A stretch of 60,977 nucleotides of DNA, counting the filler, from Dimargaris cristalligena (taxonomy: Eukaryota): assembly GCA_003614675.1 (NCBI GenBank). It is 4 parts of 4 records of this genome, joined end to end, with 100 filler letters (N's around TTAATTAATTAA, not from the genome) between each part and the next. Parts side by side here need not be neighbours in the genome. Positions count along the whole stretch, not along the records: positions 1 to 15,202 come from ML002906.1; 3 more parts are not named here. The stretch is one strand, 5' to 3'. This document shows positions 1 to 60,977 of the stretch, piece by piece. Within the stretch, counting starts at the first letter, position 1. The number at the start of each line of letters is the position of its first letter. Made by a program: the position numbers and the translations under genes. The notes under the pieces were generated by a model, which did not search any database, was not told the DNA's origin, and saw nothing but the letters and a program-made list of their open reading frames with translations.

Positions 1-1
1 G

Positions 2-3000
2 CAACGGCCGTGCCTGAAGGGTCTTGCGGTCGGCCTTGCCCACGGAGGTCATCGGGATACAGTCCAATATGACAATAAAGTTGGGCACCATATATCGTGG
101 GAGTTTAGAGGTGAGTTGAATTTCAAGGGCTACCGTGTCAACCGAAGTGGGGGCAATGTAGAGAACTAGTTGCTGTTGGGTAACACACGCAACAGCGTTT
201 ATAACGCCCTCAATTGATGAGGCGGTGTTCTCGATTTCGCCCAGCTCGATACGGTAACCACGCAGTTTGACCTGGAAGTCTTTCCGAGAAATAAACAAAA
301 CCTTGCCACTGGAAAGCTGGCAGACGAGATCTCCAGATCGATACAAGCCACCGGGGCCAAATGGGTTAGGGACAAAGGATTTAGCTGTGAGTTCAGGTTG
401 CTTCCAATAGCCCGAGCCAACGCCAACACCGCCAATGCAGAGTTCGCCGGGGACACCAATGGGGACGGGCTGAAGTTGATCGTCGAGAATATAGCCGTGG
501 GTGTTGGCTATTGGGTAGCCAATTGAGATGGGTTCATTGATTTGGACCAAGTTAGCGTGACACCCGATCGTGATTTCGGTTGGTCCGTAAAAGTTGTATA
601 GCGAAACATGTTTACACCACTGATGGCCGACACTAGTAGGAAGGGCTTCACCAGCGGTAATCACTTTGGCGATATTCGGATACCCGGATGGATCGATGGT
701 GGCCAAAAGGGAGGGTGTAATAATGCAGGTATTTACCCTAGTAAGGGTATCCGCGAAATTTCCGTCCATCAGTACCAATGTGCCCCCTGAGTGGAAGGTA
801 CCCAAAATTTCAAAGAGGCATCCATCAAAGGAAATGTTCAGAAGTTGTAAGAACCGGCATTCGGAGTCGAGTTGGGTGGTCTCACAACTGGATATGATGA
901 AATTGACTAGTGACTCGTGTCGCGCCGGGATACCCTTGGGCCTACCAGTGGTGCCCGAGGTAAATACGATATAAGCCAAATCCCAAGGCGCGCGAGTGGT
1001 GTCCGGTTGAAACAAATCAGTGACCATTCCATGGGGATCGATGGTATCGACGAGGAAACACTGACTTTCTAACTCACGAATATACCCCTTGAATCGCTCG
1101 AAATACTCTGTTGTAGTTAATGACCAAGGATCATCCAAGAGATCAAATGAATATTGCAGGCGGTCAGTCGCGTTGGTTGCGTCCATTGGGACACAAACCC
1201 CGCCGGCCAGTAGAACACCAAGATAGCTGAATATAAAATCGACAGAATTATTGAAGATCATAGCGGCAAAATTCCCAGGTTTGAATCCGCGTTGTTGCAG
1301 GGTCAGGGCAATGCAACCCGACCGATGGTAAACCTCTGCGTATGTAAAGTGTCGACTCGAGGTCTCGAGTGCAATAGCATTAGGCTGAGTAGCAAGGTGT
1401 TGGGTGAATAGCTGGTAGGCCAGCCAATGTCGCTGGGGGAATTCATGGACGGGTCCCTGGGCCCATTTCTCAACAAGCTGGGCCTCGTCAGTTGGAAGAG
1501 TCATAAGCTCACTCAAACTAAGGTGTGGATCGTTTACCATCATGGTTAAGCAATGATTGATAAACCACATCAAATAAATGGCGTAGGAATCGTCGCAGTG
1601 GGCAATATCGTAAACCAAGTGACAGTCCAAATTATCACCATTGTCCAAAAAGCTAATAGCGTAGGCGTATTCGGTGAAATTTTGCCCATCACGAAGCTCG
1701 AAAATAATATCGGAGTTTGTAGTTTTTGGTGTAGAAGATGGGAAATTGTCGTACACCATGAGGGAATTAAAGAGCTTGGTTTCAAGGTTGATTTCACCCC
1801 ATTTGTAGATATCAAGAAGACCACACTGCTCAAATGTGGTCAGATCACCAGATTGGCGGTGCAGGCACTGGACGAAGTTGGTAACGGAGGCCGATAGGTC
1901 CAGAATCACTCGGAAGGGCAGGGCATTGATGCACATACCCACCATATTCTGGATACCTGGTACGGAAACGTTACGGCCCGAAGTGAGAACACCGAATGAT
2001 ACTTCATCAGACTCGCTCAGGTAGCGGGACAGAGTAAGGGCCCAAACACCGCGCAGGAGGGTGTTAAGTGTTATGCTTTGCTGGCGACAGAATGCGTGCA
2101 GGCTTGACAAACTTGACGACAGTGTGGAACGATATGTTCCATACCCGCATACCAGGGGTTCTGGAAGGAAAACAGGGAAGTGGATCGGTGGAGTGGGTCG
2201 GGCATTTCCCAGATGGGTTTGCCAAAACAGTTGGTACTGGGAGTTGTTGGTACATTGAAGGTGGGAAATGTAGTGGCTAAACTGAGGGGAGGGCGTCAGC
2301 TCGGTGCCGTGGTATAAGTCAACCAGTTGGGCTAAAATAATATTATGGGACCAGGCATCGAGTAGGCCGTGGTGAAAGGTGAAGAAACATAAATGGCGGG
2401 AATTGCTAGTGGCAGGTGAAATGAAGAGGGAGATTCTTAGTAGAGGTCCGTCAAAAGTAAACCCGCGTTGACGGTCGCCCGCAAAGTAGGTTTTCTCCAG
2501 TGTGGACCAGTCGTCGACTATGTTAGTATTGATGGTCCATTCAATGTCACACCGCTTCGTGATAACCTGGAGGAACGAGTGAGTTGACAGGGATCCAGGC
2601 TGGAAAAATTTAGCTCGCAAGATGTCATGATGCCCAGCCAGCTGGTGCCACGCTTCCTGGAGGCGACTTACGTCCAAGTCCCCAGAAATGGTAAAGGACT
2701 CCTGCACCATATACGAGCTTGGGTCTTTCAGGGTACTGACGAGGAAGCCCAGTTGGAGCCCGGAAACCGGCAGAATATCGGTGATTTCACTCAAGCCCAA
2801 TTGCAGCCGGGAAGCGGCCTCTTGAAGGAGGGAGTCCCTGGCAGCGGAAGAGTTACTCACTTCGCCCAATAGGCTATATGGCTCGTAGTGGGTAGATCTA
2901 TGTGTTTCTGATTGCCAGTCAGATTTGGAATTATCTGCGGCACATTCGGCCAGCTCAATGATATTACTACACTTAAACACTTGGGCGATTGAAATATACA

Positions 3001-6000
3001 GACCACGGTCTCGGCAGAGGGAGGACAGGCGGATAGCAGAAATCGAATCACCGCCGAGTTGGAAAAAGGAGTCGTGAATGTCAATCTCAACACTGGGAAC
3101 ACCCAAGGTCTGGCTGAGGGCCTCGACAACCAGGACCTGTCCCGAATTCTGTGGGGCCGTAATAGTCCGCGTATTATTCATTGAGGTTAACTCGGCAATT
3201 CGGGCAGCCAGGGCATGCTTATCGGTCTTGCCGTTGGTATTGCGGGGTAGCACAGCCAGGTTAAAAATGGCGCTGGGGTTCATGTAGGCCGGTAGAATCC
3301 GACCTATATGAGACTTGACGGACCCGATTGGGACTGGACAGGGGCAAACAAATGCGTAAATTCGCTGATTAGCAATTACCACGGCGGCACTCTGCACATC
3401 CGGATGGCCGAGTAAAACCGTCTCAATCTCCTGTGGCTCCACCCGGTGACCACGAATCTTAACTTGGTCGTCCTGCCGGGCAAAATACTCAACGGTGCCG
3501 TTGACGAGCCAACGGCCGGTATCCCCCGTTCGGTAGAGGAGACCCTTGCCAGTAAAAGGATTGGGCAATAATCGTTCACGGGTAAGTTCTGGCAAATTGA
3601 TGTAGCCTCGGGTAACCTGAATACCCGCTACGCAGATTTCTCCCCGCACCCCGACCGGCACTGGCTGCAGATTTCGGCCAAGAATGTAGGCCTCGGTGTT
3701 GGGAATTGGCTTGCCAATGGTCAGCGTGTCGCCTACTTTATATTCGATGGTATGTGAGAGAAGGCACTCGGTGGGACCGTACATATTGAACACGCGACAG
3801 TGGCCTGCCCAACGCTCGGCCACTTGACGAGGAAGGGCCTCTCCTGCGGCCATGACCTTCTTTAACTTGGGGTACTTGGATGGATCCAAGGAGGCGAGCA
3901 CAGTGGGTGTGGCCACCAAGGCCTCCACCAAGGGAAGCGCGTCCAGAATATCCGTACGTATGACAATGGTACCGCCTTTGCACAAGCCGGTGAAGATCTC
4001 CAGCAACGCACAGTCAAACGTCAGGGCCATGTTCTGCATCACGCGTAACCCAGGGGTGATGCCGACTGTCGACTCGGCCTGTTGAACAAAGTTGGCCATC
4101 AAGCGATGTTCCAGCTGGACGCCCTTGGGCCGCCCTGTGGTACCTGACGTGTAGAGGATATGCGACAAGTTGGTGGGTTTGATGCAGGGCAAGGGTTGTA
4201 GTTGGTCGGAGGGCAACTGGAGAGGGAGGAGCCAGTCAGCAATGGCAATGCACTCAATACCAACAAGGGCCAGCCGAATAGACTCGAGTTTGCCTTGGTC
4301 GGCTGTGTTTGTCAATACTAGTTTGATACCGCAGTCCCCCACCATGTAGCTGATTCGGTCGACAGGGAAGGTGGGGTCGAGGGGCACAAAGGCGGCTCCT
4401 GCCTGGAGGACACCCAGAAAGGCCGCAATAGTAGTAGGCAGCCGGTCGATTAGAAGACCAACTGGTGCCTCGCGTTGAACGCCAAAATGCTGCAATCGGT
4501 GGGCCAGGTTTGTCGTTTGACCATACAATTCCTTGTAGGTCCATTGGGTGTCCTTGTACTCAACTGCAACGGTATCTGGAATAGTCTCGGCAGTACCAGC
4601 AAATAGGCTGGGCACACAGGCATCGAAATCGATGGCCAGGGCTGGACGGGCAAATTGTTCAGTGACCAAGGCGATATCATTGGTGGATAGCATTGGTAGA
4701 TCGTCAATGAGAGTGTGGTTTTTAGAGTCTGTAAGGGCGCCAACCAGTCCATCGAATAAGGTACACAAGTGCTGGGACAGGGTTTCGACGTAGCACCGAT
4801 CAATCAGAGACGAATCCCAGCTCAGGCACACGGTAATTTCCCCATGCTCCACTTGGGCAATAACTGCCAAAGGGTATTCCGTGGATTCAACCGACTTGGT
4901 GTCCGTAAAGGTGATTGTATGGCTCAAGTCGCCCAGTCCGGTATCGGGGTAGTTCTCAAACACCACTAGAGTATTGAACATGTCGCTGGGACGGACCTCG
5001 CCATCTATCCACCCATTGATCTTCGCCAAATGGTGGTGTTCGAACGGAACCATCTGCTGGGAAGTAGAGTTGATGGCCGAGACAAGCTGTGATACGGTCA
5101 AATTTGAACCAAAGTGGACTCGGAAGGGCACGGTGTTAATGAGGCACCCCAGAAGAGAATCGATGCCAGCTAAAGGGAGTGTCCGACCAGACACCGTGAT
5201 ACCATATATGATATCAGCCTGGCCGGTGTAACGGTTCAGGAGGATGGCCCAAGCAGCTTTAATGAGGGTATAGGGAGTGTATCCCAAGAGCCTAGCAACT
5301 CGCTGAACCCGGTCATAATCCGAGAACAGGGTAAAGTAAAACTCGGTCTTACGGGACTTGGGCATGCCGGAAGGTTTGGGGAGCTCCAACTCCGTGGGCT
5401 GTTCGACCCCTTGAAGGTAGCCATGCCAGAATGATTCGGCTTCGGGACTGTACGTATTCAAGTAATACCCAACGTAGTCGCGAAATGATAGGTCAGCGAC
5501 ACCTTCGGCCGGGGATGCGTTTTGCAGACGGCTCCGGAGTTGTTGAATGATAAGCCCAATCGACCAGCCATCGGCCAGGGCGTGGTGAATGGTTAGAAGG
5601 TAGCGGAACGAATTGGACGACAGCTGCTTGACACAGACTCGGAGGAGTGGCTCATCGAGCGCAAACCCCCGTGCCTGGTTCAGCTGTAAAAAATGGTCTT
5701 CACTGTCTGCCTTTACATCCGTCCACTCGTGGAGGACCTGCCAATCGAAGCGTGGGGCTCGGGTGATTATCTGGACACCGTCACAGTGCCGACTGCTCCA
5801 GGTAGTTAAAAACACTGTGCGCAGAATGGTATTGTCGGCAACCATGGCCCGGGTTGCGCCTAACAGCTGATTAGGGTCCGAAATACCCGTTACGGTGAAG
5901 GCCAATTGGACTAGGTATTCCGAGGGGTCCTTAGCCGTAGTCGTCCACATGCCCTGCTGCATGGGTAGCATGGGATAGAGGTCTTCGACATTGTGTGGGG

Positions 6001-9000
6001 AAAGGCCTACGGTGATAAGCTCGCCCTCAAGTTTCGCCAGCTCAGCTAAAGAGGCGCGCAGGTCAGGGAAATCCGACGGGATCCATAGAGTGGGGGGCGG
6101 AGACTGGTTGAGATATTGGGATAACCTGACCAGGAAGTTCCGGAATTGGCTCAAGAAGGACTCGATAGTCCCTGTCGCTATGACCTGCGGACAATAGTTT
6201 ACCGTGAATACCAGCCCAGAAGACGTGGGCAAGCCAATGATCTCCAATAGCTGTGCCCGGAGCTCATCAGAGTCGCAGAAGGCCATATCAGAAGTCAGTT
6301 CGGGGCGAAGTGTCCAAGGGGCACGGCCCTGCTGGGTTAATGTCCCATGGTCTACTGTATGTCCCAGGTAGTTAAATGCCACCTCAATCGGCACATACGG
6401 CCGATTGGAGTTTGAAATCTCAGGGCGGCTTAGCAGTCTCTGGAGGCTATTTTGTAACCCATTGGTGCCACCCGACGAGCGGAGGGCCTGTTTGGCCTGT
6501 TTAATAAAATCCAAATCTGCTGTGCTGGAATCGACTTGGGCCTGGCAGGGTACTAGATTGGTAAACCAGCCAACAGTGCGGCTGGGGTCAAGGCTAGTAT
6601 CCCATGGATGACGACCATGTGATTCATTGTAAATGGTGATGTCTGACGCCTGTGTCAACGAGTACAAGGCCTGGAACAAGCCAGCGAGTATCACCTCCAG
6701 AGGTTGGATAATATGGGTGTCAATCCCAAGCAGGGCATCCGAAGAGGTACTATCTAGGGTAACTGATAGACGCCGCGAATTGCCCTGGGTATTAAACGCC
6801 AAGTTATCGGGACTGGTGAGAGGTAAAAATGTTGATAGTATCGGGGTCGATGGCTGATCAGCCACAGGGCAAGGTTGGTTGGCCCAATCAGTCAACTTTG
6901 TCGCCCAGGTCGGAAATGGGAGATGCTGTGGTACTGGCGGCTGGCCGTCTAGGAGTCGGGCTAGATCATCCAATAGAATTGACCAAGATACCAAATCCAC
7001 TACCAGGTGGTGGATCGTCAGAAATAGCAACTGCCGAGGAGATACCGAGGATGTGATGGGGCTGTGAGAAACCGATTCGGTGGACAGACTGGTAATATTA
7101 TCCGAGATGGTAATGAGACCCGCAGCCAAGTGGTGGCCCTGAGAGATGTCAAGTGAGGACTGGATCGACGTGAATTGGCCAGAACAGTTGGACAGTGGGG
7201 CAGTAACCCCCAGTACGGGAATGGGTAGATTTGAAAATGGTGGCAGTATGCATTGCGACCACTGGTTGGGTGATTTAGACGTGATCCTGGAGAATTGACA
7301 GCGCAACATATCGTGGTGGTTGATCAGACGAAGAAGGGCGGTCTCAATCTGGAGGGTGGAGAAAGGCCGGGTCAACTCCAGGGCAAACGACTGGTTGAAG
7401 TGGTGAGGGTTGTGCCAGGGGTGGTCGAAGAACCACTGCTGCAATGGGGTAAGCGGGAACGGGCAGTGGTATTTAACAGTTGGATGTAAATTACTCTGGC
7501 CAGCGGCAGGGTCAACAGATTCCATATTACCGACAACATCACACAGGGCTTTTGATCCTAGTATTGCTGAGGTGGGTAGGACAAATCCCAATTGGCGGCA
7601 CTTTGACGAAACTTGAATGGCCGAAATTGAATCACCGCCAAGTTTAACAAACGACAACTGCAGATTAATCTGGCCAGAGGTTAATCCAAGCACATCGCCC
7701 AATGCTTGGGCTAGGGCCCCCAGCGGTTGTTTTGACAACGTTAATGCGGAATCAGATAACGGTACCTGCTTCCGCTGAGAGGCCAAATACTCGGTGAAAT
7801 GGCTTTGAAGATATTTGGTATCACACTTGCCGTTGATAGTGAGAGGCACTGTAGGAAGACCCATGAAGTAACTGGGTATCATGTAGGATGGCAAATAATC
7901 GGTTACAGCAATGTGAAGTTTTTCACTGTCGGCGGCGGTTTCGGGGAAGATATAACTGACCAAGAATTGGTCATGGACAAAAACAATGCAATCCTGGACC
8001 CCGGGCTGACGCATCAAGACGCTACGAATCTCGTCCAGTTCGATACGGAATCCCTGGAGTTTAACCTGACTGTCCATGCGGCCTATACACTCGACCTGCC
8101 CATTTGGCAACCAACGACCCAGGTCTCCGGTGCGGTAAATTTTGCCTCGACCGGTGAAGGGGTTTTCAACGAATTTGATGGGGTTGAGATCGGGCCGGTT
8201 AATGTAGCCACGGCTGACACCAACGCCCCCGATGCAGATTTCGCCAATGGCCCCGATGGGAACCAGCTGTAGCTGGCTATCCAGAATGTAACACTCGTAA
8301 TTGGGGATCGGACGACCAATGGAGATTGGGCCAGTCAGCGAAACTCGAGTAAAATGGCTAGCGATGGTAGTCTCGGTGGGCCCGTAGCCATTATAAATAT
8401 CGGATACAGCCGCCCATTTATCAGCCAACTCACGTCTGAGAGGTTCACCCATCAGGCATAGTTTCTTGAGATTGGGGTAGTCCGATGGATTAAGTCTGTT
8501 GATTACTGACGGAACTAACCAGGCATGGTCTACATGGTGCAAAGTATCTGCCAAAGCATCATCGTAGAACACCAATGTTGAACCAGAGCACAGGGTAACG
8601 AGTGAAATAAGGATAAATGCATCGAATCCGGGGGATGCACCCATCATGACACGCTCATCCGCTACTCCGAAGTCCTGGAATGCGGGATTACAGACAACGT
8701 AGTTGAGACTACTATGGTTAACCAGCACCCCCTTGGGCAGACCTGTGGTCCCCGATGTGAAAAGGATGTAGGCCAAGTCATTAGGGCGATTATGGTAGAT
8801 CTCGGACATGCTATCAGAATTGTCAATGTTCTCTAGTAATTCAGACAGAACTAAGGTATTAGGTAACTGAGTAGGCGAGTTGGTGGTGTTTAGAACAGCC
8901 TTGCATTGTGCAGTTTCGATAACATACATTTGTCGTTTTACCGGCAGCTTACAGTCTACAGGGACATATACTGCCCCTACAGCCCAGACTGCCAGCATCC

Positions 9001-12000
9001 CAATAATCGTATCCGGGTGATTGGCGACAATGACGCCGATCGGGTCTCCCGGCTGAATCTGAGCATTTCGCAGCCCAGTGGCCACCGAATGAATGCGATC
9101 CATGATATCAAGGTAGGTCCAAGCCTGACCGGATATCTCCGTAGCTGAGTGATCGGAATATTGAGCAACCGCCTGGCTGAATTGCCATAGTACTCTCGCA
9201 GGCAACCTCTCGGCCGATGCGTCAGTTAATGGGCCCCCAAGCGCAAATTCCTGGAGCAGGATGCGAGACTCGTCAGGCGAAACCATTGAAGCGCTGGCCC
9301 ACAACCGCTCGGGGTATAAACAGGCTTGCGAATAGTGGAGGAAGTTACGTAGTAAGCGCTCGGCCGTCAAGCTTGCCATTATATCTGCATTGAAGCGAAG
9401 CTCGCACTGACTAGTGGAAGCCGTTTCCCGGATAATTAGTTCCAGGTCGTACGTGAATAGCGAGTGAGAGTTTCTGGGATAAATGGCCTGGGTGCCATTC
9501 CAACCAAGTTCGTTATGAGAATCTGAATAGAACGAAATCCGGGCTCGAGATAGACCAGATAGACGGATAAGACCAACGTGGTTCACAAGCGACGAATAAA
9601 ACCCGATTGGCGGAGTTGGATGGCCCATGGACTGACGGTGTTGAAGACTAGCATACTCGACCAGTCGAGGGATATAGCTTGGCCAATTACCGGAGAAGCG
9701 AATCGGTATATGGCTGGCAGGTTGTTCAATGGTTCTCCCCATTTGAATACCGGACAGGTCTTCCGAACTGCTGTAATCGACGATAATATCGTCCTGGCCC
9801 GTCAATCGCCTTAGAAATGAGGCGAAGAGGGCCAGCCAAATGTCGCCTTCAGCCAATGAATCGGATAGTTTAAGACCCGCCAAGGACGCCATTAGACTGG
9901 AGTCGAGTTCAAGACCTGCTATGGCAGATTGGAAATTCGGGAGAAGGGGCCGAGGAAATTCAAGGGGTAAAGTGAGCTCGACTGGAGGATCGCAGAGAAG
10001 GGTTCTCCAATAACTGTCATCAGTGCCCTGAAAATCACAGTGGCTGGAGTTCAGTTTGGTCTCCAATGGACTGCATCGATCCGGAAAAATTACATGCAGC
10101 TCCGCACTTAAGTGGCTGATCATTCTGGTGAATAAATAATCTTCGGCAGCAATATCATGAACTCGGAAGCATACGGCGGATGATACACCGCCCCCACTAG
10201 GTGTTGGAAAATGGTACAGGTCCACCTGGAGAAGAGCCCCACGATCAAGGTTGAGTTTGGCCTCTTGCGAGAATATTTGGTCGAGAGCCAACGACTGGGC
10301 TGTCATCATTTGGGTTTCGGTGACTTCAATTCGCAGCCGAGATAGAACGCAACACGTCAGTTCGCCATGGAGAGGGATAAACCGATATCGAAGGGACTCA
10401 AACTCAGCGGATAGGCGGTCAACAGCCCGCTGGACGACCTGCAGTTGGAGTTCAGCTTCCGAGGTGAGCACACACTGGTGGAAGAAGTTTGATACGGTAT
10501 TGCCTAGTCGACTGAGAGTCCAGATTTTCTGTTGTCGGTCGGTAACCGGCTGAATCCGATAACATACAAGCGCCGACACTGATAAGTCAATTCCAGCCTC
10601 TTCGACACTCAACACGCCCGAATGCTTGGCTGGACCTTGCTCGATTTGCTCAAATAAGATGGATGATAGCATTCGAAGATCAGGGCACTTTATCAAGTCC
10701 CCCAGGGGAAACTTGACACCGAATTTCGAGAAAATGCGATATTGAAGCAATTCCAGTTGGGCCAAGGTGGCCCCAGATGAAGTTCGAAGAAGGGGGGCAG
10801 TGGAGTAGCCGAGGGAGGGCTTCAGTGAAACGCCTAGCTCATTCACCACCACAGTGAGCCACCATTCTGTTTCTGACATTGATTCAGAATGGCGAAGAGG
10901 GACGGTGGCGAGGTATGCCTGGGCGAAGTGTGGCAAAAGATGCTCAGCAAGCTCGGTCACGTGGGGAAATGCGTGGATCGAAATAATAGCGTCAGGTACT
11001 AGAGCAGACGGAATGGCCGGAGAAGTCATGGATGCTGCCAGTTGGGAAAGGTCTGCTTCAGCAGGGTTGTCTACCAGGGCGACTAGTTGACTGGTGGGTA
11101 GCACTACACATCTCGGAGATACGGCACCGGCACCAACTAGCGCCTGAGACAGGGTGCCCAGGTGCACTTGCTGCCTCTTCAAAACCACTCTTTGGGTGAC
11201 AGGACCTAGCAAGTGCGTTAAACCGCTATCATCATGATAGCCCAAGACCGACCGGTTAGTTAGGGCTGCATAATCGGGTGACGATGGGCCAGAGAACGCA
11301 AGGCGACCGACGACCCCCGGGGGACAGAGATGACCATGGCCATCCAACACGACCAGGGAATAATGGATAGAGGGCTTGTTCAAAATGGGGAAGGACCGGG
11401 ACGCCAACTGCTCCTTAGTAACCAGCTGGTGGCCATGGAAGATGGATTCAATAAACGATATGCAGATGTCGGAGGTATTGAATAAACAGGCGACATTAGG
11501 CCGGTTCGTCTGGGATAGGTCACAAAGAACAAGCCTATTCCCTCCATCAGAACCCTTGGACAACGACGAATCAGCCGCCACCGCATGCCACGAGGTTGGC
11601 GTGGTATACAAATCCAGAGGCAAATCGGGACCAAGAATCGCCTGATGAGACGATAGGCACGCGAGAATGAGCCAGGCGGCTTGGGGGCTATCCAGGGCCA
11701 GCGAATGGTCAAGACTAATATGCTCTTTGCCGAAAATGTAAGCCCGTGTTGAGGCTAGGGTGCGCTGGATACACAAGCCATCGACGGTGGAAAATGACAG
11801 ATCATCCGATTTAGTCTTAAAAACAAAAGTCAGGCTAAGATCCTGTTGATCGGTGGGGGGCTTGAATTGATGAGGTGTTCGTGTGTCGTTGATGTGCTCG
11901 TCAACTGCATTTGGTATGGAAATCAATTCCACAACCCAATTCAGACGCGAATGGACTTCTTCAAATTTAGAAGATGGTAGCCATACGGCGTGGCTCTCTG

Positions 12001-15000
12001 TCAATTGGATACACATATCCAGTTGGTCAAGGGTGCATGGGCAAGCCAGAAGTGTGAGGTGGGCATTAATCTTAATTGCGCTCACCAAACAGACTAGCAG
12101 ATTTTCAGTGCTATCCACAAGGGCTATGATCGATGGACAAAAGGTGCTAAGGGTCTGGACAGTTTGAAATGCAAGAGCATCGGCCAGTAAATCGACCAGG
12201 CCATACGACAGCCTGTAGGTTTCTGAGATGTAAGCCGGGTGATCGTAATTATCGTCCAAAGTAGAATTCCAATTTCGGACAAGCGATACGGAATGCAAGT
12301 TGTCTGCCACGTCTCCCAATTCTTGTTCGGGGACTGTGCCGTGATTCATCAACGGCGCTGTCAGTGCAAGTTGATCCACAGTTGTGTTGATATCTGCTGA
12401 CAGAAATTGCTCAAGAACTACCTGAATCATCTCGACTAATTGAGCAATGGCTTTCTCGGAATAGTTGGACGTGTCGTAGCATACCTTGACGTCAATTTTC
12501 TGGGACCCATCGATAAAGTTGACAGCCAGTGGGTATTCCGTAAATTCGTGGATACGTAGGTCAGACAAAGAACAATTGTGCGTAGGGTCAGTCTCCAGAG
12601 CAGGGAAATTTTCGAAACCCAGAAGCGTTTGGAATAGAGGCCCAGATCGGCCAGTCAGAACCCAGCGGTTAATGTCAGTCAGCACTGAGTGCTCGAATGG
12701 GAACATGGCTACTTGGTTGTGGTGGAGGGCACGCAGCCAGGCTGAAATTGAGGAATTGCCCAGGTGCACGCGAAAAGGCAGAGTGTTCGTACAGGGCCCA
12801 ATAGCCTGACCAATACCCAGCACACCCAAATTCCGTCCGGATAGGGTTACACCAAACACCACATCAATCTGGTCCAGTAGTCGCCCCAGAACCAAAGCGA
12901 AGGCGGCACGAAGTAAAATGGCAACTGTCACATTAAGTTTCTGTGAGCACCGGGTCAGTTCTACTTTGGAAATATCGATTGCGGCTATATATGCAGCGAA
13001 ACCCGGCAATCCGGTTTGATCCTGGAGGATTAAAGGAGCGGGTGTAGATGGTGCACCCCGCAGAAAATTGGCCCAAAATTCTTGAGCCGAATCCAAATTG
13101 AGCTGACTGACATGGTGGACAACTGTGGAAAATGATGTCGGTGAATTTGCAATGGACGGACAGGGATGATGGTAGGCCTCCATCCACGCCCGAATTAGTA
13201 GTGGCATGGACCAGCCATCGCAGAGGGAATGGTGGAGTGTCATAATGACATTGTGCACCCGGGCCTCGGCGGTGGGAAAAACGAAATTCCGGATCATATG
13301 CTCCCGCAGTGCGAACCCACGCTGGTGGTTTTGGGTCAAGAAATCGTCAAGAGAGTTTAATGGTTGGTCAGAAATGGTCCAGGCGGTAGTGCACGAACGA
13401 AGGACGGTCTGTATATATCCCCGTGTCTGTTTCGATGATGACTCGAGAAACACGGTACGCAAGGAGCTGTGTGCCTGGGAAACGGTCTGCCAGGCCTCAA
13501 GCAATCGGTCGACATTGAGTGGTCCATTAATTTTGAAGGCGATCTGTACTACGTAGGCAGTGGGGTCGGTAGATAGTCCTGTCAATAGGCCACTTTGGAG
13601 AGCGATACAGGGCAGCAAGTCCTCCACCTGATCCAGTGCAATGCGACGGTGGCACAGTTCGCTAATAACCTCCTGGAATTCGGGAGCGGAGAGTTGGAGG
13701 TGGGCGAAGTCATATCGTGTCAGGAGCGGTTCCACGCCGATAGATTGAGACTGGTTCATGATATTGGCAAGTTGGACGAGATTTTTGCGCCACTGGATCA
13801 TAATGCCATCAACAACGCTTCGGTGGTAGACTAAAGGATTGTAATCCATAACCAGATGTAAACGATCACCGGCCACCGCGGGTAAAGAACTAAGATCACA
13901 TATGGCTGTATCATTAGGGGCGAAGCCATGCCAGCTGGTGGAGTAGTCCGACCATTCAATCGATAGGATATCATCATCAAGTTCGCCGTTGGTATTAGAT
14001 AGCCATTCGAAATAATTGAACTGGACGTCTAGTCGAGTCGGGGACTTGGCCTCCAACTTGGCCCGCTCGTCTACCGAAACCCCAGGCATATATTTCAATA
14101 AAGAATAGGGGAATCCCTTCATTGGAATTTGCTGAAGGGCCTCCTTGGTGTGGCGCAATAGGTCTAGTAAGGGTTGACCAGGTTGGACCCGAAGAACGAG
14201 AGGGTAGAGAGAAGTAAACCATCCCACTGTACGGGCAATATCTTGGCCAGACCATGGTTCACGACCGTGTCCTTCTATACAAAAAGTAACCTGGCCCAGT
14301 CCGACAACTGAGGCAAAGGCGTGGGTAAATGTGGCCAGAAGTAGGTCCTGCGGAGTGACCCGCAACCGCGGGGCCAATTGGAACAATAGCGAGTGTGTGG
14401 ATTCAGAGTCGAACTCGAATGCTGTGGAGAGGCGAGCGGGCTGGGTACAGGGAATGTCAAATTCCGGTGGTGGAAGAAGGGTGCGGATATCTGGAATAGG
14501 TTTGTCGGAGTCGACTTGAGTGGGCCAGACATCAGCCGACAGAGTTGATGCATAGTCGTCGAGCTGGGAGACCCAGGCTTGGAAAGACATAGTTTTCGGT
14601 GGAAGCGAGGCTCCTCGAAGTAGGGTATTCAAATCGTCAATCAGAATACGCCAAGAAATCAGGTCCACCAAGATGTGGTGGATGGTGATGAATAGGCGGG
14701 GCTTCGATGCACTGCCAGGCTTATGAATCAGAGCAGCTGCCAACACAGGACCCGTGGTAAGGTTAAGGCCAGACTTAATTCGCACAACGAAGTTCAAATA
14801 GTCTTCCGAAAAAACCGACTCTTCCAACATCAAAAAATCCGCGGAAATGGCCGTAAGCGTAGGAATTGTCTGGATCCACAGTTGGTCGCCATTGCCGGGT
14901 TGGAATCGGGCCCGGACAATGTCATGGTGGTTGGCCAAAGCCACAAGAGCGTCGGAAATGGCCGCTAGTGATGGATTGGCCCCAGGGTTGACTTTAAGAG

Positions 15001-15202
15001 TAAAGAACTGGTTAAAGCAGTGGGGGTTGCGAAGGCCTATGTTACTAAACCATCGCTGAATAGGAGCTAAAGCTACCTCTCCAGAAACCTGCCCATGATA
15101 AACAGGGTTGGTTCTGGTCCCATAGGTAGTGGTTTTCTTGGTGTTCCGGGCTAACTGATGAAGTTCTGGGTACTGGTAAACTAAAGGCACAGTTAGGCTA
15201 AA
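2..15202 (-). CDS. Multimodular nonribosomal peptide synthetase, partial at both ends: (T)-E-C-A*-T*-C*-A-T-E-C-A-T-C-A
   Basis: All motifs read in one minus frame. A3 motifs: DLAYIVFTSGTTGRPKG (~932-982), LSHILYTSGTTGRPKG (~4121-4168), DLAYILFTSGTTGLPKG (~8729-8779). A5 YGPTE occurs 3 times. C motifs: HHGLLDAW (~2351), HHALADGW (~5564), HHSLCDGW (~13211). E motifs: HHLVVDLVSW (~6983) and HHILVDLISW (~14651), plus ESHGRH/EGHGRE, RTVGWFT and FNYLG. T motifs GGDSI at ~3041 and ~7625. The ORF track lists no terminated minus ORF in this frame, consistent with an open frame running off the window. Confidence 0.96.
9300..12280 (-). other. Degenerate in-frame NRPS A-T-C unit (A ~10930-12280, T ~10650-10880, LCL-type C ~9300-10560)
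   Basis: Recognisable but eroded A1/A2/A6/A8 remnants, with no A3 P-loop and no A10 Lys. The T motif reads LRTSSGATL instead of FFxLGG(H/D)SL. The C active site reads HDIAAEDY instead of HHxxxDG. No stops found on manual translation of ~10140-12300. Confidence 0.85.
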
Positions 15203-15302
15203 NNNNNNNNNNNNNNNNNNNNNNNNNNNNNNNNNNNNNNNNNNNNTTAATTAATTAANNNNNNNNNNNNNNNNNNNNNNNNNNNNNNNNNNNNNNNNNN
15301 NN
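15203..15302. other. Artificial contig spacer
   Basis: 44 N + TTAATTAATTAA (stops in all six frames) + 44 N. Confidence 0.97.
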
Positions 15303-16152
15303 TACTCCCCCTTACTGCCACCTCTTGGAACAGCAAGTCTATCATCACCTTTCCCTTTTATTATCTATCTTTTCAAATGAAGTTCAGTTTTCAAGGATTT
15401 GAGTTCAGTTCTTTACAGCCTATTTACCTATACCTTAGTCTTAGTAGTATCCTTCCCCCAGGACCTCCTTCTGGAGTCATCCCTATATATGTATAACTGG
15501 CCCCCATTAGGACTAGTTAGATTCCTTAGCTTATTCTTACCCCATAGTTTACCCCTAATAAACCCTATATATACTTACTCCCCTTTTACTAACTAGTAAG
15601 TATACCCACTGTATGTCCCTTACCTATTCCCATACTTAGCCTATATTAGTTAGTACTATGCCCATACCTGATACTAGTAGCCTACTTGGCTGAGTCTAAG
15701 CCCCATCTACCATTAGAAGCCTATCCTCAAGACTCTTAATGGACTAAGAGTGGTTAACCTAGGTGACACACAATGGTTATCTATGCAATTTTCCTGCTTG
15801 TTTGGGGGTGACATCAGGTTATTTGGCCAATGGGACATCTAAGGAAATAAATTTATAATGACCACACCCCCATATAACTAAGCTATGGAACCATATCATC
15901 AGTGACTGCATTACTAAAGAAAGGAACCATTTTTCCCCATAGGTATTGCTAAAGGTTCTGTATTTAATTCCAGGAAATGCTGTGTAACAACCACATACAG
16001 TCTAGTCCATGGAATATTTCTGCTAGCCCATACATATCATTGGTCTGGCATGGCTTCATACATTTATCCCCTCTGTGGGTATGACAAAGTTGGCAGGACA
16101 ACTCTTCCAATGGAAAACCTCAAGAGCAATAGTATGTATATAATTATGCCTA
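15303..16152. other. CpG-free, TpA-rich tract (probable methylation-decayed repeat or gene relic)
   Basis: No CG dinucleotide seen between 15303 and 16152 although C and G are common; the first CG is at 16153. Confidence 0.6.
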
Positions 16153-17168
16153 CGTAGTGGAAGAGGCAACCAATCCCCTGAGGGTCAGGGTCATTGTCCC
16201 TTTGGATGAAACTTCCAAATGAAAAGTACAAGGTGACTTCAACTGCTGTAATCAATTAATTGTGTATCTATATTAGCAAAGGCCAGCTCCTACAAGCAAC
16301 CCAAAGCAGTACCAATTATCCTCCAACATCCCACCGGGACAACTATAGCCCAATAGGGGCTGGCATGTCAGGTTGGCCAAATTGCGACTATTCCAAATTA
16401 CACATCCACTAACTATCGAATGCCCTGGTTAGGGATGTGGCCTTTCATACCACCAATATCCGCCTTGGTTCCCAAAATAGACCCACAAAATAATAAACAG
16501 TGTAAGACAGAGGGGGTAAGTTGTTGCTTTAAAGGTGACAGATAAATGTAATGAGGAGGAGCTTGGAGTGACTAAAGTACCTAAAAGTAAAGGTACAGTT
16601 CCTGAGCTGAAGGGGAAGGCACTCCGGGTGGTTGGAGTTGTTCATTCCACTATGGCTTGAAAGACCCCATATGGAGGTTCCTATCCCAACCTTCATATCT
16701 AAGGTACCTTATGAATACAGCAGATATGCCAGTGTTACTCTGGCCATCGTCAGGCATCAGCATATATAGGATATTTAACAAAGATGATGTTTCTCCATTA
16801 ATTGAGCTAATATCTTCAAGTTTGCCTGCAATGGATAGTAGTGGAAAATATATCAAGAAATCCAAAAAGAGCCCAGCGACTGTGCCGTTCACCCACTGGA
16901 ATTTGGTAAACCATTACATTGAAAGCAATAAAGCACTTAAAGTAGGCTGAGTTTTATTGGAATACTAAGGTTGTAAAGGAAATAAAACTGGAAGTAAGGG
17001 AAGAAAGCAGCTAGAGGACGGTAGGTACCTCTAGGTGGTTAGTTTTATTGAATTGTAATTCCTGTGGGGTGAAATATAATTGGCTAACATGAATGATCTC
17101 ATGATAGCAGAATAAACTAACGTAATTGGGTATAAATAGGATAGAATAAAGAACACGTAGGAACATAT

Positions 17169-17304
17169 GGGTGAAATTCAGCTCGGTTGTATAAGGTTTT
17201 AACCGATATGTGTATGGGGAAATCGGTGGGATGTTTATTTTCAACCAATAGTATTTGCCTCATCAAATGGATTTTTTGTTATACAGCCTTGTTGAACTAC
17301 TCCC
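17169..17304 (+). mobile_element. 136-bp MITE, subfamily A
   Basis: Imperfect ~26-bp terminal inverted repeats GGGTGAAATTCAGCTCGGTTGTATAA / TTATACAGCCTTGTTGAACTACTCCC, flanked by ATAT on both sides; homologous copies elsewhere in the window. Confidence 0.88.
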
Positions 17305-18272
17305 ATATTCTTCAACAAGTTTCCCTATCCTTGGGTGTCGAATCTCCTATACAACCAAAGTACCCTGACAACCCCCTTGTAGTACAACGGACACTATATT
17401 ATAAATACTATAAGATTCTGTAAGGATAGGGGAGGGAATTGAAGGCTTACATACCCTTTCCAACTATAGTAGTTGGCTACAATCAATGAGAGGGGACCTA
17501 AGACCATTTGGAATACTCGGGCCCACCCGCTACTGTAAGCAAATAGCCTTCATCGAAAAGGGGATGAGGTTGAACGATTTCGGCGCTCTACTCTATCTCA
17601 GTATAATTGAATTGCCATTTGGTTTATCCGCACCTCCCCCTGTCTATTCGCCACTTTCGTGCGCCTTTTTGGGAGAGACTTGTGCACCTCCAAACCGATT
17701 GGACCCCCAGTCCCTGGAATAACAGGCCATATTGTAATACATGTGTGTGTGTGTGTGGTTGAATTGAGGCATTCTAATATACAGAACAGCCGATACAAGC
17801 ATCTATTGAGAGGTTTTGATACGAGGCTTACCCAAAAAGTCCCGAAAAGTTTGCAGCATATAGGTTAGGCCTGTGGGCCGTGATGGGGGAAGCGGTGGTT
17901 AGAGCGAGTGAAATATAAATACACCCTCGAAGCCCGCCTAGTCTGTCATGACCCAAATCCCCCCTCTTCCACTCTCCTTCGCTTTCCTCTCAAACTTCCT
18001 CCCAGTTGAATATCCACTTTCCTTATACTTCTGGGCAAGTTTATGGGCTGGCCTCTAACTGTACCTTTACCCTTCGAATAGCCTTCCTCTTTTCTCTCGG
18101 ACCAACTTTTTGGTACTGTTCGTCGTTATTAGCCAATCTCTCCCTGCCATTTATTATATTCAAACTACCCGCTTGGACTTTCGGCTACAACGAGTGCCAT
18201 ATTCAAATAGGTTTACACTGACCGCGTATCTTTAACAACACTATCTTTTAAAGTAGCCTTGTGATATTCAAT

Positions 18273-19351
18273 ATGAAAGCCCAGATTACCCTATCTCTTC
18301 TGACCTTGGCGGCCATGATGGTTCAGGCCGCTCCGGTGATTTGGACCACTGCGTTTAGTCCAATATCGGTTCCCCAATACTCGGACAGTTACGGTAGACC
18401 AGACCTCGACTCAATGCATCAAGGGTCCCTCTCTGAACTCGATACCGCCTGGAATAAACTGTAGGATTTGCTCAACCCTAATTCTAAGGCTGCCACTGAC
18501 GGAGACGTGGGTACATGGAATAAGAGTAACTGGGAGACCACCTCTAAGAGCAGCGAGCACACACTCCTTTTGGCACAGGCACATTATCCTACCACTGTCA
18601 AAGACCCCTTGCCTAATTATTTCAACAATTTAAACACGGGCAATTTACATAGTGGCGTACAGGAGATGCTGCTGACGCAGCCTTATAATCCTGTCACTGG
18701 AGCTAATCGCCCATCCGATGATTTCAGCGATCCGAGCAAAGGCACTTTTGACGAGAATTCACGAGCACCGACTACCGACCTGCCCCCACCCAGCAGGGCG
18801 TATAGGCCATCTAGCCTTTCCGACCAGCCCGCATACCTACACCGGGATGATATCAATCACAGTACTCCTTATACGCCTGCTCAGCTGTCCGAGGCCCTAT
18901 TCCCTACCCAAACAATTGGGGTAGCGCCAATTATGACATGGTATCTGGAGCCCCCATTTCCACGGTTCAGCCCAATGCCCAGTTAAACGAATCCCGGCGT
19001 AAGAATCCCCTCGGTCTGACGGTTACAACCGGGTTTACTAAGGATAAGCGGATGACTCCCCCAAATGACTATGCAAGCCAGGCTGCTCGTAATGAGGTAT
19101 TCAGGTTTGGTAGCCCTGATACTGACGAGTTGGGGGCAGATATCAGCGACACCAATGCGGGTTACGCGGATGCTTCGGCCCCATTTCATGCCGGTGAGAA
19201 TCAGAATGCTCATAAGGGAAAGGTACCAAATTACATCCCTAGTACGCGACAGTCGGGGCCGCTAATTATCGATTCTCCATCAGACTATGTAGCTTCTCCA
19301 GTAAGTCTTAATGACGCTGAACAAATTGAACTGGCTCTTAAGGATGTATAA
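18273..19351 (+). pseudogene. Secreted low-complexity protein gene interrupted by an in-frame TAG and a frameshift
   Basis: Signal peptide MKAQITLSLLTLAAMMVQA-AP. TAG at 18462-18464, and the same frame reopens to 18986. An overlapping frame 18938-19351 continues with similar composition. TATA-like ATATAAAT near 17913. Confidence 0.5.
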
Positions 19352-20954
19352 CCCAATTGGAAGAGCTTGGGTTCCTGAGCAGTTTTCGCTTTGAGGTCGA
19401 CAATTGTAGCTACTTAGGAATAATTTAGACCTTTTAGACATCCGAACTCGGTAAAACTAAATAGGCACCCAACCCACCGAGTATATATCTCAGGCCAATC
19501 GATCCATTCGCAGGATACCAATTTGTTTGATGGCTCTTTCATGCATCCACAATTAACTTAATAAAGCTAGCCGCGGGCGTTTACTAATACCATTCGCTGT
19601 TAATTTTCTCTTTAAATAGGCATTTTAGCTGCTAAATAAAAATCTTGCGTTTAACATTCGAATTATAATATCCGAAATACTCTTACTATTTGGCTATGAG
19701 CAACTGCAACCTACTTTTAAGCATAATCCTCGAACAAGTTGAATCTACCATTGTGTTTACTACAGCCCTGACCAGCGGACTTACGAGCGCCTCAGCTGCT
19801 GGCTAGTTGAGTGTAGATGGGGATGAGGGCAGCATTTGGCATGTTGCTGATATTAGTGTGGGGGCCGACACTAACGCTCTACCGCCCAAGCGAGAGCCCA
19901 CCACCAATATTCTAATCCCTCTGGCCCCAGCTAGACTCGAAGTCCGGTAATTTTTAATGTGTGAGTCCAGGTCCTACTAACACAGCCGCCGTATTATCCC
20001 CTGAGATAGCCGTACCTTCACTGCCCTAGGATGAATCCTCCGGGTGGGCAAGTCCTTTCGACCGTGCCCAGTAGGTAGTAAAAAGTTCAGAACCACCCCA
20101 TTATTTAACATCTAGGTGCTTTCGCGTTTAATCCATTAAGGGGTGCCTTTGTGCTCTAGTACCGCACCCAATTTGTTTACCCCTGCCAGTATTTGGCCGT
20201 AATGTTCCGTTTAGTTATATTCTACTTTCTTCTTTTGGCTAAAGCCATTCGACTTTTATCGCCAATTCTTCACCCTTACCGCTCGTATCTCTTACTTTAC
20301 CAAAAACCCTTTTTACCCATTTCAGTGCCAAACTGGGTCCATTGAATCAAGGAAAAGGAATAAAGTGTACTTTTGAAAATCTACCTGCGAAGTTAACTCA
20401 ATGGCCTTCCAATGCCTATAGATTGATTGACAATGTATATGTTACTTCTACTGTCGCAGCCGGCTCTACCTCTAGAATTAGTGAGGAATCGGCACTCATG
20501 CCTAACAATGATGGAGTTGAAGGCCGAGATAACCAGGAGCCCGCCTGCGTATTTACTCCAGACGTCGATGAACAATGAACCATCCATTGGAGGCGTGATG
20601 GCATGCATACACCGTTGTTCTCCTTATCATCATAGAACCATTGCTTTAAGGATTAATTCGAGTATATAAAGGGGGTCTCGAAAATTACGAGTCTGGTCCT
20701 CCACCTGATGCTAGAGACTAGATACCGGAATATGGGAGATGGAATGTATGTTTATTGATATAGGAATAGCTAAGGAAATAAATCTCCCCTGTACTAAGTA
20801 GTGGCGGGAGTGGTTGGTTCTAATGCCATCTGACGAGCGCCGATCCTCTCGACCAACTGGTTGCTACACTTGCCACTATATTTGCCGAGTGGCCTGTTAC
20901 AAATTAAACAATATATCTGCTGTGTATATTTTCTGAAAAAACAAATAGCAGAAA

Positions 20955-22150
20955 TTACAAGTCGTCAATAGAAAGAGGTATAAGGGACACTTGGTTCATG
21001 ATGCGCTGCTTAGCGGCCTGGCTCTTGATCCAGGCAGGGGTTTCCTTCTTTTGTTTAAGGGCCATCTTCTGGGTCTGGATACGGGAGGGAATCGGTTAAG
21101 TCATAGACGCAGATAGGAGGGTTTAAATTAGTACAGTGATAGGATGCAATGTTGGTAACTTGCAAGTGACACTACTGGGGGAGCGTTAACGACCAGTTGG
21201 GAGGATAGGTCGACTGGTAGTTGCTTCAACTGACTAAAAAAAAACTAACAAAAAGACCGCCGATAATTGCGTCATGACCGAATTCAAGGCTAATAGTTAA
21301 AATAACACGGCCACGTCTAACTTACCTTCTTCTGCTTCAAATGTACCCGTTGGTTGATGATGGCCAGCTCAGCCGCCTCCCGCTTCCGGTAAGGGTGGAA
21401 GACCATTTTGGCGGCCTTTTGCGGCTCCACCACGTTGCACACCAACGAATGGCCCTCGAGTAGGTAGTTGTTCATCGTCGCAGCGGCAATAGCCGCCACT
21501 TCCTTATGTTCGAACTGCACGAACCCATAATGGCGGAACGCCTGGGTCTTGGGATTCCGGGCGGCCGAGCAGCCGGTGATGTCACCGAATTGCCGGAAGT
21601 AGTTTCGCATGGCCTCTTCCTCGAAACCCTTGGGCAAGCGGCCGACGTAAATGGTGCCCCGCTCGGACGAGCCTTGGGATTTGGAGCCGGAGGTGGTCGA
21701 CGACTTCTCTAGGGAGGCGGTGGCGTCCAGTTCAATCTTGTCGTCGAGGTCTTTGAAGGCATCAATGGCCTCCGCATCTTCCTGAACTTCCGGTTCGGAT
21801 TCATCATTGTCGGACGAGGAGTCATTCATAAATTGCTCCCGGATTTGGGCCTCGACTTCCTCGGTTTCAGTTTGGATGGGCTCGGCTACCACGACTTCCT
21901 CCTTCTTGGACGGCTGGGGGGTTTCCTCGACAACCTTAGCGGGCTCTGTTGCAACAGTACAAAGAGTGGAAGGGAGGCGGGGGCGAAGGTTAGATTTGGC
22001 GTTAGTATACATTAGTGGTATGTTTGTATGGGTAAAGGTCTCTTGAAAGTAAGCACGCTTATCGGATAGACTATCCTGGGGTTAGAATAATGCCATGAAG
22101 GCTTTTAAAGGATACTTACGGGCCTTGGGGGCGCTCTTACGACGGGCCAT
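20955..22150 (-). CDS. NOP15: Nucleolar RRM protein, Nop15/NIFK-like (exons ~22150-22120, 21945-21326, 21074-20955)
   Basis: Acidic N-terminal region, RNP2 IYVGRLP, FEEEAMRNYFRQFG, RNP1 HYGFVQF and VAAIAAATMNNYLL as in Nop15/NIFK; GT-AG introns preserve the frame. Confidence 0.8.
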
Positions 22151-22680
22151 TTTGTGTGTTGATAGACAGGGTCGGGAACGACGTGGGAATGCGGCGGGAA
22201 GGGGAAGGTTAGAAACAGCCACGCAGCAATGGGGCAGTTGAACCACGAGGAATGCAGATAAACCGAGTAAAGAAATGCGAAAGGGTAGAGGCGGAATGAA
22301 GAGCAAAGTAGGCCTGGTTAGACTGTTCATGCACCTGTGGTTGAATCGTTCTGGCTGTTTTTTTCCTCGACTACATTCAGAGCCAACTATCCAAACTGTA
22401 CCGTTTGCAAAGTTCGAAAATAAGGTGTAAAAGGCATCTGGGTTATTTGGGATGAGAAAAAAAAGAGCTGATTTGGTTCCAAGGCAGCACGTGACTTTTG
22501 GATATGGTTGACCCCCATGGGCCTTGATAATGTGGGGAGTTTGATTACAATATGGCCCTCTCCAATCAACAGCACCCATACTCTACTTTCAAACTGCCTC
22601 CTCAGCTACCTTGGGGCTTGACTCATTCCTTCCCATTTTGTGTATTCTTTTCCCTCTATCCAGCCCCTCCTTCCACCACC

Positions 22681-23372
22681 ATGCAAGCCTTTCCAACTTC
22701 TATCGACACCCCGCTTTACCACCAAAGTCGGTGCACTGAAAACAAAGGGTTTGCGGCACCCAGCCCTTACTTTCTACAGCCCATCAAAGTCCACCACCAT
22801 GCTGGAAGTAGTGGCCAAGGGTTTCCGTTTGCCACCAAACCTTACAAGGCAAACCTCAAGGCCCGCGAAAGCTCAACGCTGCACCAGCCGTCCGCCAAAT
22901 TTACCCTTAAGCGGATGGGTCTTTTCACCGAGTCCAGGGTAAGACATACAGAATAACGTAGGGCGATTGCGAGAGTAAGGGCATACGGCTATTCCTCTTT
23001 AGCCATAGATTGGTCCAGCAATGTTGCGAGGAGTTTACCGCAATCTTGATTGTCCCAAACGACCAGTCCTCCCCACTAGTTAACCCTTTTATACCCACGA
23101 ATGCCTGTATACGTACACCTCTACGATTTCATTACGGCTCCTTGCACCAATAGGCCGATGCTTCCCGGGTAACCTCCGCCAGTACATCCCCCTCCTCGCT
23201 CCGCCCCACCTCTCCGACCGCTTCTTTATTGGGGTCACCTACGTCTAGTGTAAGAGGGGGCGTCTCCTCCTTCAGCCCTGGGTCCGTGAATGGGAGCACT
23301 GCCAACCCCACCCGTAGGATTGCCGTGCATCCTTCCGCGTCGAAATTCGACGCCGGTATCAACATCCGGTAA
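22681..23372 (+). CDS. Hypothetical Ser/Pro-rich protein, two exons (22681-22938, ~23154-23372)
   Basis: ACCACCATG start context, AGG|GTAAGA donor and AATAG|GCC acceptor keep the frame; divergent from the RRM gene. Confidence 0.5.
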
Positions 23373-24104
23373 GTAACCATACCCTTAAGTAGTCACCTGA
23401 GCCCTATCCACCGAACTTTGGCTATATATCACGATGCACACTACCAATCGTCTTGAAATGGACCTGGGTCTAGACGTGACAGCATCTATCTTCCATACCA
23501 AATCACCGACATTAAGCTTATAAGTGCACCTTTTTTTTCAATGATCTAATGCGAATTATCCTCGAATGTCTTGATGTATTTGCGACTTTCCGCTGTATGG
23601 GTTGGTTTTCTTATTAGAGTTGATGCCACCACCACCTCTCTTCTAGCCCAGAAGTTGTGATGTATAGCCAATCCATCACGTAATAAATCCAAAGCCCACA
23701 TCTTACAAATTTCGCTACCTGTATTTCTATAACGAAGCTGACGTCAAAATAGGTATATATCCAAAGGGCCGCTAACTATATCAGTAGCCGGAGATGGCTA
23801 TGCAAAGTTCGGGAAGGGTTGAGTCCGGCATGGTCAGATGGCTTGACTTACAACTGACTATACCATAGACTACAAGTGCTTGCTATTCAGGTCTGGGCCT
23901 ATTAAACGCCTATATGATATTTCCAAAATAATAATACATCTATTCAATGACTAATATTGTTGACTTATCCTCCGCAAGGCCAATGCGCCTAAAAGAACAT
24001 CCATCGCACTACCCACTTCTTCGTCATACTTCGCCTTATGTTTAGAGTATTCCGGATTTTATTGTAGATGGGGCTGTGGTGTTAATATACAGCATTTACA
24101 TGTG

Positions 24105-24725
24105 TCAGTTTAGGCTGTCGTATGGCCTCTTTCTTGCATACACGTTAGCGGTGACTGGTGTTAAAGTATATTGGAAGTGGTATTTTACGTGGGCCAAATA
24201 CGTATGCCCCGATAGGCTGCCACTCTTTAGTAGGTCGACTGTGAACGAACGGGGAAAATGGGCCAACTCTCTTAGGCACCAGCCAACACACCACCACGAG
24301 TTAAAGTCCCGAAGGTGTAGATGGAGACGCCCAATCTGGGTAAGGCGCAAAAACGTATACCGGGCCTCGTATTCCCTAAATGCCGTTCGAAAACTTTTCT
24401 TAAGATTAAGGGCAAGACGCCGGATACTCGGTCGATAGCGTTTGATAAATTGACCCAGCTTATGATAATGTGTGAATTCATGGTCAATGTTCAAGTCGAG
24501 ACAGTACTGAGGAACTACCAAAAGACGAAGCCATCTTGAAACAGCGCCTAAATTGAGTTGCTCCTGCGTAGTGAGATATTTGGTAATCTGGCGTCCAGCT
24601 TTGTTAAGCTGTCCTGAGCTGTTGGTATTTACTTGGAATATTGCGAATAGGTATTGGTATTCAGGCGTTTCCCTGGGCCAATGAGCGCGGCTACCACTCA
24701 GACGAGAGGATAGCCCAATACCCAT
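24105..24725 (-). CDS. Hypothetical protein with F-box-like motif
   Basis: 206-aa ORF in AT-rich surroundings; ITKYLTTQEQLNLGAVSRWLR resembles the F-box pattern IxxYLxxxDLxxLxxVSxxW. Confidence 0.45.
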   Translation of the reverse strand: MGIGLSSRLSGSRAHWPRETPEYQYLFAIFQVNTNSSGQLNKAGRQITKYLTTQEQLNLGAVSRWLRLLVVPQYCLDLNIDHEFTHYHKLGQFIKRYRPSIRRLALNLKKSFRTAFREYEARYTFLRLTQIGRLHLHLRDFNSWWCVGWCLRELAHFPRSFTVDLLKSGSLSGHTYLAHVKYHFQYTLTPVTANVYARKRPYDSLN

Positions 24726-27205
24726 ATTAGGAGTATGCTAAAAAGGAAACTTAACCAAGTGATTGTAAGAATAGCAATTAGGTCAATAATAACAACAATG
24801 GGACAGTGCTCCAGAGAATGTGCGGGGTATTTCGTAACGGATTCAGGGCGCAGTGGGGGCTCTCTATATACCTGTATTTATACGTATAATTGACCAGGTG
24901 GGAGGGGGGGAAGGTGTATCGAGAATAGTGGATGCTAGACAATTCATGATCGAGCTATAGCGGTCCAGGTGATTTATACAAAGGCATCTGGAATTAAAAG
25001 AAGGCTTCAGTAAAAGAATGAAAATAGGGGCGGCATACCTGGAAGGGGCGGAATCTATAATAGGTACCTCACAATGGTTGGCAGTCCAATGGCTTCCTTG
25101 TCATTAACAATAACCTCAACGCTGTTCCGGAAATTGGTCGATGCAGAGGATGCGTTTAAGCAGTGGCTATCAAATAGCATTGTAGTAACTATTGTCGCAT
25201 ATTTGTTTGGCTATAGTCATTAAAGCCACAAGCAGCCAACGTCTGTGTAAATGGATGAGACCAAGGTGATCTGGCTTGGAATTCACCCATTATAGCACTA
25301 CTCTAAGGCAGTTAAGTCCGCCTTCTCTTTATTGATGAGCCATATGAGGTTGCATCAACTAGCCCATGAGTTCTAATAGTATCATGTTTTTGACTGGATT
25401 ATAGTATAGGATAAGGGGCGTATACAACTACATGCTATTTTGATGCCATTAAATTGTTCACTCAACCAAAACTCATTAAGCCTGGTAATTGGTCGTAGCC
25501 CAGCACTGGCGTTGAGAAATCTACAGGTAAACCAACTAACTATACCTGGGCATCGCACCATTTCCCTTTACCATTACTTGGGCAATCTCTGATGTACTTG
25601 GCAAACATCGAACCGGACAATTGAATACATGCTTATATTGTGCTCTAAAACCAAATTATATAATTTGTATTCACTAAAAGTAGGGCATAGGGGATACAAA
25701 TGGCATATTGGTAGGTCAGTTTCTATAGGGCCCCATGTTATATTTAACCCGGGAGATGCTCTAATAGGAAAAGCTGGCGGTTAAACGTAAGTTCATAGTA
25801 AAAAACGAACAGGGGGTGAAGGGAGGATGGCCAATTAAAATAATTTGAACGTATATATACATGCACAGGCTATTCACGGGTGAGCGTAAGTAGTAGGCCC
25901 GTACTCCCGGGGCTTATGGACCAGTCCCCCTATATTGCACATTTTCGGGGAGGGGCCTTTAACTGTGTCAGTTCAGAATGCGGGGGAGGGGTGATAATAT
26001 AGTTTGAGGCCAAAAGGAATCGTCTAAACTGTGCGCAGTGGCTATCGCTAATTAGACCTAGGCCTGCTTATAAGTAACCTCTGTTAGGTATTGATAAGCT
26101 AAAATGCCATGAAGGGCGCGTTAAGAGATATCCATCTACAAGGAAGGTAATGGGTGTGTCCTAACTAAACTAGATAATAATATTGAGGGTTGGGGATTGA
26201 AGGCTGGGAGGTGGGGCGATAACTCAGCCGGAAAATTTGGAGTAGTATAAGGGGGGGGGGGAAGTAGTAGTATATACCAACCCTCTAAAAGCGGTACGGA
26301 AACTGAGTAACCCAATTAATGGTCATTGCAACCGTTAGATAGAGATGTAATAATGGAGTAAAGTGTAAGCCGCCAATATTAACAGAAAGGGGGGGATTAT
26401 CCCTAAGGCATAGGGGAGGTAGTAGAGGTATTTCCATCGCTGTATTTCCGTCCTCGCAATGACCTAAGCCGATTGCCATCGTAGGAAGGCCGCACGACCC
26501 ATCTATGAAAGGATTTAATCTCGTTCGCGGATAGGGTGAGAGCCAGGTGATAAAGGCGACCATCCTACGATCCACACCCATGTGCAGCCGTTGCTATAAC
26601 ATCGATACAAAAAGACCTTACAGCTCATTAAATCCAAAGACCCAATAATTTTTTTAAAAAATGGGGGTGTCACCTACAACGAGCCACTAGCCAGGGCGCT
26701 CACTGCCGGCTCATCGAAACAATGGGGTGAAGATCGCAAATGCATCAGGTCGGTTTAACCACAAATATAATTATAGAGCGGGAAGGGGTGGGCGAGGAAA
26801 GTGTATGGTTACTGCCCTAAGAGCGAAAATCCTTTTGGCAATCCTTCGGGCATAAAGAACATGGGTGGATCCCTATCCCTGTGGCCTGTTGTCCCTCCCC
26901 CTCCTGGGCGCGGAAAAGGCTAGGGTTGGAGACGATGGTAAACGGCGGGGAAAGCGCCTATTCAATAGTGGCGGCGAATAAATACATTGGCCTTGGCCAA
27001 CTACCGAATTACACCCACACATATATATATATAGTCTCGATGAGACCCTTCTTCCATCATTAATCCCAACGCACTGCATCTCCTACATTTGCTTATCATC
27101 GACCTTTTATATTTTCGGCATCCCTCTTCAACAGACCTTATCTGCTCGGTCCTAAATTTTGCCTATACGTCTTCCCACTGATCACCTGTCTACATACCCC
27201 ACGCC

Positions 27206-27403
27206 ATGGTTAAACTCATCCAACTCCTCATCGCCGTTGCTTTGGCCGGACCAATGCTAGTTTTGGCGTCGCCGGTGCCTCAACCTAACCCTTTATTGAG
27301 AACACTAACCAATCGAGTTAAAAATATGAGTTTTTTGAAAAAACCGATGAATAAAGTCAACACGTTCTTTGGTACTGGTGGAACCCAGGGTCGCAAATTG
27401 TAG
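27206..27403 (+). CDS. Small secreted cationic peptide precursor (65 aa)
   Basis: GCCATGG start context, hydrophobic signal peptide, SP-VP-QP-NP dipeptide stretch, then a basic tail with no acidic residues; upstream (AT)n/TATA near 27020. Confidence 0.75.
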   Translation: MVKLIQLLIAVALAGPMLVLASPVPQPNPLLRTLTNRVKNMSFLKKPMNKVNTFFGTGGTQGRKL

Positions 27404-27797
27404 ACATTGGACGACCTGTCCATCGTCCGGCTCATCCAATATCTCGGTCTATCCACTACGTATTCTTCCTTCTCACTCACTTTCTTTCCACGGCAATCGA
27501 CAGCAATGTGGAGGGCTGCCTTTATCCTATCCCCACTATCCCTGTTCAATAGAGTCCGGGGGTATTACTTTATTTCACCCTTTCCACCTTCCAACAACCA
27601 ATTCAAATTTCCTCATCAATAAAATAGTTTTCTGTCTTTATATCAGTAATATCCAAATGTTCACTTGAAGGATATATCCATTGTATATGTAAGATGGTTA
27701 GTATCCGACCTTTCCGTTTGATGTGGTTGTGATTCTTTACCATTGATTTTGAGTTAGAAAGTAAATCATATCTGATGGAAATACTCAAGGTGTATTT

Positions 27798-27934
27798 GTG
27801 TGAAAATTAGCCCGGCTGTATAGGATTATAAATGATATGTGTATAAAAAAACTTGCTATGGATTCATTTTTAGCCAGTGATATTTATTCCATCCAATGAA
27901 TTTTTCATTAAAACAGCCTGGTTGAAACTCTCCT
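27798..27934 (+). mobile_element. Degenerate copy of the 136-bp MITE family
   Basis: Ends GTGTGAAAATTAGCCCGGCTGTATA and AAAACAGCCTGGTTGAAACTCTCCT, with internal similarity to the 17169 copy. Confidence 0.7.
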
Positions 27935-28304
27935 ATACCCATAACATTGTGCAAATGTGATGTAAGTAGTCAGAGGTTGACAGGTGGCCCCTCTGTGGTT
28001 AAAATGAAAGGATGTGGCTAAATTATTATACTACTAAAATTAGACAGAAAAAGGAAATACTATAATCTACAATATAACCTATTTTCATCACTCCCTTTTA
28101 TTATAAGTAGTAACAACAAAACCATACTATTTATTTGACGAAAAGAGATGGTCATTCAAAGGGTTTATAAAATATTATGCATTTTCTTTAGCACCGGGAA
28201 CATTGTTTAGGGTGATATTAATTTCACACTATAATGAACCTAATCACAATATGCTTAGGGCGACTGTGATTAAGGGCTCTTCATATATAGGATATATACC
28301 ATAT

Positions 28305-28440
28305 AGATGAAATTCAAACCAGCTATATAAGGTTTTACATAATACATGCACAGGAGAATATGTGAGTGAGTAGCTTTTAACCAGTAATATTGACCCCATC
28401 TAATGGATTTTTCGTTATACAGCCTGGATGAACTTTACCC
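28305..28440 (+). mobile_element. 136-bp MITE, subfamily B
   Basis: ATAT|AGATGAAATTCAAACCAGCTATATAA ... TTATACAGCCTGGATGAACTTTACCC|ATAT. Confidence 0.88.
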
Positions 28441-29368
28441 ATATTATCACTATAAATTATGGTTAACATTAAAAAAAAAACAGGAAACTTCAAGTTTAGT
28501 TTAGTTTAGTTTGATCCAAATTGCCTCTTTCATAGCCTTAGATAGAGAAATATACTCTGGCAGAGCAATGGATGTAGTGGCCAGTTATTTTTTCTCGGGT
28601 ACCTGGGATACAAGACAAGGTCCCCCAGCCAGCAGAAATAGGCAACCACTGATTGATTTTCAGGTAATTATGTCATTGGCAAGATTTCGTTCACTGATAC
28701 TGGTTAGCCCCTAATTTTTGCCCTTGAAAGGAATTCGGTGACTTTAGGTGTGCCTGGGAAGGTGGTATAGAGTTCATTTGGTAGTAAACCAGATGAGTAG
28801 TGGTAAGCTTGGTACATTTACATAAGTATGGCAGATATTTGGCTTATCTACCTCGATACAATATCATCGAGAGGAATAACTGTTATAATAGTAAAATACG
28901 CCCCATAGTACCATCTCCTGTATTTGTCAGCATTACAAACCAGGACTTCTTGAGGTTGGTATATTTCCTTGACACCAAAGGCGACTGGCAGGGCAGGTTT
29001 CGACAAGGGTATATCCACGGTTAGTATTCCTTATTTAGTAAGTGTATACTTGGGATAACCCGCATAATCAATATTCTAGCCAGCATGTTTGTGAGCCTCT
29101 CGGCCACTTGCTGTGCACCAACAGCCCGTCTCGAGATAACTGCCCACCCTTTATTTTTCCGCAACTGCAACTACACCCCCACTCTTGTACCAGAAATACA
29201 GTTTAAGACAGCCTTGTTGGCACTCTCTTTAATGCATAGGCACTTTGGTCATCTGGTAGTAGAAATCGATTCTACTGGTTAAAAAACTTTATACAGCCTA
29301 TTGGTCACTTATATTTTAATCAAAATCGTATACCGTTGTATTGAATTATATACATTTGGATTTACTCT

Positions 29369-29635
29369 CCGATTGTGTAGAGTAAGGCCGCCCAGCTGGA
29401 GTGGAGTAAAGAGCTTGGGCAGATTATCACCGTCCTTGCCCGCAATGGCAAAGCCCTGGTCAATGGCGCTCTGGGTAGGCTTAATGGCAGTTCCCGAGGG
29501 AGGGTTTTGAAGTTGGACGTAGGCACGAGGGTTAGCGGTCGCAGCTTGAATGTTATGGCTATGAGGTGCTGGGGCACCGACGCCAACCTGAGAATTCGCA
29601 GTCGACTCGGAAGGGTAAGTAAGAGACATGGTCAT
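29369..29635 (-). pseudogene. 5' fragment of an NADH:flavin oxidoreductase (old yellow enzyme family)
   Basis: YVQLQNPPSGTA...LPKLFTPLQLGGLTLHNR matches the fungal OYE/YqjM-type N-terminus. Similarity and GC content drop abruptly after HNR, and no downstream OYE exon was recognised. Confidence 0.7.
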
Positions 29636-30479
29636 AGACAATAGAAGTTCGAAAAGATAGAAAGAGAGAGAGATCTGGTTTTGGGGCGGAGTGGTCGATA
29701 CTAAAGAATGGTGGTGGGAGAGAGGGTGGGGTGGCACTAAGCAAAGTTTTTAAATGATTGTCAAGTGGTGAACAGGTCAGAAAGAAAGAAGGCGGAAATT
29801 CTAGGAAAGGGGAATCGAAAGACTGCGCAGAGTTCGGTAAAGGCTGAGTAGGTTGGTTCCAAGAGTTGTGACAAAAGGGGGTAACTATTGAGGTTTTTAT
29901 AGCAAGCCAAAACAATATATATGCCGATGTAGCCATTGCGCCATTTTCACCTAAGATATTCGTGATCGCCACAGCTGGCGGGCCTTTCAATGTGAGATTA
30001 ACTATAGCTGATGTAATATTTTAATATGCCGTGGATTACTAATTGAGGTCTTCCTTGCCTAACTGGGTTTGTCAGCATAGTCCACTATCTATTAATTCAT
30101 AAAGGTGTATGCCCTAGCGCATTGGCCGTTTCATTGTGCCAGAACGCCTCTTGATTGCACCATAATTACCATAGTCTCAAATTAAATAAAGTTTTGTTAT
30201 TTCTAAAGGGAGAAGTTCGGCGGATAGGGAACCTGAATTTGTCAGCCATATAAAAATAAACAAGTTAGATCCAGTCGACAAGGGTTGATGAAGTTCGTCT
30301 CGACCCATAATATGCGAGCCTGCTCCCATCATCAAGGCATAGTCCATGGTGTCGCCCCTCCTAATCCGTCCTAATCCAACCGATATGACCGCCGTCATAT
30401 CAGGCCGTATAGCACCATAGTGTACCCCCCGGCCCTAACCAGGCCGAACATCATTGATAGCCCCTTGACCGGCCAGGCC

Positions 30480-30579
30480 NNNNNNNNNNNNNNNNNNNNN
30501 NNNNNNNNNNNNNNNNNNNNNNNTTAATTAATTAANNNNNNNNNNNNNNNNNNNNNNNNNNNNNNNNNNNNNNNNNNNN
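30480..30579. other. Artificial contig spacer
   Basis: 44 N + TTAATTAATTAA + 44 N. Confidence 0.97.
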
Positions 30580-30648
30580 TAAACATCCCACCAATTTTCC
30601 CATACACATATCGGTTAAACCCTTATACAACCAAGCTGAACTTCACCC
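30580..30648 (-). mobile_element. MITE subfamily A, truncated by contig edge
   Basis: Reverse complement of the left half of the 17169 copy, ending CTTCACCC|ATAT. Confidence 0.85.
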
Positions 30649-30799
30649 ATATCTATGCCACATACATACATACCCTTTCGCTTAAGTTATTGTGATACTG
30701 TCTATACCTGCTACCAGAGGTAGGCGCACCATTAACCATCCCAATTGTACAGTTCAGCCCATCCCTCTCCCTTCGCCTGCGGAGGGCCGGTAATGCCTA

Positions 30800-32117
30800 T
30801 CAAACGGGTGGAACTAGCGGAGCTGCTTGGGGGAGGGCTGGACTTGGGGGTGCCTTGTCTCCCAATACCGCCTCCTTGGCCTTACTCGCCAGCCCGCTGA
30901 AGGGATTTTCCCAAATCGACCGCCCGTAAATATCATTATGCCAATAAACGCTGTTGGGGTTGTACTTGGTGTTCACATTCCCTAAATTCGTTTCAAACTC
31001 AGCATTCTTAATCTCGTAAGTGACGTCGTCCGAGTCAATGAAGAACTCGTCATTTTCGTGGAGGTAGCCCATACGCCGCAGCGGTATGCGGGAGAAGATG
31101 TCATTCTTGTTGGTGACCCGCTGATGGACCAATCCCAACCCGATAATATACGCTGCAAAGTTTTTGTTGCCCAACCGGGGTCGGCCGAAGGTGGTTAATA
31201 CCATGCGATCCTTGAGGCCAGCCGCCGGGATTTCCAATAAGCGGGTGGCTAGCATCGTGGCGTGGACTCCGCCGAGGGATTGCCCAATCACCCACAGCTG
31301 GTGGTCGGGGTACTTATCCAGGTACCCGCGGGTCCGCTGGATGAGGGTGTCCGCCAATGTATTGAATGAAGTTTTGAATCCATGGTGCACCTGGATGTTG
31401 GAATCGGTGCCCCAGGGGTCCAATTTGGGCTGGAAGTTATGGAAATACGCCTGAACCTGGTCGGCACCTCGAAACGCTACGATGAGTTTTTTGCCAGTGG
31501 CATATCGAGCGAAATACCCGCCGATGAAGGGGAATTCGTTGATAAAGGGTTTATCCAGGAGTTCGCTTACCGGTTTGTTAAACTGGCCCGTAAATATAGT
31601 AGGGTTGGGATCCTTGATATCAAAGTACGAATCGAAAGCGTAGCTATTTGGCCGGCAATTAGGGTATTGGGATAATTGGCAATGATAATAATTGACGGTA
31701 AGTAAACAGCATGGTTCTCGTACAGCCGAATTTCTCCAGAATATTGGCGGAGGTAACTTCGTGAACCTAGGCGTAATGCCACCGAATAAAAAAGGCGGGG
31801 ATAAATAAGTTACCGCCCCTACCAGAAATGCCACATAATACTTACTCTAGCTTGAGCTTCAGCTCTGCGACCGTCGCGTCGTCGACTTTGACCCTGACTG
31901 CGCCGGCCTGAGTAGGTGCGGGGGCGTCACTTTCCACATCCGTAAACATGGCCTCGCCTATACCTTTTAACATATCATTGACATTTTGCTTGAGATTTTT
32001 AACCATGGTCCCCAGAGATGAGGTGGTATCAAAGTTGGCTGGCTCCGGGACTTGGGCATGGGCCACCAAGGCCGTACCGAGTATGGACAGATGAGCGGCT
32101 ATCAAGAATACGCGCAT
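30800..32117 (-). CDS. Secreted class 3 lipase (exon 1 32117-31846; internal exon structure uncertain)
   Basis: Signal peptide; motifs LIVAFRG, VHHGF, IGQSLGG (nucleophile elbow), TFGRPRLGN, RVTNKNDIFSRIP, GYLH and C-terminal WHxxIYG; GTAAGT donor at 31845. Confidence 0.9.
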
Positions 32118-34749
32118 GTGGTGTTACTATTCGCTTAATGCAGTCGCCTTTAACAACTATAGGGCGAATTCAAATCGAGGGATGCAAAATATATTATTAA
32201 AAGTGTGGTATAATAGTAGATGTCGATTAGTGCCGGAATAAGGTTTTAGTGGGCTGCTTGGTGGCTCTTTGGTATCGAATGCGTAAAATTGAATAACAGT
32301 CGGGAGGCCTACCTAATCTATATCCACGCTGCCTAGACAGGTCGGTTAATGGTTATTCCTAAATACAAGGCCTGGTCGGTTTACCAGTCGCTTAAGGATA
32401 GAATGGGGGGAGTTTTAAATATACAGAGATATATATACTCGCGGAGTTTTCAAACGGCAATTGGGCACACGGAGACAGAACCAAACCAATAGCCGGGATT
32501 GTTTCCAGAAAATTACGGCGGTGGCTAAAATTGGGGGAAGAAAATTGTTTAGGAAGGGAGAAGATGCGTTTCTACGTATGCGGCTGAAATTTGAACACGA
32601 AGATTTATCGGCTTAAAGTATAGCCCAACAACAAAATAAAAGTAAGGAAAATCGAATGAATATGAGGACTAGGCCCGGAAGAGGGGGCCGAGGCCGTCAA
32701 TTTAAGGGAAACTCAAGAGAATGTAAGAGGGACAGAGAGGGAGAGAGGGGGGGAGGTAACCCCCGTCACAACTGGCCGAATATGTTGGACCATGGACGGT
32801 CCTGCAAGGGGGAGGTGATAGGCTGCTAATTTGGGCAGGATGCCTGTGAGTCGGTGGACTCGAGAACAAAGGAAGCCCGCGTTGTTGAGCTATTATTTCG
32901 GCCATTTGTCTCGGGCCGTATTTACTCTTGCAAGGCAACAAGAGGAGGGAGGAGGTACCTAACTAGTGGAAGAAGACGGGAGGGGAGTGAGTGGGAGCTT
33001 CGGTTTTTTCTTGGTCGTTTAATTTCCATTCGTCGGTGAATCTTCGTTATAGGATCGCTCGTTCACCGTTGTCCTAAATAGTCCTATGAGCGGCTTGGAC
33101 CTCCTTCCTTTATCTACCCCTTCCTTAGTTCGTAATGATCGGGTCACCGCCGCGAATGGCCAATAACGGGTCTCGTACTAGCCGTTCCATCCCCTTCCCC
33201 TTTCCGCCCTGGTCACCTACCCCCCTTTTTTTTCATTAAACGGCTGACTAAAATATTACATGAAAAGACAGCAGGTATAGTTTCGCTCTAGGCCAGGTCG
33301 CTTAAATTAACTTCCGGCTGCAATACAAATGCGGTAGGCGACAATATAATACCGCAGTGAAAGGAAATAGCCGTACATGCGAAAGTATGGGTATTCTATG
33401 CAGCCCATTCTTACCCCGATGTCGGTATTATTCGAAGGCGCTATCGTAGGCTGACTGAACCGTGTCCAACTTGATACATTTTGGGCCTGGCACTAAAAAT
33501 AGACCTGCTTCCAGATGGTAGTAGTGCAGATTAATTAAGCGGGCGCCGTCAAGTACTACCTCACTATATGATATCTAATCTGGTCAGGTTCGTAACTAAA
33601 CGATTGTTGTACCAACGACTGCTATACAGAAGTCATCTAATCCTATTCAATAGGACACGATATTACTCGGCTGGGCAGCTTAAAAATAAGTACACTATCC
33701 TACTATTACGCATAAGGTATGTTTATGTCTCCTGCGCCGAGGCAGCCCTTCGGCGGGCACTCCGGTGGTTGCGGCGCTTATTGAATAATCCCCAACTACC
33801 CAAATGCATTCACTTTATCTTATCTGGGACATGGTTAAGCATAGATACCATGCAATTTTGTGGGCATGAACACGGGTTGTATTCATCCACATTCGGCCCT
33901 ATGTGCCCTAACCTCTTCGCAATGCACTTGACTCAGGTGAATAATTGGTCGAAAAATGAAAGGCGGATTAGTATGTTTCCGGGTTTTTATTTGTGGCCAT
34001 TGCCATCTAGACCGGCTCATCCATTTCCCCCTGTTCATATTGTAGACATTGATTGTAGTATGGCAAATAGGACAGTCTAATATTGCAATCATGGATAACT
34101 ATAGCAGCGGGTTGTTGAGCGACCGTCAATTCGAAAAAAAATATTAACAGGGAGGGGAGGTATAGATAAAACAGTGCCCCTTGGTAATAATTTATTCACG
34201 TCTCAACTAAACCCTCCATCTATTTGTTCAGACCGGTTGGTTAACGCCTCACTGGTCAAGGAATTGAAATAGGCAAGCTGTAAAGTATTTCCATCGTTTT
34301 ACAAAATGTAGACCAGGCCAGCAAATTGGAAATAACCGTAACTTAAAATTTCAATATTACACTATGAAGTACTGGCTGAGGAAGGAGCAATGCATATTTC
34401 ATTCTGCTGTGAAGACATATTAAACCAGCAGAACAGTTTTTCACAGGTGGGGGAGGTAAGACTCTGTCCATAACCAGACCTTTCTCCCAAGACGCTAACT
34501 TGGTACACTGTATGTAATATCATGTATTTAATGCAGTGGGGTTAAATTGCTATTCCACCCACACATAGTATTTAATTATAAATATAGAGATATATGGTCA
34601 GGATAATCTCGCGAATGATAGCCACAGATAATGTATGCTATACTTTGGTATACCGCACGAGAGGTTTCCACCAGTAAATTTGATTATAAATAAATTAGGG
34701 GTTGGCAACCCATGTCAGTAAATATCTTCACCGCCTACTTGAACTGTTC

Positions 34750-35997
34750 CTACGCCAAGAGAGTGTCATCTAAATTGATTTCGAAACCGCGTTCGTACGA
34801 GAAGCGTACAAACCGGGTATCGTAGAACTGCGTGATGCAATATAAGGCGGTAGGGGGTTCCTGAGGTGGACTAGAGGGCCACATTTGACCCAAATAACCA
34901 ACCAGCTTCGTAAGGCCCAAAGAGTGGGCGCAACTCCGCAGATAGCTGCGTTCGTGTCTATTGAAGGGGTCTTGGGTCCGCAAATTCCAGTCGTATTCCT
35001 TGGTGACCTGCTCGAACTTCCCCTGGCCCATTTTCTCCACAGTCAACATGAAGGCCAGATTGGAGGCCTGCACAGAGTAGGACGCCGGGGCAGGTAGTGT
35101 ACGGAGTAGAAGACTCAAGTCATTGAAGCGACTGGCATCCACCAGGGCCACAATGCGCGCGGGTATAATGAGATGTTTCAAGATAATCTCAAAGCCGGGT
35201 AGATAAGGAAACCGGAAGTCCGTCCACAAAGTAAGGTGGTTGTATAGTCGGGGGAGAGTATGTACCATGGCTTGTTCGAGGTCTACGGTGAGGGCCCCCG
35301 AGAACACCTTTTCCAGATGCGGAATGTCTTTAATACCCGCTGGGAACACCCGGATCTTCTGTTCGGTGGACAGGGACTGGTAAACCCGGAACTTCCTCTG
35401 TTCCGCCAAACGGGTTAATTCGGCACCGATGCGGCCGTGTAGGGACAGTTTAAGCCCGGGGTCGAAACGGGGTGACCAATGTAAAGCTTCGGGATTATCG
35501 GCTTGGTAATTGGCCATTTCTACCTCGTCTTGGAAGTTGTGCGCCATAGTGAAGCTCACTTCGGCTGGAAATGAGTTGACAATGGATTGGGCATCCTCCT
35601 GCCACTGAGTTGCTGTGTCCTATATAATGCCAGATGATAGTCCCCATGGGCAAATCCGACAGTATGTATAATCAAATAGTAATAATAATGTACAAATTAC
35701 TTATATTCTGAGGTTAGTATTACCGGTGGGTTTGTCCTAACTGACCAATATTCCAACTATAGACGCATTGTTCGAGCATGGCCTATCTGTCCCCTCCCTT
35801 ACCTGCCAACTGCTTAAACGTACGTATGGTATACTAATAATACATTCCTAACTTACCAAGCCAGTGTGAATTCCCCTGGTCAACTTCGAACTATATGTTT
35901 GTGGCAGATCCGGTAGAGCGGTGGGATTGAAGGCGGCCAAAACTTGACTAATGCACCATATTCCAACCGCTGACCCGACAATATATTGGGGAACCAT
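34750..35997 (-). CDS. Hypothetical secreted protein, multi-exon (exon 1 35997-35857, last exon ~35620-34750)
   Basis: Signal-like MVPQYIVGSAVGIWCISQVLA followed by a GTAAGT donor; 269-aa ORF whose frame stays open up to a TAG acceptor near 35621. Confidence 0.65.
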
Positions 35998-37666
35998 TCT
36001 AACTGAAATCCGGGCTAGCAAAGAGGACTTTGGTGGTTAGGGTGGTGTCTATAAAATGAAAGGCAATGATGGCCAATGGATCTATGATTGGTGGCGAGTT
36101 GTACCTGTATAGCTAGAAAATGAGGTAGGATTGGATATTTCCCCTGGACTACTACTTCCCCAACCTTTTTATATGAGAGTTGGTGACTGCAATGCCCGCT
36201 CTTGCATTTCAAACCCCCCCCCCCATAAAACCACCACCCTCTAAAATACTCAAAACCACGCTAAAACCAACCCCCCTTCCCCAGCGTAATACATCCGTTG
36301 TACAACGCACATGAACTAAATCATCATTCCAGAATTACTCGTATGGCCTAAATGTACAGATAAAACGGAATTCTGCGGCCCAACCGGCTAATATGGTAAC
36401 GGCAACGGGTCGCAGGGGTACGTCAGTGAGCTTTCTAAAGGCCAGTTGAGCCACTTTGAGGTCGTGCAAGTGGGGTTTGCCGCTGGGTCTGGATACCTTC
36501 GTAGCTAAATCCCTACCCCTTCGCTTGTTGTTGTAGTTTTTAAACTGCATATTGGCCCGATGAAGGTCGAACGGACCATACGCACTATCCGCCATCTTGC
36601 GTTTAGGGCTGGCTACTCCCATTGGCCTGGGTCCACTAGCCGTTCCGTACTAAGCATTCCCACGAATAATGTGCCACTCACTACAGCTTTAAGTGTAACT
36701 CCATTCATGCTGTACGTTGCCCTCGTCTTTACCGCATGTCCAACTGACGGTCGATTATTTTATCTGCAATGGTGGTTGCAATACGCTGGTAGTTGATAGT
36801 ATCCGGAGAAGGTGATGGGGACCCTGCTGTCGCACCAGCCGACGCACTAGCCCCTTCTCTGTTCCCCCTTCCACTTTTTATTGGCAGCCATCTAGGGAGT
36901 GCAACATGGCGCTTTAACCCTAGTTCTTTTTGGTAATTCCATAAGACATGCGTATGTGTGTGCGTGTGTCAGGTATATGGACTGGTCCGGCTAACTTATA
37001 AACTGGATGGAGGGGGAAGGTCGCTTGAACCTCGAGGCACACCCTCCACGTATATCGGCGATGCCTTAACTTGGACCGATTGTATGGCAAGCTTCAGATT
37101 TCATTGATCCATGCGCATCTTTCACCCCAGCACACCAAGGGTAGGTGGCTACCCATGAATAGTCATCAATTCATGGCCAAAAGAACGCGTCCCAAACCAC
37201 ATATGAGCGCCTATTCTGTATGGTTCTATAATTTATCCGTTTATACGTCTAGTACGCGAAATGGAGGAAGTATGGGAAGTAGCTAACCCCTGGGAAATAT
37301 GGGCCATTTGCGAGGAGTCAACTTTAAGCTAGACATAGTGCAGGGAAACTACTCAGCGTGAATGACTGGATCCAATGAGATGGAACAATTGGGTATGCAT
37401 AATCACCAAGAACGGTATGTAGAGTGCAGGTATGATGAACCCCCCACACCACGGTGCGGAATTATATAATTACTTGATAAACACCCTCTCATTCGACTGT
37501 ATAATTTAGTAGATTCCAGATATGTAATTGATTTATATACAATTACAGATAATGAAGAGCTAACGCGCGAATTTAAGCATAATAATAATGTAATTTTTAG
37601 TTATGTACATATACATGTATATATATATATCAAATCACGCTATAAACGATGAATGGGATACCCAGG

Positions 37667-38056
37667 CTAATTCCCGCTTACATCTTTACCAAAGCCTTCA
37701 ATCTTAGAGCCAAGATTTTTACGCTTATCATCAACGGTATTTTTAACTGTTTCCTGGACTTGATTTGCGGCATCCTTGGCCCTTTTCGCGGCCTCTTCAG
37801 TCTCATTTTTGACCTTTTCCGCGGCCTTTCCAGCGGTTTCACCGATGCTCTTACCCACTGCCTTACCCCCGTGGACTACCGCACCTGCGGCCCCCGCCAT
37901 GGAAGCGATGATACCGGATCCGCCCAGTATGGCGTCATTTTTGGCCTTGTCGGCTTCTTCCGCTGCAGTGTCACGACGAACTAATGGAGTAGGCAAAGCG
38001 GCGGCAGTTGCTACGAGAAACACGGCGGCAAATGGGATGATCAAGCTGGACCGCAT
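37667..38056 (-). CDS. Small secreted amphipathic Ala/Gly/Lys/Glu-rich protein with Kex2 site (129 aa)
   Basis: Signal peptide, LPTPLVRR propeptide and LEA-like helical mature part; likely 5' UTR intron 38232-38066 and TATA near 38450. Confidence 0.85.
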   Translation of the reverse strand: MRSSLIIPFAAVFLVATAAALPTPLVRRDTAAEEADKAKNDAILGGSGIIASMAGAAGAVVHGGKAVGKSIGETAGKAAEKVKNETEEAAKRAKDAANQVQETVKNTVDDKRKNLGSKIEGFGKDVSGN

Positions 38057-40168
38057 TTTTAGGATCTATAGCGATAGTAGGCATAGATGGATAGCCATGC
38101 AGGGGAGTGTGGAATAGAGAAGTCATTTCGGTTAGTACGGGTATGGGTAAGCAGGGCTTAAAGGGTATCGGGATAGGTGCAAATGGGAGTATAACCCATA
38201 GAATAGAAAATCATATAGGAAGATAAACTTACATTAGGATATGTAGAGGGGAAGGGGAGGGGGGAGTTAAAAAGAGTTCGAACGAAAGGCTGGCTCTCGT
38301 ATATTACGATTATTATTATTATTATTATTTAATATATAAAAAAGAGAGAGAGAGGCGAAGAGAGAATGGACGGGGGAAGTATAGAAAAGGTAGTGGATCT
38401 GTTGGTGGTAATGATGGAGTTATCAGGGGGTGGCAACCCCGCTGTATTTATATGAAGGCAGACGAGCTCAAGGGGATATATTGGAGGGACCATCCGACCG
38501 GGGAACCAATATTCAACGTTTATGTAGGAGCGGCGACATAGAATAGGGACAAGGGGCGAGACAGCGACCGCGGTAGCCAAGACAATGGCGAAGAAATTGC
38601 TTGGGGACCCGAGTTTAGTGGCGCAAGGGTCCCAATGGCGCATCCGAACAGCCACCCCCCCCTGGTCTCCGGACGCTCCTTCCTACCTATGCATCTGCCT
38701 ACAAGGGAAAGAGGAGGGAAGAAGAAGGGAATGGAGGAAAAGGCAAGTAGCCTACAATGGGAATACTGAAGTCGCCGTTGGTCGTTTTATTGGCCGATTA
38801 TCGGACTAAACGCTTGGCATTGGATGATAGAGCGAGCTACAAAGCACGCACCTGACCCCGCCAAACAAAGGGGGGAAATGGCGGCTTGAGTTCAAGGCCA
38901 TTATGGGATCGCTGTTCCGGCCTATACGACCAAGACTAAATACCAGCCCCTACTTTGTAAAAAGTTCATCGGGGTTATTCACTTTACCAATTCTTACTCC
39001 TCCGGTTGCTTTCCTCTCTTCATACTATAGTAGATGCCCCCCCTTGGCCCCATGCTAAATTACAGGAGCTACTAGGACACGGGTATGGAGATCCAGCCGG
39101 ACACTGCCCTCTTCACTCCCGACAATACCTATGGAGGGGATACCGACGAAAACGGCGACCACAACGGCAAGGCTTGGCATCGAATTTCCGATATGGGTTC
39201 TGGGAAGTCGGGGGCTGGGTAGTAATTGGCCTCGAGGACGTTTCGCAAATCGCCTCTCCTCCTTTGGCCCCCGAGCACCACCGCATGGGGCTTATAAGTA
39301 CGAAGCCCATTATCCGCATTTTGCATTGATCCGCCCTTCCCCAGCCTCCTTACTCATGGAGAACCTGCATTCATTATAAAGATATACCAGGAATTCGGAA
39401 TGGCCCACATAGGTATGGGGATAAACCAAGCGTGGAGGCGTGCCCTAATGTATTGTTAAAGCCTGTCGACCACCACCGTGGGTGGGTTTGTGGCAACGAA
39501 TTTGACCTGCTAATATCTCTTGGTGAAACTATCGCTCATTCCCCGCCAGTTTGCCATCTCGGATGGTCGCTTTCCCGATATCGACTCGTGCAATATATAA
39601 AAAGCACTATCTATTGTACAACGAGATACACTGGATGACAAATATATAGTACCCATGAGATAAGACTGATTAACCTCCAGAGTGCCAGCAGGGCCGCATT
39701 GTCTGCACGATTTGGTTTGGGGAATGTGTAGGTCCACGCGAAATAGTGGGCTCAGGGGGTTGCGTCCGGCTCCTTTATATAACCATTGCAATTTAATTTA
39801 ATGGTCACCGTATTCAAAGGAGAATGAGTGGAGGGGTGGACAAGGACGCTGAATTTCCTTCTATGTTTTGGAATGACAGAGTAAGGGGGAGGGGGATACA
39901 TAAACTAAATAGTATGGGCAGTAGCAGTGCGAGGCCGAGAATGGACAACAGCCAACCCCAGCTTGGGTATTTCGGGAGGCATTCACAGTGCACATCGCAT
40001 CAACCCAACCGCTCAGCGGAGTCCATTCAACTCTCCTGTGCATGTTGGCACCAGTGAGTTTCCCGCACCACGATTAGGTAGCATTGGTTTTACCGCCATT
40101 AGTACGCATCTAGTAATTAACAATCGGCTATCTTTATAAATACAGAGAGGTCTACCCCAATATAATAT

Positions 40169-40444
40169 GGGTGAAGTTCAGCTTGGCTGTATAAGGTTTT
40201 ATCTGGATGAAATTCAAACCAGCTGTATAAGGCTTTTCATAATACGTGTATGGGCGAACATATGTGAGAATAGCTTTTAACCAGTAATATTGGCCTCACC
40301 CAACGGATTTTTCATTATACAGCCTGAATGAACTTCTCCCATCTGGTATGTGCATGGGAAAATCGGTAGGAGGTTTATTTTCAACTAGTAGTATTTGCCT
40401 CATCAAATGGATTTTTAGTTATACAGCCTAGTTGAACTACTTCC
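40169..40444 (+). mobile_element. MITE subfamily A (outer element) interrupted by a nested subfamily B copy
   Basis: ATAT flanks; removing 40205-40344 restores a 136-bp element colinear with the 17169 copy. Confidence 0.9.
40205..40340 (+). mobile_element. 136-bp MITE subfamily B, nested insertion
   Basis: ATCT|GGATGAAATTCAAACC ... GAACTTCTCCC|ATCT direct duplication; closely similar to the 28305 and 41390 copies. Confidence 0.92.
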
Positions 40445-40957
40445 ATATTGCTGTGAAATATATTGAGAAAAACTGTTTACCTGCTAATAATAATGCCTCA
40501 TTAGGGCGACAATGGTTAATAAGGTAGGCAGTCAGTATTGAACGGTCCAAAATAAACCCGCGACTATATAGTGGCTTGCATGGAAATCGGTAGATAGTAC
40601 CATTAGTAAAGGCAGTCTGGCTTTGTTTTGGCCCCCAATAATCTTACTTCGGGCGAGTTGTATACTGAGATTTTTACGTTATGACCCCCTTCAGATCGAG
40701 TCGACCGACAATAGTGCCGACCATAGTTCCAGGAAGTCCTTCTGCCGACCAGATCGCCCCTCTATTAGATGCTAGGACTGCCGCTAAACTTTAAATTACA
40801 GTATCCCGAGTCCAAATGGAAGTTAATGATAGTGCTTTATTGATGCAGAGCCGGCCAAAGTAGCGAATGCATAAAACGGAATTTTAAAAAAATGAATATG
40901 AGGGCAATGGCCAGGCTATAATATATATATATATATATATTAAAAATGGAAGCTGGT

Positions 40958-41278
40958 TTATTTCTTGCCGGCGATTACTCTACCCTTTTGCTCTATCTTC
41001 TCGCCCAAACTCTGGCGGGCCCCCTTGGCAGCGCCTTTAATTTTGTTGGTGATGGAATTCACCCGGGCAATACCCCCTGCAACTTTATTTTCGACTTTGT
41101 TGTATGAACTCTTAGCAGCCCCCGCGATGGCTTTACCCACATGACCAGCAGCCTCTCCTAGGCTCTTTCCGGCCTTACTTAATTCACCTCCCTGGCGGCG
41201 CACTAGTACGTTGGGGTGAGTAGAAGCAGTCGCCATGAGGCACACGACGGAGAGGACGAGCAGTAAATGGAAGCGCAT
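40958..41278 (-). CDS. Small secreted cationic amphipathic protein with Kex2 site (106 aa), paralog of 37667-38056
   Basis: Signal peptide and LVRR; shares GKS(L/I)GE(A/T)AG and LG(E/S)KIE-x-x-G-x-x-(I/V)-x-G with the paralog; likely 5' UTR intron 41644-41312. Confidence 0.85.
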   Translation of the reverse strand: MRFHLLLVLSVVCLMATASTHPNVLVRRQGGELSKAGKSLGEAAGHVGKAIAGAAKSSYNKVENKVAGGIARVNSITNKIKGAAKGARQSLGEKIEQKGRVIAGKK

Positions 41279-41389
41279 GGTTGAGGAGTTTTTTTAAAAT
41301 AAAAAAAAAACCTGGAGAATCGGCGGGAGAGGGGCGCGATACAAAGGTGGAATGGGGGAGGTTAGAAATCAACGGTAGGGAAAAGATGT

Positions 41390-41525
41390 GGGAGAGGTTC
41401 ATTCAGGCTGTATAACGAAAAATCCATTGGATGAGGCCAATGTTACTGGTTAAAAGGTATTCTCTCATATATTCGCCCATATACGTATTATGTAAGCCCT
41501 TATACAGCTGGTTTGAATTTCACCC
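41390..41525 (-). mobile_element. 136-bp MITE subfamily B
   Basis: Reverse complement match to 40205-40340; flanks ATGT / ATAT. Confidence 0.9.
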
Positions 41526-42049
41526 ATATATATATTGGTAGGTTTGAATTAATGGTGAGGGTGAATATTATACTACTCCGCCTGCAAGAACGAGCCGATA
41601 GTATTGAGTGAGGGGGGGGTGTTTAAATAGGTGGATTGCCTTACTTAATGAGGGTTGAGGAAGTTGAGAAATCGTTGAAAAGGGGTTGCTATGTATGCAA
41701 TCGGCGGATGTGAGAGGTAAGTAAAATGTCGAGGAAGTGTATGGTGGAGATATATAGAAATGAATCTTGGTGTTAATGATGGCTATGGAAGAGAGCGAAC
41801 ATGGGGTATTTATACCGCCTAGACCTGCGAAGGTGGGAGAGCTGCCCACCCCAGCGACTCAACCGCCCTACCACACACACCCTTACTAACTCGGAGGGTA
41901 ACACTTAACAGTGTCTACAGTGATACTCCCCGATTCAATCCTTCAGGGATCTGAATGGCCCAGATAAAGGAAGCTACAGTGGGGGTTACGATACTCCGCT
42001 TCTTTATGATGTTTCATCTGCCATGTGCTTGACGCCGCCTTAAGCATGT

Positions 42050-42184
42050 GGGTGAAATTCGGACCAATTGTATAAGAGTTAAATTGAGATGCGTAGGGGA
42101 AAATAATCAGGGGTATCGTTTTTACTAACAGGATTTTCCTCATCTAACGAACCTTTTGCGATACAGCTTGGTTGAACATCTCGC
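42050..42184 (+). mobile_element. Divergent copy of the MITE family
   Basis: GGGTGAAATTCGGACCAATTGTATAA ... ATACAGCTTGGTTGAACATCTCGC. Confidence 0.72.
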
Positions 42185-43479
42185 ACACCCTCGATCAAAA
42201 TACCTCTGAAAGGAGGGGGGCGGCTACGGCTACGAAATCTTGAATGTTATCCATTCGCCAGCGTTCATTAGCGACGACCAAAGCGAATTTCCTGAGTAGG
42301 AGGGGGCACTGGTGGGGGGGAGGGGCAAATCCAGTGGATCCCAACACCTGATATTCACCCTTTGTATCGAATTGGGAGTGGGTTTAAATGCTAGGAAAAT
42401 CGCAGTATAGACACAGACTCTAGGTGAGGAGGGAAAGCCCCATTAGTTTACCTATTTTTCTCTTCAGAGTATCCATCGCTGCTGTTCTTGCCGCCCATCA
42501 TGACAAAGAATCCATGGTTAGATTCGATAGGCGTTTACTATGGCCTGCCCTCCCTTGAACACCCTAGCTTTTGTTGATAAGGGGTAATCGCAATTCCGTA
42601 TATTTCCCCATCTCCCTCCGTTCTCTACACCTCTAGCCAACGGGGGGGCTCCCGTATTTTTAGACACTCTCGCCTCCGGTCGATATAGCCTACTATTAAG
42701 CGCACTAGACAATGGATCTTGTACCAACAAGGGTCTCGAACAACGGACAATCCGGTCGGATCTAGGCTGTCGATTTCTCGTATTAAACTCGGACCGAAAC
42801 AAGGCAGTAGCCAGTAAATCGGAAGGATAAGCCAGTAAGGGTTTCATCTCATTGAGCGGGGCTCCAGACATCCACCAAACCTCGCTAAGAGTTGGCTCTA
42901 TAGGGCATATTGAAACCCCGTTTAATGAGACAATTTCATTCGCAGTAACCACTATTACTATCGCTCGCTTAGTAGAGAGTAACCCTCCTACACCACGGTA
43001 GGTCCTCAACCATGACCACTACTAGACTGCAGAGGCTCTACCCAATATGTAGTGTGTGAGTTGTGTGTATAGGGACGAGGGTGTAAGAACAGTAGTAATA
43101 TTAACATGGTATATCGTTATTTAGATAACATCCAAGGCACCAGGCTTAATTCAAGTGTTTAAGGGAGATAAGACCAAGTAAAGAAAATATGGGAGAGGGG
43201 ATTGCTGCGGTATGTCGGTATATAGGGTAAAAACACCACCGGCCTTTATTTTAAAACCACCGAATAAAACAAAAGCGAAGAGGTACATATGATAACGACA
43301 CGACACAGGAGGGAATATGGAGGGGGAAGGGTTGAGCGAAGGGGCGGAAGAGAGGAGATGGGGGGTTAGGGTAGGGTAAGAGTAGTAGGGGATAGGTGGC
43401 TTCGCCCAGGGTAGAAAACGGGGCCCTAGGCACCACACACACAGTTTTAAAAGCTTGTAGAGTTGTGGTGGTGGTACGT

Positions 43480-44450
43480 TTATTCCTCATCTTCGTCAGC
43501 ATCACCGCTGGCGTTAGCGTTACGGAGCTTCTTGCGCTTGACGCGGCCGGGGCGGCCGCCGCCGAAGGGCGAGGTGATGGCGAAGTCAATGTGCTTCTGG
43601 GAGTCCAGACGGACGATGAAAGAAGGCACGTTGACCATCTGCTTGCCGACGCTGGAGAGGGGAAATAATACCGAGGAGGGATAGAGTGAGAGATGGGTAA
43701 TGGGGTTAGTTGTGGATCTCGGATGGTCAATAAAAAGGGCCATGCCGACCCGAAATGTAAGGATCAGGGTTCCATCAAATCGGGAAGAATATATCTGAAC
43801 GGAAAAGGGGGAGGGAATTCCACTAGAGATAATCCAAGGGAAGGGACATTGGGGGGTGTGCTCCAGTAGTAGTAGTAAAAATACTCTACGACCTGCCCCC
43901 TCGAGTAAGAATATACCACTGCCTAGTATAACCAAGGAGGCGGTAACAAATAAATATATAAAATAATAATAGACAAGCGAAAAGAGATGAAGGAACCGAG
44001 CAGCCGACTCGATTCAGCGGGCAGCGCGAAACAGATGCAAAGTGAGACTTACCGGATGTGACGCTGGCGGATCAGCACACGGGCGTGGTGGATGGACTTG
44101 GCAAGACCGAGCTTGAAGACCTGGGTCTGCAGACGGCGTTCCAAAAAGTCCTCGATCTTCAGACCCAGCACGTAATCGAGCTTGGCCTTGGATTCGTCGA
44201 GCACTCCGATGCGGATCAGACGACGGATCAGAGCGTTACCTTCGAACAGACGGCGGGGATCCTTGGCCTCCAGAGTGAGCAGCTCACGGGCGGCACGACG
44301 GATGTTGGACAGGGTGTAGGCCACACGCCAGATCTCGCGCTTGCAGCGGAGGCCGTATTCACCGACCAGCTTCAGTTCCTGGTCCAGACGCTCCTTTTCG
44401 AAAGGGCGACGGGGGACCTTGTAGGTCTTGGAGCAGTTTCTGGGGGGCAT
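43480..44450 (-). CDS. RPS9: 40S ribosomal protein S9 / uS4 (exons 44450-44053, 43651-43480)
   Basis: [23 protein letters not shown]...[17 protein letters not shown] joined across a GT-AG intron to [23 protein letters not shown]...GRPGRVKRK. Confidence 0.98.
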
Positions 44451-45405
44451 GATTCACACAACTACACGAAATAGCGTATAGTTAAAGGGAGGATACGGGG
44501 TATAGGCACAGATGCACAGTGTGTGTGGTTACGATCACCAAACGAAGCAAGTAGGTAAAAACCGTTGCAACAGAAACTAAAAGAGGAGGAAATCAGATCG
44601 GCCCTGGGCCCAAGGCCCTACTAATAGAACTTCCCCACCACCCACCCACTTTTTCCTGGCTACTATGCTCGCGCATTTAATGAGACTCTCCCCCCGTAAC
44701 CCTCTATAATCAGCCATTGAGAGGCCCCGCTTCCCGCCCATTTCCTCGACCCATGGGTACTTTTAAATTCCTGCCCGCTTATTTTTTTTCTACACGGGTG
44801 TAGCCGCCGCTATACAATAATGTCGCCACTACCCCCTCTCCATAGCATATGGCGCCTATAGTGAGCCGGTAGGGCTAAAGAGGGCCAAATAACCAGAATC
44901 CGGTGTATGTAGTAACGTCTGTTCTTTTTCCAACGGTGAAAAAAATAGCCTGACGAGTGCCTGTAGAATCTAAAATCTCCCATAGTGAACCGTGGCAGAT
45001 TACACCTGTACATTTCTGTTCCCTTTTTTCGCTAGTAAAATTTTTTCACTGCCAATGCGAGAAACTCAGTTAGCGTGGGCGTGGGTTATATGCAGTATGC
45101 AAATGGATGGTCTAGGCCGGAGATTGTCTCAGCTATGGGAGGTTTCATCCACTGTCCCCCAGGAGGTCACGGGTTTGCCATGGTGGTAACGTGAGCCGAA
45201 ATTGCATTGATTCCCCTAGTCTGACGGGGTCTTTAGGTAGTCAGGTGACCTAATATATATTTCACCCTGTAGGCTAGAATGGGGAGAAAAGGGTGTATTA
45301 CATTACTCACCCATATGCCTTGTGGCCTGCTAAGCTAGGAGGCCTCTTCCCCCACTACTAAATATGGAGGGCCCCGTCCAGCGTCATTAATACCCATTGC
45401 ATGAA

Positions 45406-45466
45406 CGAGAGAGAGAGAGCGAGAGAGAGAGAGCGAGAGAGAGAGAGCGAGAGAGAGAGAGCGAGA
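45406..45466. repeat. Compound (GA)n microsatellite, ~14-bp unit (GA)6GC x4
   Basis: Directly visible in the sequence. Confidence 0.9.
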
Positions 45467-45742
45467 GGAAATGAATGGGGGCAGTTGGAATAGCCAGACC
45501 ACCACATAATCTACCCATTCCGATCGAAGCACACAAACTCCCCCCACCGGTGAATCCAGCTGCTCGTACTTTCCATCAATCCTCCGCATCTTCATTGTCC
45601 ATTCCAGCGAAATTCAAGCTCTTTTATTTAATTCCCGCTCTCCCCGGCTAGATCCCCCCCGCCAACACTTTCCCCCTCCCCACACACTCTTCTGCAGTCC
45701 CCTCCGCAACACCCACCAACATGTCCTTCACCGCTATCCTGA

Positions 45743-45842
45743 NNNNNNNNNNNNNNNNNNNNNNNNNNNNNNNNNNNNNNNNNNNNTTAATTAATTAANN
45801 NNNNNNNNNNNNNNNNNNNNNNNNNNNNNNNNNNNNNNNNNN
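45743..45842. other. Artificial contig spacer
   Basis: 44 N + TTAATTAATTAA + 44 N. Confidence 0.97.
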
Positions 45843-46913
45843 CGCCGGTTCGGTGGCCTCGGGACTGCGGGTGAGCTGGATCTTATGGTCGGATATTTGC
45901 AGACCGGATTGTTCCCAGAATACGGGCACACTGCCCCGAAGGGTTAGGTAGCTGTAGCAGCGATTGTCAAGCAGGCAAATCACCTCGGTCTCGACTTCAT
46001 TAGCCACGTTACCCATATCATCCAAACCCCGGGTCAGGTACCGGGCCCCCGTGCGTCCACTGCAGGACCGGGATATGATACACAGATGGCCGTACCCCTC
46101 GGTGGTGTGGGGGAGGGGCACCGAGCCGACGAAGCCCTGAATGAGTGGAATAAAGAGCGACAGGTCGTCCAGCATCTGCTGCTGGGGCTGCTCAAGGCTG
46201 TGGCGGAAGCGCAGCAGGGGCTTGAGCATGAAGGTATTCCACAGGTACTTGGGATCATAGGGGAATTCGCGTTCCGATGAAATCGATTCCGTGTAGCGGG
46301 ACTGGAGGTTCCGGGTTAAGTCCATGCTGGGGCTAAAAAAGAAGGACGCATTGGCGAGATACTGGCTCAGGGCATAGCAGGGGTGGGTTGATGATGAGGA
46401 GCCGTTATGGGCGTACCGCACTGCGGGGGCCTGGCCCGGCTCGTCATACTCGGCGGCGTTCATATCATAGCGATTCCAGTCGTCGTAACGAGACGAATTG
46501 AGCGACAGGAAGACGACCCGGCGTAAACAGAAGGCGGGTTCGCGGGGTAGGACCTGGCAAATAAAGTCGCATTCCGCAATGAGGCCCACGTACACGTCAT
46601 TCTCGTGGTAAATCAGACCGATGCACCCAAAGACTGGATCGCCGTCCAGAATGGAAAAGTCACGCAGCACGGAAGTGGGCTTGAGTTCAATGTCGCACTG
46701 GATAGCCGGGGCTGAGGAGGCCGAACCATCGGCCGCCCGGGGAAGTGGTGCGCGGCCGGCCTCCCGTAGAGAGATGACCACCACTCGGCTATCGAGTCCG
46801 CCGGAGTCCCGACCCGTGCCACCGTCAAGTCGGGTCCGAGAGGGTTGCGTCGGGCATAGGGCGATGGCCCGGGGACGGTCCCGGACGTAGACCATGCATT
46901 GTTTACACTGCAT
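45843..46913 (-). CDS. Sac1-domain phosphoinositide phosphatase, synaptojanin/Inp5x-like, 3' truncated by contig end
   Basis: FFFSPSMDLTRNLQ, YLWNTFML, LIQGFVG, ISRSCSGRTGARYLTRGLDDMGNVANEVETE, LRGSVPVFWEQ. Confidence 0.92.
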
Positions 46914-48201
46914 GGCCAGGCGGTGGCTGGTTAGCAAGGGGGGCGGGAATTCAGATAGAGCTAAGGGTGGGAAGCCAGGAAGCCGCAGGTCGGCGCTGGT
47001 TAAGAAAAAAGAGGGGGAAGGAAACTAGGCTCAAGCCAAACCGAACGAAGCAATTAAGATAAAGGTTCTAGTCAGTAGAATAAATGTATTGCGGAAAAAT
47101 AAGAGAGCTGTAGCTGGGTTGAAATGGATAGAAAACCAAAACAAGATGCCTTACATGTGCTACAGACGTTAGTTGTTAAGCAAGGGCTTGGCTAATATGG
47201 GGTGACGTTGTAGCTCAGAAGTTGGCAACTGTCTGAGAGGCCATGGGACCTATTAAAACATGGGCCAATTGTTTATTCGACGCGGCAATCCAGGTGCAAT
47301 TTTGTGAGAATCGTTTCATGGCTGTGGGGAGGGTTTTGGTTTAAGCTGGATATTACCAGAGTTGTTAATTCGATGGGCTCTACCTGCGTGTATTGCCCAG
47401 ACAACCGATGCCACAGATGTGCTACGTGGCGGCAGCGGCTGCCATAGGGCGGCTTGGGACCCAGTAGGCGAAAGAAGCCGCTGCGTCCTGTTTGCTAGGA
47501 GCCTTTGGATTCTTGGCATAGGCAACCTAGTATAGTATAGTCCAACGTCGGGTCTTATAACCCCTGCACTGAGACGAACTATTCGCTTAATGTGATAGAT
47601 GTGATCGCTAATCAGTCGAACCACATCGATTGTTCTGGCGGGGGTAACTTAACTTCCGCGGTCTATGTTCCATGGGCGGAGTATTGGTGATAGGTTTATA
47701 CCACGTGACTTGAATGGAGCTGCCCCCTTAGGAATGGCGAGGAGGGTTTGTCAGCGCATCCCATCCCTTTGACCTATAGTTGGCGGGGAGTATAATGCGT
47801 GTATGCGCATAGATGTGTGGCGGAAGGGAGAGGATTCATTGGATTCGGTTGAACAGTCTTCTCGCCCCCTTTCCTAGCATATATCCCAGCGTCCCCTCCT
47901 TCCAGTGGAGATGGTGTGGTGAGTAAGCCGAAGCAATCCCGAATGAACACTACTAGACCTTTTGCAGCAAACCAACCGTCCGTTGTTGCTCTCTTCTCTT
48001 CCTTCCCCTTCCATTCCTCTCTAACTCTCCGTGTACTTCAACTATCCCGTCTGTAGCCCTTCGGCTCGTCGTCATTTGTATTGATTCCCCCGTTCTTCTC
48101 CGATTGCGGACACGCCTCATCCTCCGCCGGAGTTTCTCTTATTCACCTCTTTCTCTACCACTAACCTTCCGCTCCCCTGCTTCATACCACTCTTCCGACC
48201 C

Positions 48202-51200
48202 ATGGCGACCATCACCTCTGTCGGTACGTCAAACTCCCGCAGATTGCCCCATAAACTCAGGCCCCAGTGCCATCTCTCCTAACTGAAGGCGGGGGACTCC
48301 GCCTAAGCTGACATCCCCTCTAGTGGCCAAACCTCGCCAAGCCTCTAATCGACCTCCTGTCCTTTTTCTATACCCGTATCCCTTACTTTTGGCCCTAATC
48401 TAGGCGGTCTCCTCGCTCTCTTGGAGGAGCCCAGTGTCTCGTTACAGCATTACGGGCTCACCCGTCTCAACTCCGTCGTTGACCAATTCTGGTCCGAAAT
48501 CTCCGACTCATTGACTCGAATGTAAGTTATTTCCGCCAGCTGGCCGGGTATACACAACCCACCATTCCTTGCTTCCAGCGGTCCACCCATTCTTATTCCC
48601 ATAACCGGGGTCTTGTACGATATAGTCGACCTTTTGAATGGAATCCCCCCTCTTCTCCTGAATTGTCTCTTGCATATACTCCGCGTTCTCTTACTTACTC
48701 ACCTACCCATATCCAAACATACATCACTGTTGCATTATCCAACTAAATTTCCCTGATTATTTTGCTCTCCTACCCCACTGCTATCCTTCACTTAACCAGC
48801 GAAATTCTTTATGAGGAAGAGGATTTCCCCTACCGTAAACTAGCCGCCCTTCTTCTGGCCAAGATCTATTACAATCTGGGCGAGTATGACGAAGCCCTCG
48901 GCTTCGCCCTCGGAGCCGACGACCTGTTTGACCAAACCGAGGGAAGCTTGTTTGTCAAGACCATCGTCAATACTGCCGTCGAGTCCTACATCCACCAACG
49001 GGAAAGTGCCACCGCCACAACCAAGATCGACCCCCGTCTGCAGGCCGTGGTCGAAAACATGGTGGAGCGCTGCTTCCAGGCCAACGAATACAAAATGGTC
49101 ATCGGAATCGCCCTGGAGGCTCGTCGGCTGGATCTCCTGGAAAAGGCCCTCAAACTCGGGAATACTGCCGAATTATTCGCCTACCTCCAGGACTCCTGCT
49201 TCCCCCTCCTTCAACACATGGAGGCCCGTCACAACGTGTTGAACCTTATGCTCCGAATCCAAATGAGCCTTCCCGAATCCAACTACGAGGCCATTTCCCA
49301 GTGTCTTATGCAACTTAATGAGCCGGAAACCTGTGCCCACTTGCTGCTCCGCATGACTGAGAGCGAGCGGGACGAACAAACCCTGGTGATTTACCAAGTG
49401 GCCTTTGACCTGGAGGAAGACGCCACCCAGGAATTCCTGGGTAAGGTGATCCACTACCTGGACCATACGGAATACGCCCGCCCCACCGAAGGGGACGAGT
49501 TCACCAAGTTCACCACCGTGATTAACAACCTCAAATCCATCTTCTCCGGTAAACAGACCATCAAACTGGTGCTAGACTTTCTATTCCAGAATAACCACAC
49601 TGACCTGGCCATTCTGAAAAACACTCGCGATCGTCTGGAGTCCCGTAGCTCTGTGTTCCACTCGGCCATGACTCTCGCCAATGCCTACATGCATGCCGGT
49701 ACTACTGTGGATGATTTCCTGCGCTCCAACATGGAATGGTTGGCCCGGGCCACTAACTGGACAAAATTCACCGCCGCCGCCTCCCTCGGAGTTATCCATA
49801 AAGGCCAAATTGAACGGGGCCCAGCCATTATGGCCCGCTACCTACCCCAGGATGGAGTAAGCAACAGCCCCTACTCCGAGGGTGGTGCCTTTTTTGCCTT
49901 GGGCCTTATCAACGCTAACCACGGCGGTGCCGCCATTGATTACCTCACCAACGCCCTCACCAGCTTCCAAACCCGGGATGTGGAGATTCTGCAGCACGGC
50001 GCTTGCCTCGGCCTCGGAGCCGCCGGAATGGCTACGGCCGACGAAAACCTGTTCGATAGCCTCAAGAACGTGCTCTATACCGACAGCGCCGTGGCAGCCG
50101 AAGCGGCTGGTTTGGCCATGGGTTTGGTGATGGTGGGAACTGCCTCCCAGTCTGCCATCGACGAGATGCTTCAGTACGCCCACGAAACCCAGCACGAGAA
50201 GATTATCCGGGGACTAGCCATCGGTATGGCCTTTATCATGTACGGTCGCCAGGACCAGGCCGACGACTTGATTGATAAGCTCAGTGACGACAAGGATCCC
50301 ATCCTGCGTTACGGTGCTATGTATATGATTGCTATGGCCTACTGCGGAACCGGTAACAACTCGGCCATCAAGCGCCTGCTGCATATTGCGGTCAGCGATG
50401 TTAACGATGATGTACGCCGGGCGGCTGTCACTGCTCTCGGCTTCATTCTTTTCCGTACTCCCAGCCAGGTTCCCCGCATGGTGCAATTGCTGTCCGAGAG
50501 CTACAACCCCCACGTCCGGTACGGTGCCACCCTTGCCCTGGGCATCTCCTGCGCCGGAACTGGCTCCAAAGAGGCCATCAATCTTTTGGAGCCAATGACC
50601 CGCGACTCCGCCGATCACGTCCGCCAGGGCGCCCTGATTGCCCTGGCTATGATCCAGATTGAACAGAGTGAGGCCGCCAACCCCAAGGTAGCCGCTACCC
50701 GGAAGCTGTACAGCACCATTATCGCCGATAAGCACGAAGACCCCATGACCAAGTTTGGCGCTACCCTTGCGCAGGGTATTATCGATGCCGGTGGCCGCAA
50801 CGTCACCATTTCGCTGCAGACGCGGTCAGGCCACACACGGATGCCCGCCGTGGTAGGTATGGCCCTTTTCACCCAATTTTGGTTCTGGTACCCCTTGGCC
50901 CATTTCCTGCCCTTGGCCTTCACCCCAACGGCCTTTATCGGTTTGGACCAAAATCTGCGGGTCCCTAAGATGACCATTGTCTCTAACGCCCGCAAGGCCC
51001 TTTTTGCCTACCCCGAACCCATCCCACCCCCCGCGGCCGATGTGGCTGTCCGGGTGGCCACCGCCGTTTTGTCCACGACTGCCAAAACCAAGGCCCGCGC
51101 TAAGAAGGCCGAGCGGGAAAAGGAGCGCCAGCGTACTGGTAGCGTGAAGGACTCGTCGGCGTCTACCGCCATGGATACGGACGAAGCCAAGCCCACCGCC

Positions 51201-51596
51201 AATGTCACTTCCGGCTCTAAGGTCGGGGATGAGGATGGCTCGCAGGCTGTCAATGACACCGCCATGGATACCGACGAGGCGAGCACTGCCAAAGCCAAGG
51301 TCCCGAGTGGCGACTCTGCTACTGCTTCTAAGAAGTTCGAACCAATCAGCGAGAACCTGCCGAACTTGTGCCGCGTGGTGCCCGCCCAATGGCGGCATAT
51401 TTCGTTCCCAGCCGACGCGCGCTACGTGCCCGTTAAACGGGGTGCCCTCACTGGCGGTATTATAATGCTCGATGATCTGCAGCCCGATCAACCGCAGGAG
51501 CTGATGGCCTCGGTCATACCCCGATCCCATGAGGGATCCGGCTCGGAATTACAGCTACCTAAGCCATTCGAATACCCCTTCGGCGATGATGATTAG
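48202..51596 (+). CDS. RPN2: 26S proteasome regulatory subunit Rpn2 (exons 48202-48223, 48404-48521, 48800-51596)
   Basis: GGLLALLEE...VVDQFWSEIS N-terminus, PC repeats, WLARATNWTKF, HVRYGA, QGIIDAGGRNV and C-terminal PKPFEYPF; splice phases are consistent. Confidence 0.97.
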
Positions 51597-54199
51597 AGGG
51601 ATTAGATGATGATGGGTATTGATGAACCTTTCCCAAATCTCCGCCCTTCCTCTCATGGCTATTTACAGCCTCATTTACCGTCTCTTGAGGTTAGAAATGA
51701 ATAGGGTGAGTAATGATATATTATTATTATTTGTTCATCCCCCAGTTTTAAACTGCTTTTCATCAATTCAGAAATGCATGGGTTTGCACTGGTCCCCTTC
51801 TCTCTCTCCCGAATCTTTCGTTACATCTGGCGACTTTTACACCTGCCTTGTAATCCTTTCTCGAGCTCTGTTTAGTGACTCCGGCCTGGCTGTTTCCCTC
51901 CGGTCCTCAATTTTTTTTTACTCGTAATATTGTAGTATTTTATGTGCCCCCCGCTATAATGCCCGCTATTTGTCACCTCTTTTAAATCTACGCACACTCA
52001 CCACACACCCACGCCCACTGAGAGATCTTTACCAACCCGTTTGTACATGCCATTATTTTTTCTAAACCCATACTCTCTATATCATGAAGATTGGATAGGT
52101 GGTAGGAAATAAAGTCACGGCTAGTATTTTTAAATGAAATGGCTCATCTTGGAGCTTAATGTGGAACATTCCGTGAGATGAAGGCAAGGGAAAAGGAATG
52201 TATGAATAAACCACACCGACTTAAATACATTACTTTAGTATTCGTTCAACTGTGTATCTTTGGAGAAGGGTATGGTTGGTATGGGTGATTTAAAAATCGC
52301 AAAAATTAATCTGGGCCAAGAATAACCAGCCAGGTTTAGTGAGGTGGTCGAATGGTGAAGTAAGTCAGGGAAAATGTGTGGGTGTAATCAGTCGAACTCA
52401 TTAACCATTTATGTTCTCTAGGAAGGTCAGCAATACAATACTAAATGGTATACCATTCCTATATCCAATCTACCCGACTATTCGAAGGCACTATCCGTCA
52501 GCTGTGCATCAGCAGATATTCTCCTTAAATAGCAGCTCTCCAAAGTTGACTGGCTTCAATAGTCGCTGTATATCTTATTCCTAGCCACCGATATAAACGC
52601 CACATCCTAACCCTTTTCGGGTGTTTCTCGACTACTGAGTTCGCACTATTTATTGGTACTGCTGACCTATATGGCTCTGAAATTTGTACACTTCGTTCAC
52701 CAACCACTTGGGGGAGAAAGTATTCGTTTTAAAAACTCATTATGTTAATAGAGGGTAAAGAAAAGAATTTCCGTAAAAATATATATTTCCCCGAAGTAAA
52801 AAGGGAAAATTTTCATGCGAAAATTTGTTTCTCTATCTTTCTCCCTCTTTTATTCCTTCCTACCAGCCAACCCTATTTCGGTATTCTATTTTTCCTGTCA
52901 AAATTTGTCTCTGCCGTGCTCTTTTCATATGTGCACGACAACTTTTCGGTTATTATAGACCGTGGACTTGTCCATTGTGCGAAATAAGCATCGCCAATAA
53001 ATAACAAAACGTCGACGGCATCTATTAACGATAATACGACAATATGAGAGGGGCTAAACACTATGTGACACAGCTCACAGTCATCCGCCAGCACTGCGCA
53101 CACACAGTTTCTCGACCTCCTGTAGTCCCATTCCTAACCGCAGTCACTAGATGTACCGTCAACCCTCTGAGCTCGCTTGAACTATTGTCCGGATGAACAG
53201 AATACCCTTATTGGAGGTTTGTTTTTTTGGGTACCCGATACTCGGTCAATATCCGACTAGCCCTTACATGGGTTGCCTGATTTGACCATAGAACAATTGA
53301 CAGGGATCCGCTTTGGGATTAATATAGTCGGGCGGTCGAGTTTTTCGAAACGGCAGAGAAAGTCCGAAATGTCAACCGTTCAAAACACCGTTTGTAATCC
53401 GAATTCAAACCCTGTTTCGCTGCATCAAATGAGGCCAACCTCCCTTACCCCATTCTCCCTCTACTTTGCACCTCCTCTTTGTCTTCTATCACCAAGGGCA
53501 TGGTAATAATATTTTGATTGTTAGTAATTAAATGATGGATCGGGGGATCCCCCTGGCTATTCATTTTTAGGCGACTGGTTGGCATATCAGAAGGGAGACT
53601 CCAAAACTGAGCTGTAAGTAAAGGAGTTGAACCACACCCCGTTTCCCCCCATTCGAGCCAGATGATTAAGCAACTTGATAATGCACCCGTTCGGTGGTGG
53701 TGTCGAAGATCCACCCTTTCATCATTGAGCCCGATTTTTATATTAGACAACTGTTGGTCTTCGCTCCCCACTTTCTCCCCTTTATTAATGGTACGTCCAA
53801 TATCCTGCCATGGAAGAGGTATGCTATGTCGTTCGGTGGAGTTGTCGAGTTTCCGGTCAATGGCTAATTATAGGTACATGTAATCAAGAAGGGGAATGGT
53901 GTTCGCCATCGGCCTGACCTTTTGGATTCATCGACCATTGGGTTGTTCAAGAAATATACCCATTATTCCGGAATTTAGTGCTGGCGATGGGAGCGCAACG
54001 GAGTACTGACATCTATCTAATGCTTTTATATATAAGGGAGTAGATGGCACCTTCATCCATTTTATCAAATTATATCAATATTCACTTATTAGGATTTTTA
54101 CACCCCTCAACCACCCGTTCCTCTTTACGGTACTTCCACCCTTCACACACACATACACACACGCATTTACTTCTGAACTCCAGTTCTAACGACTCCAAT

Positions 54200-54529
54200 A
54201 TGCGTCACTTTATCTTGACCAGCCCTCTGATTGTTACCGGGTGTCTTTACACTGTAGCCGAGGCCTTTCCTGGCGGCACTCCCATGAGACCAGCCACTCC
54301 TGCGCAAAGCACCGTCCGTCCGCACTCCCAAAATTAGGTTCGCCCCCGTCCTATCCCCTCAACTGTCCATGCCCGTCCGCAAAATTTCAATCGTCCCCGT
54401 CCTGCCTCTTCAGCCGCTCATGCCCGTCCGCAAAATTCTGATGGTCCTTGTCCTCGTCCTACCCTCCCAACTATCAACTCCCGACCTCAACACCATGGCC
54501 GCCCTTTCCCTACCGATCTTATTAAATGA
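54200..54529 (+). pseudogene. Secreted Pro/Arg-rich repeat peptide gene with internal TAG
   Basis: Signal peptide MRHFILTSPLIVTGCLYTVAEA, then ~17-aa repeats (H)ARPQNxxRPRP continuing in frame past TAG 54335-54337; TATATATAA near 54026. Confidence 0.6.
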
Positions 54530-56641
54530 ACTTCGCGGGACCCGCTCACCTTGCAAGAGTACACCCGAGAGGGCCCCCTCCGGACTCTAAAGGCTCCGAA
54601 AAATGGCCCCAATCCCTTGCATCTCTGCCCATTATGTCACTGACACCTCTGGAGGTACTCGACTAGCTTTAGCCAATCTTGGACTGGGTTTGTTGTGTAG
54701 TTTACGGCTATAACATCCCAATTTCGGGGAATAAACGATGCCCCGCACAAATACCATTTATAAAAAAAATCATCTCCTCAATAACACTCGCCCTTTATTT
54801 ATTTTAACTACTTACCACCCATTTTCCCCCATCCACCCCCTTATGGTTATATCAATCATGGTGCTGTTGCTGGTATTGAGTATTCACGCCGTTTTCAATA
54901 TAAAAAGAGTGTGCGGACTTCTATAGTGCTTTAGATGGCGAATACCCCAACTTCCCATGGCGACAGGGACGCCGCTAGATCGCATGGAAATGGGTGATTT
55001 AATATTATCCGGGTTTAACTATGCCGTTCTAACAGTTAGGTGTCGATTCATACTGATACTCTCCACGACATCTTATTCTCGCGCGACGTGCTCCAATTTT
55101 TAGTTTGATTATAAAAGCATGGTCTGTGATCAATCAATAATTTTAATAGCCTGCTGCCTAGCTAATTGGGCATATCCACCTAGGAGAGTAGCCGTGTCGT
55201 AAGAAATAGTCCTGGATCTACTAGTATTCCTACGCCCAGAATGAGTACGCTTCGAGGATAATTCCAACACAATTGCTAAGGGTGCTTTATTGAGCCGAGC
55301 TGGCTAAGGACAAAATGGATCAGGTCAACAAGGGCATTGTAAAAGAAAACCAACTATAGGATTTAAACTAAAGACAATGGGTGATGCAGATGGGGGTATA
55401 GAATGTATGAATATTGAATTGGTGAGTAAAAGAGGCTGGGCTGATCGAAGAGGGAGGAAGGGGTAACATGCCTTCTGTAATTGAATCTCCGCGCCTTCTG
55501 AATGAAACTAGGCCGTAATTACCATTAAGACCCGATAATGGGCCGGATCCAATCACTTTGCTTATTGAGCACATCGGATAGGATTAGTCAACGTCCTAAA
55601 GAGGCCTCGCGGCTCAAAACACTGAAGAGACTGCGCATAGAAACGGCAAAATGGCCGAACTATACTAAACTATAAACCACATATACTGGGATGAAATCCA
55701 CTAGGGGGGAACCTAAGAATATAACTGGGGTTCTAGTCGAAGGGGTAATGGATAATGAAGAATGCTTATTCGTTTTGTTGCTTTAAAAGATATAATCTTG
55801 TAAGGGGGGGTCGTGGGGGTTTTAACAGAGAGATTATATAATCATAATACAAGGGGGTGCTGGAAAAAAGGAATCAATGAGAATAGTATGGCGTTAACCA
55901 CACTAAAGAACCACACCCACTTGTATGCCAATCTATAATAAATGGGCTGCCTTGGCACGGAATTAAAAGGCTTGTTAGATCCAACGGTCTAGCAAGATTG
56001 TACAATAATAACCCAGCCAGTTTAATAACAGCAAGATTAACCGCAATTCCAAAGTGTCAAGTCAAGTTCCGTGAGTGAAATGGTGTATGGGAGAGGCCTG
56101 GCCGTCTACTTTTGCAACTATACTATTCCTTATTCGTGGGCTCAGCCTTTATTTCTATGCTGATAATGTGTATATGATTCAATTCTACGGGAATAAACAC
56201 TAGTCTGTCGCTACAGAAATGTGCATTTTATGTTGACAAGTGAGAAAACAGCAACGACAACGGTCGACTATATCTACATCTCGACATGGTAATTTAAGTT
56301 GGTGATAGAAATCTATATACAATTCAATGATGATGCATTTATGTACGTATATATGTTGACGACGCTACTTTATAAAAGGAATTGTAAAATTGAATTATCA
56401 AGTGCGATGCAAATGCAATATCCACCGGCCCAATTAGCACCAACAGATTATATGAAATGAACCAAGTAAAGGAGAGAGGTCTGGATGGAACTTATGGCAA
56501 CAATACCAAGCGGACACAAAAGAAATAAACTGAAACGACAGGAACTGATGACCAATCACAAAACTAAAAATGGATTACATAAAGGGTATGTATGTATGGC
56601 GCTTGTTCCCATGTTGATAGAGAGGTGTAAATGTTCAAGTT

Positions 56642-59600
56642 TTAAGAGGTTGCATCCAATGATTGCTCCTTAACCAGGGAATAGTACAGACCCTGGCGGT
56701 CAATTAGTTCAAAATGGGTACCCCGTTCGACAATGTGGCCATTTTCAAACACAATAATTACATCGGCGTTCTGAATGGTCGAAAGTCGGTGGGCAATGGT
56801 GATGGTGGTGCGTCCCTTACGAGCCTGGTCGAGGGTCTCCTGAACCAGCTTCTCGCTCGTGGAATCCAGGGCACTGGTGGCCTCGTCCAACAGGAGCAGT
56901 TTGGGGTTGCGGATCAGGGCTCGGGCAATCGCAACGCGCTGTTTTTGACCGCCCGAAAGTTTACCTCCGCGCTCGCCTACCGTGGTTTCGTAACCGTCGG
57001 GGAGGGACTGGACGAAATCGTGAATGTTAGCGGATCGGGCGGCATATTCAACTTCCTGGTTGGTGGCATCTGGTTTACCGTAGCGGATGTTTTCACGAAC
57101 GGACATATCAAAGAGAACGGGCTCCTGCCCCACTAGGGCCATTTTGGAGCGCAGGTTCTGAAGGTGCCATTCCCGAGTGTCCACCTTCTCGACACTCACC
57201 GAACCCGCCAGGACATCGTATAGACGCTGGGCCAGGGCAATCATGGTACTCTTACCGGATCCGGAATTGCCTACTAGGGCCACCGTCTGGCCGGGGTAAG
57301 CAGTAAGACTAATTTGGTGGAGAATGGGGATATGCGGGCAGGTTGGGTAACTGAAGTCAACTTGATGGGCGTCTACGTAACCGTCAATGGCCGAGCGGGT
57401 TTGGCCATCGGAACGCCGAGCATCGATAACCGGTTGGCGATCCACGATATCAAAGATACTGAGGGCAGCCACCTTGGCCTTGGACACATCACCCACCTGC
57501 TGTCCGGCTTGGGCAATACCCATGGCGGCGAACACGATGGCGTAAACGACCTGGAACATTTCGTCGACGGTATAGATACCCCAAATGACTAGCCGGGAAC
57601 CATAGAAGAAGGCGATGATCATCATTAAGAACATATTGGTTTGCGAGAAGGCACTGCCGACGGAATCCATCATGAAGGCCCGCACGGAGTCGCGGTGGGG
57701 CTGATCGTTGGAGCGGTTAAACTTTTCGATAAACATACGCTCGCGGCATAGGGTAGCCACAGTACGCAGATTGGACACAGTCTCGGAAGCGGTCTGGGCG
57801 GCGCGGTCGTATGCCTTCTTGGTTTTGCCGTCAAACCCTTCGATGCTCTTCATCTGCAGTATACTCCCCAGGACTAGAATGGGGATACAGGCAACGACCA
57901 CCAAAGTCAATTGCCAGCCGTTGGTGAAGGCGAGCGTGAAACCGACTACGAGGGTGCTGATGCTTTGCACCAAAACCCCAATGAGACGACCACTTAGCAC
58001 CTTAATCCGTTCGGATTCCGTAGCTAGTTTAGAGCATAGGATACCCGTACCATTTGCCCGGTCGTCGAAGAAGGCGGCATCTTGATAAATCATGGCGCGG
58101 AAACTCATCATACGAACCCGGCTGGTCAGGCGCTCACCGCTAATTTCGAAGAGAGCGACACGGCCGAAGACGGCGATGAACGACGCGGCTGCGAAAGCCA
58201 AGAAGAGGCAGGCGTAGAAATCACCGTCCTTGCGCATCTGCTCGGGATTACCCAAATTGCCGAAAACGGCAAGGACTTTGGAGAACACAATCGAGAAACA
58301 GGGCATAATCGCACCGTCGATGGCGGCACAAATGGCACCGAAAACGATGTACCATTTTTCGGGAATGTTCATGCGGGCCAGACGATAGAAAGGCATAGAG
58401 CGCTTGGCCAAACGCTGGCGTTCGGCCTCGAGAATCTCTTCCTCGGTCTGCCCATCCTCAGGCTCACCTTTACCCTTCTTACCCTTGCGGCCTTTACCGC
58501 GTCGGGCACGCTTCTCGACTGCCTTCTCGGGGGACAGAGGTATGCCCTTCTCGGTGGAAGGGGAACCAGGGGAGAGCTTGCCACTGGCGGTGCTAATGGT
58601 GGAAGATTCCACAAGGGGAAGGACGCCGAGGCCGGAACCCTCGTTAATCTGGCTTGAGTAGGGATCAGTGGACTGTTCAATGGTGTCCATCATGGTGTCC
58701 TCGGTAGCGTCCTCCCGCTTCTTAATCGCCTGGGTACGCACGAGTTGGGCGTAAACGCCATCTCGGGCCAGCAGGGAATTGTGGGTTCCCGTTTCGACCA
58801 CTTCACCCTGGTGCATCACCACAATTTTATCGGCATCCCGGATGGTCGACAGGCGATGGGCCACCACAATAGTGGTACGATTCTTGGAGGCCCGATCCAG
58901 GGCATCCTGGACCAGACGCTCGGCCTTGGAATCCAACGCACTGGTAGCCTCGTCAAGCAGAAGAATACGGGGGTTGCGGATAATGGCGCGGGCGATGGCG
59001 ATACGCTGCTTTTGGCCACCGGACAGGAGGGAGCCCTTCTCCCCGACAGGCGAGTCCAATCCCAATTGCAAGTTTGAGATGAAGTCCCAGGCATTGGCAT
59101 CCCGACAGGCCTGTTCGATTTGGGCGTCAGTGATGGTACCGTCGAGGTCATCGATAGCGCCCCAGAGGATATTTTGTTTGATCGTCTCACCAAAGAGAAT
59201 TGGTTCCTGGCTGACGATACCGAGATGGGTACGCAGGGAGCGGACATTAATGTCCTTGATATTGATACCATCCAGGAAAATGTCGCCGGACAGGGGGTCG
59301 TAGAACCGCTCCAGGAGAGACACGATGGTACTCTTGCCGGAGCCGGAGGCACCCACCAGAGCGACCGTTTGGCCGGCCTCCACATCCAGATTCAGGCACT
59401 TAAGAATGGGCACGTCTGGGCGGGTGGGGTAGCTGAATTTGATATCGCGGAAGAGGATTTGACCGTCGACATGATCTAACTTGATACCGGTTTCGGCGAG
59501 AGGGTCAATAGGACGTTCGCGGGCGATGAGCTGGAACACCTTTGCGGCCGCACCCTGCGCGTTGGCAATAGCAGAAAGCGAGGGGGCGGACTTGCCCAGG

Positions 59601-60867
59601 GCCATGGCACCGATAATGAGAGAGAAGAACACGGCAATGGCGGCATCACCAGTCATGACCCCCTCAGAGGCCAGCTTAATAGCGTACCAAAACCCCAGGG
59701 AGTAGGTTAGGAAAATGAGAAGCATCATGGTGCCCACACCGGCCCCCGAGATGATCGCCTTTCGAGTGCCGTCATGGAGAGCATCCTTGATCTTGGCGTG
59801 GTAGCGATCCGCTTCACGCTCCTGGCCACCAAAGGCCATCACGGTACGGATACCGGAGATGACCTCTTCAGCCACACCACCGGCGCCGGCGTAACTGTCC
59901 TGCCCCTTGGATGATTTCGAGGCCACTAATTTAGCCATGATGGCACCGCACAGGGCAATTAAAGGAAGGGCCGAAAGCAGGACCAGGGCCAAACGCCAGC
60001 CCTTGGCAAAGGCAATCGCAAACCCAGCGATAAAGCAACAGGTGTCCTGGAACACCACGCTGAGCTTCGAGCCAATACCCTCCTGGAGGACATTCACGTC
60101 CCCCGAAATACGCGAGGTAAGGTCGCCGGTGGAGACGGAATCGAACCAGGCAATTTCCTGGCGTAGAATAGCGGCGTAGTATAATTCACGGATCTTACGG
60201 CATTGGCGTTCGGCGGCGTAGGACCACAGAAAGATTTGGATAGTGGCGGCGGTAAGGTAGCGCCGGCCAGAATACCGAACCACTTCATCATGTCATAGAT
60301 GGCATCGTTAAGCACGATGTTGGCCCGAGCCGGATCGGACTGGGAGTAGAAGGCGTACTCACTTAAACTCTGGAGCACGTCGCCGAAAATAATGGCCATC
60401 AGGGGCTGGGATACACCAGTGGCCACAGCGCACACGGAGCCGACGGCCATCAGCACCCAGTCCACTGGTGTGGCGAATCGAAACAGGGATAGGAAAGACA
60501 CCGAAGGGGCCTTATCGGGGTCCAGGTCGTTAGAGGAAGCTTCGTCGGATTCCGCTGTGGTGGCTGGCTTGGGGTCTTCCTTTCGACGGAATACGGAGGA
60601 AAGCTTGCTGCGAGCAGTGGGGGCAGGCGTTGAAGACGCGTGGAGGTCCTTTTCCGATAGGGGTAATCCAGGGGAGAGGGGTCCGTTGAGGTCAGTAAGA
60701 ATAGGCAGCTCTTGTTTTTCCGACCCGTGGAGATCCTGACCCTGACGGGGCGTCATAGGGGCATCAAAGTGCTCATCGGCGACAGGGAAAGGCACGGCCG
60801 TTGAGTCATGACTGTGGGACGACAGGGTGTTGCGAGGCTGGAAATTGGGATTATTAGGAGGGTCCAT
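56642..60867 (-). CDS. Full-length ABCB1/MDR-type ABC transporter, intronless, with a 1-bp frameshift near 60255
   Basis: TMD-NBD-TMD-NBD architecture; Walker A GASGSGKST and GNSGSGKST, LSGGQKQR x2, LLLDEATSALD x2. The N-terminal ORF (VSFLSLFRFATPVDW) switches frame at GAT/TAATIQ. Confidence 0.95.
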
Positions 60868-60977
60868 ATCAGCAAATGGTGCTCATGGGCGAGGTGTATG
60901 GTATAGATTAAGACTAGTAAGGCCGGAAAGGGAGAAGCTATCTTTAATCGTGGGGTTTCCAGACCCTCCCCCCCCGC

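Follow-up and report, generated by a model that had tools for sequence, protein, structure and literature searches.

In the synthetase MchC of myxobacteria, which makes myxochromide S (and D subtype 1), a whole module is retained in frame and yet bypassed; its carrier core is dead and reads GGNPS instead of GGHSL, and the sections of the source cited here also report that A-CP-C and A-CP units have been deleted, both in nature and by engineering (PMC6180311). In one module of a nonribosomal peptide synthetase (NRPS) of Stigmatella, P0147, the carrier (T) core is GGNPH, the next condensation (C) domain carries MHQAVSDH, and the upstream C domain carries HHIIVDAW. By its genus, the GGNP core, and cloning-vector records, P0147 is probably the myxochromide S synthetase. 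In the last module of glycopeptide synthetases sits the X domain. As stated in the relevant part of the source, this domain (Tcp12; PDB 4TX2/4TX3) is a C fold without condensation activity that is kept inside the NRPS and recruits P450 oxygenases (PMC10510592). Among the siderophore synthetases of fungi (ChNPS6/SidD type; second module of S. pombe Sib1), dA-T-C units are conserved, in which an adenylation (A) domain without core motifs is kept in frame, but, in the passages cited here, T and C are assumed to function and to be loaded by a different A domain (PMC2823734, PMC2644324). HcpA, which makes fungisporin in Penicillium and Aspergillus, has a non-canonical domain order with one A domain believed to be either non-functional or passed over; the authors propose that a module, once complete, has degenerated (PMC4041764).

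The A-T-C unit described here (“ghost unit”) lies within an NRPS and resembles these systems in different ways. It was found in Dimargaris cristalligena, a mould-parasitic fungus. It shares its set of dead parts with P0147: T is dead, the next C is dead, and the upstream C is intact. However, the bacterial case is young: with generic A, T, and C HMMs, the skipped module of P0147 reaches 456, 60 and 460 bits, and its A3 is almost normal, whereas the ghost unit (12.6, 2.2 and 96.5 bits) has lost A3-A5 altogether. Unlike the myxochromide S case, the ghost unit is common to three fungal genera and has many paralogs; moreover, skipping is proven by product chemistry for myxochromide S, whereas we infer it for the fungal unit. 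Because its T lacks the serine and its C the second His, the whole ghost unit is dead, unlike siderophore dA-T-C. In contrast to the X domain, its C part follows a dead T, precedes a live A domain, and matches X domains no better than ordinary C domains. HcpA, as far as the cited sections describe it, holds remnants only (an incomplete C in A. nidulans) next to carrier domains that are used, and no full-length dead A-T-C (PMC4041764).

Locus and domain layout

The window, i.e., the whole stretch of 60,977 nucleotides that was analysed, consists of four contigs of about 15.2 kb each, joined by N44-TTAATTAATTAA-N44 linkers. The NRPS occupies the entire first contig as a single open frame of 5063 codons on the minus strand (2..15190), and an ORF scan of positions 1-15202 returned no second ORF of at least 200 aa. 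This frame is open at both ends, and the gene is therefore seen as a fragment, with the contig ending within it on both sides; “otherwise intact”, as the NRPS was called in the preliminary description, is thus too strong. X1 (40x) spans 7380-12306 without any difference from the window, and within 7383-11417 and 11431-13055, the X5 contigs from an independent study (depth about 400; 415x) differ from it by substitutions only. 1-base insertions at 8225 and 10791 occur in the low-depth run X4 (depth 4-7), and neither is present in X1 or X5. By the coverage of X1 and X5, the open frame across the ghost unit is real.

Table 1. Features of the NRPS contig (positions in the window; aa, residues of the translated frame).
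Feature	Position	Strand	Basis and motifs
Ghost A-T-C unit, aa 944-2003 (1060 aa)	9182..12361	-	Pfam, HMMs, motifs, fold matches
Ghost A domain, aa 961-1440	10871..12310	-	Sub-cut-off Pfam, collinear weak HMM pieces, ANL fold in model
Ghost T domain, aa 1441-1540	10571..10870	-	Position, SSGATL, helices in model
Ghost C domain, aa 1541-2003	9182..10570	-	Pfam, generic C HMM, PDB profile and structure matches
Intact E domain, aa 30-480	13751..15103	-	Pfam Condensation-family stretch; HHILVD at 14663-14680
Intact C domain after E, aa 521-958	12317..13630	-	Pfam, family HMM; HHSLCDGW (aa 653-660) at 13211-13234
Next intact A domain, aa 2004-2475	7766..9181	-	Pfam, family HMM, motifs; FTSGTTGLPKGV at 8726-8761
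Next intact T domain, aa 2487-2566	7493..7732	-	Family T HMM; GGDSI at 7610-7639
Artificial linker, N44-TTAATTAATTAA-N44	15203..15302	.	End of NRPS contig; gene cut here

The domains on both sides of the ghost unit are well preserved (Table 1). The E domain is 62-74% identical to seven of the nine D. cristalligena proteins compared; beside it, a T-domain tail is visible at the contig edge. The 943-aa piece upstream of the ghost unit (E and C) reaches 303 bits with Pfam (best stretch 527-931), and the C domain itself 623.7 bits on the family HMM. With custom HMMs, this domain scores 284 bits as a “C after E” vs. 140 bits as a “C after T”. Its HHxxxDGW motif is invariant in all nine D. cristalligena homologs that cover it, which supports the earlier view of it as a competent C, and it is presumed to be the working condensation catalyst. 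Downstream, the next A domain (Pfam AMP-binding 241 bits; family HMM 690 bits) keeps the A3, A7, A8, and A10 motifs, and the next T domain scores 91.9 bits on the family T HMM; this T presumably serves the upstream C as acceptor carrier.

The preliminary description had placed a full A-T-C unit at 9300-12280. The unit is indeed present there, but its true span is slightly wider (Table 1), and all motif strings then quoted were located in the translation. The stretch QDLSLTFVFKTKSDD (aa 1116-1130, 11801-11845) includes LTFVFKTKSDD as the A3 equivalent, which is no P-loop. The A6 remnant CPPGVVGRL is part of VVLDGHGHLCPPGVVGRLAFSG (aa 1280-1301, within 11288-11353), an A7/A8 remnant, LGYHDD...LSQAL, covers aa 1316-1351 (within 11138-11245), and the A10 equivalent AFPHVTEL (10949-10972) has no lysine. 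In the T domain, SSGATL (aa 1471-1476, 10763-10780) has Thr in place of the phosphopantetheine Ser. The C domain retains C1 (PVTDRQQKIW, aa 1548-1557) and C2 (FESLRYRF, aa 1597-1604) motifs as well as LTLPLEFPRP (aa 1739-1748), but HDIAAED (aa 1678-1684, 10139-10159) replaces HHxxxDG, and the second His is gone.

Domain searches agree with this picture. With Pfam, the 1060-aa unit gives 62.5 bits for Condensation (cut-off 30.6), 12.7 bits for AMP-binding from a single 33-residue stretch (cut-off 29.9), and no match for PP-binding; neighbouring A domains in the same frame reach 241 and 452 bits. On generic HMMs built from non-Dimargaritales NRPSs, the best of 70 shuffles scored -1.4 (A), 3.9 (T), and 2.2 bits (C). 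The ghost T, at 2.2 bits, is therefore not above chance by sequence alone. In the ghost A, weak but collinear pieces match both the family and the generic A HMMs. In a PDB profile search, the ghost C matches C domains at E-values of 1e-13 to 2e-18. Structure models of the whole unit and the ghost A are of low to middling confidence. Modelled alone, the ghost A has a mean pLDDT of 61.5, which is low exactly over the A3-A5 zone, and its best 50 listed matches among 48,161 chains are all ANL adenylation domains (best match 9n1v_A, Z 19.6, rmsd 3.1 Å, 220 aa; SrfA-C, Z 18.6 over 309 aa). The ghost C model matches C-domain lobes (Z 15-16, rmsd 3.2-4.6 Å, 171-204 aa). The whole-unit model is poor (pLDDT 52.7), with the A-PCP-C cross-module fragment 5u89 of DhbF as best Foldseek match (E 1e-26) and helices for the T domain at unit residues 533-575 (block pLDDT 67-79). 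Domain order and fold thus both confirm a full A-T-C unit, in which the adenylation and condensation folds are predicted to be kept.

Conservation and rate of evolution

A unit with the same gap at the same position was found in 18 other proteins of the same genome and its relatives (Dimargaris, Tieghemiomyces, and Dispira), always downstream of the first intact C domain; the ghost unit is therefore not a private decay of one gene. Identity is 22-59% where measured: nine D. cristalligena proteins carry the unit at 35-55%, and Tieghemiomyces P0124, P0126, P0271 and Dispira P0145 at 22-27%; it also occurs in Dimargaris P0122, P0123, and P0268, and P0270 has the same upstream motifs. A C motif and the A3 that follows it lie more than 1000 aa apart in 14 of the 30 pairs from Dimargaritales proteins vs. 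only 3 of 835 in the other proteins compared, and two of these three belong to Tieghemiomyces after all. All three key chemistries are lost across the homologs as well, not in the window copy alone. In the aligned copies, the carrier-serine column is T, P, S or R, and in the C motif, the position after H is D, E, Q or P.

Dimargaris, Dispira, and some Tieghemiomyces copies keep the unit at an overall length of close to 1060 aa. However, the A core is absent from three Tieghemiomyces models (P0142, P0188, and, by spacing, P0272), and the loss is exact in each; the whole 110-kDa spacer is therefore not required. Several D. cristalligena gene models miss 41-306 aa within the ghost unit. P0009 and P0010, which look like one gene from two assemblies, are identical in all visible aligned blocks, yet their ghost gaps differ; some of these gaps therefore probably stem from the gene models, either as artefacts or as patches that cover genuine damage.

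The ghost unit is evolving faster than its intact neighbours, yet is far from randomised. Its substitution rate is about 1.7-1.9 times that of the flanking intact domains (median distance ratio 1.67-1.81 over 47-56 pairs; tree length 8.09 vs. 4.30), and indels are 5-10 times as frequent (2.6-3.0 vs. 0.2-0.6 runs per 100 columns between genera). Compared with the second strain (X5), the window has at least 10 residue-altering and at least 4 silent codon changes in the ghost unit (pN/pS about 0.82), against at least 15 and at least 10 in the intact parts (about 0.48). These two ratios do not differ significantly (Fisher p 0.73), and 0.82 is indistinguishable from 1. Selection on the unit is weak. 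A total of 98 columns (about 9%) are identical in at least 12 of 14 copies. By eye, the conserved columns are mostly of core type (Leu, Pro, Gly, Trp, Phe, and similar). The earlier suggestion of a frame maintained for the translation of the downstream modules does not suffice as worded, as the A and C folds and these columns are kept in three genera.

A probably bypassed module and its alternatives

On balance, we think it rather probable that the ghost unit is an ancient module, bypassed in the manner of myxochromide S and under relaxed selection, of which the C part is best kept. Since the same pattern is found in Stigmatella P0147, module skipping with the upstream C as working catalyst can fairly be inferred. 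In this scenario, aa 944-2003 would be the fossil of a former module 2 plus the C domain of the next module (A2-T2-C3), which the assembly line would skip: the upstream C would accept a D-aminoacyl or peptidyl donor from T1 and couple this donor to the amino acid loaded on the first live A-T pair beyond the ghost unit. The ghost unit would persist as a built-in part of the polypeptide, with a need to fold and to remain soluble; its C, the best-kept piece, would probably still serve as a structural partner before the next A domain. Only deletions exactly on domain borders would be tolerated; the A-core loss in Tieghemiomyces, which parallels the A-CP-C and A-CP deletions described in the cited part of PMC6180311, would be such a deletion. 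If true, the ghost unit would represent module skipping of the myxochromide S type in deep time, with decay far more advanced.

Skipping could also have left a pure relic without any structural or other role, which is slowly whittled away and persists only because stops, frameshifts or deletions in the wrong place would abolish the downstream modules. The raised substitution and indel rates, the ghost pN/pS, the clean A-core loss, the gaps in several gene models, and a T domain barely above shuffles (1.8-20.5 bits in 14 copies) all fit this reading. However, a neutral stretch should be randomised if dS between genera is as saturated as suggested by the 35-52% identity of the intact domains, whereas the ghost unit can still be aligned over its full length with a Tieghemiomyces copy (214 bits), scores 53-107 bits on the generic C profile in 14/14 copies, keeps the ANL fold in the model and its length in all three genera (in Tieghemiomyces, in part), and shows clear rate variation among sites (gamma shape 1.88, adding 185 log-likelihood units). 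We therefore regard a relic without any role as unlikely.

It is still more doubtful that the unit, chiefly its C-like part, has been repurposed like an X domain and binds a trans partner or another part of the assembly line. The long retention of a C fold with an altered His motif would suit such a platform, and X-domain structures are indeed matched (4tx2, E 1.1e-7 by profile; 4tx3_B, Z 15.7, tied with ordinary C domains), but X domains stand out from ordinary C domains in no search, few conserved motifs are of surface type, the conserved columns being largely core-type, and the contig holds the NRPS alone, hence no neighbour genes to inspect for a partner. According to the cited part of the source, most such NRPS genes stand alone on short contigs (Ahrendt, 2018). 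Activity of an unorthodox kind, finally, appears very improbable: the ghost C might need only one His for condensation, or the ghost T (SSGATL, with two Ser) might be primed on a nearby Ser and charged in cis by a different A domain, as in siderophore dA-T-C, where, in the cited passages, a degenerate A is conserved with a working T-C in the NPS6 type and S. pombe Sib1 (PMC2823734, PMC2644324). The first His (H1678) is kept in 13/14 aligned copies; however, the second His is gone and the Asp is gone in many copies, Pfam PP-binding gives no match, the neighbouring serines are not conserved, and the carrier column is Pro throughout the P0005-P0008 clade, preceded by GG in no copy.

The degenerate A-T-C unit and its gene fragment

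The window consists of four contigs (15202, 15177, 15163 and 15135 bases) with N44-TTAATTAATTAA-N44 linkers between them, so that genes on either side of a linker are not genomic neighbours. A single minus-strand open frame of 5063 codons (2..15190) takes up the first contig (1-15202), and the start of its residue n lies at 15190-3(n-1) in the window; no second ORF of at least 200 aa and no neighbouring genes were found on this contig. Since the frame is open at both contig ends, the NRPS gene is a fragment, and its preliminary description as an otherwise intact NRPS is not supported. According to Pfam matches and motifs, the visible domains follow the order (T tail)-E-C-[ghost]-A-T-E-C-A-T-C-A(cut), the ghost being a dead A-T-C unit between an upstream C domain and the next live A-T. 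Ordinary eukaryotic genes were found on the remaining three contigs, which are listed together with the linkers in the following table.

Positions of linkers and annotated genes in the window
Feature	Position	Strand
Linker N run	15203-15302	
Linker N run	30480-30579	
Linker N run	45743-45842	
RRM protein	21317-22012	-
Class 3 lipase	30800-31834	-
SacI-domain protein	45795-46937	-
Proteasome subunit RPN2	48762-51596	+
Full-size ABC transporter	56642-60283	-

All motif strings quoted in the preliminary description were found where it had located them, and the unit it had placed at 9300..12280 is there, with a slightly wider true span (9182-12361, minus strand, aa 944-2003). A BLAST search with the unit as query and the protein that contains it as subject returned the self-match only at E below 1e-5. 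With Pfam, the unit reaches the gathering score for Condensation (PF00668; 62.5 bits vs. a cut-off of 30.6) and falls short of it for AMP-binding (12.7 bits vs. 29.9, in a single 33-residue stretch of the A6 region), and no PP-binding (PF00550) match was obtained in its 1060 aa; for comparison, 241 and 452 bits were obtained for the live A domains of this protein. Generic A, T and C HMMs (120 domains each, mostly from bacterial NRPSs) gave 12.6, 2.2 and 96.5 bits, respectively, compared to -1.4, 3.9 and 2.2 bits for the best of 70 shuffled controls. HMMs from the intact domains of the Dimargaritales NRPS family itself were too narrow and scored the ghost at -3 to 5 bits per piece, with the pieces collinear. 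A profile of nine ghost units searched against the PDB matched C domains with E values of 1e-13 to 2e-18, together with weak collinear A pieces. The model of the whole unit was poor (mean pLDDT 52.7, pTM 0.31); its best Foldseek match was the DhbF A-PCP-C cross-module fragment 5u89 (E 1e-26).

The adenylation motifs include the A3 P-loop, (T/S)SG(T/S)TGxPKG, and the A10 lysine. A motif scan found no A3, A7, A8 or A10 pattern between aa 653 and 2145; the A3- and A10-equivalent positions read LTFVFKTKSDD and AFPHVTEL, i.e., the adenylation catalytic motifs are absent. Pieces of the ghost A are collinear with the A profile in the A1-A2, A6 and A8-A10 regions. Folded alone with 11 homologs, the ghost A (aa 961-1440) yielded a model with a mean pLDDT of 61.5, low at residues 137-195 and 230-316, the A3-A5 zone. 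When this model was compared to 48,161 chains in a search independent of Foldseek, 50 of the 50 matches listed were ANL adenylating enzymes, the best among the matches listed being 9n1v_A (Z 19.6, rmsd 3.1 A, 220 aa), and SrfA-C aligned with Z 18.6 over 309 aa across core and subdomain. The large N-terminal core and small C-terminal subdomain of the ANL fold (PF00501/PF13193) can be recognized in the predicted structure. Of the 14 copies in related proteins, 13 scored -0.1 to 56.5 bits with the generic A HMM, and the Dimargaris homolog P0123 gave no hit. The least eroded ghost A, that of Dispira, accounts for the 56.5 bits and has a partial A3-like TTATGTP, as would be expected if it derives from a real A domain.

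In the ghost T, Thr (SGATL) occupies the column of the phosphopantetheine serine in the GG(H/D)S(L/I) core, and in every aligned copy T, P, S or R stands at this position, never preceded by GG. The generic T HMM matches the C-terminal half only, with 1.8-20.5 bits in the 14 copies, where shuffled sequences reach 3.9. The location between A subdomain and C is fitting for a carrier, and the whole-unit model has helices at unit residues 533-575 (block pLDDT 67-79); the ghost T is assigned from its position and weak signals only.

In the ghost C, HDIAAED replaces HHxxxDG, so that the second His is absent, and in all aligned ghost copies the residue after the first His is D, E, Q or P. HH..DGW of the upstream C is preserved in 9 of 9 homologs. 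The modelled ghost C lobe resembles solved C domains (Z 15-16, rmsd 3.2-4.6 A, 171-204 residues), and the predicted fold is two-lobed. Subtype HMMs placed 13 of 14 ghost C copies in the ‘C after T’ type and all three live C domains of the protein in the window in the ‘C after E’ type; both assignments are weak, since the ‘C after E’ HMM was built from only 24 sequences. By the same HMMs, the C domain that directly follows T3 without a preceding E (window 1423-2890, aa 4101-4590) scores 261 bits as ‘C after E’ and 162 bits as ‘C after T’. The initial observation of a dead A-T-C unit is thereby confirmed: as far as the models indicate, A and C have retained their folds, and what is lost is the catalytic centre of A, the serine of the carrier and the second His in C.

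Distribution and divergence in Dimargaritales

The best matches to the ghost were found in nine D. cristalligena proteins (P0002-P0010; 35-55% identity, one copy each), and in all of these that cover the region it sits between the first C and the next A. The distance from C motif to next A3 is ~1400-1490 aa across the ghost, compared to ~480 aa elsewhere. When 1.84 billion representatives were searched, further proteins came from Dimargaris (P0122, P0123 and P0125), Tieghemiomyces parasiticus (P0124 and P0126) and Dispira parvispora (P0145), with P0268 (Dimargaris), P0270 and P0271 (Tieghemiomyces) as cluster mates; among the 150 representatives listed, names were established for 9 beyond those already identified. 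Copies from the other genera are 22-27% identical to the window unit, and P0124 aligns to it in a single stretch (residues 24-1041, 214 bits). Motif spacing was obtained for 271 proteins, in which a C-motif-to-A3 gap of more than 1000 aa occurs in 14 of 30 pairs from Dimargaritales and in 3 of 835 pairs from other proteins. Two of the latter three proved to be Tieghemiomyces, and the third is P0147, an NRPS of Stigmatella. Similar units are present in Dimargaris paralogs, Tieghemiomyces and Dispira, and the ghost is a family trait common to the three genera. In the D. cristalligena proteins P0002 and P0003, there is no E before the first C (207 aa from T motif to C motif vs. ~670 in the others), and the ghost is retained.

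A natural deletion series is provided by T. parasiticus, where P0142 and P0188 (and, judging from spacing, P0272) have a ghost without exactly the A core. In the protein models, in which a called intron is possible, the missing stretch begins where the C-A linker ends and extends to the A8 hinge, leaving A subdomain, T and C in place. The one piece never lost is the dead C beside the live A.

The ghost diverges faster than its surroundings. Identity to the closest paralogs is 53-59% for A, 53-64% for T and 44-59% for C, compared to 54-76% for the flanking live domains; between genera, it drops to 16-25% vs. 35-52% for intact domains. The median ghost/intact ratio of Poisson distances is 1.67-1.81 (47-56 pairs, 12 sequences), and the maximum-likelihood tree lengths are 8.09 and 4.30, respectively (11 sequences). 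The gamma shape is 1.88 for the ghost and 1.15 for intact domains, and allowing rate variation adds 185 log-likelihood units for the ghost. Gap runs between genera are likewise more frequent (2.6-3.0 vs. 0.2-0.6 per 100 columns). In total, 98 ghost columns are identical in at least 12 of 14 copies (8.9% in A, 8.0% in T, 10.0% in C). Selection on the ghost is relaxed but present, and it is strongest on the C part. Codon usage differs for arginine, with AGA/AGG in 12 of 51 Arg codons of the ghost vs. 12 of 175 in intact parts (Fisher p 0.0016), and CpG o/e is similar (0.86 vs. 0.80).

The open frame is supported by contigs from other sequencing runs. Contigs of a second strain from an independent study (X5, depth ~400) cover 7383-11417 and 11431-13055 with substitutions only, and another run (X1) covers 7380-12306 with zero differences. 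Single-base insertions at 8225 and 10791 occur in a low-depth run (X4, depth 4-7), are absent from the deeper X1 and X5, and are probably assembly errors. Between the window and X5, 14 codons are changed in the ghost (10 residue-altering, 4 not; pN/pS ~0.82) and 25 in the intact parts (15 and 10; pN/pS ~0.48), with at least one further X5 difference outside the listed set. With so few changes and a Fisher p of 0.73, the ghost is not distinguishable from neutral on this short time scale. Several joints in these contigs were considered as deletions and rejected: those of X5/X1 at 364>7615, 7639>13205 and 14701>14898 have a short side of only 25-50 letters, and the opposite-strand joint 4732>5632 of X4 is taken, like the former, as an assembly cross-link between repeated modules. 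The summed X5 contig depth at 2536-3042 is 769 compared to ~400-450 in neighbouring stretches, and 22 of the 59 X5 contigs aligned to the window are only 90-95% alike; these observations suggest that part of the gene has a close paralog within this genome. In several of the D. cristalligena gene models, 41-306 aa are missing from the ghost. Two of the paralogs, P0009 and P0010, are identical over all visible aligned blocks and, to judge from this, seem to be a single gene represented in two assemblies, but their gaps in the ghost differ; some gaps are therefore probably gene-model artefacts, possibly over real damage.

Probable module skipping and competing readings

The abundance of NRPSs in these fungi is documented: the 27 NRPS genes of D. 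cristalligena form two lineage-specific expansions that show modular synteny, and most of these genes sit singly on short contigs (Ahrendt 2018, PMC6784888), numerous NRPSs occur across Dimargaritales (Reynolds 2023, PMC9866270), and counts are available (Tabima 2020, PMC7466969). In the portions of these three papers that were available, a dead module is not mentioned. A literature search at the level of main-text passages found no dead module in these fungi (domain maps may be given in Supplementary Fig. 7 of Ahrendt 2018) and no product for any Dimargaritales NRPS, and one search specifically for degenerate adenylation in NRPSs returned no paper. Module skipping and degenerate domains are known already; new with respect to the literature searched is a complete A-T-C that has been dead since before the split of three genera, and in many paralogs.

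The closest precedent is the myxochromide S synthetase, in which, in the available part of the account, an inactive CP4 that carries GGNPS in place of GGHSL is what causes the skipping (PMC6180311). From the same text, engineered carrier inactivation is tolerated only at position 4 of six, and natural as well as engineered A-CP-C and A-CP deletions occur in this system (PMC6180311). The Stigmatella protein P0147 (4469 aa, also recorded under cloning-vector entries) is probably this synthetase with its skipped module. Between its C motif HHIIVDAW and the next A3 (residues ~1500-2540), a module scores 456, 60 and 460 bits with the generic HMMs for A, T and C, respectively. The T core of this module reads GGNPH and the next C motif MHQAVSDH, so that carrier and next C look dead by motif although the module scores like a live one. 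The ghost has the same dead set, i.e., T and next C with an intact upstream C, and P0147 would represent a young stage. Skipping of the myxochromide S type involves an unprimeable carrier in an otherwise collinear assembly line and gives a product with one residue fewer than there are modules; by its sequence, the ghost T, with its missing serine, is such a carrier.

On balance, we lean towards the ghost being an ancient, putatively skipped module under relaxed selection, which is retained as part of the polypeptide with the C part best-kept. The preliminary description had proposed skipping across a structural spacer, and this interpretation holds up in part: the loss of the A core in the Tieghemiomyces copies argues against a need for the whole spacer. 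A pure relic, kept merely because the downstream frame must stay open, seems unlikely; the comparison with X5 fits neutrality, and the longer record across genera retains a signature of selection. Still less likely is a repurposed binding platform. The ghost A core as a platform partner needed by the upstream C is weakened by the Tieghemiomyces copies without that core, and a complex prediction of the two (score 0.00, without alignment and without controls) is uninformative either way. Unorthodox residual activity of the ghost is hardly credible next to the lost catalytic motifs.

More tentatively, and with clearly less confidence than in a skipped module as such, the ghost might be a selected non-catalytic architecture, in which the ghost C is an obligatory structural partner of the next A and the remaining tether sets a geometry that would let the next live carrier reach back to the upstream C. 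If so, the series from the full ghost to the ghost without A core would show which module parts skipping requires, a rule that is missing from NRPS engineering. Irrespective of this, if the enzyme works, a C domain and an acceptor carrier would cooperate across ~1000 inert residues, and the copies with and without A core would tell which parts are removable, which bears on module deletion and skipping in NRPS engineering. For genome mining, counts of A or C domains in Dimargaritales NRPSs would mis-predict peptide length.

Other systems are related in kind. Going by the available parts of the sources, HcpA is one such case, and the dA-T-C modules of fungal siderophore synthetases (NPS6 type, Sib1) are conserved, with a degenerate A and with T and C that still work and are charged in cis. 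The ghost A is degenerate alike, but a T without Ser and a C without the second His place the ghost outside this class. The X domain, an inactive, C-like domain that, in the source as available, recruits oxygenases (P450), is located in the terminal module of glycopeptide synthetases; the ghost C differs in position and resembles the X domain in fold no better than it does ordinary C domains.
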